Below, one piece after another: positions 1-40,828 of a stretch of DNA of 40,828 nt. The first letter of the stretch is position 1. Each line of letters starts with the position of its first letter. The notes beneath the pieces were generated by a model, which ran no database searches, was not told where the DNA came from, and saw only the letters and a program-made list of their open reading frames with translations. A program made the translations under genes and the position numbers. The stretch is taken from positions 1 through 40,828 of the forward strand of contig JAVZXS010000006.1 in the NCBI GenBank assembly GCA_038886535.1, written 5' to 3'. Source of the DNA: Candidatus Micrarchaeia archaeon (lineage in GTDB: Archaea > Micrarchaeota > Micrarchaeia > CABMEP01).

Positions 1-127
1 GTTTGCACACCTGTTGATGTAGAAGATGTCAAAACAAATACAGTTAAACAACCTATATTGCCATTACTATCTGTAACTAATTCTATTACACTCTGATATA
101 CTGACTGTGGTGGCATTTCTACAAATG
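1..127. repeat. Terminal direct repeat, copy 1 (circular assembly overlap)
   Basis: Identical to 40702-40828. The 127-bp length is typical of an assembler k-mer overlap, and an ORF reads in frame across the junction. Confidence 0.95.
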
Positions 128-1049
128 TGGTGTTTGCAAGGGTCGGGATAAGTAATAATGGTTTGTAAAGAAGGACTGCTACAACTCCAGCTCCCATTGC
201 CGCAGAGAAAGTTATTGTCTCTACGCTCCTCACCCCATAGTCTCCTGCCTGAAGTGGTATCAACATGCCACCAGCAGTTGGTTGTAATCTATAAACAACA
301 GCAGAAGTGGTCATTGCAAGCGCACCGGTGCTTCTTCCTGAAGTTCCTGCCTGATTTGTATAGTTCACTGTTACATTAGCGGCAGTTGCACCAAGAGCAG
401 TTGTAACTTCAAGTATCATATAAACACCTTCTCCATCTGTATATCTTGTCAAAGCAGTAGTATTAACAGTTTGAGCAGAAGTCGTGTTAGCACTGATATT
501 CCCTGCCGCAACTAATAAGTCAATTAATGCAACGACATTTGCTCCAGTAAGATGGTTTGCGCCAAAACTTAAGAGATACTTTTTCTCTCCAGATGCAGGG
601 TTTGTAAGTGGAAATGCTCCTGCACTGTTAACATTATGAGCCGCACCACCGGGAATGTTTGCGTATGAACCTGCTCCGGGAACTCCACCAGACCTATAAA
701 AGCAAGACCAGTTGTTTGCTACCGTTGTTTGTGAAGCCTTATAGAACAGTCTATCATCTGCTTTACCAGATACTCTTGCATTAAATACCTCATTCCAAGA
801 TGTTAAGGCTCCCTCTTCATTTAATATATACCTTTTCAGTTTTTTGAAAAAGCTCTCAGGATCTCTTTGAACTCTTTCTTCATCTTTCAGTATTGCGTTA
901 AAGGTTCTCCAAGACATGCCTTTGAGATAGAACCCTCGTTGAGGAATAACTTCTCCTATTCTGCCATAGTAAGGATGTCCAACAGGAATAGGTGGTGCTT
1001 TGAATGGAAGTTGCGTTGCTATTTTTTGCAACTCTTGAACAAATACCAT
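1..1049 (-). CDS. Virion structural protein, 358 aa, spanning the circular junction (ends at TAG 40674)
   Basis: Manually translated: ATG at 1049 (MVFVQELQKIATQLPF...), open to base 1, continuing 40701 down to 40674 (...TGVQTYFIKTVSG*). GGGG SD-like upstream. T/A/G/S-rich. Absent from the ORF track because the junction splits it. Confidence 0.8.
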   Translation of the reverse strand, partial: MVFVQELQKIATQLPFKAPPIPVGHPYYGRIGEVIPQRGFYLKGMSWRTFNAILKDEERVQRDPESFFKKLKRYILNEEGALTSWNEVFNARVSGKADDRLFYKASQTTVANNWSCFYRSGGVPGAGSYANIPGGAAHNVNSAGAFPLTNPASGEKKYLLSFGANHLTGANVVALIDLLVAAGNISANTTSAQTVNTTALTRYTDGEGVYMILEVTTALGATAANVTVNYTNQAGTSGRSTGALAMTTSAVVYRLQPTAGGMLIPLQAGDYGVRSVETITFSAAMGAGVVAVLLYKPLLLIPTLANTTFVEMPPQSVYQSVIELVTDSNGNIGCLTVFVLTSSTSTGVQ

Positions 1050-1060
1050 ACTATCCCCCA

Positions 1061-1447
1061 CTAATCAATTGTAAATGTTAACTGACCAGCAGGTATTTTT
1101 AACACATCACCAGCGTTTATTGTTTTGCTTTCAGTAAGGTTACTCCATGCAAGTAAGTTGCCACCAGTAGAGGCATCAAATAATCCAACTGCAACTATTG
1201 TTCCCCAGTCACCTGTTGCTTGTGGAAATGTAATATCAGAAGCGTTTGATGTTGAACCACCAGATGCCGCAGTGAGTGTTACAGATTGTCTTGCATAGCC
1301 ATTACCAGATACTTCTGTTCCACCGCCAGCATCAGTAGGAGCAGTTGTATAAAGTCCTACATATATCGTAGATGGTGGAGTAAAAGCTTGTCCTCTAAGC
1401 ATGTGGTCAATTACTTTGTTTTCATAGTAATCTGATAAGCCTGCCAT
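1061..1447 (-). CDS. Virion structural / fibre-associated protein
   Basis: Widespread phage family with YVGLYT..P.DAGGGTEVSG.GYARQ and ITFP.AT..WGTI...GLFDA.TGGNLL motifs; GGAGG SD. Confidence 0.7.
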   Translation of the reverse strand: MAGLSDYYENKVIDHMLRGQAFTPPSTIYVGLYTTAPTDAGGGTEVSGNGYARQSVTLTAASGGSTSNASDITFPQATGDWGTIVAVGLFDASTGGNLLAWSNLTESKTINAGDVLKIPAGQLTFTID

Positions 1448-1459
1448 AGTTTTACCTCC

Positions 1460-1912
1460 TTAATTTAAAAGACTTAATCCTTTTAAATACAATTCCTTTT
1501 CAGCTTGTCTTCTTCTTACAAGCCCATTTAGTTTTTTACCACCAGCGTATACCCATCTTGTAAACTGTTCTGAAGCTTGATATAATTCCCCTTGATTTAT
1601 AAGCCTTCTTAAAGTAGAGGCTCTAAAAGCATATATTCCACAGTTGTATGAAAAGCTTATTAAAGCATCAAGCATATAGTCATGTATATCAACTTCTATT
1701 AACGAATTAATTACAAACTCTATGTTTTTAAGGGTCTTTAATAGCATTTCTTCAGCTTGTTCTTTTGTAAATATTAAACTACCCCATGTGTCTTGCCAAG
1801 TCTTGCCAAGCACATGTCCATACCCTATTGTCCAATAACCAGCAGGGCATAAATAGGGTCTTGCAGAAAATCCTTCAAATGCTTTTACTAAATCTAAACA
1901 TTTTTTTGTCAT
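1460..1912 (-). CDS. Endolysin, GH24 lysozyme
   Basis: FEG..PYLCPAGYWTIGYGH catalytic motif (E-x8-C-x5-T), DALISFSYNCG, and WVYAGGKKLNGLVRRRQAE. Confidence 0.93.
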   Translation of the reverse strand: MTKKCLDLVKAFEGFSARPYLCPAGYWTIGYGHVLGKTWQDTWGSLIFTKEQAEEMLLKTLKNIEFVINSLIEVDIHDYMLDALISFSYNCGIYAFRASTLRRLINQGELYQASEQFTRWVYAGGKKLNGLVRRRQAEKELYLKGLSLLN

Positions 1913-2385
1913 TTCACCTTGCCAAAGGTTCTTAACATAGCTCTATTCCCAAACCAGAAAGCTATGATAGCACCCACAAATTCACTGTCAATATCTGTCC
2001 ATACTTGAGTAATAGCTTGCAAATTACCACCAAATTGAACAAATTGAGCATATTTAAATAAAAGCCAACCCAAAATAACAAGATAAGTTATAGTAGGTCT
2101 AACTGTTTGATTGTAAACATTACTTATAATCTGTAAAGCATCAAGCCATGTTTTACCTGTCGGTTTTACCTCTAAAGTCGGTGCAAATTGATATGCTTGC
2201 TTGTCAAGTTCAAGTTGAGCAACTGCTTTAGCTTCCTCTATTTTGAGTTCAGTCATTTCTCTTTGATACTTTAATTGCATCTCTAACATTTCAAGTTCTT
2301 GCTTGTGTTGTTGCCTTGCTTTAACCATACTTAATAGTTCAGGAATAAAGCTACTTAATAACCCTACAACTGCTCCTATTAACAT
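1909..2385 (-). CDS. Putative holin (3TM-holin-like)
   Basis: Hydrophobic N-terminus, VRPTITY and AIIAFWFGNR motifs, overlaps the endolysin start. Confidence 0.65.
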   Translation of the reverse strand: MLIGAVVGLLSSFIPELLSMVKARQQHKQELEMLEMQLKYQREMTELKIEEAKAVAQLELDKQAYQFAPTLEVKPTGKTWLDALQIISNVYNQTVRPTITYLVILGWLLFKYAQFVQFGGNLQAITQVWTDIDSEFVGAIIAFWFGNRAMLRTFGKVK

Positions 2386-2393
2386 AAAGCCCC

Positions 2394-2765
2394 CTACATT
2401 AATTTAATAATAAACATAATAATCTGCCATAACCCAACAAGGACTGCAAAAACAATACCACCAACTAACCTTCTCCTAATTTGAATAAAATCGTCAAAGA
2501 GCTTCTCTATAGGCAATAACCTTTTGTCAAGTGCATCTATTCTTTCTTTTAGCTTATCAACATTTGTTCTTGCTTCTTTACATAAAGCAAGTTGAACATT
2601 ATACTTGTCTTCTACACTACCGAGCTTTACTATGACTTCAGCTAACTTTATTTGAGCTTCCTTTAATTCTTTTAAATCGCTTTTAATATCTGCTATTTCT
2701 TCCTTAAATGACTTCTCAAGCCTAATAATATGTGAGTTAATCATTTCAAGGATATGTTGTTCCAT
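2394..2765 (-). CDS. Coiled-coil protein with C-terminal TM helix (lysis-cassette associated)
   Basis: Heptad-rich body, C-terminal LVGGIVFAVLVGLWQIIMFII segment, position before the holin. Confidence 0.55.
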   Translation of the reverse strand: MEQHILEMINSHIIRLEKSFKEEIADIKSDLKELKEAQIKLAEVIVKLGSVEDKYNVQLALCKEARTNVDKLKERIDALDKRLLPIEKLFDDFIQIRRRLVGGIVFAVLVGLWQIIMFIIKLM

Positions 2766-2766
2766 A

Positions 2767-3069
2767 TTATCTCCTTCTTAATGCTATTCCTAAAGCCCTA
2801 CTATCAGGTCTCCACCCTATGTAAAACTCCCATTTTCTACCTCTGTAACTAAAAAAAGGTAATACTAAATTCCATTTCTGCTTTGTATTCCATATTTGCG
2901 TATAGTCTAATGGCTTATCTTTAAATCCTATTACATGCCAAAAGAAATTATGCAATGGATTTCTCATATACCACATTACTACCCTTAACCATTGTGGTTT
3001 ACCTTGCATAAACCAATCTGGTGGTTTTGGGTTTTCGTCATTACCAAATATTTTCCACAGTATACTCAT
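2767..3069 (-). CDS. Hypothetical phage protein (Trp-rich)
   Basis: Coupled ORF in the late block; WYMRNPLHNFFWHVIG. Confidence 0.6.
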   Translation of the reverse strand: MSILWKIFGNDENPKPPDWFMQGKPQWLRVVMWYMRNPLHNFFWHVIGFKDKPLDYTQIWNTKQKWNLVLPFFSYRGRKWEFYIGWRPDSRALGIALRRR

Positions 3070-3488
3070 TTTAAAGCCTCTATATCTTTTTGTATCTCAA
3101 TTAATTCCTTAATAGAAGTTGCCGAATTAATCCTACTTTCAAGAGTATCATTAGCCTGTCTAATTGCTTGTCTTTTCTGTTTTATTTCTGAATATTCGTT
3201 GCCCATATTAAGTCCAAGCTCCACACACTTAACCACAACCCAATCAGAAGGTTGAAGCAAGTTATATACTTTTTGCTTTAATTCACTTAACAGTTTCTCT
3301 TTCATTTCCTGAACAATCATGCCTTCTGTTTTCTCTTTTATCTGTCCATTCTCAACATATAGCTTATCATGGTCTTGAATGTTCAAATGTTCAAATATAG
3401 TTATACTGTCTCTGAATTGCTCTGGCACTGATTGAAGTTCAAATGTTGTGCAGAGTGTTCCATTGTTATCTATCCATGCATAAAGCAT
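3066..3488 (-). CDS. Putative tail fibre assembly chaperone
   Basis: LLQPSDWVVVK...RQAIRQ motif; directly downstream of the tail fibre gene; GGAGG SD. Confidence 0.6.
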   Translation of the reverse strand: MLYAWIDNNGTLCTTFELQSVPEQFRDSITIFEHLNIQDHDKLYVENGQIKEKTEGMIVQEMKEKLLSELKQKVYNLLQPSDWVVVKCVELGLNMGNEYSEIKQKRQAIRQANDTLESRINSATSIKELIEIQKDIEALK

Positions 3489-3500
3489 ATCCTCACCTCC

Positions 3501-4442
3501 TTACAGTATTCTTTGAACCAAAACATAACCAGAGCTATTCTGTGGGAATTCAACTGTTCCAAGTGAAGTCCATTGTGTAGTTGTGTCTCGCCAATCACAA
3601 GATAATCCAAAGTAGTTAGGATATGTATTTGTTGTTCCATATTTGTCCAAAAACCCTATTATACCTTTATAAACAGTCAAATTTCGTATTACATAAAAAC
3701 CATGTATAATTGTAGACCCAAGAAAGAATGCCGAAAGGGTCGTATAATAAGAAAAAATGTCAACTGCATTTCTACCAACATCCGCAACAATAAAAGCATT
3801 ACTGTAAGTAGTATTGTTAGGGTTTAACAAAACATAATCATTAATCCCTCCACTTGTCCCACCAGTATTACTTGGCACTATCCACATCATATACTCAGTA
3901 TTACTTTGAGTTGCAATTCTCAAGGGGACATTTTGAGTGCTACTGAATGTTATCTTTGCCACTTCCCCTACTGCAAGAGGATAATCATTTCCTGTCTGAT
4001 TGTAATAAGCAACTGTATCTATTGGATTTTCAAAGCCTTTGATACTGATTGCAAACCATCCTGAAGCTAATTTGCCATCAGCCCCTGCAACAGGAATTGT
4101 ATTGGCAGTCGGTGTCTGTGAAGCATGATAGCCATCCACCTTATCTGCATTTGTTGCATTTGTTGCGTTTGTTGCACTATTAGCAACGCTTACTTTAGAT
4201 ACCCATTGAGTTCCATCGTATTGTTTAATTACTCCATTTGTAGTATCAAGCCACACTATTCCTTGATATGGTGCATCAGGGGGTGTGCTACCAACATGAA
4301 CTACTTTGGCAAGTTGTTGAAAGTTTGCATCAAGATAATTTGCTGGAAGGGCTTTACCTATTACATCTCCACCGCTATCTGTTGCATTTTGTAATCCTGA
4401 AGTGTCAAGATTTTGAAAGTTATATGGTAGCTCTATTGGCAT
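3501..4442 (-). CDS. Tail fibre / receptor-binding protein
   Basis: GIVWLDT..G.IKQYDGTQW, ATNATNATNADKVDGYHAS and TIPVAGADGKL fibre motifs; beta-rich C-terminus. Confidence 0.75.
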   Translation of the reverse strand: MPIELPYNFQNLDTSGLQNATDSGGDVIGKALPANYLDANFQQLAKVVHVGSTPPDAPYQGIVWLDTTNGVIKQYDGTQWVSKVSVANSATNATNATNADKVDGYHASQTPTANTIPVAGADGKLASGWFAISIKGFENPIDTVAYYNQTGNDYPLAVGEVAKITFSSTQNVPLRIATQSNTEYMMWIVPSNTGGTSGGINDYVLLNPNNTTYSNAFIVADVGRNAVDIFSYYTTLSAFFLGSTIIHGFYVIRNLTVYKGIIGFLDKYGTTNTYPNYFGLSCDWRDTTTQWTSLGTVEFPQNSSGYVLVQRIL

Positions 4443-4443
4443 A

Positions 4444-4788
4444 CTACCACCCCATAAGTATTAACCACCCTGTTTTAGCACTTGCCATTGATGTAGGGAA
4501 TGTTATTTTAGTTGCAGTTATTGTCGCACCTAATGTTGTAGGGTCAATTGCATAAGGAGTTGCAGAAAAAGCAACAGGAAAAGTATATTCAAGGGTTCCT
4601 GAAATGTGTTTAAAGTTGTTTAGATAAACTATTACCATCTTCATATAATCCCCTTGTATTGGCATAAAACATGTCGCTGTCCCTGATGCGCCTGTCCCTG
4701 CGGCATTGAGAATTGTAGCTGCACCTGTAGGTTTTAATGGGTAATCATTTGTTACTATACCATCTGTTCTAAATGAATAAGTTGGCAT
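4444..4788 (-). CDS. Putative virion structural protein
   Basis: GGAGG SD; beta-rich, YTFPVAFSATP fibre-like motif. Confidence 0.55.
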   Translation of the reverse strand: MPTYSFRTDGIVTNDYPLKPTGAATILNAAGTGASGTATCFMPIQGDYMKMVIVYLNNFKHISGTLEYTFPVAFSATPYAIDPTTLGATITATKITFPTSMASAKTGWLILMGW

Positions 4789-4805
4789 TTTAATACCTCC
4801 TTACT

Positions 4806-5231
4806 TTATTTTGGTATCCCTGATGGGATTTCTTGTCCACCTGCTGGTGGTGTTGGCATACCTGTCGGTGTTGGCATACCTGTTGGCATACCACCTCCTA
4901 TGCCACTTAAAAACTCACTTACTACTCCACCTAAATCCTTACCTGATGATTTCTGTAACATTTCTTTAGGTATTATTTTTTCAAGTTTGTTAACTATGCC
5001 TAATATCTCTTTACCAACATTAGAAGTTACTTTAAATATAGGTAAAGCTACCTCTTCCATAACTTTAAGACAACTTAATAGGGACATATACCCTATTTCT
5101 TCAAGGTTTTTCATATTAGGAGCTTCCATAGCTTCTGTTACTGGTGCAGTTTTATTACCAATAGTGCCTTCAGTTCCTTCTGGTAATGGTGGTAAATTTA
5201 CCCCCAATTGTGTTAACACATCTTCTGGCAT
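4806..5231 (-). CDS. Hypothetical protein downstream of portal
   Basis: TAATG-coupled to the portal; C-terminal GMPT repeats. Confidence 0.65.
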   Translation of the reverse strand: MPEDVLTQLGVNLPPLPEGTEGTIGNKTAPVTEAMEAPNMKNLEEIGYMSLLSCLKVMEEVALPIFKVTSNVGKEILGIVNKLEKIIPKEMLQKSSGKDLGGVVSEFLSGIGGGMPTGMPTPTGMPTPPAGGQEIPSGIPK

Positions 5232-6751
5232 TACTTTTTACCTCCTTTTTCTTGTTTATTAGGCATCATAGCCTCTTGTATTTTTAATGCCTCTATCTCT
5301 TTTACCCTTCTTACTATCTCCTCTTTCTTCGGTATTGGCAACAGGTCAATCACATTCTCAAGCGGTATTATACCCATTTCTGCAAGTGTTAATATTCTAT
5401 CCTCATAAGCCATTGCAGTAATAGGGGACGATGTATGTGCAAAAATATCAGCTTGCATTTCGTTACCTAACAAGGCACTAAATCTACTATCTACTAAGGA
5501 CTTTGCAGTTATATAAAGGGTCATCACATCTTCTATAAAGCATTCACTCTTTAGGGCAAGTTTCTTTAATGGTGCTGAGGCAAATTGAGCAAGTATTTGT
5601 GCATAGTTAGCACTTCTTACATTAGGCATTGGAGAACCTCTTAATATCCCTTCAAGTCCACTCCTTGATTTAAACACTTCTTCATACTTATTCAATATTA
5701 GAGCAAGTATATCAGGAGTTATCTTAGGAGTATATAAATCTATCTTACTTGTCGGATCTAATATCTCTATTACACTTGCAGGTATGTTTATCTTCTTCTT
5801 TATCTCTTCTGCCTCTATTGAATTCGTTAATCCACCTACTATTAATGGTGGCTGTATTAATAAATCTACAAGATGGTCAAGCCTTTCATAATATTCATCA
5901 AGTTTCTCAAATAACCTAATAAGATAAAATAACTCCGACATTCCATAAAATTGACCCTCTATGTTCCTCGGCTTAAAATGAACAAAGGGTAAAATTCCCT
6001 TAAGAAAACATTGCGACGCCGTTGCCCTCTCTACTATCTCATCTCCTATAAACTGCACCATCACCCAATCTTTCTTGTCATAATCATAATACCAAAGCTC
6101 ATCTACCTCTACTACATCTGTATACCTTCTCGGCATTATCCTTAACTCACTAACATCTAATGGCATTTCAGTTACAGAGGCATTCTGATTATCTACCTTC
6201 ATCAAAAACCTATACCTTACATCTACATCAGATGTATCTTCACTTGCCACTACAAATGTCCTACCTGCATACTTTTTCTCCGCATACCTTCTCGGTAAAT
6301 ATACTGTATGACATATAGCCTGATACTCATCTAAATCCTCATGCTCCTCATTTAACACACTGATAAACTTCGGAGATACAGGCTTCACCTTTACCTTATT
6401 ACCATCTATAAAGACCTTGCAAAAATAATCACCATACAATAACCCATTCATTATCCAATCATAAAACTTTATGTCCAACCCACTCCTAAAATAATACTCA
6501 TGCATATCCTTCACTAACAACTTCCTCTGCTCTAATACCTCATCACTTACCTTACTCTCCTTTAGGTCTATATCAAATATAATATTGTCAGGATAATAAC
6601 ACAGGCTCGTTACTATCTCAAGATGCGAATACAAGGGATTGTTCTTATCATTACCCAATACTATCCTCTTTAACTCATTGTAAACCCTCACCCTATCTTC
6701 TCTATTACTCTTACACTCACCCCTCATTAACAACAGCTTCTCATCTTCCAT
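5231..6751 (-). CDS. Portal protein (podovirus/P22-like)
   Basis: 506 aa; GLLYGDYFCKVF, LPFVHFKPRNIEGQFYGMSEL and SGLEGILRG motifs typical of portals. Confidence 0.8.
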   Translation of the reverse strand: MEDEKLLLMRGECKSNREDRVRVYNELKRIVLGNDKNNPLYSHLEIVTSLCYYPDNIIFDIDLKESKVSDEVLEQRKLLVKDMHEYYFRSGLDIKFYDWIMNGLLYGDYFCKVFIDGNKVKVKPVSPKFISVLNEEHEDLDEYQAICHTVYLPRRYAEKKYAGRTFVVASEDTSDVDVRYRFLMKVDNQNASVTEMPLDVSELRIMPRRYTDVVEVDELWYYDYDKKDWVMVQFIGDEIVERATASQCFLKGILPFVHFKPRNIEGQFYGMSELFYLIRLFEKLDEYYERLDHLVDLLIQPPLIVGGLTNSIEAEEIKKKINIPASVIEILDPTSKIDLYTPKITPDILALILNKYEEVFKSRSGLEGILRGSPMPNVRSANYAQILAQFASAPLKKLALKSECFIEDVMTLYITAKSLVDSRFSALLGNEMQADIFAHTSSPITAMAYEDRILTLAEMGIIPLENVIDLLPIPKKEEIVRRVKEIEALKIQEAMMPNKQEKGGKK

Positions 6752-7049
6752 CTATCTCCCCCTTCTCATCTATCGCATATAACTTAGCCTTAAACTCAGG
6801 CTTCACCTTTAACTCACCTATCACACTCCTACCATCTAAATCACTTTCACTCCTCGCTTCTACCCTCCTTAACCCTAACCCCATCCTCTCAAGCTCCCTC
6901 TCTATCTCCTTCTGCTTCTCACTCATCTCCTCCCTCCACTTCCTTATCTCCTCATAATTAGCCCTCTCCTTCTCATAATTCCTATTCATCTCCTCTATTA
7001 CCTTGTCATGCTCCTTTTTCTTCCCTAAATCCTTAATTATATACACCAC
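6741..7049 (-). CDS. Hypothetical charged protein upstream of portal
   Basis: GTG start with AGGGGG SD; overlaps the portal start. Confidence 0.6.
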   Translation of the reverse strand: MVYIIKDLGKKKEHDKVIEEMNRNYEKERANYEEIRKWREEMSEKQKEIERELERMGLGLRRVEARSESDLDGRSVIGELKVKPEFKAKLYAIDEKGEIDGR

Positions 7050-7138
7050 CTTCTTATACCCCCTTTCTTATGGTCAGTCCTCTCCATTGTCCCTATAAAT
7101 CTCACTCAATCAGCTCGCTCTTTTCAGCTTGGCTTCTC

Positions 7139-7320
7139 TTTTTTCTGGGGGGAGAAAAGCTCTGATTTTTTCTGGGGGAGAAGAGGCTCTAAAGCCACCC
7201 CATCCACCCACCCCCCTGTTGCCACTGGGTAACCAATCCCTACCGTAACTCTCTTCAGCTCAACTCTACTCATCACTCATCAACTCGTTCACTCATTCAG
7301 CAACTCACTCACTCACCAAC
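7139..7320. repeat. Non-coding repeats: TTTTTCTGGGGG(G)AGAA x2, C-tract, degenerate ACTC repeats
   Basis: Direct repeats near 7139 and 7166; CCACCCCATCCACCCACCCCCC at 7195-7216; CAACTC/ACTCA iterations at 7245-7320. Confidence 0.7.
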
Positions 7321-7640
7321 CCATAACCCAGAGTACCCAAGCCTTACTCATCTTACCCAGTGTCAAGATTTTGACGGTCTCTGAATGATATTTATAAGAG
7401 TAGATCAAGCAAGTGGGAGCAGGGAGGGAGATAGTAAAGAGATACTGAAATATTTTTTAAAATTATGTCAAGGGCAAGCTGTGAGTGATACAGTTGAAAA
7501 GATTTTGTCAAAATTTGCATTTTCATTTTGAGCAGTTTTTAGTGTTTTATCTCACGCGGAGCAGATGCTTTTAAAATTTGTGTCATAAGTCTTTTTTATA
7601 CTGCTATAAAAAAATCAAATTGGAAATATATAGAAAAGTA

Positions 7641-7669
7641 TTGACATTGATATATGAAAGTGGTAAAAT
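7641..7669 (+). promoter_or_regulatory. Sigma70-type early promoter with extended -10; leaderless transcript
   Basis: TTGACA (7641-46), 17 bp, TAAAAT (7664-69) preceded by TG. Predicted +1 coincides with the ATG at 7676. Confidence 0.8.
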
Positions 7670-7675
7670 ATAATT

Positions 7676-8929
7676 ATGAAAACAAAGGAAAAAATTATCA
7701 TAAGAGATAGGTTCGGGGAACTAAACCCCGAGCCAGACTTTGTGGGAGACAAGGTAGTCTTTTACAAAGTCGTAAACCCCCAACCCTCAATGAGGGAAGG
7801 GGAGAAATGGGTTATTGCACCCGTCTCTATTGCCGAGACAGGCAAGAAAGACAAGCGTGGTAACCCTATTTTTATTTGTAGGATCAAGCTACTCCAAAGG
7901 GTTGAGTGGCTTGACTTTGATAAAGCTGTTGTTTCCCCAGAGGGCATCTGGGAAGTCCCAGTGTTCTCTGGGGATGTTTTTATTGAAAACAGAAAATTGA
8001 GGGAAGAAAGGAGGGAAGTCGTTGAGCATATCAGTAACAATCTCATTTACTTCCCTCAGTTTTATTATATATTGAAATCCTATCTGCAGTCTCACGGTGA
8101 GATTGTAGACAGGATTTCTTTTTTTGAAATAGCTCAGGGGAAAACAAAAGAATGGCTTACCCCTGAGCATGTAAAAAAGGCTTTTGCTCTATATGAGCAA
8201 TACAAGGCTTTTATAGAGCAAGAGCAAAAAAAAGAACAAGAGAAAGAGGCTAAAATTGCCTCTGCAATTGCTGAAGGCTCAAAGATAGAGCTTTCAGAAG
8301 AGGCAATTATTAGCCTCTTTTTATTGAATTCTATTAACACTATCCTTAAGGGAGACACCCTTTGGGATAGTGTTTTTGATGTTGGGGGTGTTAGGTTTCA
8401 ACCAGCACCCACCACTGAAGACAGTGACTTTCCTGTTCCTACCTCTTCAGGAGAGGCAACAGGAAAGATTAAATATATCTTAAACTCCCTTGCCAAATGG
8501 GCATGGGAAAGGGACGCGAAATACCTTCTCAATGCCTTAGGGGTTAAAGCTCCTAAGCCAAAGACTATTTGGCAAGAGAAAATAAGGCTTAGCTTTAGTA
8601 GTTATCGGGGAATATTTGAAAGATATACTACTGAAGCTGAGGCAAGGGTTCAACTTGAGCCTAAACTTGATGAAGCAATTCAGCAAGTAAAAGTTGAGCC
8701 TATAATTTATACATTCCCACACCTTACCATTACATTCAATCCTATCATTACTTCTTATGTTAAAAGAGAAATTGACTTAGAAGAAGGCATCGGAGCAAAG
8801 GATGCTACATGGTATGAGAATACCTATCTTGTGGCGAAAATAGGAGTAGATTGGGAGTGTAATCTCTCTTTTGGAGAGTTGCACCCCGAAGTTATAAATT
8901 CAATAAAGGAGGCGTTACAATGCAAATAG
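7676..8929 (+). CDS. Early hypothetical protein (417 aa)
   Basis: Long ORF directly after the promoter; no recognisable motif. Confidence 0.8.
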   Translation: MKTKEKIIIRDRFGELNPEPDFVGDKVVFYKVVNPQPSMREGEKWVIAPVSIAETGKKDKRGNPIFICRIKLLQRVEWLDFDKAVVSPEGIWEVPVFSGDVFIENRKLREERREVVEHISNNLIYFPQFYYILKSYLQSHGEIVDRISFFEIAQGKTKEWLTPEHVKKAFALYEQYKAFIEQEQKKEQEKEAKIASAIAEGSKIELSEEAIISLFLLNSINTILKGDTLWDSVFDVGGVRFQPAPTTEDSDFPVPTSSGEATGKIKYILNSLAKWAWERDAKYLLNALGVKAPKPKTIWQEKIRLSFSSYRGIFERYTTEAEARVQLEPKLDEAIQQVKVEPIIYTFPHLTITFNPIITSYVKREIDLEEGIGAKDATWYENTYLVAKIGVDWECNLSFGELHPEVINSIKEALQCK

Positions 8930-9111
8930 TAACACTAACAAGGCCAGAAATTGCCGAAATTGAAAAAAAGGGTTATATCGGCAATCAGGGCTGTATTATT
9001 GAAAAGAGAGGAGATAAATATTATCTCCTCTCTGTGATTGCATGGGATTGTTACGCTCCAACATCATGGTTGGAGGAAGAAATTCAAATAAAGGAGGAGC
9101 AAGATGAGTAA
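8920..9111 (+). CDS. Early hypothetical protein
   Basis: AAGGAGG SD; overlap-coupled. Confidence 0.7.
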   Translation: MQIVTLTRPEIAEIEKKGYIGNQGCIIEKRGDKYYLLSVIAWDCYAPTSWLEEEIQIKEEQDE

Positions 9112-9460
9112 TTTATTAGTAATCTCAAACCACCCACCCGAAAGGTGGGCGGAAGAACAAAAAGAGGGATGGGATAGAATTGATTACATCCCATTCCCTC
9201 AGGTGCCAGCTACTGCTTCTTTTGAGCAAGTGGTAGAAATTGCAACTCCACTTGCTCGTGCCATCGGGGAGTGGCTCAGCCAGAACCCTGATGGCAAGGT
9301 ATGTTTACAGGGGGAATTTACCCTCTGTTACATACTTTTTAGAAGCATTGATGACTACATCTTTGTCTTTCCAACCACCGAGAGAGTGGTTGAAGAAAGG
9401 CAGAAAGCAGATGGAAGCACTGAAAAAATTGCCACCTTTAAGTTTGTAAGGTGGCGTTAA
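9104..9460 (+). CDS. Csx20/Csx15-like protein; putative cOA ring nuclease (anti-type III CRISPR)
   Basis: ISNHP..W..EQ, IPFPQVP, VCLQGEF, PTTERVVEE and K..TFKFVRWR resemble the small CRISPR-associated Csx20-like family. Confidence 0.65.
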   Translation: MSNLLVISNHPPERWAEEQKEGWDRIDYIPFPQVPATASFEQVVEIATPLARAIGEWLSQNPDGKVCLQGEFTLCYILFRSIDDYIFVFPTTERVVEERQKADGSTEKIATFKFVRWR

Positions 9461-9462
9461 GT

Positions 9463-9507
9463 AGAAGCTTGCAGGGGATAAAAACCCTGCAGGCTTCTTT
9501 TATTTTT
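9463..9507 (+). terminator. Rho-independent terminator
   Basis: AGAAGCTTGCAGGG-loop-CCCTGCAGGCTTCT followed by a T-rich tail. Confidence 0.75.
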
Positions 9508-9550
9508 ATTGCAGTCATTGACTGCTAAAAAAACAAAAGGAGGTAAAAAG

Positions 9551-10159
9551 ATGAGTAAAATGATTGAGACAAAGTGCAAAGGAGCAGAAGCAGGAGCAAA
9601 TTTTGGTTGGAAGATTGAAGTCGGCAAGAAACCTAAAGGGCTATGGAGACCAAAGCTAACTATTCAAATATTTTCTGTAACAGAAAATAAGCTTAACATT
9701 GACCCGAGCTATCGTTTTCAAGTTTTTAAATATGAAGATGTGAGTTACGCAGAATGTAAAGATTGCAGAAAAGTAGGAAGAGATCAATGCCCTGGAAGGG
9801 AAAAAACAGAATATTTAATTCCTGTTAAATTTAAATTTTACGCAACTTCAAACGTAAGATATATTGATTATTTCCCTAAGTGCCACAATTGTTATCGCTA
9901 TTTTCAACTGCCTCGCATTTATAATATTTTTGAAAATAATTATGTTGTTGAGATGTTCTTGGAGTGGCGACCGGGTAAGCCTGATTATGACGATTATGTA
10001 AGCTGGCTTATTGAAAATGTTCTTAATCCCTGTATCGCTGAATTTGAACGGAGATGGGCAGAAGCTGAAACATCTGAAGAAACGGAAGCAGTTGAATATT
10101 CAAGTGACAACTATATTTCCAAAAAACTATATCTTCCAAAAACATGTCAAAAAAAATGA
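9551..10159 (+). CDS. Early hypothetical protein with Cys motifs
   Basis: Start refined to ATG 9551 after AGGAGG; CKDC..C and CHNC suggest Zn binding. Confidence 0.7.
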   Translation: MSKMIETKCKGAEAGANFGWKIEVGKKPKGLWRPKLTIQIFSVTENKLNIDPSYRFQVFKYEDVSYAECKDCRKVGRDQCPGREKTEYLIPVKFKFYATSNVRYIDYFPKCHNCYRYFQLPRIYNIFENNYVVEMFLEWRPGKPDYDDYVSWLIENVLNPCIAEFERRWAEAETSEETEAVEYSSDNYISKKLYLPKTCQKK

Positions 10160-10229
10160 AGGCATCATAAAAACTACAGATTGGGGAGGCTTAAAGCCTC
10201 TCCTAAAAAAAAACAAAAAGGGGGTTAAC

Positions 10230-10529
10230 ATGGCAAGAATAACAGAAAAGGACTGTAAGGAAGCTTTTGAACTTCTTGCAAAAGCTTTAGGTAAGTCAAC
10301 AGAAACATTTAATAAAGAGACAAGACAGTATAACATTGGCAGTTGGCAACTTGATTACAATTCAATTTACGGCGGCGCTATCATCAGGGAGATCATCAAT
10401 GAAAACGGCGGAGTTACAGACCCAATATTAAAATACCGATTATCACCAAAACAGTTTGTAACAGCTGTTGAGTTTGCCTTAAAGGTTCTAAATATTTACA
10501 CACGGGAGCAAACAAATGAGATTAGATGA
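10230..10529 (+). CDS. Early hypothetical protein (99 aa)
   Basis: Start refined to ATG 10230 after a GGGGG SD (MARITEKD...). Confidence 0.7.
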   Translation: MARITEKDCKEAFELLAKALGKSTETFNKETRQYNIGSWQLDYNSIYGGAIIREIINENGGVTDPILKYRLSPKQFVTAVEFALKVLNIYTREQTNEIR

Positions 10530-10584
10530 TGTGTTATTACTGCTATTATCAATTTTAATTATTTGTAGATTGGATAGGCTATAG
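10516..10584 (+). CDS. Putative 22-aa hydrophobic peptide
   Basis: MRLDDVLLLLLSILIICRLDRL*; GGGAG SD; overlaps the upstream stop. Confidence 0.4.
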   Translation: MRLDDVLLLLLSILIICRLDRL

Positions 10585-10601
10585 CCTTTCCTAAAAAAAA
10601 C

Positions 10602-10639
10602 AAAAAAGGGCATAAGGTAAAAAGCCTTATGCCTTTTTT
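10602..10639. terminator. Bidirectional intrinsic terminator
   Basis: AAAAAAGGGCATAAGG-loop-CCTTATGCCTTTTTT between convergent operons. Confidence 0.8.
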
Positions 10640-10747
10640 ATCTTTTTCTTTAACTTTTCTTTATATCCAATTGATTTTTAATGATTTTTAGCTTGCTAAT
10701 CCTTACCTTACCCTTACTTGACGCTTGCCTACTTTAAGCCAGATAAC

Positions 10748-11017
10748 TTGCCACAGCTCTGTTTAAGCCAATTTGCCACAGCTCTGGTCAATTTAGATGT
10801 TGATATGAACCATATCAAAAGGTCGGTTTCAAAATGCGGTTTCATTGAAGTTTCAAAGTTTCACCCCAAAGTTTCAACAAAGTTTCAACAGTTTCAACAT
10901 TTAAAAAGTCCTTATGTTTCAAATAGTTAGACAAAGTTTCAACAATGGTTTCAAAGTTTCAATTTCATGGTTTCAAGGGGGGGTATATATATACCCCCTG
11001 AAACCTGAAACGAAACC
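10748..11017. repeat. Putative replication origin: GTTTCA iterons plus palindrome
   Basis: 12 exact GTTTCA copies (10826-10975); perfect palindrome GGGGGTATATATATACCCCC (10979-10998); inverted TGAAAC copies after it; TTGCCACAGCTCTG x2. Adjacent to the helicase 3' end. Confidence 0.65.
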
Positions 11018-11038
11018 TTAAAAAAAGATAAAGGATAG

Positions 11039-12457
11039 TTAGAATGGTTCATCTGTTCTTAGAGCATACAGAGTTGTGTTGCTATCACGAATAGCAACGC
11101 AAACTCCTTTGTCGGTCAATCTCTTTAGGATGGTTTTAATTGTGTTGTAGTTGAGGGTAGTTTTTTCTTCAATTTCTTTTGGAGTTAATGCTCCATGTTT
11201 CTTTAAGGTCGCAATGACTAATTGCGTGTTACTCATGCTATCATCTTGTTCTAATGTAGCTTGCTTAATTTGAACTCCACCGTTTGAGTATGTCAACTCG
11301 TATACAAATGGCTTGGTGTATAAAGTTGATACATTGCACTTTTTATGGACGAACACTAATTGAAAACTGTCAAGTGAAATAATTTTCTTTTTAAGTTGCC
11401 AAACATTTCTGGCTAAATTGTGGAAAAATACAGATCCGAACACTGTTTCGTTTTCAGAATTTTTCGGTGTGTGTCCTATCAAGAGAATTGTTTTTCGTAA
11501 CTTTTGCAGGCACTGATAAAAATTGACTATACTTGCTACTTCTAAAACATCACCGCACGCAGGAGCAAGACTGTCAATGATGACTAAATCAACATCATGT
11601 TCTGCAATGATATTTGCGATACTTTCAAATTCAGTCTGTAAGGGCATGTGGCAAGCTCTGTATTTAATTGAAGCATCAATTTTATAAGATTTGTGCAACA
11701 TTTTTAAAAAGCTCTGGACAACTATTTTATTATTCTCGTAATCAAGATACAATGCTTTTATTGGCTTTGCTCTAAGTTTCATTGATGATTGCAACTCTGT
11801 TGAATGTCCAAGCATAGCAAAACATAGTGCAATTGAAGACTTTCCTGTTCCACCTTCTGCGAAAATGAGATTGATTGTATCTTGGATGATAAAAGGTTCT
11901 ATAAGGTATGAATATGTGCTTTCTGTAATTGTTGATATGTCTATATCTTCAACAGCTTCTCCTTCACGCAATAAAGTATACAGCCTTTTTTTCCAATACT
12001 GAATTAGAGCTTTCCAGTTGATGCCGAAGTCCTTCTCTGGCATTGCTTCTTCACATTTTTTCACAAGTTCAGATGTAGTTCTTTCTGAATACAAATTATA
12101 CTTGCCTTGCCAAATAATTTCACTTTTTGCGGCGGGTATGTTAGTGATGATTTCAAGATGCATAATACACTCATCTGTTTTGACTTTGATGTTTGTTGAG
12201 TTGAAAATTAATCCATTCCATGACAACTTGAACCCTAATGGTGTTTTGTCAGCTTTAAATTCATACTCAGATACCATTGTGTCATGTAGGACTGCTATAG
12301 GAATTATGTCGGTAATGTCTACTTTTGTTATTCCATTTTCAACAGCTTGCTCAAAAATAATATCCCTAATTGCATCCTTTGTTTCTGCTTCAATCATTTT
12401 CTCATCAGAATATATTTTCCCATCTCTCTCAAATGTATATTTCACAAAAAATTTCAT
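11039..12457 (-). CDS. RepA/AAA_25-type RecA-fold replicative helicase with C-terminal winged HTH
   Basis: Walker A AEGGTGKS, YLDYEN, Walker B LVIIDSL, IGHTPK, FGS..F..LAR; C-terminal LTPKEIEEKTTLNYNTIKTILKRL. Confidence 0.8.
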   Translation of the reverse strand: MKFFVKYTFERDGKIYSDEKMIEAETKDAIRDIIFEQAVENGITKVDITDIIPIAVLHDTMVSEYEFKADKTPLGFKLSWNGLIFNSTNIKVKTDECIMHLEIITNIPAAKSEIIWQGKYNLYSERTTSELVKKCEEAMPEKDFGINWKALIQYWKKRLYTLLREGEAVEDIDISTITESTYSYLIEPFIIQDTINLIFAEGGTGKSSIALCFAMLGHSTELQSSMKLRAKPIKALYLDYENNKIVVQSFLKMLHKSYKIDASIKYRACHMPLQTEFESIANIIAEHDVDLVIIDSLAPACGDVLEVASIVNFYQCLQKLRKTILLIGHTPKNSENETVFGSVFFHNLARNVWQLKKKIISLDSFQLVFVHKKCNVSTLYTKPFVYELTYSNGGVQIKQATLEQDDSMSNTQLVIATLKKHGALTPKEIEEKTTLNYNTIKTILKRLTDKGVCVAIRDSNTTLYALRTDEPF

Positions 12458-12915
12458 TTCTCCCCCCTTAGTGCTTGCTCTAAATCATCTGCGGTTCCAT
12501 ACTTTCCACAACCAAAACAATAAAATGTGTCTGTCTCAAAATATATCCTGCAAGATGGAGTTCTTTCAAGATGAAATGGACATAATATCATTTTGCTTTT
12601 CATTTTCACATTATACCTCTCTAAAACGCTCAGAATTGATTTAGAGGCTTTTTTCTTTTTGACCCTTATATCACCACTTCTTTTCTCTTTGCAATATCTC
12701 CTGAAGTCTCTCGTTGCTTCAGCAGGGCTTTTTTCTTGACTATAAGTTCTGGAACATCCAATCTCATTCCATTCGGGAGATATACAGATGCCATCATCTT
12801 CAGGATAAGGCAAAATCTCTCTCTCAAGATTGAGAAGTTTAATTCTCAAGTCGCAGATTAGGTCAAAATGGTCTTGAGAGAGAGACTGAATAAGAGCTTT
12901 AATTAGTTTTTCCAT
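12454..12915 (-). CDS. CHC2 (DnaG-type) zinc-finger protein without a TOPRIM domain
   Basis: CPFHLERTPSC...FYCFGCGKYG. Confidence 0.85.
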   Translation of the reverse strand: MEKLIKALIQSLSQDHFDLICDLRIKLLNLEREILPYPEDDGICISPEWNEIGCSRTYSQEKSPAEATRDFRRYCKEKRSGDIRVKKKKASKSILSVLERYNVKMKSKMILCPFHLERTPSCRIYFETDTFYCFGCGKYGTADDLEQALRGEK

Positions 12916-13069
12916 CTTTGATGACCTCTACCTTAATCTCTTTACCATCGTATATCCACATGAAGCTATCATTTTTTGTAAGCCCTAACATGTCAACAAT
13001 CGGTTTTGGAACAACTGAGAGCATTGTATTTCTCACTGAGAATAACTTTGTTTTTTTCTTATACTTCAT
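12899..13069 (-). CDS. AbrB/MazE/SpoVT-like DNA-binding protein
   Basis: VVPKPIVDMLGLTKNDSFMWIYDGKEIKV pattern; start refined to ATG 13069 after a GGGGGTG SD. Confidence 0.7.
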   Translation of the reverse strand: MKYKKKTKLFSVRNTMLSVVPKPIVDMLGLTKNDSFMWIYDGKEIKVEVIKDGKTN

Positions 13070-13095
13070 TCTATCACCCCCTTCCTTTTTTTCAT

Positions 13096-13104
13096 AGTAT
13101 AACA
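13096..13104 (-). promoter_or_regulatory. Extended -10 promoter for the replication operon
   Basis: TGTTATACT on the - strand upstream of the AbrB-like gene SD. Confidence 0.5.
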
Positions 13105-13170
13105 AAAAACAACAAAAAAATACTATTAAAATTTTTTATAGCTATATTAAAAAATTTATCTGAAAATCAG

Positions 13171-13199
13171 TTGACAAATGTAATGAGAGCTGATAGAAT
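13171..13199 (+). promoter_or_regulatory. Sigma70-type promoter of the middle operon
   Basis: TTGACA (13171-76), 17 bp, TAGAAT (13194-99) with a TG extension. Confidence 0.8.
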
Positions 13200-13231
13200 A
13201 GAATTAATACAAAAAAAATGGAGGTGTAAAG

Positions 13232-13447
13232 ATGGAAGTAACCAAAGAAGTAGACGCATTGGTTCAAAAAGGGTGGGACACAGCGGATGCGTGCGAGATA
13301 TTACAGCTTGCGTATTGTGATTTGTTAATAATGTCGCTAACGAAGCTTAATCTTGCTGATGAAACGGTAAGAGAGTATATGAAAGCAATTTTAGAAATCC
13401 AAAAAATTAAGGACGAATATTTATTAAGGGGGGTAAACAATGAATGA
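13232..13447 (+). CDS. Hypothetical protein
   Basis: GGAGGTG SD; first gene after the promoter. Confidence 0.75.
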   Translation: MEVTKEVDALVQKGWDTADACEILQLAYCDLLIMSLTKLNLADETVREYMKAILEIQKIKDEYLLRGVNNE

Positions 13448-14123
13448 AATTGCTGAAAAAAAAGAAATAGGGGGTCTTACAATTGAAAATCCGCAGGCAT
13501 TTGTGTCAACGGTTACTCAGGTTGCGGATGCTCTAAAATCAGTTATTGAGAAGCAAAAACTGTATGCAGTCATAAACAATCGCAAGTTTGTAACATGTGA
13601 GGGATGGACAACTCTTGCTTCTTTGTGTGGCTTTATTCCTTCAGTCCAGTCGGTTGAAGTGTATAAGGATGGTGAAGTCCTTGAAGCAAAGGCAGAGGCA
13701 ATTCTTCAAAAGAAAGGCGTTATTGTTGCAAAGGCTATTGCTTTTTGTAGAGCTGATGAAGACAAATTCGGCGGAAAAAGAATGCAAGAGAAATATGAAA
13801 TTGCCTCTATGGCTCAAACAAGAGCAGTGTCAAAAGTTTGTCGTATAGCTCTCTCATGGATAATGACAATGGCAGGTTATGAGGCTACACCTGCCGAGGA
13901 GATAAAAGCTGAATATGTAGAGGCAGAGATAGAAAAACCGAAAGCAACAGAACAGCAACTCAAGGCAATCCATGCAATACTGAACAAAATGAATTTGCAA
14001 ACAAGAGAAGAAAAGCTAAAGAGAATTTCACTTGTATTGGGCAAGGAAATATCTTCTTATGACGAATTGACAAAAGCAGATGCTTCTACTCTTATAGAAA
14101 ACTTGCAAAAAGAACCATTCTAA
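13440..14123 (+). CDS. Putative single-strand annealing recombinase
   Basis: KFVTCEGW and SMAQTRAVSK...GYEATPAEE core; C-terminal ATEQQLKAI...LTKADASTLIENL domain; near an exonuclease gene. Confidence 0.6.
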   Translation: MNEIAEKKEIGGLTIENPQAFVSTVTQVADALKSVIEKQKLYAVINNRKFVTCEGWTTLASLCGFIPSVQSVEVYKDGEVLEAKAEAILQKKGVIVAKAIAFCRADEDKFGGKRMQEKYEIASMAQTRAVSKVCRIALSWIMTMAGYEATPAEEIKAEYVEAEIEKPKATEQQLKAIHAILNKMNLQTREEKLKRISLVLGKEISSYDELTKADASTLIENLQKEPF

Positions 14124-14135
14124 AGGGGGTGTATC

Positions 14136-14330
14136 ATGATTAATGAAGCATGGGCATTATGGGTTAAAGAAATGCTTTTAAAGGCATTGGAAGATAAAAA
14201 GAATAGAGAAAACATAATTTTGAACATTATTAATGACATTGACAATGAGTTTGAGGAACTAAAGGAGTTTTATGAAGAGGAGCTAAGACAAAAGCAACAG
14301 AAAGATAAAAAGGGGGTAAGTAATGCGTAA
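14136..14330 (+). CDS. Hypothetical protein
   Basis: GGGGGTG SD; coupled within the operon. Confidence 0.7.
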   Translation: MINEAWALWVKEMLLKALEDKKNRENIILNIINDIDNEFEELKEFYEEELRQKQQKDKKGVSNA

Positions 14331-15273
14331 ATGGTCTCCAACGATGATTAATGCAACTAAAAAATGCAAAAGACATTTTGAAAAGAAATTTATAGAAGAA
14401 GCTCCTGCGGAAGTAATTATTCAGGAGTTTGAACAGGGTAAGCAGTATCATGAAATAGCAGAAAGGTTCCTTATAACAGGCAACGATGTGAACCTTCAAG
14501 GCTTAAACTCTGAAGTCCAAAAAGCATTAAAAGAAATAAAAAATATGGGTAAGCTATACATAGAAAAAGAGTTTGAGAATGAAATCATCAGGGGCATAGC
14601 AGATATTGTGATTGATAATGAGAATGAATGGATTGTTATAGACATAAAGAGTAGGTATGACAGCGATATATCTCAAGATGATTATGTTCAGCTTTATACA
14701 TATCTCTATTTTCTTCAACAAGAGCAAGAGAAAGAAAATGCACGCATAGGCATATTAGCACTGCATAATCAATTTCACCCTCTTCATATAGAGCAAGCTC
14801 AATATAAAACGCTTCAGGACTTGAAAGAATATGTTGAGCATCAGATAGAGCTTGCTGAAAAAAGAATACAACACATGAGAATTAATACTTCATATTGCAA
14901 ATACTGTGAATATATTCTCTCTTGCGATGCTATCACTGAAAAGCCTGTATCAATAGAGGAAATAGCACGAAAGTATCTACAGCTTGAGCAACTTCTGAAA
15001 CAATATGAGTATACTTTGCGGGAGCATGTGAACATAACAGGGCAAAACATTGTTGTAGATGATGTTGAGATTGGCATGCACATTAGGAATGTTACAAAAA
15101 TTGATGAAGAGCTATTATTAAAGATAGCAAAAGAGCAACAGATACCATTACATACTATATACAAACCTGATATAACGAATATTAAAAAACTTGCTAAAAA
15201 ACACCAAGAGCTTGCTAATGCAATTAATATTGAACAAGATTACTATTTCACATCAAAGAAGATAAAGGGATAG
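14323..15273 (+). CDS. PD-(D/E)XK Cas4/RecB-like exonuclease
   Basis: WSPT..C, RGIADIV, VIDIKS, QLYTY, CKYCEYILSC (1+3 Cys pattern of Fe-S nucleases). Confidence 0.8.
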   Translation: MRKWSPTMINATKKCKRHFEKKFIEEAPAEVIIQEFEQGKQYHEIAERFLITGNDVNLQGLNSEVQKALKEIKNMGKLYIEKEFENEIIRGIADIVIDNENEWIVIDIKSRYDSDISQDDYVQLYTYLYFLQQEQEKENARIGILALHNQFHPLHIEQAQYKTLQDLKEYVEHQIELAEKRIQHMRINTSYCKYCEYILSCDAITEKPVSIEEIARKYLQLEQLLKQYEYTLREHVNITGQNIVVDDVEIGMHIRNVTKIDEELLLKIAKEQQIPLHTIYKPDITNIKKLAKKHQELANAINIEQDYYFTSKKIKG

Positions 15274-15275
15274 AC

Positions 15276-15515
15276 ATGGATACAAAACTAAAAATGATTA
15301 AAAATTATATTGTCTCGGAACTTGAATGGCTTAAAAAAAGACAAGAGGAACTTGCTCAAGAAAAAGATATTATTTTAAACAAATTGAACGAATATAATGG
15401 CATAAGAGATATTGAGGATTTGAAAAGAAAATACGATGATCTAATATGGACAATTTTTAAAATTGATGGTGAAATTAAATTGCTAAAAAAGGTATTAGAC
15501 ATGATTGAGAAATAA
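15276..15515 (+). CDS. Hypothetical coiled-coil protein
   Basis: Operon-coupled ORF. Confidence 0.65.
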   Translation: MDTKLKMIKNYIVSELEWLKKRQEELAQEKDIILNKLNEYNGIRDIEDLKRKYDDLIWTIFKIDGEIKLLKKVLDMIEK

Positions 15516-15525
15516 GGAGGAAAGC

Positions 15526-15765
15526 ATGAAATTTCTTAGAGAGTGGGCAATAGCTTTGTTAACATTAGCTTGTATTTTGTCTATATTTCTGGGTTATTTC
15601 TGGCGTGTCTACCATGAAAAAAAGAATTGGGACAAATGGTCAGATGCCATAAAGCATGAGTTTTTACTTGAGTTAACAGATACAGGCAATCAGGAAGTGA
15701 GCTATTACAAGGATTGGGTTTTTATAAAAAGAGCAGATGGCTCGGTAGTAATAAAGAGGAGGTAA
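15526..15765 (+). CDS. Hypothetical membrane-anchored protein
   Basis: AAGGAGG SD; N-terminal TM segment WAIALLTLACILSIFLGYFW. Confidence 0.65.
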   Translation: MKFLREWAIALLTLACILSIFLGYFWRVYHEKKNWDKWSDAIKHEFLLELTDTGNQEVSYYKDWVFIKRADGSVVIKRR

Positions 15766-15767
15766 AA

Positions 15768-16058
15768 ATGGAATTCAAACACAAAAACATTGATTTAGAT
15801 GATTTAATGGGGAAATATTTATACAAATCTTATAGCCACGCATTAATTAATTATTTAAGCAACATTGGAACTTTAGAATTGAAATTTGGCAAGATTGCAG
15901 AGAAAATATTTGTAGTTGCAAGATTAATAAAGAAAACAAGTATGTATAATGAAGAAGTTATTGAAATAGAGGGTGAAGCATTTTATTCAATAGAAGATGC
16001 AATGACAGATGCGTTGTATCTTCTTTGGGAGAAGATGGAGAAAACACAAGGAGAGTAA
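15768..16058 (+). CDS. Hypothetical protein
   Basis: Start refined to ATG 15768 after GAGGAGG. Confidence 0.65.
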   Translation: MEFKHKNIDLDDLMGKYLYKSYSHALINYLSNIGTLELKFGKIAEKIFVVARLIKKTSMYNEEVIEIEGEAFYSIEDAMTDALYLLWEKMEKTQGE

Positions 16059-16059
16059 T

Positions 16060-16578
16060 ATGTTATCAAGTTTTAAAGTTGATGAATATTTAAAAGTAGA
16101 CAACTTAAATCGGGTCAATCTTATAACAGGAAGAAATAATACAGGTAAAACTGCATTTCTGAACGAAATTTTTTATTATTATTTTGATGATGTGAGTGTT
16201 CCTGCTTCCTTTATAATGCCAACAACTCATTTTGAAAGAAGTGGTGATAGAAAAATAGAAGCAATAAATAAAGAATTGGAGAAGAATGAAAATGGAATAG
16301 TTTTGATAGATGGGATTGAAGTCAATATCCATCATTCAAGATATACAGAGCTATGGGAATTAATAAGAGAGAAAGCAATAAAATATAATTGTCAAGTATT
16401 TGCAACAACATTGAGTTATGAGTGTATAGCATCAGCATTTGAAGTGTTTTCAAAATATGAGCCTTATGAGTTGAGTTTTTATAATTTTTCGTATAAAGAT
16501 TTTGCGATTATGGTTACTTATTATGATAAAGAAACTTTACAGTCAGCACTTGAGCTTGGATTAGAAATACGGGGGTAA
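16060..16578 (+). CDS. Miniaturised, degenerate ABC-type (AAA_15/AAA_21-like) ATPase
   Basis: Walker A GRNNTGKT intact; Walker B VLIDGIE (DE to DG); H-loop ATTLS (expected TTHS); central region missing. Confidence 0.7.
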   Translation: MLSSFKVDEYLKVDNLNRVNLITGRNNTGKTAFLNEIFYYYFDDVSVPASFIMPTTHFERSGDRKIEAINKELEKNENGIVLIDGIEVNIHHSRYTELWELIREKAIKYNCQVFATTLSYECIASAFEVFSKYEPYELSFYNFSYKDFAIMVTYYDKETLQSALELGLEIRG

Positions 16579-16802
16579 TAGATGTCAAGTAGACACTTGA
16601 AATAGACAATGCAATTATGTTCTGTGTAAAGAAATTTGCAGAAGGGGTATCAAAGTGAAAAATATTGCGACATTGGTAACAAACATTATAAAAGAGATGA
16701 AGAATAGAAAAGCCCTTGCATGCAATGCAAATAAGCGACTGTCTAACTGACAATCCAGCAATGCAAGAGCATATATCATTATAACATAAAAAGGAGGTAA
16801 AA

Positions 16803-16985
16803 ATGGATAGGAAAATATGCCCTTTAACTTTTGCAAATACTAATGTGGATGAATGGTGTGTGAAGGAGAAGTGCGAGTGGTGGAATGGGGATGAGTGTTC
16901 TGTTAGGGCAATTACGAAACAGTTAGAGGAAATAGCAACATCACTTAAGCTGATAGCTCGTGGATATATTGACGATGGCAAATAA
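16803..16985 (+). CDS. Small Cys-rich phage protein
   Basis: AGGAGG SD; CPL..C..EKCEWW....C. Confidence 0.7.
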   Translation: MDRKICPLTFANTNVDEWCVKEKCEWWNGDECSVRAITKQLEEIATSLKLIARGYIDDGK

Positions 16986-17124
16986 AGAAGTAGTAAAGAT
17001 AATTAAGAACATCTCTAAACTTACAGATGAGGAGCTTGTTAGGTTAAGTATTTCAGTTGAGCGAGAGCTAAAAGCAAGAATGAACGGGGAGAAAAATGGC
17101 AAACAGAAACAGACAAAGAGCTAA
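16975..17124 (+). CDS. Hypothetical 49-aa protein
   Basis: Manual translation MANKEVVKIIKNISKLTDEELVRL...; fills the gap and overlaps both neighbours. Confidence 0.5.
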   Translation: MANKEVVKIIKNISKLTDEELVRLSISVERELKARMNGEKNGKQKQTKS

Positions 17125-17389
17125 AGAAGTAGAGAGAGCTGTTGCTAAAAAAGTAGGTGGTCGTAGAGTGGGAATATTAGGACAAGAGGATATATCGCAT
17201 GACAAGTTTTCTATTGAAGTGAAATCAAGGAAAGTTTTTGTAGCGGAAAAGTGGTTTGCACAAGCTGAAAAAAACGCAAAAGGGAAAGTGCCTCTTTTGA
17301 TAGTTCATGTAACAGGGAAAAGACATGATAACGATTATGTGATTATGAAATTGAAAGACTTTTTGGGGGTGTGTAATGATTTCTCATAA
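17096..17389 (+). CDS. Holliday junction resolvase (Hjc-like PD-(D/E)XK)
   Basis: AKEVERAVAK..G...D.....SIEVKSRK; PLLIVH; VIMKLKDF. Confidence 0.75.
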   Translation: MANRNRQRAKEVERAVAKKVGGRRVGILGQEDISHDKFSIEVKSRKVFVAEKWFAQAEKNAKGKVPLLIVHVTGKRHDNDYVIMKLKDFLGVCNDFS

Positions 17390-17720
17390 TGCTTTTATGG
17401 CAATTTTAAAAGAATTGCAATCAAGAGAGGGAGAAGTTTTAGACAAAAGGGCAGAACTATATTCAACTGATTACAACAGAACCCACAACTTTGAAGCAAT
17501 CGGAAATAGGGTCAATATGAAACCACCAGTCGTTGCACTAATTCTCGCTTATAAACACTTGGTAGCATTAGAAGATTGGCTATTAAATTACAATCGTCAA
17601 AAATATGACACAGTTGATGCATCGGATTTTAAGCAAGTTGAGGAATGGATTATAGACATTAGGAACTATCTTGCTTTTATTTATGCGATGCTTTATGAAA
17701 ATATTGAATACGATAACTAA
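17376..17720 (+). CDS. Hypothetical protein (possibly DUF1599/nucleotide-pyrophosphatase-like)
   Basis: KRAELYS..RTHNFE...K...DIRNY helical pattern. Confidence 0.45.
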   Translation: MISHNAFMAILKELQSREGEVLDKRAELYSTDYNRTHNFEAIGNRVNMKPPVVALILAYKHLVALEDWLLNYNRQKYDTVDASDFKQVEEWIIDIRNYLAFIYAMLYENIEYDN

Positions 17721-17735
17721 AAAAAGGAGGGAAGT

Positions 17736-18569
17736 ATGAAACCTTTATCAGACAATTGGGAATTTTTTAGGGCATTTACTGATAGCTACATTAGTGTTCA
17801 AAAGGTTAGAGTAGCATCAGAGAACAGAGTGAGAAGTATCATTCAGGGTAAAGATGAGAATGAAAAACATAGAAAGAGGATGTTTGAAAGTTTAGCTTTA
17901 CTGAAAAAGAACGAAAAGGAATTTGTCAAGATGGCAAAACAGGTTTTAATTGAGGAACCTGTTTATAACGAATTCTTAGCTCATATTCGGGGGATAGGAG
18001 AAACACTTGCAATGAAGATATTGAGTTTTCCTCTGGATTTAGAGAAAAATGTATCTTCATGGTGGGCAATGGCAGGGCTGGTTCCTGTGGTGTGGAAATG
18101 TGAATGTGAAAAGGGGCATAAGATACTTTTGCACAAAGATCCTGAAAAGCATTTAGAGCTGAGATGTTACGCAAACATAAATTCAGAGAAATGTGATGCT
18201 CCAATTGTCAAAAGTGAAATGGCACCATCTAAATTGCACGCAGGATACAGAGCATTTTGGAATGGGAAGCTAAAGCAGTTAGGGTATATTATTACTGATG
18301 AGTTTATCAAATTAGGGATTTATTACAGGAAAGCATGGGAAAAGTTCAGAGATGAAGGCTTGCAAAGAGGCATGAAGCCTATACATGCAAATAGACACGC
18401 AAGAAGACTAACATATAAACTATTCCTAAGCCATTTACACGAGTGTGGTTGTGAATTGAAGGGAATACCATATCGTAAGCCTTACGCTTTTGAATTCTTA
18501 AACCACAAATGGTTTATAGGTTATAAAGATGTAGTATCCATAGAGAAGACGATGAAAGAAAAAAACTAA
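17736..18569 (+). CDS. tasA: Nop-domain/IS110-related RNA-binding protein; TIGR-associated, nuclease-less (TasA-like)
   Basis: N-terminal coiled coil (QKVRVASENR); IRGIGETLA..IL, SSWWAMAGLVP, WNGKLK, HANRHARRLTYKLFLSHL, PY...LNH. No RuvC/DEDD domain. Immediately upstream of a dual-repeat array. Confidence 0.8.
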   Translation: MKPLSDNWEFFRAFTDSYISVQKVRVASENRVRSIIQGKDENEKHRKRMFESLALLKKNEKEFVKMAKQVLIEEPVYNEFLAHIRGIGETLAMKILSFPLDLEKNVSSWWAMAGLVPVVWKCECEKGHKILLHKDPEKHLELRCYANINSEKCDAPIVKSEMAPSKLHAGYRAFWNGKLKQLGYIITDEFIKLGIYYRKAWEKFRDEGLQRGMKPIHANRHARRLTYKLFLSHLHECGCELKGIPYRKPYAFEFLNHKWFIGYKDVVSIEKTMKEKN

Positions 18570-18583
18570 AAATCTAAAATCAA

Positions 18584-19409
18584 AGTAACATTAATAGAAG
18601 TGAACCATGCTAAAACGAACCAACTTTCGTAGCTACATGTAAATAAGTGAACCAGTTTGTATGAGCTACTTTAAGGAAAGTGAGCCATCATGAAATAGAA
18701 ACAAAACAGGGCAGTGAACCAGATGTTAAATGATGCCAACTAATAAAGTAACATGTTGAATTAGCGAGCCAAACACAAAAAGCAACAGAAAGCTTTAGTG
18801 AACGAACCATGGGAAAGGAGCAAAAAAATTGACGAGTGAGTTGTGAAAAATAAGCAACATCAATAGAAACGAGCAAAGGAGTAAAAGCAACACCATTCTT
18901 TAGCGAGCCATAAAATTAAGCAACACTGCTAAATAGCGAGCCATAGCACCGTAGCAACAAAGACTTAGAGTGAGCCAGACGGAAAAAGCAACAGAGTGCT
19001 TGAGCGAGCCATTTATCATAAGAGGCAGAAGTTTTCAGCGAGCTACTTTATAAAGCAACATATACTAATAGCGAGCCGTTCTTATTCAGTAACAAAGTAG
19101 AAAAGCGAACCACCTTTAGATAGCAACAAGAAAGTGAAGTGAGCCAGACTATAAAAGTAACAGGAAAAGATAGCAAGCCAAATTTGACAAGCAACATAAC
19201 AGTTTAGCGAGCCATACACATGAAGCAACATTTTGTATTAGCGAGCTATACTTCCTGAGCAACATGTTGCGTCAGCGAGCTTGGTCAAAGAAGCAACACG
19301 GCAAAGTAGCGAGCCATTTGTTAGAAGCAACACATCGGAGCAGCGAGCCAAAGGAAAATAGCAACAAACGGAAGGAGCGAGCCATTATAATTAAGCAACA
19401 AAGTCTGAA
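18584..19409 (+). repeat. TIGR-like tandem interspaced guide RNA array (~24 units, 34-nt period)
   Basis: Alternating repeats AGCAACA (7 nt) and AGCGAGCCA (9 nt) separated by unique 9-nt (sometimes 8-nt) spacers. Short repeat at 18886, 18919, 18953, 18987, 19021, 19054, 19088, 19122, 19156, 19190, 19224, 19258, 19292, 19326, 19360, 19394. Confidence 0.9.
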
Positions 19410-19417
19410 GCATAATA

Positions 19418-19446
19418 TTTACAAATTTACAAAATTAATTTACAAT
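19418..19446 (+). promoter_or_regulatory. Putative sigma70-type promoter
   Basis: TTTACA (19418-23), 17 bp, TACAAT (19441-46). Confidence 0.5.
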
Positions 19447-19455
19447 AGAAAGGGG

Positions 19456-20868
19456 GTGATTTTTATAGCCAAGCTGTTTGAGGGACTTGTGTGTGAGCGA
19501 GTTACAAAAGTATTTGATCCATTTGGCTATGGTGTTAATTATGTAACTGATTTAGCTTCAAAGCAATCTTCCTATTTAATTCTTTGTTCTACAAGAAGAT
19601 ACTCTTATGAATTCAGGGATAAGTTTAATGAATACAACATAGAAGGCAATTACAGAAGGCTTTCAAGCTATTTAGAGGATATTTATCATGAATGCACTTC
19701 TATACAAGACATAATTAACTTTTTCTATGACCATACCTTCTATCATAACAGCACATATCTAAATAAGAGAAACATTATTTATCAGTGTTATCTAAATTAT
19801 TGTGCAGAAAGGGAAAAAATCAAATTCCCTTATCCAATTCACGAAAGCTATGAAAAATTTAAAAAGATATTTCAAGAGAGAAAAATCATAGACGATACAG
19901 AGCTATATCTGAAATGTCTTAATGACAACATTGAAAAGAAAAAAATTGATACTTTGATTTACATCAACGCAGAGGATTTAACTGAAACGATAATTAATGT
20001 TATAAACAAGCTATTTGATTACAAGAACCTTATCATAGTAGGAGACAGTAATAGACCAAATAGATATTTTTTTAAGCCTGTAGTAAGTATGAAAAATAGC
20101 AATGTTAATTTATCTTCAGTGAAAGTAGTTCCTAAAATATTTGCAAATAAGATTAAAAAAGTAGCAACTGATTTTGTATATGACATTATAACTAATGATA
20201 ACACAGCAATATTGAAAGTAAAAAAATATGCTGAATTTAAAGAAACAGTAGAACATGTAACAAATCAAACAGATAAATCTGCAAAGCTAATACTACCAAG
20301 CTATGACTATCAACCACAAATAGAAAAGTTATTATTTGGCTTAAATATACCCTTTAAAACACTAAGTGATAATTATAAATTTCCTACCCAGCTTTATACT
20401 TTTTATAACGCAGTGAAAAAATTAGTTACAAACAAGGGTTATGTTACTAAAAAAGAGATTTATACTATTATAGATTTAGTCAATCCTGCTATTTCAGATA
20501 GATTTGGTGGCAAACTAAAACTAAAGAAAATGTTTTACGATTATATTTACCCATCCTCTTTGTTAAAAAAAATGAACTTCTTTCAAACATTGCAAAAGCT
20601 ATATGTTAACGAAAATTTACATTATGCTTTAACAAATAAACTATCCTATGAGTTCGTCAAATGGAAAGGTAAATTGAATGAGAAATACCTAAATGCTAAT
20701 ATGTTTGTTGCACCATTGCTTTATGCAAAAACTATTCCAACTGATATTACTGTCATGATTGTTGATAAACAACCACAACATTATTACAAAAAAATGCTCT
20801 ACTGCTGTTTAACTTCTACTTCAGAAGCTATTTATGTCATAAAATTGCCTGCAAATTGGAAAGATTAA
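19456..20868 (+). CDS. Catalytically degenerate UvrD/Rep-like SF1 helicase
   Basis: Collinear decayed motifs: DPFGYGVN (I), LILCSTRR (Ia), LIYINAEDL (II), IIVGDSNR (III), PLLYAKTIP (V), LYCCLTSTSEAIYVI (VI). The ORF-track start 19264 lies inside the array; GTG 19456 or ATA 19465 is more plausible. Confidence 0.65.
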   Translation: MIFIAKLFEGLVCERVTKVFDPFGYGVNYVTDLASKQSSYLILCSTRRYSYEFRDKFNEYNIEGNYRRLSSYLEDIYHECTSIQDIINFFYDHTFYHNSTYLNKRNIIYQCYLNYCAEREKIKFPYPIHESYEKFKKIFQERKIIDDTELYLKCLNDNIEKKKIDTLIYINAEDLTETIINVINKLFDYKNLIIVGDSNRPNRYFFKPVVSMKNSNVNLSSVKVVPKIFANKIKKVATDFVYDIITNDNTAILKVKKYAEFKETVEHVTNQTDKSAKLILPSYDYQPQIEKLLFGLNIPFKTLSDNYKFPTQLYTFYNAVKKLVTNKGYVTKKEIYTIIDLVNPAISDRFGGKLKLKKMFYDYIYPSSLLKKMNFFQTLQKLYVNENLHYALTNKLSYEFVKWKGKLNEKYLNANMFVAPLLYAKTIPTDITVMIVDKQPQHYYKKMLYCCLTSTSEAIYVIKLPANWKD

Positions 20869-20951
20869 CCTCTAAATCAATTATGGGAGCATTTTTAAAA
20901 AAACAAATATAAAACCATTAGTCTTGAGTGAAAAACGCCTCTAAATCAATT
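20869..20951. repeat. CCTCTAAATCAATT direct repeat x2 bounding the convergent intergenic region
   Basis: Copies at 20869-20882 and 20938-20951. Confidence 0.7.
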
Positions 20952-22760
20952 CTACGCATTTGGTTTTGCAATGAAGGGGGCTAAATCTTTGTATAAGCCG
21001 AGAGCGATTAATTTATTAGTGCTTTCTTGGTCAACTTCGTTAGCAAACCTTAGGCTATCCTCGTAAGAAGGAAGCCTGTGGTAGATATATTTTCTCCAAA
21101 ACTCAACTGCTAATGCGGCGGCAAGTATTCTGTCATCGTGTTTACCTTCTTCAGCTTGTAATTCTCCTTTATCTGTTTGAACAAAAAACTGCATTTCTTC
21201 AAGTAATGCTTTACTTTTTATTTCTAACATATTGAGATGATATACACTTTTGAACTGATTTAGCAATGGTGGTTTAGTATGACCTGTAGTATTCCAGAAT
21301 TTAATATAATTCTTTTTCAAGGTTTGCTGTTTAGTGTAAAGGTATTCTCTGATATAAGGAATATTGGCTTTTATCACATCAAGGTTAATATCTTTAACAT
21401 CGGAACGAACGACAATATTGCCTATGTCTGACAATTTACCCTTGACATCGTTCATCTCTTTTATGATTACCTGACCTACTCCATTAATTTCAAGATTAAG
21501 ATAAGAGTTTTTGTAGAAAGCACATAGAAATAAGCAAATTTTAGCAAATTCAATAACTCCGATATTGTTAGCTCTGAATTCTGCAACTTGAACAAGTTTG
21601 TCTTTGTAGCCTTTCCATATTGATATAACTGCCATATCGCTATCCTTAGAAGAACCATATGAAGGATCTGCACCTATAAAATAGGTCTCGTGCAATTTAG
21701 GAAACTCGTAAATGTGCAAATTAGCTTCTCTTTGATTAGCAGTATCTATATATACTCCCTGAGTATCTGCATTAATATAAAAATAGTAAGGCTTTATTGT
21801 GGCAACTTTTTTCATGTCTTCCATGAGCTTGTAAGCATCAAAGAACTTGTATCCTGATAGTCTAAATGCCTCTTCATCATAAAATGGTAGTTCCTGAAGG
21901 CAATAGTTTTCATCTCCATTGAAAGTAGTATCAAGCTCTTTTCTCCACCAAGCTAATTGTTCAATGCTAATTTCATAGCCATACATTTTTTTGACAAGTT
22001 CTATTTTTCTTTGTTCCTCTCTTGACATAGGATAGCCATACACTTTAAACAATGGGTCATCTTTTTTAATCACATAATCATCTCTACCCCACCAGCCAAC
22101 AAAGATAGCTTTAGATGTAGGATTGTTTTTAGCTTCCATGTATCTATCATAAAAAGAGTTAAAACCATTTGCAGTGCTTTCAAGGATAGTATATCTATGA
22201 GGATGCGTTTTAGCAGAGGATACCATTAAGGACTTTAGAACCTTTTCTTCAGGGTCGTTAGCAGAATAGAAAGCAACTTCAGTAGCATGTATGCAAGTTA
22301 ATGCTTGAGAACGAGCAACTGATTGTTTAGTGCTTTCTCTTGAGCTAACATGGAAAAATAAAAATTCTGAATTATTGGAAAACTGCATTAAGGTTCTATT
22401 GTCTATAATTACAGGCAACTTGTGAGTTCGTGGTAAATGCAAATACATAGTTCTAACTATCTCTCTTAACTTAGGTCGTGCTTCATAGTCTTGGGTTAAA
22501 AAGCCAAGTTTAATGCCACTGAAAGTTTGCACCCAGAACAAATCCAGTGCTAATAACAAAGTAGTGCAACCTTGTTGTCTTCCTTTAAGAATTACAAAAT
22601 TTCTTATCGGGGATTTGTTTTCTATTTCTCTTAATATTTCGTTAGCTATATACTTCTGAGCATAATACCATCTGTTAGGGGTAAAAAGCATTTTACCTTT
22701 TTCTTTAGAGAAAATTACAAGATGGTTAGCCCAATTGATAAATCTTTTTACCATAATCAA
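20952..22760 (-). CDS. terL: Terminase large subunit
   Basis: ILKGRQQGCTT, IHATEVAF, ILESTANG, FIGADPSYG..D and GKHDDRILA motifs. The true start may be ATG 22754. Confidence 0.92.
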   Translation of the reverse strand: MIMVKRFINWANHLVIFSKEKGKMLFTPNRWYYAQKYIANEILREIENKSPIRNFVILKGRQQGCTTLLLALDLFWVQTFSGIKLGFLTQDYEARPKLREIVRTMYLHLPRTHKLPVIIDNRTLMQFSNNSEFLFFHVSSRESTKQSVARSQALTCIHATEVAFYSANDPEEKVLKSLMVSSAKTHPHRYTILESTANGFNSFYDRYMEAKNNPTSKAIFVGWWGRDDYVIKKDDPLFKVYGYPMSREEQRKIELVKKMYGYEISIEQLAWWRKELDTTFNGDENYCLQELPFYDEEAFRLSGYKFFDAYKLMEDMKKVATIKPYYFYINADTQGVYIDTANQREANLHIYEFPKLHETYFIGADPSYGSSKDSDMAVISIWKGYKDKLVQVAEFRANNIGVIEFAKICLFLCAFYKNSYLNLEINGVGQVIIKEMNDVKGKLSDIGNIVVRSDVKDINLDVIKANIPYIREYLYTKQQTLKKNYIKFWNTTGHTKPPLLNQFKSVYHLNMLEIKSKALLEEMQFFVQTDKGELQAEEGKHDDRILAAALAVEFWRKYIYHRLPSYEDSLRFANEVDQESTNKLIALGLYKDLAPFIAKPNA

Positions 22761-22769
22761 GTTTTACCA

Positions 22770-23195
22770 TTATAAGAATTTTATCAGTTTTTTTCTAACA
22801 TATTCTTTGCTAAGAGTATTTTTGCATTGCTTTACTGTCTCATTTACTATTATTTTAACTTTCTGTAAATCATTAGCACAATTTACTAAAGCCCATATTA
22901 GATTAAGAGTTGCCTGATTAATATGCATAGAATTGAGATAATGTATCAAATGCTCATGTTTAAAGAGAGTAATATCATACACTTTTTGAACTCTTAACTT
23001 GTTTTGTAAAAACTCCATTATCCTAACTGCCATTCCTGCATCAAAAAGTAACAAGACATTAAGGAAAAATATCTTGTAGGCATGCTCCTTTAAAAAATGT
23101 AGTTTAAGATATTCAAAATTAGCCCATGCCTTTTCTGCCTCTACATCTCCAAACCCTCTTTGCTGTGCAGTAAAATATACATAGTCTGGTATCAT
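22770..23195 (-). CDS. Hypothetical protein
   Basis: Operon-coupled ORF upstream of terL. Confidence 0.6.
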   Translation of the reverse strand: MIPDYVYFTAQQRGFGDVEAEKAWANFEYLKLHFLKEHAYKIFFLNVLLLFDAGMAVRIMEFLQNKLRVQKVYDITLFKHEHLIHYLNSMHINQATLNLIWALVNCANDLQKVKIIVNETVKQCKNTLSKEYVRKKLIKFL

Positions 23196-23389
23196 CGCTT
23201 TTTGAGTAAGACCCTACCAAGTATTGATATACCAAAAAATACTAACATGAATGGTAAAGCCTTTTCTGAGTAGAACAGTGTAACAAGGAATAGAATAGAG
23301 TTCAGTATGAGAATAAGCATAATCTCAAGAATACCACTTGCTACTAAATACCCAATGATACTTTCTTCTCTTTGTTTAATTTTCATCAA
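23192..23389 (-). CDS. Small two-TM membrane protein
   Basis: Two hydrophobic segments; GGAGG SD. Confidence 0.6.
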   Translation of the reverse strand: MMKIKQREESIIGYLVASGILEIMLILILNSILFLVTLFYSEKALPFMLVFFGISILGRVLLKKR

Positions 23390-23663
23390 AAATACCTCCC
23401 AAAGTGTTTTCTAATTTCTCTACATTTTCTAAATCCTCATCAAGACTTAATGCAGAACCAAAACTACTGTCTGCAATCTTAGCATTAATCTTTGCAACTT
23501 CTTTCACTTCCTTAATGACTAACAAAGGAGCTTTAATACTTTCAATGTCTACTATTTTACCCTTATTCCTTGCCTGAATAATATCATCAAGTAAATTTAA
23601 AGCAAGAGTGTTTAATTTGTCCACCATGATTGTTAAAGTATCTTTGTCATTCTTTTTCCTCAA
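23376..23663 (-). CDS. Hypothetical helical protein (terminase small subunit candidate)
   Basis: Size and position upstream of terL only. Confidence 0.45.
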   Translation of the reverse strand: MRKKNDKDTLTIMVDKLNTLALNLLDDIIQARNKGKIVDIESIKAPLLVIKEVKEVAKINAKIADSSFGSALSLDEDLENVEKLENTLGGIFDEN

Positions 23664-26600
23664 GGTATTCCTCCACTCTTTTTTGTTTAAGCATATACTC
23701 TGTTAAATGATACTTTAGTGATTGTGGTGATACATAATAGCCACTCTCAAATGCTTTTCTCATGTAAGCCATTGCAGTATCGTTATCACCCTTCACTAAC
23801 GATTTTGCTATTGCTTTAGAATACTCATTAACTTGTGTCTTATAGTTATCTACACTCTTTTTAATTGCTGTTATATCTTCATAATACATGTTTAAAGTTG
23901 GTGTTGTAAAGCCTAAAGCATAAAGCCACTTTTCGTGTTCGGGTATTTCATTGGGAAGATTAAAGTATACTTCAATTATTTTTTTCTTTAATGGATTTGG
24001 CATTCTTTGAATATCCATCAATGTTATATGAGGCTTGCCAAATATATCAGTAGGCAATCCTTCTGTAAAGAGTGTATATGCCCCTATTGCCCTTTTAACC
24101 ATTGTGGGAGATACTCTCTTAATTAATTCTGAAGTATCTATGTCTTCTCTACCCCATAGTGATTTAGCTCTTACCATTTCAGTAATTATAGGGAACATTG
24201 CCGCATCAAATAGCTCAGGAGCGCCAAAAGTTATAGAACCATCAAGTCCTATTTCAGCGAGTAAACCTTTACGAACAAATAAAGGAATTTCCTTTTTAGC
24301 CTCATTAACCTTTAATCTAAATTGAGGGTCTTTTTTGCTTACTATTCCTATAATTATCTCAATTAGACTATCTAACAGTGGTATACCTTCCAACCCAGAA
24401 AGTGCAATTGCCAATGCCAATGACGAATAGAATGCTTTTTTATTAGGATAAATATGAGAAAGAAAGTTTATATAGTTTAAGATATAGCTCTTAAATATAA
24501 AGAATGGTGCTAATAATCCTCTACCTATATTTGGTCTATTAGCTTGCGAATACAGAAATTGAGTATTAAAGATAAAATCACTTGTAAACTCATATAAAGC
24601 CTCTCCAGTTATACCCTTGTTTTTGCCTATCAGGTATGCAGTAATTGCCGCATTCAATCTATTAGAGCGTTCTGACAAATTACCAAATATTGATAAAGCC
24701 TTTAAGGCTTTGTCTCTAAAGCCTATATCTTTGTGCATTATTGCTTCTAATTCACCTTCTTTAATCATTCTAATCAGAATGTTTTTCAGTTCAGGTTCTA
24801 TGTATTTTGCTTCTGTAACTGTATCTAAGAACCTTTTACCTCTTATAAAATCTGCTACCGCATCTTTGTATATCCTAAACTCAAGTGGAGTGGCTTTAGC
24901 AAAGGCTTCTAATCCTTTTTCACCATCAAGATAATAAGCATACCATATGGTTGTCATAAATCTTTGTGATAAGTTGACAAACATAAACGCAGGCTTTAAT
25001 CCGAGATAATACAGATACATTAATGCTCTTACTCTAACATTGAAGGCATTTTCAAAGTCTTTTCTACCATAATAGTAGTCCACTAAGTCTCTTGCGTATA
25101 TATACAACTCTCCGTTTGTTTTAGCAATCTTTTCAAGTTCTTTTACGACATCAACATAGTAAAACTTTTTGGCTAATGCAAGGGGAACTGTATCTATATA
25201 AGACTTGACTATTTTTTCAACATCAATATCATACCCTGATACTCCCGCTCTTTTTGATAATCTACCTTTAGCGAGTATCTTTAAATATTCTTTATCTACT
25301 ATTTGTGTAAACTTCTTTATTTCTTCATTACTAACTCCTTTAGCTTCAAGATAAGCATCAAGCATAGGCAAATATCTATGTATAGTAGCAACAACAGAAG
25401 GATCTTTAACTGAAAAACCTATTAGATGACCTTCATTAACTCCTTCTCCCATTATTCTGTTAGCTTTACCTCTTTTAGTATCAATTATGAATACATTATA
25501 TCCCGAAAAGTCTATATTATTTTCTCTTGCATATTCAATTGCTTCGTTAGGTAACCCATTTTTCGTTATTTCTTCAGCAAACTTTTTAGCTTCAAGCATG
25601 GTATCAAAGGCTTCATAGTGTATCGTTACCTTGCCTTTCTTTTCATCAGGAACTCCTACCCATACTCCAAATCTACCAAGCCTGAAATGAGGAAGGTAGC
25701 CATTGATATAATGAGCCTCTATAAATTCATCTGCCTCTTGTTCAGTCCATCCAGCATCAAGCATAAACCTCTTAAGCCCTATCTTCTGAATATAGTCAAG
25801 AGCCTTCCTAACCCCATAGTAAGCCTTTATCTCTTCTTCTGTTAACCCTATTGCTTCAAGCTCATATCTCTTGTATGTTTTCTGTTGAGCATCTCCTTGT
25901 AATAGCAATCTATTAACTCTTGTTTTATCTTTAAGTTCTATATAAGGTCTTAAATACTCTTTAGCTTCATTGCTAATAACATTAGCCCTTGCATTGATTT
26001 TGTAAAGAGTTTTAGTTAAAGGCTTAATAACTTCATTCCACCAAGGCACTCTTAACATGCTTTTAGCTATACCTGTTATGTCTGATATTGCAGTGCCAAG
26101 TTTATCATAAAGCCTTTCATAAATTGGTGGAGCTTTCTTATTTAAACTTTCAAGAAATTTTCTATTAATGTCAAAATCTATATCCTCTATTGATAAGTCT
26201 TCTTCTGTTAAAGCCATATTTTGTATTTGCTCATACTTTTCAATTTGCTTAAGTTTTTTCTCTACTAATTCTTTAATTTTTGCTTGTTTTTCTAATGGAA
26301 ATTCATTTAATAGTTCCTCTATATAAATGAAATCTTGCGGTAAACTACCTGTTTGTATAGCTTCATTGTATTTCTCAACAATAGAATTTATTTGTTCTTG
26401 TTGAAGCATTTTTGCTTGCAATTTTGGAATATACACAAAATCAGCATTTTTTGTAACAATTTTATATAATAACTCAGTAACATTGGGTGCTATTAATGTG
26501 CTACCATCACTGACATGAAGACCTACTACTTCTACTAAGCTATCTAAAACTGCTGTTGAATTTTTATTCACAATTAAGTTTACTGTTTTAGATAAAGCAG

Positions 26601-29600
26601 GCATACTAATAAATGGCACTCTATCTATATAAATGTGGTTAACCTTACTTAATTGCGATAATTCCACATAAGGCACTGTGCTTTTATAATAGTATAATTT
26701 ATCTCCGATTTCTTTTAAATTACCGAGATTAATATGTCCAACATCTGATAAGGCTAATTCCTGATTAACTTTAACCAAATTCTCTACATTAGTAAATGGA
26801 GTGTTTTGAATACTCAAAAAATCAACTTCTTTTAATTTATCAAGCTTGACTTTTGCATTGCCTTTACCATTAATACTTATAACAGATGCTGAAGACAAAT
26901 TTTCTAACGATATAGTTCCTTTGGAAGAAAGGTAAGCTTTTGTAATTCTTTCTAATGATGGTAAGTCAATGCCACTATCAACTTCTATGTCTAATCCGCT
27001 TGGTTCTACACTTTTTAATTCAGGAAAGTAAGCAATATCTTTAAAATTTCTGCCCGCTTTAATTTCAATAGTATCAAACAAGTCAGATTTTAACTTTTCT
27101 ATTTTTGAAATATCTACTTCCTCATAGAGAGGAATGCCTGCTATTTCTAAAGCATTTACTTCTCCAAACAGCGTATCAACTGGCATTACATAAGGTATTC
27201 TAAATACAAAATCATCTTCTGCTGTAATATTATCAAGATTGATTATCCCATTGCCAACATATAGTGTATTATTTTCTTCAATAAAACTTAAAGCATCTTG
27301 TTTGTAAAGCCTATTGTTATATTTATCTGCAATTTTCTTAATGTTTTCCCTTCTTTCCTCAAATGACATCTCCAAAAGTCTATCTCTGTTTTCAAGCAGC
27401 TCTTGTCTCATTTTGATATTATTAACAAATTCTTCTCCTCCCTTAAACCATTTATCTTTTACAAACTTCAGTATAGGCTCAAACATTACTTCCTCTATAT
27501 CTTGTCCTTTACCAATTCTACCCCTTATCTCAGTAATTCTGTCACCAATCGTTACTACCACTACCCTTGGATTTCCATCTTCATCAACAAACATGTGTAG
27601 GTCTCTGTTTTCTAAATAGCCTTGTGCGGCATATCTAATACACCACCCTGAAGTGGTAACTTTATTAGATAAATGTTGCACTAAGCCAATTGCATTGTAA
27701 TAATCTTCTTTGGTAGCATATTTGGATTTATCTGGAAATGATAGCCATCTTCCTTTTACATTTATATCATTAGGAGTTCCAGCAAGCCAATATTCAGTAA
27801 ATAGCCTCTCCATGTGTTCTGAGAATATGTCAAAGTAATTCAGAACCCATTTTCCCTCTATTCTTCCTTCTACAAGTCTATTATAAAAGTCTCTTACTGC
27901 CCCTGCTATTGGTGGAAGTGGCTTCTTTTGAAGCGTTGAGCTTGAAAGTTTATCAACTCTTACTTCATTACCGTCAATATATACGACATTCTTAACTATC
28001 CTTTGAAACATCAAAATATTAAATGGAAGTGGTAAATCAAGCTCGTTTAATACATCAATCCAATCAAAATATAGTCTTTGCAGTGTTATGTTTTCATGTT
28101 CAAGGATGTTATCTTCAAATTGCTCTCTGTCTATTATTCTATTTTCAAGTTGTTGTAAGTAGCCTGCTGTTTCAAAATCAAGCTCTCCTCTTTGTCTAAG
28201 TCTTCTTAATTCCTCTATTTCTCTATTAATATCTGCAATTCTTGTTCTGTAATATAATGGATCAAAGTTTGCAACCTTGTTTGATATATCTGCCCAATAG
28301 TCCATTAATTTTTGTATTTGCTCAATTGTTAACTGTTTACCCTTTATGACATCATTAAGTGCCGCCATTACTTCAGTGTTTATATCAAATTCCTCTGCTT
28401 CTTTACTAATCTCTCCTAAATATCTATCCCTGTATTCTCCTCTTAATGCTTTATTAAAGAAAGTAGCAACATCAACATAATTAAATCCTTCTCCTCTAAA
28501 GAGATGGTTTAGAGATACAAAAAATGCTTCTATTCTCGTGTAGAGATTGTTTATCCAATCAGGTAGTTTAATGCTTCTTTGTAAATAGTTAGCAAACATA
28601 TCGCATCTTTTTTCTGCATTAGGTTCAAACTTTTCAAGCCTTGAAAGTTCCTGTCTTGTTAATAGTAGCTTTTCTACATCATGCCAAGCTTCATGTCCAA
28701 GAGTAGTAACATTCATATTAGATAAAGATACTGCAATCATAGAACGCCATTTTTCACCATCAAAGTAAACCCTTTGCATGCCTGCAATTTCAACAGTTTC
28801 TTTTAAATCACCTAATGCCCATTTTTTAGCTACTTTATCTAAAGCCTCATCATCTACCACAATTCTATCGGCAAGTATAATTTCCGTATCAGGAGATACA
28901 ACTCTTCTGACAATATCAAGCATTTTGGCAATGCCTGATGCTTCTATTTGGCTTTCTGTTGCTAATGCTATTTTTATACCTGTTTCTGTTTCAATAATTT
29001 GTCTATGGTCTCCGATGCCTTTATTGATGCTTTGATTATTTCTAATCTCGTAATCAGTCGTTTCTTCCCATATAATTTTGGTTTGTTGATAAGTTCTTGA
29101 GGCTTCATCTTTTAAGACCTCCATTTTGTTTATTAAATTAGCTTCCTCTAATGAGTAGCCTTGTAATACCTTCTCTATATTCCCTGATAATATCTTAAAG
29201 AAAGCTCTTAATTTTGTAGAGTTATCTTTATTTGCCTGTAAAAATCTTGCTATCTCTATTGCCTCTTTACTGAATTGCTTGCCAAATAGGTCTTGATTTT
29301 TGACAAAGGTATCAACAAGCATACCCATACTGTCTGCTCTTCTTACTATATCAACAGCTTCTGTAACATCTCCGAATACATCATATTTCTTTGCCTGCTT
29401 TTTAAAGTTTTTAGAAATACTTATAAACCTGTCATAAGCAGAAGATAGAGCGGTTAATACTTTTGCTGTAAGTTTATCTTCAGCATTATTAAGTAAGTCT
29501 ATAAGTTGCTGATTGTTATATTCCTTTGCAAGATTTCTTATTTTAATCTCAATATCTTCAGGCAAAGCTAACTGAAAACTGATTTGTTCTTGCCTTCTAA

Positions 29601-31866
29601 GATTAGCTAAAGCATCATTGATTATTTGTTCTTTAGTGCGTGGTGTTATCTCTACTAAAGCAGGTTGATTTAATAATTTAGCTTCCTTTTCTACCTCTTG
29701 TGCTAAACTTTTAAAGAATGAAGTTAATGCTTTAGCACTTCTTATGTTATTAGCTATGTATTGAGCAATTTGTATAACACTTTCTGGTGGTTTTTCAAAC
29801 AATGGAACTTGATTAAGCCATTGCTGAAAATTCATGCCACTTTTCTTGATATTTCTATATAAGTCTATTGCATCAACAAGTGAATTAATAACTCCAAAAT
29901 CATTCTTATATACAGACCTTAAAACAGCAAAGTTTTTAGCTACCTGATTGAGAGATTTAATAATGTTCTGTATATCTACATCTAAAGCCTCTGATTGAAG
30001 CTCTTGTAGTTTTCTATTTTGAAATGCCTTTGCAAACAACAAAGCTTGTAATCTATTATACAGTTGCCTTGTATAACCTGTGGGTGATACATATTGAGCA
30101 ACTTCAGTATGTGGTAATGACTTTAAAAAAGCCTCTACGAATTCTTTATTAGCAGGACTTAATATGTTTCCACTTTCATCTATATTGAGTAATGCAAAGA
30201 TATTATCAGGAAGCCTTTTAGCATCTGCTTCTGCCTGTTCTGCTGGAGACATAGCCAATGTAGTTCTTGTATTAGCAAGATAGGTAAACTCCTTTCTATC
30301 AACTGGTGTTTGTCTTATTCTTACTAATACAGGATTTTTAATTTGTTTTACAGCTTCAGGATTAATACCAAATCTATCTGCGTTTTCTATAAGATAGTTT
30401 TTGTATTGGTCGGCTAATCCCATTTGATAAGCATATTGCAAAGCTATGGTTCTTGCGTTACCGCTTTCTACTATCAAGTCTTCTCCTACTATTGGAGCGC
30501 CCTCTGTAACTGTTTTAGAGCTTTCAAGTAACTCTGGTCTTATATCTTGAGCTATTTGTTGTATTTGAAGTTGTGAAGCTACCTTGTCTCTTTGTCTTGG
30601 CTGTAATTCCTGAGGATAAGCAATATTTATATTGCCTTCAACATCATGGCTTGCTATAAGGCTTTCAGCAGGAACAATAGCATAGGTAACATCTATTGTT
30701 CTATTATCTGGGGTAAATACTTTTTCTGTTTTACCTAATATTAATCCTATTCTTTCTGCTTCTTTTTGTGTTTCAGTTTCCTCTATTATGGGTGGAGTTA
30801 TTTTTACTGCTTCTTTTGCTTTTTCTTCTATTACAGTTTCAGGTTTTCCTTCTTCTTTTGTAGGTTCCTTTTCTTTTTCTTCTGGAACTATTTCCTCTTT
30901 TACTTCAGAATAGAATAAAGGAGTTTGCTTTGCTATTGTTTGTCTGATTTTTTCTGCCTCTTGTTTATACTGCTGATACGCTTTCTCTGCTTTATATGTC
31001 GGTGGTATTAATACAGCACCCTGTATACCTGCGGCAAGAGTTGATACTATACCTGTTTCAAGCAACCTATCAGCAACTTCTTTTAATGTCATGTCCTCCC
31101 TTAAAATGCCTTTGTCTGCGGCAATTTGCACTACTTCTGTTAAAAGTTCACCAAATACTTCATTTGTCAAATATTTAGTTGCATAGGTAAAGAAATTCTT
31201 ACCTGTTCCTCTTAATAAAACTTTTAATGGAAATCTTTCTCCTATAAACTCACCTGCAGAATAAATAGAACCATAGATAAGGGATGTTAGTTTACTAAAT
31301 CCTTTTTCTCTACTTTCATGATAAGCATTTAATCCTGCCATGCTAAGTAATGGTGCTAAAGCCACTGTTGGTTTCTTTGTTACAACACCAGCAATGATAA
31401 ATGGTAAGTTAGTTCCTACTGCGTTTAAAGCTGATATAATTGTTCTTTCTGTATCTGATGAAGCAGTCTTATATACTTTTTCAATCTCTTTTGCGGCATC
31501 GTTAGCTATATCTATTCCCTTTTTTTCAATAAACAGTTGTAAATTGTTATAAGCATTTTCAAGATCTCCAAAATATTTTTTTGCTATATTTGCTGTATCT
31601 TTATCCTGATATAGCATAGTCCTTATACCCTCTTCAGAAGGAGTAAACCCTGTTTCACCAATAAACCTCATTGCCCCACCAAGTCCACCCTTAAAAGAGT
31701 TATAAATAGTTTTCCATATTCTGGTGAATGTATTTCCTCTTTCGGGCAAGCTTTTCCATATCTCATCTGTTATTGGTATAGGATTACCAAGTAAGCCTTG
31801 TTGATTTGCTTGCTCTTGTTTAAAAAACTCATCTGCTGGTATAGGTTCTCCTAATAGTCTTTCCAT
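23647..31866 (-). CDS. Giant polyvalent internal virion/ejection protein (2,739 aa)
   Basis: ddrB-ParB-like domain (LIASHD..YPQELQPRQR..GAPIV..VESGNART), HEAWH zincin motif, GWC motif, LxxL repeat region, YLPHFRLGRF (PLxRFG-like). Last of the ejection-protein series. Confidence 0.8.
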   Translation of the reverse strand: MERLLGEPIPADEFFKQEQANQQGLLGNPIPITDEIWKSLPERGNTFTRIWKTIYNSFKGGLGGAMRFIGETGFTPSEEGIRTMLYQDKDTANIAKKYFGDLENAYNNLQLFIEKKGIDIANDAAKEIEKVYKTASSDTERTIISALNAVGTNLPFIIAGVVTKKPTVALAPLLSMAGLNAYHESREKGFSKLTSLIYGSIYSAGEFIGERFPLKVLLRGTGKNFFTYATKYLTNEVFGELLTEVVQIAADKGILREDMTLKEVADRLLETGIVSTLAAGIQGAVLIPPTYKAEKAYQQYKQEAEKIRQTIAKQTPLFYSEVKEEIVPEEKEKEPTKEEGKPETVIEEKAKEAVKITPPIIEETETQKEAERIGLILGKTEKVFTPDNRTIDVTYAIVPAESLIASHDVEGNINIAYPQELQPRQRDKVASQLQIQQIAQDIRPELLESSKTVTEGAPIVGEDLIVESGNARTIALQYAYQMGLADQYKNYLIENADRFGINPEAVKQIKNPVLVRIRQTPVDRKEFTYLANTRTTLAMSPAEQAEADAKRLPDNIFALLNIDESGNILSPANKEFVEAFLKSLPHTEVAQYVSPTGYTRQLYNRLQALLFAKAFQNRKLQELQSEALDVDIQNIIKSLNQVAKNFAVLRSVYKNDFGVINSLVDAIDLYRNIKKSGMNFQQWLNQVPLFEKPPESVIQIAQYIANNIRSAKALTSFFKSLAQEVEKEAKLLNQPALVEITPRTKEQIINDALANLRRQEQISFQLALPEDIEIKIRNLAKEYNNQQLIDLLNNAEDKLTAKVLTALSSAYDRFISISKNFKKQAKKYDVFGDVTEAVDIVRRADSMGMLVDTFVKNQDLFGKQFSKEAIEIARFLQANKDNSTKLRAFFKILSGNIEKVLQGYSLEEANLINKMEVLKDEASRTYQQTKIIWEETTDYEIRNNQSINKGIGDHRQIIETETGIKIALATESQIEASGIAKMLDIVRRVVSPDTEIILADRIVVDDEALDKVAKKWALGDLKETVEIAGMQRVYFDGEKWRSMIAVSLSNMNVTTLGHEAWHDVEKLLLTRQELSRLEKFEPNAEKRCDMFANYLQRSIKLPDWINNLYTRIEAFFVSLNHLFRGEGFNYVDVATFFNKALRGEYRDRYLGEISKEAEEFDINTEVMAALNDVIKGKQLTIEQIQKLMDYWADISNKVANFDPLYYRTRIADINREIEELRRLRQRGELDFETAGYLQQLENRIIDREQFEDNILEHENITLQRLYFDWIDVLNELDLPLPFNILMFQRIVKNVVYIDGNEVRVDKLSSSTLQKKPLPPIAGAVRDFYNRLVEGRIEGKWVLNYFDIFSEHMERLFTEYWLAGTPNDINVKGRWLSFPDKSKYATKEDYYNAIGLVQHLSNKVTTSGWCIRYAAQGYLENRDLHMFVDEDGNPRVVVVTIGDRITEIRGRIGKGQDIEEVMFEPILKFVKDKWFKGGEEFVNNIKMRQELLENRDRLLEMSFEERRENIKKIADKYNNRLYKQDALSFIEENNTLYVGNGIINLDNITAEDDFVFRIPYVMPVDTLFGEVNALEIAGIPLYEEVDISKIEKLKSDLFDTIEIKAGRNFKDIAYFPELKSVEPSGLDIEVDSGIDLPSLERITKAYLSSKGTISLENLSSASVISINGKGNAKVKLDKLKEVDFLSIQNTPFTNVENLVKVNQELALSDVGHINLGNLKEIGDKLYYYKSTVPYVELSQLSKVNHIYIDRVPFISMPALSKTVNLIVNKNSTAVLDSLVEVVGLHVSDGSTLIAPNVTELLYKIVTKNADFVYIPKLQAKMLQQEQINSIVEKYNEAIQTGSLPQDFIYIEELLNEFPLEKQAKIKELVEKKLKQIEKYEQIQNMALTEEDLSIEDIDFDINRKFLESLNKKAPPIYERLYDKLGTAISDITGIAKSMLRVPWWNEVIKPLTKTLYKINARANVISNEAKEYLRPYIELKDKTRVNRLLLQGDAQQKTYKRYELEAIGLTEEEIKAYYGVRKALDYIQKIGLKRFMLDAGWTEQEADEFIEAHYINGYLPHFRLGRFGVWVGVPDEKKGKVTIHYEAFDTMLEAKKFAEEITKNGLPNEAIEYARENNIDFSGYNVFIIDTKRGKANRIMGEGVNEGHLIGFSVKDPSVVATIHRYLPMLDAYLEAKGVSNEEIKKFTQIVDKEYLKILAKGRLSKRAGVSGYDIDVEKIVKSYIDTVPLALAKKFYYVDVVKELEKIAKTNGELYIYARDLVDYYYGRKDFENAFNVRVRALMYLYYLGLKPAFMFVNLSQRFMTTIWYAYYLDGEKGLEAFAKATPLEFRIYKDAVADFIRGKRFLDTVTEAKYIEPELKNILIRMIKEGELEAIMHKDIGFRDKALKALSIFGNLSERSNRLNAAITAYLIGKNKGITGEALYEFTSDFIFNTQFLYSQANRPNIGRGLLAPFFIFKSYILNYINFLSHIYPNKKAFYSSLALAIALSGLEGIPLLDSLIEIIIGIVSKKDPQFRLKVNEAKKEIPLFVRKGLLAEIGLDGSITFGAPELFDAAMFPIITEMVRAKSLWGREDIDTSELIKRVSPTMVKRAIGAYTLFTEGLPTDIFGKPHITLMDIQRMPNPLKKKIIEVYFNLPNEIPEHEKWLYALGFTTPTLNMYYEDITAIKKSVDNYKTQVNEYSKAIAKSLVKGDNDTAMAYMRKAFESGYYVSPQSLKYHLTEYMLKQKRVEEYLEEKE

Positions 31867-31869
31867 AGA

Positions 31870-33024
31870 CTACCTCGCAAGTGGTATAATTTGACCACCA
31901 ATTGTTACTACTTTTTTGCCATTGTATTCATAAACAGGTAAATCAAATTTTCTACCTGTTGTTGTCTTTACACTCAAAAGCCTACCATCATTTTTAAACT
32001 CATAACTCATTATTTTTTCTCCAGCAAGCAATTGAGGAGCTTTATTAACATCTTCTCTTGTCAATGTAGGAAGTTGCATCTTCTGTTCTTTAGGCTTGCC
32101 ACCTACTTGTTCTTTTTCATTCTGTGGTATAAGTCTATCTTTCTCTAAACTTCCTAAAGTCTCCTTTGGTTCATAACCAATAGAACCATAGTAATTTAAC
32201 AAATCTATTCTACTTTCTGGGACATATTTAGTATCTCCTGTTTTTGGATTATGTAGAACGATAAGTTTTTCTTTTGCTTTCAACGATGCCATTATCTCAG
32301 TTTTTTTCTTTTCAAGTTTTGAAGTTACTATATCTTTAAGTGTATTCCTTATCAAGTTAAAGTTTTCTTTAATTGATTTTATAGCTTCAAGTTGAGTTGC
32401 TACTTGAGCTTTTAACATATCAACATTAATACCCAGCTTTTCAAGCTCAGTTTTAAAGGCTATATCATTAGCCTTTAACTTGTAATCTAATGCTTTCAGT
32501 TGTATTTCTCTGTTTTTAATCTCTGTCTCTGTTTTAATTTGCCATTCCTTAAGAGCTTGTTCGTATTGCTCTTTATCTGCGTTTTTAAAAGCAGTGTAAA
32601 GGCTATTTACCATTGTAATATTTTCTCCATATTTACCAGGATTTACAAAAGCAAATATAGACAACATAGAAGGAATAATTTGCTTAAATATAATGTCTCC
32701 TGTTGTTTTAGGAGTTGTAAATTGTTCCATTTTGGGTGGTTCTTCTATCTTATAAGAGACTACTTTTTCTGCTTCTTGTAGTATAGGAACAGTTTTTTCT
32801 GAATATTTGTCAAGCGTAGAGGCTTTTTGTTTAAAGGTTTCTTGCATTTGTTTCATGTTTTCGTTAAGTGCGTTATAGTATGGAGTTAGTGCTTCTATTT
32901 CTTTAGCAATAGACACTAATTGCAACCTATTAATATCATCAATGCTAATATTTCCTTTGCCTGTTATTTTACTTGTTACTTCTTGTGCAAATTGAATTGA
33001 TGGGTCTTTGATTAACTGTTCCAT
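31870..33024 (-). CDS. Putative internal virion/ejection protein
   Basis: Coiled-coil; GGAGG SD; position before the giant protein. Confidence 0.6.
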   Translation of the reverse strand: MEQLIKDPSIQFAQEVTSKITGKGNISIDDINRLQLVSIAKEIEALTPYYNALNENMKQMQETFKQKASTLDKYSEKTVPILQEAEKVVSYKIEEPPKMEQFTTPKTTGDIIFKQIIPSMLSIFAFVNPGKYGENITMVNSLYTAFKNADKEQYEQALKEWQIKTETEIKNREIQLKALDYKLKANDIAFKTELEKLGINVDMLKAQVATQLEAIKSIKENFNLIRNTLKDIVTSKLEKKKTEIMASLKAKEKLIVLHNPKTGDTKYVPESRIDLLNYYGSIGYEPKETLGSLEKDRLIPQNEKEQVGGKPKEQKMQLPTLTREDVNKAPQLLAGEKIMSYEFKNDGRLLSVKTTTGRKFDLPVYEYNGKKVVTIGGQIIPLAR

Positions 33025-33033
33025 TTTTGCCTC

Positions 33034-33699
33034 CTATAATCCTATTTCTTTTAACCATTTTTCTGTTGTTGTTTCAAGGGGAGATTTAAGAAAGCCAAAT
33101 CTTTGACCTACATCTAAAGCTCCTATCTGAAATTGCTTTATAAATGGGTTTAACGCAGTTTTAATCTCATCATCAGTAAAATCAAGCTGTTTTAATAAAT
33201 CTACTGTCTGTTTCATAAAATTAATAGATGTCTTATAAGCCTTCTGATAAGAAGGCAATAGTTCTTGATATTGACCTCGTGCTTTACTAAGACCTGTTTC
33301 TTCTGGAGTAGGCAATACTGTATAAGCTCCTGCAAGTTTTAATGCACCACCAAGATTTGATGCAGTTTGTTGATATTGAGACATTATATCTTGGGTAACA
33401 TTCTGTATAGGTTCTGCTCTCTTCTGCAACATTTCACTTGCCTTTTGTGAATATATGCTTTCATAAGGAGTTATAGAGGCTTGACCTACTGCATTAGATA
33501 AAGCAAACTTTAAACCCTCTAAAGCTCTATTTTGTAAAGATTGAACAAACTCTTGAGTTTTTCCTATTTGTTTTTCTCCCCAATTTTGTATTTGTTGCAA
33601 AAATGGAGATATATCCATGCTTGCATTTTTGCTAAATGTTTCTACTTGTTTATAATATGGTGAATAATATGGTTTTACAGTCTCCCTCTTGCCACCCAT
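33034..33699 (-). CDS. Putative internal virion protein
   Basis: MGGK start; Q/S/A-rich and helical; GGAGG SD. Confidence 0.6.
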   Translation of the reverse strand: MGGKRETVKPYYSPYYKQVETFSKNASMDISPFLQQIQNWGEKQIGKTQEFVQSLQNRALEGLKFALSNAVGQASITPYESIYSQKASEMLQKRAEPIQNVTQDIMSQYQQTASNLGGALKLAGAYTVLPTPEETGLSKARGQYQELLPSYQKAYKTSINFMKQTVDLLKQLDFTDDEIKTALNPFIKQFQIGALDVGQRFGFLKSPLETTTEKWLKEIGL

Positions 33700-33701
33700 G
33701 G

Positions 33702-33851
33702 TTACCTCCTCTTTTTGTTTTTAATCTTTATCCACTTGCCACCTTTTCCTCTTCTGTAACCAGTTGATGTTAAACATATAGCCCACGCAGAATTATCCTC
33801 ATAACCTTTTTGCTTTAATTTTTTTACACATCTGTCTAACTTTGCTGGCAT
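33702..33851 (-). CDS. Small basic 49-aa protein
   Basis: Manual translation MPAKLDRCVKKLKQKGYEDNSAWAICLTSTGYRRGKGGKWIKIKNKKRR*; GGAGG SD. Confidence 0.65.
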   Translation of the reverse strand: MPAKLDRCVKKLKQKGYEDNSAWAICLTSTGYRRGKGGKWIKIKNKKRR

Positions 33852-33852
33852 T

Positions 33853-34587
33853 TTATTGCCTCCAATTATAGTTTACATACTTGTCAATGCCTGAAGTATC
33901 TACTCTCAAGGTCGGAGTTGTTAATGGCACTGTCGGTGGATTTAAAGTTATTTTAGGAGTTGATTGTATAGACGATAACGCACTACCTATTCCCGAGAAC
34001 CCTGATGCCGCTGATGATAAAGACTGTTGTAACAGTTGCCCTTGTGCCGCTTTTTGTGATAGCCTTAATTGAGCTTCTGCAAGTTCTCTCTGTTGTTGAA
34101 TTTGCGCTCCTGATAGCTTTAACTGTGCAGAAGCCATCAAATCTTTTATATACTGTTCATTCAAACCTGACAAAGATAAAGCATCGCTTAATTGTGTCCT
34201 TAATAAATCAGTGTAAAAGGAAGCATACTTTTTGTTAAGTTCATTTATTGCTTGTAGTGCTATTGATGAATTCTGTAACCCTGCCGCTGATAGCCTTTGT
34301 TCTACTTGTTTCTTTGCTTCATTCCACCATTCGTCAAGTTTAGCTTGATATGCTGGAATTAGCTTGCCTTCATTATAAAGTCTTACTGCGTTTTGTGCGG
34401 CAATTCTTGCTTCCTCTGATAAAGCCTGATTATTAGCTATTGCCGCATCAATCTTTGCAAAATCCTGTTCAGGCAACTTAACCTCTGGTATATGAATTTT
34501 TGGTGGATTTAATGCAGATATAGCTCCTACTATTCCTGATACTGCAGATACTATACCACTTATTAATGTCGCTGTTTCAAAGCCCAT
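33853..34587 (-). CDS. Putative DNA ejection/pilot protein
   Basis: Gly/Ala-rich hydrophobic N-terminus, RLSAAGLQNSS, Q/A-rich body; typical position after tail genes. Confidence 0.6.
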   Translation of the reverse strand: MGFETATLISGIVSAVSGIVGAISALNPPKIHIPEVKLPEQDFAKIDAAIANNQALSEEARIAAQNAVRLYNEGKLIPAYQAKLDEWWNEAKKQVEQRLSAAGLQNSSIALQAINELNKKYASFYTDLLRTQLSDALSLSGLNEQYIKDLMASAQLKLSGAQIQQQRELAEAQLRLSQKAAQGQLLQQSLSSAASGFSGIGSALSSIQSTPKITLNPPTVPLTTPTLRVDTSGIDKYVNYNWRQ

Positions 34588-34590
34588 ATT

Positions 34591-34977
34591 TTACCTCCTT
34601 TTGACATAATATGTTTTTTTAGTTTTTCTTTTATGAAACAATATCCCTTTAACATCGTATTTGTCAAGCAATCTCTTGAATATTGCAATACCATCGTTAT
34701 CTATTTTACCTCCTGCAAATATAACTACTAATACTTCTCCCTTGTTATCACAATCTGAGAAGCATTTATATAACAAGCTATCATCTTCTGCTAACTGCAT
34801 TGCTTCTTTTTCTGTTGTAAAGCAGTAAAACAATACCTGATAAGAATTACCTTTATTTAAAATAATGAATTGTCCTTTTTCATAGCATTTTATCACATAA
34901 GGAAATATGTTAATAACTTGTTCTATATCGTGGCTACATATAGCAAATAGTATATCAAATATATTACTCAGCTTCAT
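34591..34977 (-). CDS. Hypothetical protein
   Basis: Start refined to ATG 34977 directly after the upstream stop. Confidence 0.55.
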   Translation of the reverse strand: MKLSNIFDILFAICSHDIEQVINIFPYVIKCYEKGQFIILNKGNSYQVLFYCFTTEKEAMQLAEDDSLLYKCFSDCDNKGEVLVVIFAGGKIDNDGIAIFKRLLDKYDVKGILFHKRKTKKTYYVKRR

Positions 34978-34978
34978 C

Positions 34979-35377
34979 TTACTCACCAATAATAAGTTTA
35001 ATGGTTCTGAATAAAGTATCATGTATGTCTCTTTCTGTTTTAAGCATATACTCAAGGTTCATGTCATATATTGGTGAAGGATAATTCCTCGGGAATACAT
35101 ATACAGGAATTTCAAGTTTACTACCAATTTGATTAAGAAAATCATAATAAATCATATGTTGTTTTTGATTAACAGAGAAAAAATGTTTTATTGTATCTTC
35201 TTTATCAGGGAGTAATACAGGTAAGTTATAGTAAGATACTTTTAACCCAAGGGAATAAGCATCTGCTAACGCACTTAACCAATTAGCCATTTCTTGATGC
35301 TCGTTCATGTGTATAAGGTTGTATTTCCTCCAAAATTGTTCATTATTCTCATAAACTATTGGCAACTTACTATACAT
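34979..35377 (-). CDS. Hypothetical virion-module protein
   Basis: Coupled ORF with repeated H-x2-(E/Q/I)H helices. Confidence 0.6.
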   Translation of the reverse strand: MYSKLPIVYENNEQFWRKYNLIHMNEHQEMANWLSALADAYSLGLKVSYYNLPVLLPDKEDTIKHFFSVNQKQHMIYYDFLNQIGSKLEIPVYVFPRNYPSPIYDMNLEYMLKTERDIHDTLFRTIKLIIGE

Positions 35378-36818
35378 ACCTTGCTCCTAATGTTCCTGTT
35401 AGTTTCAATAATATAAGTTCACTGTATTCGTTAGTATCTTGAGAAATCTGTAAATCAAATTCTGTAACTCTTTTACTTAATACCTGCGGTAAAGGATAGT
35501 AAACATTAACGAAAAAATCAGTAGGTTGATGTAAGAAAAAATTAATAGAAGACGATGTTTGTGGAATTAAATTGGCATTTTCATTTACAATTACTAAGAA
35601 TGGAGTTTGTTTAACTACATATTGTCTTTGCATATTAATACCGCCTATACTGTATTTGTTTGCTCCTCTACCATACATAGTTAAAGCTCTTATATTGTAA
35701 TAAACTGTTTCTCCACTGAAAAACTTTTTTGAATAAACTCGCAAAGGTAAATACTCACTACCACCAAACAATTTATAGACTTTATTGTTTGATAGATAAT
35801 ATGTATCAACATAATCTGAAGTGCATATTGCATCTGCATCAATATTTAAGGCATACCATCTCTTTAGTAAGGTATTGTAGCAATACATAGCATATTCATC
35901 TTGATTAATGTATTTCTTTGCTATTACTGCTATATAAGGCTGTTGCTGATATTGAAATAAGCCTACTGCTTTAACTTCTCTTGTCATATTAGTAATAGCA
36001 TCATCTATCTTTTGTGGCATAGTAGCAATCATTGAATACATGCCAAGTTGTGAATGGAAGTATATCGTATGCTCTATTACCACATATTTTCTTATACCTG
36101 TTATACCAAGTCCACCACTTAATTCGGTTAAATACCACTGAGTAGGGTCATTAGAGATTGTAGTTCCTATCAATCCCATAATATTCTTGTCTGAAAATAA
36201 AAATACTGTATCTTCTTTAGGTATTATCGCAAGTATCTTGCTATATTCACCAACTGATGGAGAAATCCACCCTGCTCCTTGAGATGTGTTAAATATGTTA
36301 TTTGGGTCGCCTGTTGGGTCAGGATTAGCAACAGAGAATGTAACTGTTCTATCTTTTGCTATAAATATTCTACCCTTCCAATAACCTATTGCATCTCCAA
36401 GTATATTAGTGCTTGTAAGATTGTATATAGTGCTTCCATTAAAGACAATTAGTCCATTGCGTGTTACTATCCAGAGATACTGATTATCCTGAACACACCA
36501 ATCGCAAATTGTATCGGACATAGATGTTGAAGCAATAACCTCACCATTTGCATTGTAAAACACTATTTCACTACCTGTAAGAACAACATGATATAAAGCA
36601 CCCAGAAAGGCATTAAAATAGAACTTTGCAGATGTCGTAGAAATAAGAATAGAAGGAGATGGTGGAGTTTCAATAGCTCCTGTAAGTTTAGGTAATCCTT
36701 CAATCCAAACTGATGCTTTCTCGCTAATACTATAAGGGTCTTGAGAAGTAACTAATCCTTCCCAAGGTTGCATGGCTATATTAAATCTGTTTACTAAAGT
36801 TCTTGTTTTTTTGGGCAT
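35370..36818 (-). CDS. Putative tail nozzle / packaged-DNA stabilisation protein
   Basis: Beta-propeller-like (YWKGRIFIA..TVTFS, IYFHSQLGMY); follows the adaptor gene as in podoviruses. Confidence 0.65.
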   Translation of the reverse strand: MPKKTRTLVNRFNIAMQPWEGLVTSQDPYSISEKASVWIEGLPKLTGAIETPPSPSILISTTSAKFYFNAFLGALYHVVLTGSEIVFYNANGEVIASTSMSDTICDWCVQDNQYLWIVTRNGLIVFNGSTIYNLTSTNILGDAIGYWKGRIFIAKDRTVTFSVANPDPTGDPNNIFNTSQGAGWISPSVGEYSKILAIIPKEDTVFLFSDKNIMGLIGTTISNDPTQWYLTELSGGLGITGIRKYVVIEHTIYFHSQLGMYSMIATMPQKIDDAITNMTREVKAVGLFQYQQQPYIAVIAKKYINQDEYAMYCYNTLLKRWYALNIDADAICTSDYVDTYYLSNNKVYKLFGGSEYLPLRVYSKKFFSGETVYYNIRALTMYGRGANKYSIGGINMQRQYVVKQTPFLVIVNENANLIPQTSSSINFFLHQPTDFFVNVYYPLPQVLSKRVTEFDLQISQDTNEYSELILLKLTGTLGARYV

Positions 36819-37384
36819 TACATTTTACTCTCTTGCAATTTGGTGAAAAACAGATTTTCAAGCAATCCCACAAGTTCGTATTGTTGGTCTAACAGTGCAA
36901 TTCTCTTGGCAAGGTCAATAGCAACTGCATCTGCGTATGTATCTGGTATTTCACTGTCATTTGCTGAAAGATTACCAGAGTTGTATCTAAATTCAAGTTT
37001 CAGTGTTCCATAAAGATAAGCTGAAGTATCTTTATTAGGAGTAGGATAAAAAGTAATAACCTTTGGTGGTATGAAGTTGTAATAGCATGGTGTTCCTTTC
37101 ATAGCATCTTTAAACACAAAATCTCCTGTGGCAATATGAAATAGCTCCTGCATTAGGTTATTCTCTTTAATAGCAACTCTGAATAATCTTTCAAATGGTT
37201 TTTGGAGAGTATAGCTCGGGTAATCTTTTAATACCTGAATACTATACTCTCCATAGTTTGCATTTGTAAGCCTGTTAACTCTATCTCTCGCTAAATTTAA
37301 ATAGGAAGCTAACGCCTCAGCAGGAGTAAACATCTCCACGCTATAATATGTTTTTGCAAGGCTTATGTAGTCGCTTCCTGTCAT
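36818..37384 (-). CDS. Putative head-tail adaptor
   Basis: YLNLARDRV, GTPCYY, ITFYPTP and IPDTYADAV motifs; synteny. Confidence 0.65.
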   Translation of the reverse strand: MTGSDYISLAKTYYSVEMFTPAEALASYLNLARDRVNRLTNANYGEYSIQVLKDYPSYTLQKPFERLFRVAIKENNLMQELFHIATGDFVFKDAMKGTPCYYNFIPPKVITFYPTPNKDTSAYLYGTLKLEFRYNSGNLSANDSEIPDTYADAVAIDLAKRIALLDQQYELVGLLENLFFTKLQESKM

Positions 37385-37680
37385 TTCCTCGCCTTCTTTT
37401 TAATTTCTTCAATTGCTTTTTTACCTATGTGGAACTTTAAGATTATATTGTCCCAGATATCCTTATTAGTCATCACAGCAATATCAGGATTGCAAGCCTT
37501 TACCCTTGATATGATTATGTCTATCATATCTGCTATTTGAGCTTTGTCAAGCCCATAGCCAAGGTAAAGGCTTGCTACCATGTCGGGTATATCAGCTTCC
37601 TCTCCATTCTTAATTACATACTGCACACCACCATATACAAACCGAATATCTCTACCTGTCTCATTCACTACAATCGCCAT
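37381..37680 (-). CDS. Hypothetical head-associated protein
   Basis: GGAGG SD; downstream of the capsid gene. Confidence 0.6.
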   Translation of the reverse strand: MAIVVNETGRDIRFVYGGVQYVIKNGEEADIPDMVASLYLGYGLDKAQIADMIDIIISRVKACNPDIAVMTNKDIWDNIILKFHIGKKAIEEIKKKARK

Positions 37681-37694
37681 AACTACCTCCGCTA

Positions 37695-38774
37695 TTATAT
37701 TACTGATACTGCTGGGAAGCTCGTAACCTTAAAGCATGATACTGGTGCATCGCATACAAGTTGTCCACCAAACTTTAACGCACTTAAGAAAGCAAGTCTT
37801 CCAATGATTGTGGTATCATACCAAGGAGTTACAGTTACCATATAGCCATCGGCAAACTCAAATCTTAAGTGGTCAAAGTTGATGAAATATATTGTGTTAT
37901 CTGTAATATATGGGTCTGGGAATATAGCACATCCATTAACAACAACACCTGTTACTTCGTATTCTCTAATGGTGTCAATTTTAGCAGTATCAGCAATGAT
38001 ATACTTTTCAACAGATGTAAAGCTCTCAATTATCTTTTGCCAACATCCATAGGAAGTAAAGGCTATATTAGGTAATCCCATTGTTGAAGCGTCTTTGTTA
38101 AATTTAGCTAATGCTCTCATGACAAGAACATAAGCCGCTGGTGCATCATTAGTGGTGTCATACCCCAAATCAGTTGCCGCATCATATACTTTAGAGTTCC
38201 ACCAAGAGTATGTGCTTCTGTTAATGTTGCCATATGTAGCATTTACTGTTCCATTGTCAATTATGTCTTTGATACCATAAAACTTTGTAGTATTTTCAGT
38301 TCCAGATACTCTTGTTCCAAGTAGGTCTGTCGCAACTGTATTCATAAGGTCAAGCCATGTTCTTGAAGCCATTGCGGCAACATTGTCAACGAGCATATTA
38401 GGATTACCAGAGTTGTAAGCCTGAACCTCAAAGTCTGTTACATAGAGAGTTGTAAGGTAAAGGTTCGCATAAAGGGTCATCATTTGTGTAAAGTCTCTGT
38501 CAATATCAGTAGGAACATTGAACTGCATATTGTAATCCAATCTTTGCACTCTGTTTGGGATAGTGCCTGTTACAGGTTGAGATACAAATGGAAAACCAAT
38601 AGGTCTTGATGTGCTATCTGCTAATAGTTTTCTTGTAAATGGTGAAAGTTTGCCGATATTCTGAGCAACTATGTAGTTAGGAATACCTCTTGATAAGGTA
38701 TTAAGAAAATCAGTTGCTCCTGCCGCAGATGTTCTGTAAATACCATAAGGTGTTCCATAGTTAAAACTTGCCAT
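37695..38774 (-). CDS. Major capsid protein
   Basis: 359 aa; FYGIKDII..TYGNINRSTYSWW and IFPDPYI...IYFINFDHL; follows a scaffold-like gene. Confidence 0.8.
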   Translation of the reverse strand: MASFNYGTPYGIYRTSAAGATDFLNTLSRGIPNYIVAQNIGKLSPFTRKLLADSTSRPIGFPFVSQPVTGTIPNRVQRLDYNMQFNVPTDIDRDFTQMMTLYANLYLTTLYVTDFEVQAYNSGNPNMLVDNVAAMASRTWLDLMNTVATDLLGTRVSGTENTTKFYGIKDIIDNGTVNATYGNINRSTYSWWNSKVYDAATDLGYDTTNDAPAAYVLVMRALAKFNKDASTMGLPNIAFTSYGCWQKIIESFTSVEKYIIADTAKIDTIREYEVTGVVVNGCAIFPDPYITDNTIYFINFDHLRFEFADGYMVTVTPWYDTTIIGRLAFLSALKFGGQLVCDAPVSCFKVTSFPAVSVI

Positions 38775-38776
38775 AC

Positions 38777-39346
38777 TTATCTACCTCCTTTTAATGCTTG
38801 TTCTGCAAGCCTATAAAAGGCTTGTTTTGGATTTTTAATGTAATCTTCTGCTTTCAGTGTTGATTGAAAGATGTTGTCATTAGCTCCTATAAATGTAGGA
38901 GAAGCTACTTTGTTGCGCTTGTAATTCTGAAATACAAGCTCCCATCCTTCAAGAGAAGTTGGCATTAATTTAGTTTCGTTTATAAACTCTTTTACTTGTG
39001 GTAATTCTTCTTCCTTAATGCCATACTTCTCCATCATAAGTCTAAACTGTTCCTCATATTGTCTTGCTTGCTCTTTTGCTTTTTCTTCCTTGAGCTTCTC
39101 AAGTTCAGATTTTACAGAGCTTATTTCTTCTTTGGCTACCTTTTCATAAACAGGGTCTTCAATTTCCATGCCCGCAATAGATACAATCTCTTTTAGAGCC
39201 TGCCTTTTCTTGGGGTCAAGGTAAGCCTTCTGAATAATGTCATTAATCTGTTTCTTTTCTTCTCTTTCTTTTGCGAGGCTTTCCTCAAGCTCTCTTATCT
39301 TTTGTTCGTAGAGCTTAAGTTTCTCCTCATAATCATCCCAAGCCAT
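38777..39346 (-). CDS. Putative capsid scaffolding protein
   Basis: Charged coiled-coil immediately upstream of the capsid gene. Confidence 0.65.
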   Translation of the reverse strand: MAWDDYEEKLKLYEQKIRELEESLAKEREEKKQINDIIQKAYLDPKKRQALKEIVSIAGMEIEDPVYEKVAKEEISSVKSELEKLKEEKAKEQARQYEEQFRLMMEKYGIKEEELPQVKEFINETKLMPTSLEGWELVFQNYKRNKVASPTFIGANDNIFQSTLKAEDYIKNPKQAFYRLAEQALKGGR

Positions 39347-39390
39347 TATTTACCTCCTTTTTTTCCTTTGCATTTACCCTTTTTTGCCAT
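39346..39390 (-). CDS. 14-aa lysine-rich mini-ORF
   Basis: MAKKGKCKGKKGGK*; own GGAGG SD; TAATG overlaps at both ends. Confidence 0.5.
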   Translation of the reverse strand: MAKKGKCKGKKGGK

Positions 39391-39545
39391 TATTTGCCTC
39401 CTTTCTTTCCTTTTTTGTTAAGTTTGTTTGCTACTTTCGGATTAAAGCCAATCTCAGGATTTCTGTCAAGGTTCACGAGAGTATCCTTTGCCCCCGTAAT
39501 AGTAACATGTGGTTGTGTTTTTCTTTTGCCTTGCTTGTTAATCAT
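39390..39545 (-). CDS. Small basic 51-aa protein
   Basis: Manual translation MINKQGKRKTQPHVTITGAKD...KKGKKGGK*; AGGAGGTG SD. Confidence 0.6.
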   Translation of the reverse strand: MINKQGKRKTQPHVTITGAKDTLVNLDRNPEIGFNPKVANKLNKKGKKGGK

Positions 39546-39584
39546 GCTAACACCTCCTTTTGTTTTACCCTTCTAATGAAGGGA

Positions 39585-40667
39585 TTATGGTATAAGTTCA
39601 TATATCCTCGTATCAACATCTTCTTCTTCATTAATATTAGCATTTATTGATTTGCCTGTATATATATCTGTATTAATGTTTTTGCTGTCTCGTGGTGTAA
39701 CTCCTATTTGTTTACCGCTAAACACATCAACACTTAAATCTCTACCACCATAAACATCAATACTTATGCCTCTTTCCTTAATATAAAATAATAATATTTT
39801 GTCACCAAATGATAGTTCTGATACAGAATAAATATCTGTAATAGAGCTATATATTGCAGAGCATAAAGCATCAAGTTGCGATTGTGATGTAATGTCAACA
39901 GAGGCAAGTTTTTCTTTTAATGCAGATATAGAAAGTTCTGACTGTGATGTAATAGCAACTTCAATTTCAACTTGTTGAGTTGTTACTTCCGCACTAGCAG
40001 AAAGTTCTGATTGAGATGCTATAGCAATTGATGTAATTCTTTCTCCTACTGCAGTTACTTGTAGTTGAGATTGAGAAGAAATGTTTAATTGAGCGTTTTT
40101 GATAACTTGAACAGTAGCAGTTAAAGATGTTTCTGAAGCAATTGATGTTGCTCCATTTCTTATAACTTGAGCATTTATACTTAATGATGATTGAGATTGT
40201 ATAGGAACAGTAGCTACTTTTTCAATTATTGCACTACATGTTGCTTGAGATTGAGAGGCTATATTAACAGATGTTTCTAAAACTTTTACAGCAGTAACAG
40301 ATAATTGAGATTGAGAAGCAACTGTTAATGATGCTTGGGTTATCTTTTGAGCAGATGCTGTTAATGTAGAAGTAGATGTAATACTGCAACTTGCTTCTAA
40401 TATTCTATTTGCTGTTACTTGTAATTGAGATGTAGATTGTATATTTACCGATGCTCTTTTTTCTATTAAAGCACTAACTTGTAATTGAGATTGAGAGCTT
40501 ATGCTACATGATGCGGTAACTATATTTCCACTTATAACTGTCTCTATCGGTAAAGAACAATAATCTTGCCACTCCTCATTAAATAGATTTGGCATTTTTG
40601 CGGAGTAGCAGTTTGTTATTGCATAGTTACCATAAAATGTAGCATAAAATGTTTGTAAATTATACAC
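39585..40667 (-). CDS. Repeat-rich fibre-like structural protein
   Basis: About 12 tandem 20-aa repeats of consensus ASxxIxSQSQLxxxAxxxxx. Confidence 0.75.
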   Translation of the reverse strand: MYNLQTFYATFYGNYAITNCYSAKMPNLFNEEWQDYCSLPIETVISGNIVTASCSISSQSQLQVSALIEKRASVNIQSTSQLQVTANRILEASCSITSTSTLTASAQKITQASLTVASQSQLSVTAVKVLETSVNIASQSQATCSAIIEKVATVPIQSQSSLSINAQVIRNGATSIASETSLTATVQVIKNAQLNISSQSQLQVTAVGERITSIAIASQSELSASAEVTTQQVEIEVAITSQSELSISALKEKLASVDITSQSQLDALCSAIYSSITDIYSVSELSFGDKILLFYIKERGISIDVYGGRDLSVDVFSGKQIGVTPRDSKNINTDIYTGKSINANINEEEDVDTRIYELIP

Positions 40668-40673
40668 TATTCA

Positions 40674-40828
40674 CTACCCCGATACTGTTTTTATAAAATA
40701 AGTTTGCACACCTGTTGATGTAGAAGATGTCAAAACAAATACAGTTAAACAACCTATATTGCCATTACTATCTGTAACTAATTCTATTACACTCTGATAT
40801 ACTGACTGTGGTGGCATTTCTACAAATG
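40674..40828 (-). CDS. 3' end of the junction-spanning structural gene starting at 1049
   Basis: In frame with 1-1049; TAG at 40674-40676. Confidence 0.75.
   Translation of the reverse strand, partial: FVEMPPQSVYQSVIELVTDSNGNIGCLTVFVLTSSTSTGVQTYFIKTVSG
40702..40828. repeat. Terminal direct repeat, copy 2
   Basis: Identical to 1-127. Confidence 0.95.

Follow-up and report, generated by a model that had tools for sequence, protein, structure and literature searches.

Few inhibitors of type III CRISPR systems are known: three families among the more than 80 anti-CRISPR (Acr) families counted in 2024 (PMC11662646). AcrIII-1, the first viral ring nuclease, is a small, dimeric, virus-encoded enzyme that subverts type III CRISPR by destroying cyclic tetra-adenylate, or cA4 (PMC12409355). 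Csx20 is likewise an active cA4 ring nuclease; in the work of Hoikkala et al. (2025, PMC12409355) one cas-linked Csx20 fully degraded cA4 to linear products, was specific for cA4 at low enzyme concentration, and broke down cA3 as well at a tenfold higher enzyme concentration. The same survey reports Csx20 in 4 of 28,114 phage genomes and counts these copies as Csx20, so that adjoining type III cas genes are not required. Homologues of csx20 have also been reported in acr operons that the RHH protein Aca14 represses (bioRxiv 10.64898/2026.07.27.740549; NAR 2026, PMC13551039). The authors of the Aca14 study propose csx20 as a cas gene co-opted for counter-defence, and the assays that the study describes concern the regulator, not Csx20 (bioRxiv 10.64898/2026.07.27.740549). 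A preprint on Csx15 (bioRxiv 10.64898/2026.01.21.700848) describes that protein as a good binder but a very slow nuclease of cA4, reports that it was not seen in phage genomes, and calls sponging a poor strategy against the large amounts of cyclic oligoadenylate (cOA) made by type III systems. In the Csx20 literature that we searched and read, we saw no assay of a phage-borne Csx20.

Here we describe a csx20-like gene in a phage genome that was binned together with an archaeon. Our preferred reading, to which we give a probability of roughly 0.6, is that it encodes a phage-borne cA4 ring nuclease that would act as an anti-type III CRISPR enzyme.

A csx20-like gene in a complete phage genome

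The window (the whole stretch of DNA that was analysed, 40,828 nucleotides) is the entire contig C6 of a 1.14-Mb assembly of 40 contigs. Its ends share a 127-bp terminal repeat, which points to a circular assembly of about 40.7 kb. The genes recognized on it include the following.

1064 to 1447, minus strand: GP4-type fibre protein (phage gene)
1463 to 1912, minus strand: phage lysozyme, muramidase-type
11042 to 12915, minus strand: DnaG-type zinc-finger protein and AAA helicase (phage genes)
14323 to 15270: PD-(D/E)XK exonuclease, the sole cas-like match on the contig
20955 to 22760, minus strand: large terminase (phage hallmark)
36821 to 37384, minus strand: SU10-type adaptor (phage gene)
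37698 to 38774, minus strand: major head protein (phage hallmark)

Genes for RusA and for a protein of 2,739 aa that carries a ddrB-ParB domain are also present, and no tRNA genes were found in the phage genome. The window is a complete tailed bacteriophage genome. The first-pass annotation had stated that there is no cas operon in the genome, which is true of the phage: the search of the whole assembly found no Cas10/Csm1, Cas10/Cmr2 or RAMP genes on this contig, and no CRISPR or cOA-signalling genes were found in the phage of the window. The gene under study and its translation signal are as follows.

9092 to 9097, plus strand: Shine-Dalgarno sequence AGGAGG of the csx20-like gene, 6 nt before the ATG, read from the sequence
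9104 to 9460, plus strand: gene of the Csx20 family (CARF-like), ATG start, 118 aa, predicted cA4 ring nuclease

The start of this ORF overlaps the 3' end of an upstream 63-aa ORF by 8 nt. The five motifs that had been named earlier from inspection of the protein are all found, at residues 7-12 (ISNHPP), 30-32 (PFP), 69-72 (QGEF), 91-98 (TTERVVEE) and 112-118 (FKFVRWR). The residues that are invariant in an alignment of 28 homologues (N9, H10, W15, I26, F31, P32, G70, T91, T92, F112, F114 and R118) are all kept in the phage protein. We also aligned 124 diverse representatives, which are the sequences of single-domain length from 150 listed representatives at 50% identity. In this larger set, 26 positions show conservation of 70% or more, N9, H10 and R94 among them, and the phage protein carries the consensus residue at every one. 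The five motifs are conserved blocks of the family, not chance strings. The ORF is present as it was first reported, the csx20-like gene is real, and the original observation is confirmed.

Assignment to the Csx20 family

The protein had been called Csx20-like by eye, and an HMM search had been proposed as a check. That search finds Csx20 profiles. The PADLOC Csx20 model (PDLC01397) matches with an E-value of 4.1e-15, aligning residues 5-118 with profile positions 3-112 of 114, and the NCBIfam model CAS_Csx20 (NF040559) matches with an E-value of 2.1e-8 and 34.5 bits, where the equivalog cut-off is 70 bits. Three further PADLOC models that contain Csx20 match as well (E 1.9e-8, 2.9e-7 and 1e-6), among them the C-terminal Csx20 module of a CARF-HEPN-Csx20 fusion model at E 1.9e-8.

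A tblastn search against plasmids identified a homologue of 115 aa on a Runella plasmid, annotated as "CRISPR-associated protein". Its gene lies directly 3' of a type III-B operon with the order cas6-cmr1-cas10-cmr3-cmr4-cmr5-cmr6-csx2, so that a CARF effector gene precedes it. The Runella protein aligns with residues 4-118 of the phage protein at 27% identity, and the two have the blocks NHP, PFPQ, GE.T, TTERV and F.FV..R in common; they differ in that S8, Q69 and W117 of the phage protein are replaced by T, M and F, respectively, in the cas-linked homologue. This type III-B-linked homologue itself reaches no more than 31.3 bits with the NCBIfam model, and just one of 20 family members scanned, a tandem form, exceeds 70 bits. 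The NCBIfam model is therefore narrow, and a score of 34.5 bits, below its cut-off, is not evidence against membership in Csx20. The full-length PADLOC match, the NCBIfam match and the end-to-end alignment with the Runella protein uphold the call made by eye, and on these sequence comparisons we conclude that the 118-aa protein is a phage-borne member of the Csx20 family.

The family is large. An exhaustive search returned 554 cluster representatives at E <= 0.001, including 113 at E <= 1e-10 and 4 at E <= 1e-30. In a set of 29 proteins that includes the window's own, all but one fragment carry the tag PF27247, as do all 120 relatives among the matches listed in a larger search, and none of these proteins has an informative name. 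PF27247 is absent from the copy of Pfam that we searched, and the 118-aa protein has no match there at E <= 10; the DUF1874 domain is thus absent by the same search, which bears out the earlier statement that AcrIII-1 belongs to a different family. No PHROGs family matches at E <= 10, nor does any PDB entry in a sequence-profile search at E <= 10. A tblastn search of 50,697 deposited phage records found no match at E <= 1e-3, and the four phage Csx20 genes of the literature must therefore be more distant. Viral contigs scanned with the single protein sequence gave no match, and species genomes, searched with a narrow family alignment and with the family member P0231, gave just short spurious matches.

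The background claim of the first-pass annotation, that Csx20 acts on cOA, agrees with the cA4 ring nuclease activity reported for the family (PMC12409355). A protein of this kind might instead be a cOA sponge, a dimer that binds cA4 tightly and sequesters it but turns it over slowly or not at all, as Csx15 is reported to do. A mixed PADLOC model named "Csx15/20/peptidase" does match (E 4.3e-12), and because Csx15 binds cA4 well yet cleaves it very slowly (bioRxiv 10.64898/2026.01.21.700848), sequence alone cannot tell a sponge from an enzyme; binding and catalysis are not separable by fold either. However, the mixed match is weaker than that of the Csx20 model, which is the best profile (no Csx15-only model is listed), the assayed Csx20 degraded its cA4 completely (PMC12409355), and all 26 residues conserved across the family, including N9, H10 and R94, are intact. 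The Csx15 preprint's low opinion of sponging, together with its report that Csx15 was not seen in phages, also speaks against this alternative. We consider sequestration without turnover unlikely and continue to prefer cleavage of cA4.

Predicted structure and the question of a dimer

An AlphaFold2 model built from the 28-sequence alignment has a pLDDT of 95.2 and a pTM of 0.82. It places strands at residues 3-8, 25-30, 65-69, 90-100 and 106-117 and helices at residues 17-20, 40-60 and 72-81. This confident model predicts a five-stranded Rossmann-like (CARF-like) sheet flanked by helices. Conserved polar residues are found in loops and where strands end, with S8-N9-H10 after strand 1, Q69-G70-E71 after strand 3, and T91-T92-R94-E98, K108 and R118 at further such places; in the model they would thus occupy the usual ligand face of a Rossmann-like fold.

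The ten best fold matches among solved structures are all SAVED/CARF sensors. In this comparison of a predicted model the scores are modest but coherent, and a Foldseek search against the PDB returned nothing at E <= 0.001. Crn1 (7YGH), the published best match of Csx20, is absent from the three fold-match lists. In a library of viral models, one unnamed protein of 128 aa matches with an E-value of 1.8e-4 and a TM score of 0.66. Profile similarity and a predicted Rossmann-like fold with SAVED/CARF matches together support the earlier interpretation of the protein as Csx20-type.

Two members of the family are covalent tandems of two complete Csx20 units. The existence of such double proteins suggests, from sequence comparison, that a dimer may be the working unit of the Csx20-like protein.

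The SAVED/CARF matches raise the question of whether the ligand could be another nucleotide signal, such as the cyclic trinucleotides of CBASS or a different messenger sensed by SAVED or CARF domains, in which case the protein would counter a defence other than type III CRISPR. The degradation of cA3 by Csx20 at the higher enzyme concentration (PMC12409355) is compatible with this, as is the outcome of the Cas10 and RAMP searches of the assembly, which tied no type III system to the phage. Set against it are the specificity of the assayed Csx20 for cA4 at low enzyme concentration (PMC12409355) and the position of the Runella homologue within a type III-B operon, immediately behind the gene for a CARF effector. 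Moreover, a SAVED unit is a fused CARF-like pair, and the fold matches therefore do not reveal the ligand. We regard a signal other than cA4 as improbable, and cA4 as the favoured substrate.

The three-gene unit

The csx20-like gene closes a compact unit of three translationally coupled genes (7676-9460), whose other elements are listed here.

7641 to 7674, plus strand: two overlapping sigma-70-like promoter sites, predicted (TTGACA-17-TAAAAT with TG; TTGATA-16-TATAAT)
7676 to 8929, plus strand: first gene of the unit, an ORF of 417 aa, no known family
8920 to 9111, plus strand: second gene of the unit, 63 aa, no known family; overlaps its upstream neighbour by 10 nt and its downstream neighbour by 8 nt
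9463 to 9498, plus strand: intrinsic terminator, a 14-bp stem with 8 G-C pairs followed by a T-run

Each of the two promoter-like sites matches 11 of 12 positions, and they are located in a 625-bp gap before the 417-aa ORF. Only five sites with this score occur in 40 kb, and two of them form the overlapping pair. The total counts of promoter-like sites are not above those in shuffled sequences, so that only the strength and the position of the two sites speak for a promoter here. In the overlapping pair, the -10 elements end 2-7 nt upstream of the ATG annotated for the 417-aa ORF; either this gene has a leaderless mRNA or its true start is further downstream. Several short operator-like repeats are present in the promoter gap, and nothing about them could be interpreted. 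The terminator is the strongest in the genome: its folding energy is -27.5 kcal/mol (z = -6.2), and none of 200 shuffled sequences is as stable.

The gene had been described as lying inside the first transcription unit. Its position inside a unit bounded by a promoter-like pair and a terminator stands, while its place as the first or an early unit is an inference; early expression of the three genes is plausible.

Neither the 417-aa nor the 63-aa partner has a match in PHROGs, Pfam or PADLOC or a usable match in the protein atlas, and neither gene is kept beside the relatives of the csx20-like gene. No HTH, RHH or Aca-like regulator signature could be recognized next to the csx20-like gene, the 63-aa partner included; not all acr genes have an Aca. 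That its neighbours are orphans would fit a gene that is carried along and does nothing at present, or one in which the Rossmann-like fold has been put to an unrelated use. We find this highly improbable, given a consensus kept at 26 of 26 positions, a family of 554 cluster representatives, a Shine-Dalgarno sequence of the gene's own within a unit that has a predicted promoter and terminator, and the recurrence of the gene in unrelated phages.

The archaeal bin and the host of the phage

The small-subunit rRNA of the bin scores 1432 bits with the archaeal model and 1113 bits with the bacterial model, and on this result we rejected a reading of the bin as a CPR-like bacterium. The genomes of 60 sampled relatives of the bin are all 0.5-1.6 Mb in size. 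AlaRS is too widely shared to place the bin. Roughly one third of the bin has a foreign composition, and bacteriophage DNA makes up at least three of its contigs.

Several lines of evidence separate the phage from this archaeon. The tetranucleotide signature of the phage correlates with that of the core contigs at r = 0.60, whereas all 14 core chunks of 40 kb reach r >= 0.895. A Shine-Dalgarno-like motif precedes 15 of 34 long ORFs on the phage contig, versus 5-12% on core contigs. Searches with the terminase and the fibre protein returned 28 and 49 phage records, respectively, and every named host is a bacterium; the best terminase match is Hydrogenobaculum phage 1 (36% identity over 97% of the terminase), and no close relative of the terminase was found in species genomes. 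None of the 37 spacers of the bin matches the phage. Infection of the co-binned archaeon was rejected as an explanation on composition, Shine-Dalgarno use, the muramidase-type lysozyme and the bacterial hosts of cultured relatives. These observations, together with the lack of a spacer match, indicate a bacteriophage that was co-binned with a DPANN archaeon, which is probably not its host. An Aquificota-like thermophile is our guess for the host, with the terminase match alone as its basis.

In the bin, a type I-B cas operon with a 31-repeat array is encoded on contig C1, and an array of 8 repeats on contig C23 lies beside a Csa3-type CARF fragment and an rRNA gene. No Cas10 or RAMP genes were found in the whole assembly, which is 88% complete, and Cas10/Csm1 exceeds its cut-off in 1 of the 60 relatives of the archaeal bin. 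The csx20-like family was found in none of these 60 genomes. A second csx20-like copy occurs in the bin itself, on contig C31; it is 41% identical and is located beside TraD/VirD4-like and HD-domain genes.

Relatives and their genomic neighborhoods

Six IMG/VR contigs encode a homologue at 40-50% identity and have no other gene in common with the window. PHROG scans confirmed phage hallmark genes in four of these (L010, L011, L012 and L014), which differ in portal, terminase and capsid families. Of the remaining two, L013 has the same gene layout as L014, and L015 has helicase, nuclease and PAPS-reductase matches only. A further 14 metagenome loci carry relatives at 46-67% identity, except for L117 and L118, where the matches span under 35 residues; these loci range from 29 to 46% GC, and the 417-aa or 63-aa neighbor is kept in none of them. 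The contigs that carry relatives were co-assembled with bacteria and with archaea.

We scanned the surroundings of 16 relatives with PADLOC, leaving out the near-duplicates L109, L117, L011 and L012 (of L108, L116, L113 and L116, respectively). Type III cas genes are absent within 6 kb at 16 of 16 loci (124 flanking ORFs). Neighbors of the relatives include DNA methyltransferases; in L013 and L014 the next gene after the homologue is a viperin-like radical-SAM gene; and in L015, a viral contig of 53 kb, a complete effector module of type IV CRISPR is located approximately 1.5 kb from the homologue. The close relatives with a readable context are all on phages or other mobile elements.

Such neighborhoods could mean that the gene works for the mobile element itself, in its regulation or in conflict with other elements, tuning a CRISPR or signalling system that the element itself bears or disarming that of a rival. 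The type IV module of L015, the viperin-like neighbors and the TraD/VirD4-like and HD-domain surroundings of the second copy in the bin are what this explanation would draw on. It is quite unlikely in our estimation. Neither CRISPR genes nor genes for cOA signalling were found in the phage of the window, the relatives occur in settings too diverse to fit a single dedicated partner, and type IV systems are not known to signal through cOA. An action against the type III defence of a bacterial host, as proposed above, is the account that we retain.

Capture of the gene from a host, which the first-pass annotation further suggested, is a conjecture about its origin; the close relatives are all on mobile elements. 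The spread of the family over contigs of 29-46% GC and its occasional conflict-gene neighbors (methyltransferases, the viperin-like gene, the type IV module) add to this picture. One might speculate, in the opposite direction, that the clade is no collection of stray captured cas genes but a large family, carried by mobile elements and dedicated to the destruction of nucleotide signals, that Csx20 arose on mobile elements and was adopted later by type III loci, and that the mobile version is possibly broader (cA3 plus cA4) or faster. We hold this idea to be doubtful as it stands. A mobile-element origin with later adoption by type III loci has likewise been proposed for AcrIII-1/Crn2.

Proposed role

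Under the preferred reading, two copies of the protein would pair and enclose cA4 in a pocket to which both contribute; cA4 is the second messenger made by the Cas10 of type III CRISPR systems upon detection of phage RNA. Residues S8-N9-H10, Q69-G70-E71, T91-T92-R94-E98, K108 and R118 could grip the cyclic molecule and help a 2'-OH to attack the phosphodiester, and cleavage would leave inactive linear products of the A2>P type. A strong host-type promoter would drive the gene, which comes last among three translationally coupled genes; given the strong promoter and the short unit, the enzyme would drain cA4, and possibly cA3, before effector nucleases with CARF domains switch on. The result would be an enzymatic anti-CRISPR with an action like that of AcrIII-1 but a different fold. 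Dimer formation, the substrate, catalysis, early timing and a type III system in the bacterial host are all parts of this scheme that we infer.

That Csx20 is active, occurs in phages and is found in acr operons has been published before, and the value of the present case is incremental. If active, the protein would be a thermophile-associated and very compact (118 aa) addition to the known viral ring nucleases, and it would support the view that attackers and defenders alike employ Csx20 in this arms race. For type III diagnostics and tools based on cA4, enzymes of this kind are also practical off-switches.

Comparison with known systems

Among solved structures, the viral SAVED ring nuclease (PDB 9r8s) and the SAVED/CARF sensors 8tl0, 8fm1, 9om7, 7qda and 6vm6 have 5-15% sequence identity to the phage protein. 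They differ from it in organization: SAVED is a fused pair of CARF-like units within larger proteins, while the phage protein is a single free-standing unit.

The phage csx20 operons regulated by Aca14 are likewise encoded by mobile elements and are likewise short and promoter-proximal. Those operons have an RHH regulator, whereas no RHH or HTH protein is recognizable with the gene of the window, whose partners are two orphan proteins.

AcrIII-1/Crn2 (DUF1874) has the same job that we propose for the phage protein, and its members occur both on mobile elements and in cas loci. Family and fold are different, and no DUF1874 structure is among the fold matches.

Csx20 itself (NF040559, PDLC01397) agrees with the phage protein in size, at approximately 115-130 aa, and in the full length of the profile match. 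The five-stranded sheet flanked by helices that has been published for Csx20 (PMC12409355) is the arrangement of the phage protein model, as compared by description. The founding members of Csx20 adjoin type III cas genes, which the phage copy and the loci of 16 close relatives do not. By analogy with Csx20, the phage protein is expected to work in the same manner, as a dimer with metal-independent cleavage of cA4.

CRISPR loci and foreign contigs in the archaeal assembly

Judged by tetranucleotide signature, the archaeal core of the bin consists of contigs C1-C5 together with C16, a coherent set of about 754 kb (correlation with the core contigs, r, of at least 0.93), beside which the assembly holds contigs of foreign composition that amount to about 380 kb. 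Shine-Dalgarno-like motifs accompany 44-57% of the long ORFs on the phage contig (C6), C8 and C9, whereas the corresponding range on the core contigs is 5-12%. The small contigs of this assembly should not be treated as archaeal by those using the MAG.

The type I-B operon on C1 of the bin has its own 31-repeat array, the repeat of which differs from that of the array on C23, located as follows:

C23:429-938 and C23:1127-2654, 8-repeat CRISPR array and Csa3-type CARF fragment at the contig start, directly adjoining the archaeal SSU rRNA gene

Searches of the assembly, which is 88% complete, detected neither Cas10 nor RAMP genes.

A giant phage protein and a repeat-rich intergenic region

The phage genome encodes a giant protein with a ParB domain:

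23650-31866, minus strand, 2,739-aa protein, ddrB-like ParB domain (E 1e-34)

The match of this protein to DarB-like antirestriction proteins is weak; it may be an anti-restriction protein injected with the virion and, as such, a second counter-defence candidate of this phage. Relatives of the protein are encoded on C35 (5.4 kb; 52% identity) and at C9:7785-13640 (25% identity), and the bin contains further fragments of related phages besides C6.

The 625-bp intergenic gap located 5' of the three-gene unit that ends in the Csx20-like gene (positions 7050-7675) is dense in short direct repeats, among them TCACTCA-type units and a 25-nt pair located at 7139-7190, and it also contains several inverted repeats. 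These repeats could be regulatory or origin-related.

Genomic settings and domain architecture of Csx20 homologs

A second Csx20-like gene is encoded within the same bin:

C31:213-581, 122-aa Csx20-like protein, 41% identical to the phage protein and bearing the same motifs

A ribonucleotide-reductase C-terminal fragment lies upstream of it, and genes nearby encode a TraD/VirD4-like coupling protein and a Cas3-HD-like protein of 442 aa; a paralogous TraD and HD pair occurs on C7. The setting on C31 is probably a conjugative element.

Homologs were also identified in IMG/VR viral contigs, with these features:

L015 (53 kb), 1863-2210, Csx20-like gene
L015, 4396-7072, complete type IV CRISPR effector module (Csf1/Cas8, Cas11, Csf2/Cas7, Csf3/Cas5; E 1e-40 to 1e-72)
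L013, 484-1266, and L014, 5955-6737, radical-SAM, viperin-like gene (PADLOC pVip, E 2.5e-12; PHROG radical SAM)

About 1.5 kb separates the Csx20-like gene of L015 from the effector module, and in the related contigs L013 and L014 the viperin-like gene is located immediately 3' of the Csx20 homolog.

Two proteins of the Csx20 family, P0121 (293 aa) and P0163 (304 aa), carry two complete Csx20 units in tandem within a single chain, and the NH motif is gone from the first unit of P0163. These tandems are a SAVED-like pseudo-dimer made from Csx20.

Follow-up and report, generated by a model that had tools for sequence, protein, structure and literature searches.

This locus raises the question of what a 277-codon gene and the tandem array of short repeats behind it do on a stretch of 40,828 nt (the window; contig JAVZXS010000006.1), deposited within the assembly of a Candidatus Micrarchaeia archaeon (GCA_038886535.1). 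The original prediction, made from the DNA letters alone, had read the pair as a phage-encoded RNA-guided system of the TIGR-Tas kind whose protein lacks a nuclease. We consider it very probable that the locus encodes a TIGR-TasA system of the dual-repeat kind, borne by a tailed phage, in which guides are processed from the array and the resulting RNP binds DNA and does not cut it. It is a new member of the published TIGR-Tas family (Faure 2025), a known family in which shorter 34-nt units and a Cys-rich insert are its sole distinctions.

The tasA gene (17736..18569, + strand) encodes a 277-aa Tas protein in which a coiled coil precedes a Nop-like C-terminal domain. Its sequence places a Shine-Dalgarno-like GGAGGG (17726..17731, + strand) 4 nt ahead of the start codon. 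The predicted motifs RGIGETLA, AGLVP and HANRHARRLTYKLFL are all present in the ORF translation, and assignment to the Tas-type RNA-binding proteins is borne out by profile and structure comparison (NCBIfam, TaTasR/SpTasH profiles, Foldseek). The NCBIfam model TIGR_Tas_endo (NF052498) matches the protein with E 7e-28 and 98 bits, against a curated cut-off of 100. Searched as a single sequence, TasA retrieves TaTasR (PDB 9mty_A) at E 6e-13; a profile of 64 relatives matches TaTasR (9mty) at E 4e-64, SpTasH at E 7e-35 and IS621/ISCro4 at E about 1e-7. The AlphaFold (AF2) model (pLDDT 94.9, pTM 0.90) has long paired helices at residues 8-36 and 44-71. Foldseek places TasR/TasH chains at all of ranks 1-10 (best 9mty and 9w04, E 9e-10 to 3e-6), with TaTasR the best match (E 9e-10, TM 0.58); ranks 11-14 are IS110/IS621 and the Nop5 structure 1nt2 appears at rank 38. 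PADLOC gave no match to TasA, and an alignment of its close homologs searched against viral contigs found no relative. A phage collection gave no protein match to TasA and no DNA match to positions 14000-24000. The protein's own peptides were not found in the part of Table S1 of Faure et al. that was covered (PMC12045711).

The predicted absence of an N-terminal nuclease domain agrees with the model, in which residues 1-46 fall in the first long helix. The alignment to TaTasR begins at TaTasR residue 141, past the RuvC domain, and no HNH or RuvC was found by Pfam anywhere in the protein at E<=10. Since the 277-aa Tas protein has neither domain, it is of the TasA type. The IS110 family, which shares the fold, supplies an alternative: an RNA-guided transposase of IS110 type with a bridge RNA, or else repeats of CRISPR-like or iteron character that have nothing to do with the gene. 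In its favour are a weak IS110 score in NCBIfam (E 0.039), a match to the PHROG 'transposase' family phrog_4285 (E 1e-20) and an IS621-like fold. Against this, the IS110 model NF033542 scores 13.1 bits where its cut-off is 140 and covers residues 30-119 only, and the protein begins with a coiled coil, with no DEDD/RuvC domain at its N-terminus and no serine domain at its C-terminus. The repeats point the same way: at 7-9 nt with 9-nt spacers they are not CRISPR repeats, and their edge type is identical to the one in a TIGR array studied by experiment. We give this alternative next to no chance of being right.

The TIGR-TasA reading finds its second support in the array. Between the end of the gene at 18569 and the first repeat-like element, an AGTAACA beginning at 18584, lies the 14-bp gap that had been reported; the array then occupies 826 nt (18584..19409), close to the predicted ~825 bp and equal to ~24.3 unit lengths. 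Repeats and spacing are those of the dual-repeat TIGR array that was claimed (the loop repeat has 7 nt and the period is 34 nt), and the example string quoted for it was found exactly, at 18935-19002. In each unit a 9-nt edge repeat, AGCGAGCCA, is followed by a 9-nt spacer A, the 7-nt loop AGCAACA and a 9-nt spacer B. The regular part (18902..19409, + strand) consists of 15 units, units 11-25, with this edge and loop. Thirteen of these 15 are 34 nt long and two are 33 nt; edge repeats are perfect in 7/15 and loop repeats in 12/15, and 28 of the 30 spacers have 9 nt, the other 2 having 8. A 3'-truncated terminal edge repeat (AGC) may lie at 19409..19411 (+ strand), provided that spacer B of the final unit has 8 nt. 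The window contains 15 matches to the pattern edge-N9-loop with <=2 mismatches, all of them on the + strand and within the array, against a shuffle expectation of 0.02. In the 1.14-Mb assembly the forward pattern gives 15 matches, with none elsewhere than in the array, while the reverse pattern and the control give 0 each. No intrinsic terminator was found after the array by a terminator scan, and sigma-70 promoter-like signals (8 found, 7.4 expected) were not above chance. A search of sequencing runs found the locus in no RNA run, only in the probable source run. CRISPR-Cas, which has one repeat of at least about 23 nt, spacers of similar size and cas genes alongside, was considered and rejected: the array combines a 9-nt and a 7-nt repeat with spacers of 9 nt, and there is no cas effector, only a Cas4-like PD-(D/E)XK exonuclease.

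The tas-proximal part of the array (18584..18901, + strand) holds about 9-10 decayed units with indels. With this third degenerate, the predicted 'about 24 units' is right for array length only; as a count of intact units it is too high, about 15-18 being well formed. The decay could mean that the locus is a relic, its array eroding and functional guides no longer made. Repeats are degenerate and irregularly spaced in roughly a third of the array, and no target was found for the guides in the sequences scanned. Yet the tasA ORF is intact, its dyad and core residues are kept among homologs of 50-83% identity, the regular part runs through 15 consecutive units in phase with 12/15 perfect loops, and related loci have the same array design. 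A relic is thus very improbable.

The repeats link the locus to TIGR systems that have been described. On the tas strand, the edge core of the array is that of the SpTIGR and Ta/ParTIGR edge cores in Table S1 of Faure et al. (PMC12045711). Edge and loop repeats both begin with AGC and end with CA, in keeping with box D-like 5' and box C-like 3' ends, the loop having ACA, not CCA, as its box C; at 7 nt the loop is 1 nt under the 8-12-nt repeat range of section 4 of that paper. In its section 8, the edge repeats of TasR systems are said to form a helix of two base pairs (PMC12045711). Among 141 edge copies from ten 34-nt arrays, positions 2:7 and 3:6 are paired in 84% and 87%, compared with 5-13% for five control pairs of edge positions, while 2:8, 1:8 and 2:7 itself are not distinguishable. 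In these ten arrays the 2:7 and 3:6 pairing is kept through changes between G-C and A-U and between C-G, U-G and U-A.

TasA also retains a candidate centre for pre-tigRNA processing. Y250 and H257 (codons 18483..18506, + strand) are invariant in 9/9 close homologs and in a profile alignment fall on Y289 and H296 of SpTasH, which are named as the catalytic residues of pre-tigRNA cutting (PMC13421893). The protein thus keeps the C-terminal Tyr/His dyad, with a putative catalytic role in metal-independent pre-tigRNA processing that its sequence suggests.

A distinctive part of the protein is an all-beta insert in the wedge loop at residues 116-165 (18081..18230, + strand), a putative zinc ribbon with conserved C122, C124, H128, C144 and C153. 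Among close homologs C124, H128, C144 and C153 are invariant in 9/9 and C122 is found in 8/9. The AF2 model gives it strands at 118-124, 129-132 and 156-164 and no helix; the segment alone had no match to Pfam, even at E<=10. It occupies the position of the strand-separating wedge loop of TaTasR, placed at G210-K230 in the methods of the Xu preprint, and alignments show that the insert is missing from both TaTasR and SpTasH. A cluster of Cys and His raises the question whether TasA is a nuclease after all, the insert serving as a minimal HNH-like (beta-beta-alpha-metal) domain, or whether TasA recruits a neighbouring nuclease; targets would then be cut. The arrangement CxC...H...C...C, with its invariant His within a GHK motif, would suit such a domain, and genes for a RusA-like resolvase (17096-17389) and for a PD-(D/E)XK protein, a Cas4-like exonuclease typical of phages (14323-15273), lie within 3.5 kb upstream of tasA on the same + strand. 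However, residues 116-176 of the model form beta strands only, without the helix that the HNH fold requires, and across 64 relatives the GHK motif is not followed by a conserved Asn or by another His/Asp. The missing Pfam match and the wedge-loop position also argue against a nuclease domain, and the resolvase and exonuclease genes are of a kind usual for phage replication and recombination. Cleavage of targets therefore seems quite unlikely, and binding by a nuclease-free TasA remains our preferred reading.

The insert and the short units go together. All 12 of the 12 related loci that have a Cys4 wedge insert and a detectable array have 34-35-nt units, whereas 0 of the 52 short-wedge loci with a detectable array do, their units being 36-38 nt. 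We suggest, tentatively and at slightly less than even odds, that these loci form a distinct dual-repeat TIGR subtype, undescribed in the literature searched, in which a Cys4 and probably zinc-binding beta-ribbon in the wedge would have co-evolved with a 7-nt loop repeat to give 34-nt guides. Such guides would contradict the rule of a 2026 preprint in which dual-repeat guides are termed "uniform 36-nt" (10.64898/2026.09.09.750476). A literature search found no paper on a 34-nt tigRNA, and for tigRNA together with zinc the matches listed included a mutagenesis-methods preprint and reviews. The Cys-wedge clade is itself already present in rows 7514 and 8071 of Table S1 of Faure et al. (PMC12045711), and the pairing of a 34-nt unit with a Cys4 wedge insert is modestly new.

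The claim of a phage-encoded element held, since terminase, major head protein and T4-type lysozyme genes are present. The contig represents an entire phage genome that was probably mis-binned into an archaeal MAG, and the carrier of the TIGR-TasA locus is a tailed hot-spring phage; a heat-stable protein is therefore plausible. In this genome tasA closes the replication/recombination gene block and adjoins the Holliday-junction resolvase gene. That position could favour a TasA that binds DNA not for silencing, but for a phage transaction (for instance guided integration or recombination, segregation, or packaging) that would exploit the sharp bend put into DNA by Tas complexes; the discussion of Faure et al. 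raises such a role (PMC12045711). At the locus, tasA shares no operon with an integrase or ParB gene, about 25 different guides fit poorly with one fixed transaction site, and repression is the sole activity yet shown for TasA proteins according to the 2026 preprint (10.64898/2026.09.09.750476). We regard a transaction role as unlikely and continue to favour silencing or a related block at a guide-specified target.

Targets were sought with joined spacer pairs from the 16 well-formed units among 25 unit slots, the 7 most decayed and the 2 with an 8-nt spacer being left out. Pairs were joined in both possible geometries and in two control geometries. The 1.14-Mb assembly of the co-binned MAG contains no perfect 18-bp target. 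Sites with 1 mismatch number 2 in each geometry, where mispaired controls give 0.13-0.2; since both geometries show them and their source is the two units richest in A/T, they are read as an effect of composition. The phage itself has no spacer-pair site with 0-1 mismatch and Hydrogenobaculum phage 1 none with <=2 mismatches. In one geometry the phage has 3 sites with 2 mismatches where 0.13 are expected, and 0/300 shuffles reach 3; this geometry differs from the one derived from the '8-nt 3' overhangs' and 'C-5 rule' of Faure et al. A bolder idea, less likely than the subtype proposed above, is autoregulation, in which these 16-of-18 near-matches would let some guides target replication genes of the phage itself.

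Comparison with characterised systems locates TasA among the dual-repeat types. As described by Faure et al. (2025, PMC12045711), FpTasA of Flavonifractor plautii is also a nuclease-free Tas protein with a solo Nop domain, and an edge/loop array lies downstream; by that description it binds 36-nt RNAs, against 34-nt units with a 7-nt loop here, and the present protein also has the ~45-aa four-Cys wedge insert. Section 5 of the same paper reports tigRNAs of unit length in TasA RNPs (PMC12045711), and similar binding is expected of the present protein. Also phage-borne is SpTasH of Salicola phage CGphi29 (PDB 9w03 and related entries; PMC13421893), which lies on a phage genome as tasA does and has the same edge core AGCGAGCCA and a Tyr-x6-His dyad, but it carries an N-terminal HNH, cuts DNA and has 8-nt spacers, 10-nt repeats, 36-nt units and a short wedge. 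TaTasR (PDB 9mty) shares the coiled coil and the C-terminal Nop domain, and its array the GCGAGCCA edge core and spacers of 9 nt; it differs in its N-terminal RuvC (residues 1 to about 130, without counterpart here), 9-nt loop, 36-nt tigRNAs and ~10-aa wedge loop. The nuclease-free MbTasA and PlTasA are reported in preprints to show RNA-guided DNA binding and repression, or activation if fused to VPR (10.64898/2026.09.09.750476, 10.64898/2026.08.11.744272). MbTasA, which represses, uses stem-loop guides, whereas the present protein belongs to the dual-repeat type and has retained the dyad. With the IS110/IS621 recombinases and archaeal box C/D Nop5 it has in common the Nop-like RNA-binding fold; unlike them, it has no DEDD/serine or fibrillarin-binding domain, and its guides are short and in tandem, not a bridge RNA or snoRNA.

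We propose, by analogy with these published relatives, that (i) tasA and the array would be transcribed together from the + strand; (ii) a TasA dimer would bind the edge and loop repeats through their common ends (start AGC, end CA); (iii) the Y250/H257 pair would cut the precursor inside each edge repeat; and (iv) cutting would release tigRNAs of about 34 nt with two 9-nt spacers each. Having no nuclease, the TasA RNP would then remain on its DNA and may block transcription or another DNA transaction at a host or rival-element target. This likely mode, binding with possible silencing, would match what preprints report for other TasA proteins.

TIGR-Tas systems are of current interest as tools, being compact RNA-guided DNA binders or cutters that are PAM-free. 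The present TasA, 277 aa long and free of a nuclease, joins them together with some 15 well-formed natural guides, and the whole genome of its phage is at hand. The locus leaves the known working of the TIGR-Tas family unchanged. The co-occurrence of 34-nt units, a 7-nt loop and a Cys4 wedge suggests that co-adaptation of protein and guide extends beyond the stem-loop TIGR systems.

The locus is a phage-borne dual-repeat TIGR-TasA system on a contig that represents a complete phage genome, about 40.7 kb long and either circularly permuted or terminally redundant. An exact 127-bp direct terminal repeat (1-127 and 40702-40828), together with genes for the large subunit of terminase (20952-22760), the major head protein (37695-38774), a lysozyme of T4 type (1460-1912; PF00959, E 8e-41) and replication, identifies a complete tailed phage, in agreement with the original prediction that the system is phage-encoded. 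The window also encodes primase- and helicase-like proteins and a Cas4-like PD-(D/E)XK exonuclease; a RusA-like resolvase lies just upstream of tasA, which is the last gene of a plus-strand replication and recombination block.

The assembly binned with the contig contains an archaeal 16S rRNA. This binning is probably wrong, since the muramidase argues for a bacterial host and the terminase is closest to that of Hydrogenobaculum phage 1 (36% identity, E 2e-117), a phage with which the contig has only 2 proteins in common. The contig is probably a bacteriophage mis-binned through similar G+C (34.5% vs about 33% for the co-binned assembly). The sole sequencing run containing the locus is a hot-spring metagenome, its probable source.

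The tasA gene (17736..18569, plus strand) encodes 277 aa, and its ribosome-binding site, GGAGGG, lies 4 nt before the start. The NCBIfam model TIGR_Tas_endo (NF052498) matches residues 12-236 over 2-212 of its 215 positions (E 7e-28; 98 bits vs a curated cut-off of 100), the NCBIfam IS110 model scores 13 bits, far under its cut-off of 140, and a Pfam scan gave no family-level match. A HMMER search of the whole library from 9 close homologs recovered 2233 cluster representatives at E<=1e-3, 630 at <=1e-10 and 28 at <=1e-30. Against the PDB, phmmer found the RuvC-containing nuclease TaTasR (9mty; E 6e-13), and a profile of 64 relatives matched TaTasR (4e-64), the HNH nuclease SpTasH (7e-35) and, at about 1e-7, ISCro4 and IS621. 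An AlphaFold2 model from the 64-relative alignment (pLDDT 94.9, pTM 0.90) retrieved TasR and TasH chains at ranks 1-10 of a Foldseek comparison with the PDB (E 9e-10 to 3e-6), followed by IS621 and ISCro4. The Tas/Nop-like fold that had been anticipated is thus borne out, and so is the lack of an N-terminal nuclease: the phmmer match begins at TaTasR residue 141, past its RuvC domain, and coiled-coil helices (8-36 and 44-71) open the model directly. As its N-terminus begins at these helices, the protein is, by alignment and predicted structure, a Tas protein without nuclease, of TasA type.

The TIGR array (18584..19409, plus strand) starts 14 nt past the tasA stop codon, as originally described. 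Repeats and spacers alternate within each unit: edge repeat AGCGAGCCA (9 nt), spacer A (9 nt), loop repeat AGCAACA (7 nt) and spacer B (9 nt) add up to the 34 nt originally noted. The regular part (18902..19409, plus strand) holds 15 units, 13 of 34 nt and 2 of 33 nt; 28 of its 30 spacers are 9 nt, and the repeats are perfect in 7/15 edge and 12/15 loop copies. In the tas-proximal third (18584..18901, plus strand) repeats are recognisable yet decayed and irregularly spaced. Decay is polar, with degenerate 5' units adjoining tasA and near-perfect distal ones; an edge variant, AGTGAACCA, occurs three times in the decayed part, a double change that retains the 3:6 pair proposed for this repeat. 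With <=2 mismatches allowed, the edge-N9-loop pattern has 15 matches in the window, all of them on the plus strand and within the array (0.02 in shuffles), and none outside the array in the 1.14-Mb assembly (control pattern, 0). Faure et al. (PMC12045711) describe 3'-truncated edge repeats at array ends; should the last spacer be 8 nt long, AGC at 19409-19411 would be a putative example.

Directly 3' of the array, ATTTACAA is repeated in 2.6 copies (19417-19446), which overlap the region's best sigma-70-like match (TTTACA-17-TACAAT, 10/12). The ORF downstream of them, about 467 aa long, matches nothing in PHROG, Pfam or PADLOC; the mechanical call (19264-20868) begins inside the array, and translation probably starts near 19465-19491.

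On the tas strand, SpTIGR has edge AAGCGAGCCA, loop AAGACAACCA and 8-nt spacers, and TaTIGR and ParTIGR have edge TGCGAGCCA, loop TGAAACCCA and 9-nt spacers (Table S1, PMC12045711). All three share with the present array a GCGAGCCA edge core. Since this core sits on the tas strand here too, the array is plus-stranded and co-oriented with tasA. Compared with the Ta/Par units (9+9+9+9 = 36), the sole length difference is a loop repeat 2 nt shorter.

Among 141 edge copies from ten 34-nt arrays, which are not phylogenetically independent, positions 2:7 are A-U (87) or G-C (28), 84% being paired, and positions 3:6 are U-G (75), U-A (27) or C-G (15), 87% being paired; five control pairings gave 5-13%. 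Pairs 2:8 (90%) and 1:8 (82%) score about equally. The 2:7/3:6 pairing fits the two-pair edge helix seen in TaTasR (PMC12045711), and from such a helix the pre-tigRNA would likely be cut between edge positions 3 and 6. SpTasH uses two residues of a C-terminal loop, Y289 and H296, to mature its own guides (PMC13421893), and a 2026 preprint (10.64898/2026.09.09.750476) regards this Y/H loop as a mark of dual-repeat systems. The profile alignment places Y289 and H296 at a consensus PY......H corresponding to Y250/H257 of TasA, which are invariant in 9/9 close homologs and widely retained across the 64 relatives. This conservation and alignment make self-processing of pre-tigRNA by TasA likely.

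TasA residues 116-165 form an insert that both TaTasR and SpTasH lack. Under the Xu preprint definition (G210-K230 of TaTasR) they fall in the wedge loop, which in the structure of TasR separates the displaced DNA strand (PMC12045711). The insert is modelled as all-beta (strands 118-124, 129-132 and 156-164) and contains C122, C124, H128, C144 and C153, of which C124, H128, C144 and C153 are invariant in 9/9 homologs. Scanned alone, it matches nothing in Pfam; its residues and modelled fold suggest a putative zinc ribbon.

We surveyed 90 related loci plus the window, calling array period by autocorrelation and wedge type by alignment. The 17 loci with a CxC..GHK insert (window included) had periods of 34 nt (11) or 35 nt (1), with none above threshold in 5; the 67 with a short wedge of about 10 aa had 36 (49), 37 (1) or 38 nt (2), with none in 15; and 7 with other long wedges had 36 (3) or 39 nt (2), with none in 2. 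A 34-35-nt period thus marks 12/12 insert-type but 0/52 short-wedge loci with a called array; several loci are near-duplicates, so the independent lineages are fewer, with three or more types of edge repeat. Of the insert-type loci that lack a called period, L083 has irregular 36-38-nt units, and L002, L089 and L090 have short arrays of 32-34 nt. In L001, L003, L004, L005 and L008 the AGCAACA loop is identical, the edge repeat is AATGAGTTA and the Tas proteins are just 35-38% identical to TasA. Another clade, on viral contigs L015, L032 and L068, has a 65-aa cysteine-free, probably helical wedge insert and periods of 39 nt (L015, L068) or 36 nt (L032), a further departure from 36-nt units.

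The original prediction had looked to 18-mers joined from spacer pairs for targets; sixteen well-formed guides, each joined in both half-site orders, gave no perfect 18-bp site in the phage, the assembly or Hydrogenobaculum phage 1. Sites with one mismatch were few in the assembly, equally frequent in the two orders and derived from the two units richest in A/T. Within the phage genome, one order gave three 16-of-18 sites (0.13 expected; 0/300 shuffles reach 3) and the opposite order none. These lie at 12316, inside a helicase/primase-like gene, at 13213, where ORF 13232 has its ribosome-binding site, and at 26369; the guides concerned are those of units 19070, 18868 and 18835. Faure et al. 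(PMC12045711) report 8-nt 3' overhangs and a cut on the 5' side of the nucleotide that pairs with spacer base 5. This geometry would correspond to the order without near-matches, an assignment that is not secure, being derived from a text with two conflicting cut-side sentences.

Elsewhere on the genome, a 2738-aa ORF (23647-31866, minus strand; not operonic with tasA) carries a ddrB-like ParB-superfamily domain at residues 386-517 (PF18763, E 1e-34) and, around residues 2283-2465, a weak match of DarB-like antirestriction type; its product may be an injected anti-restriction polyprotein. A 189-aa mini ATPase (16009-16578, plus strand) resembles AbiLi/PDC-M38A/AAA_15 defence ATPases (PADLOC E 2e-24; Pfam AAA_15, 31.9 bits vs a cut-off of 32.1). 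Its ends match their N- and C-terminal parts and their middle is absent.

We propose, on analogy with solved and tested relatives, that tasA and the array would be co-transcribed, that Y250/H257 would process the precursor into guides of about 34 nt, and that a TasA dimer would bind 18 bp across both DNA strands without cleavage. RNA-guided repression by TasA is already in print (10.64898/2026.09.09.750476), as are the TIGR-Tas family (2025), its abundance in phages and TasA as its commonest form. Proteins of this Cys-wedge clade are already catalogued (rows 7514 and 8071, Table S1, PMC12045711), and preprint supplements or TIGRSafari may already show the subtype. The terms 'zinc', 'cysteine' in this sense and '34-nt' are absent from the two main TIGR-Tas texts, and a literature search pairing 'tigRNA' with '34-nt' found nothing. 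The locus makes a small addition to knowledge of the family: a subtype with 34-nt units, a 7-nt loop and a Cys4 wedge.
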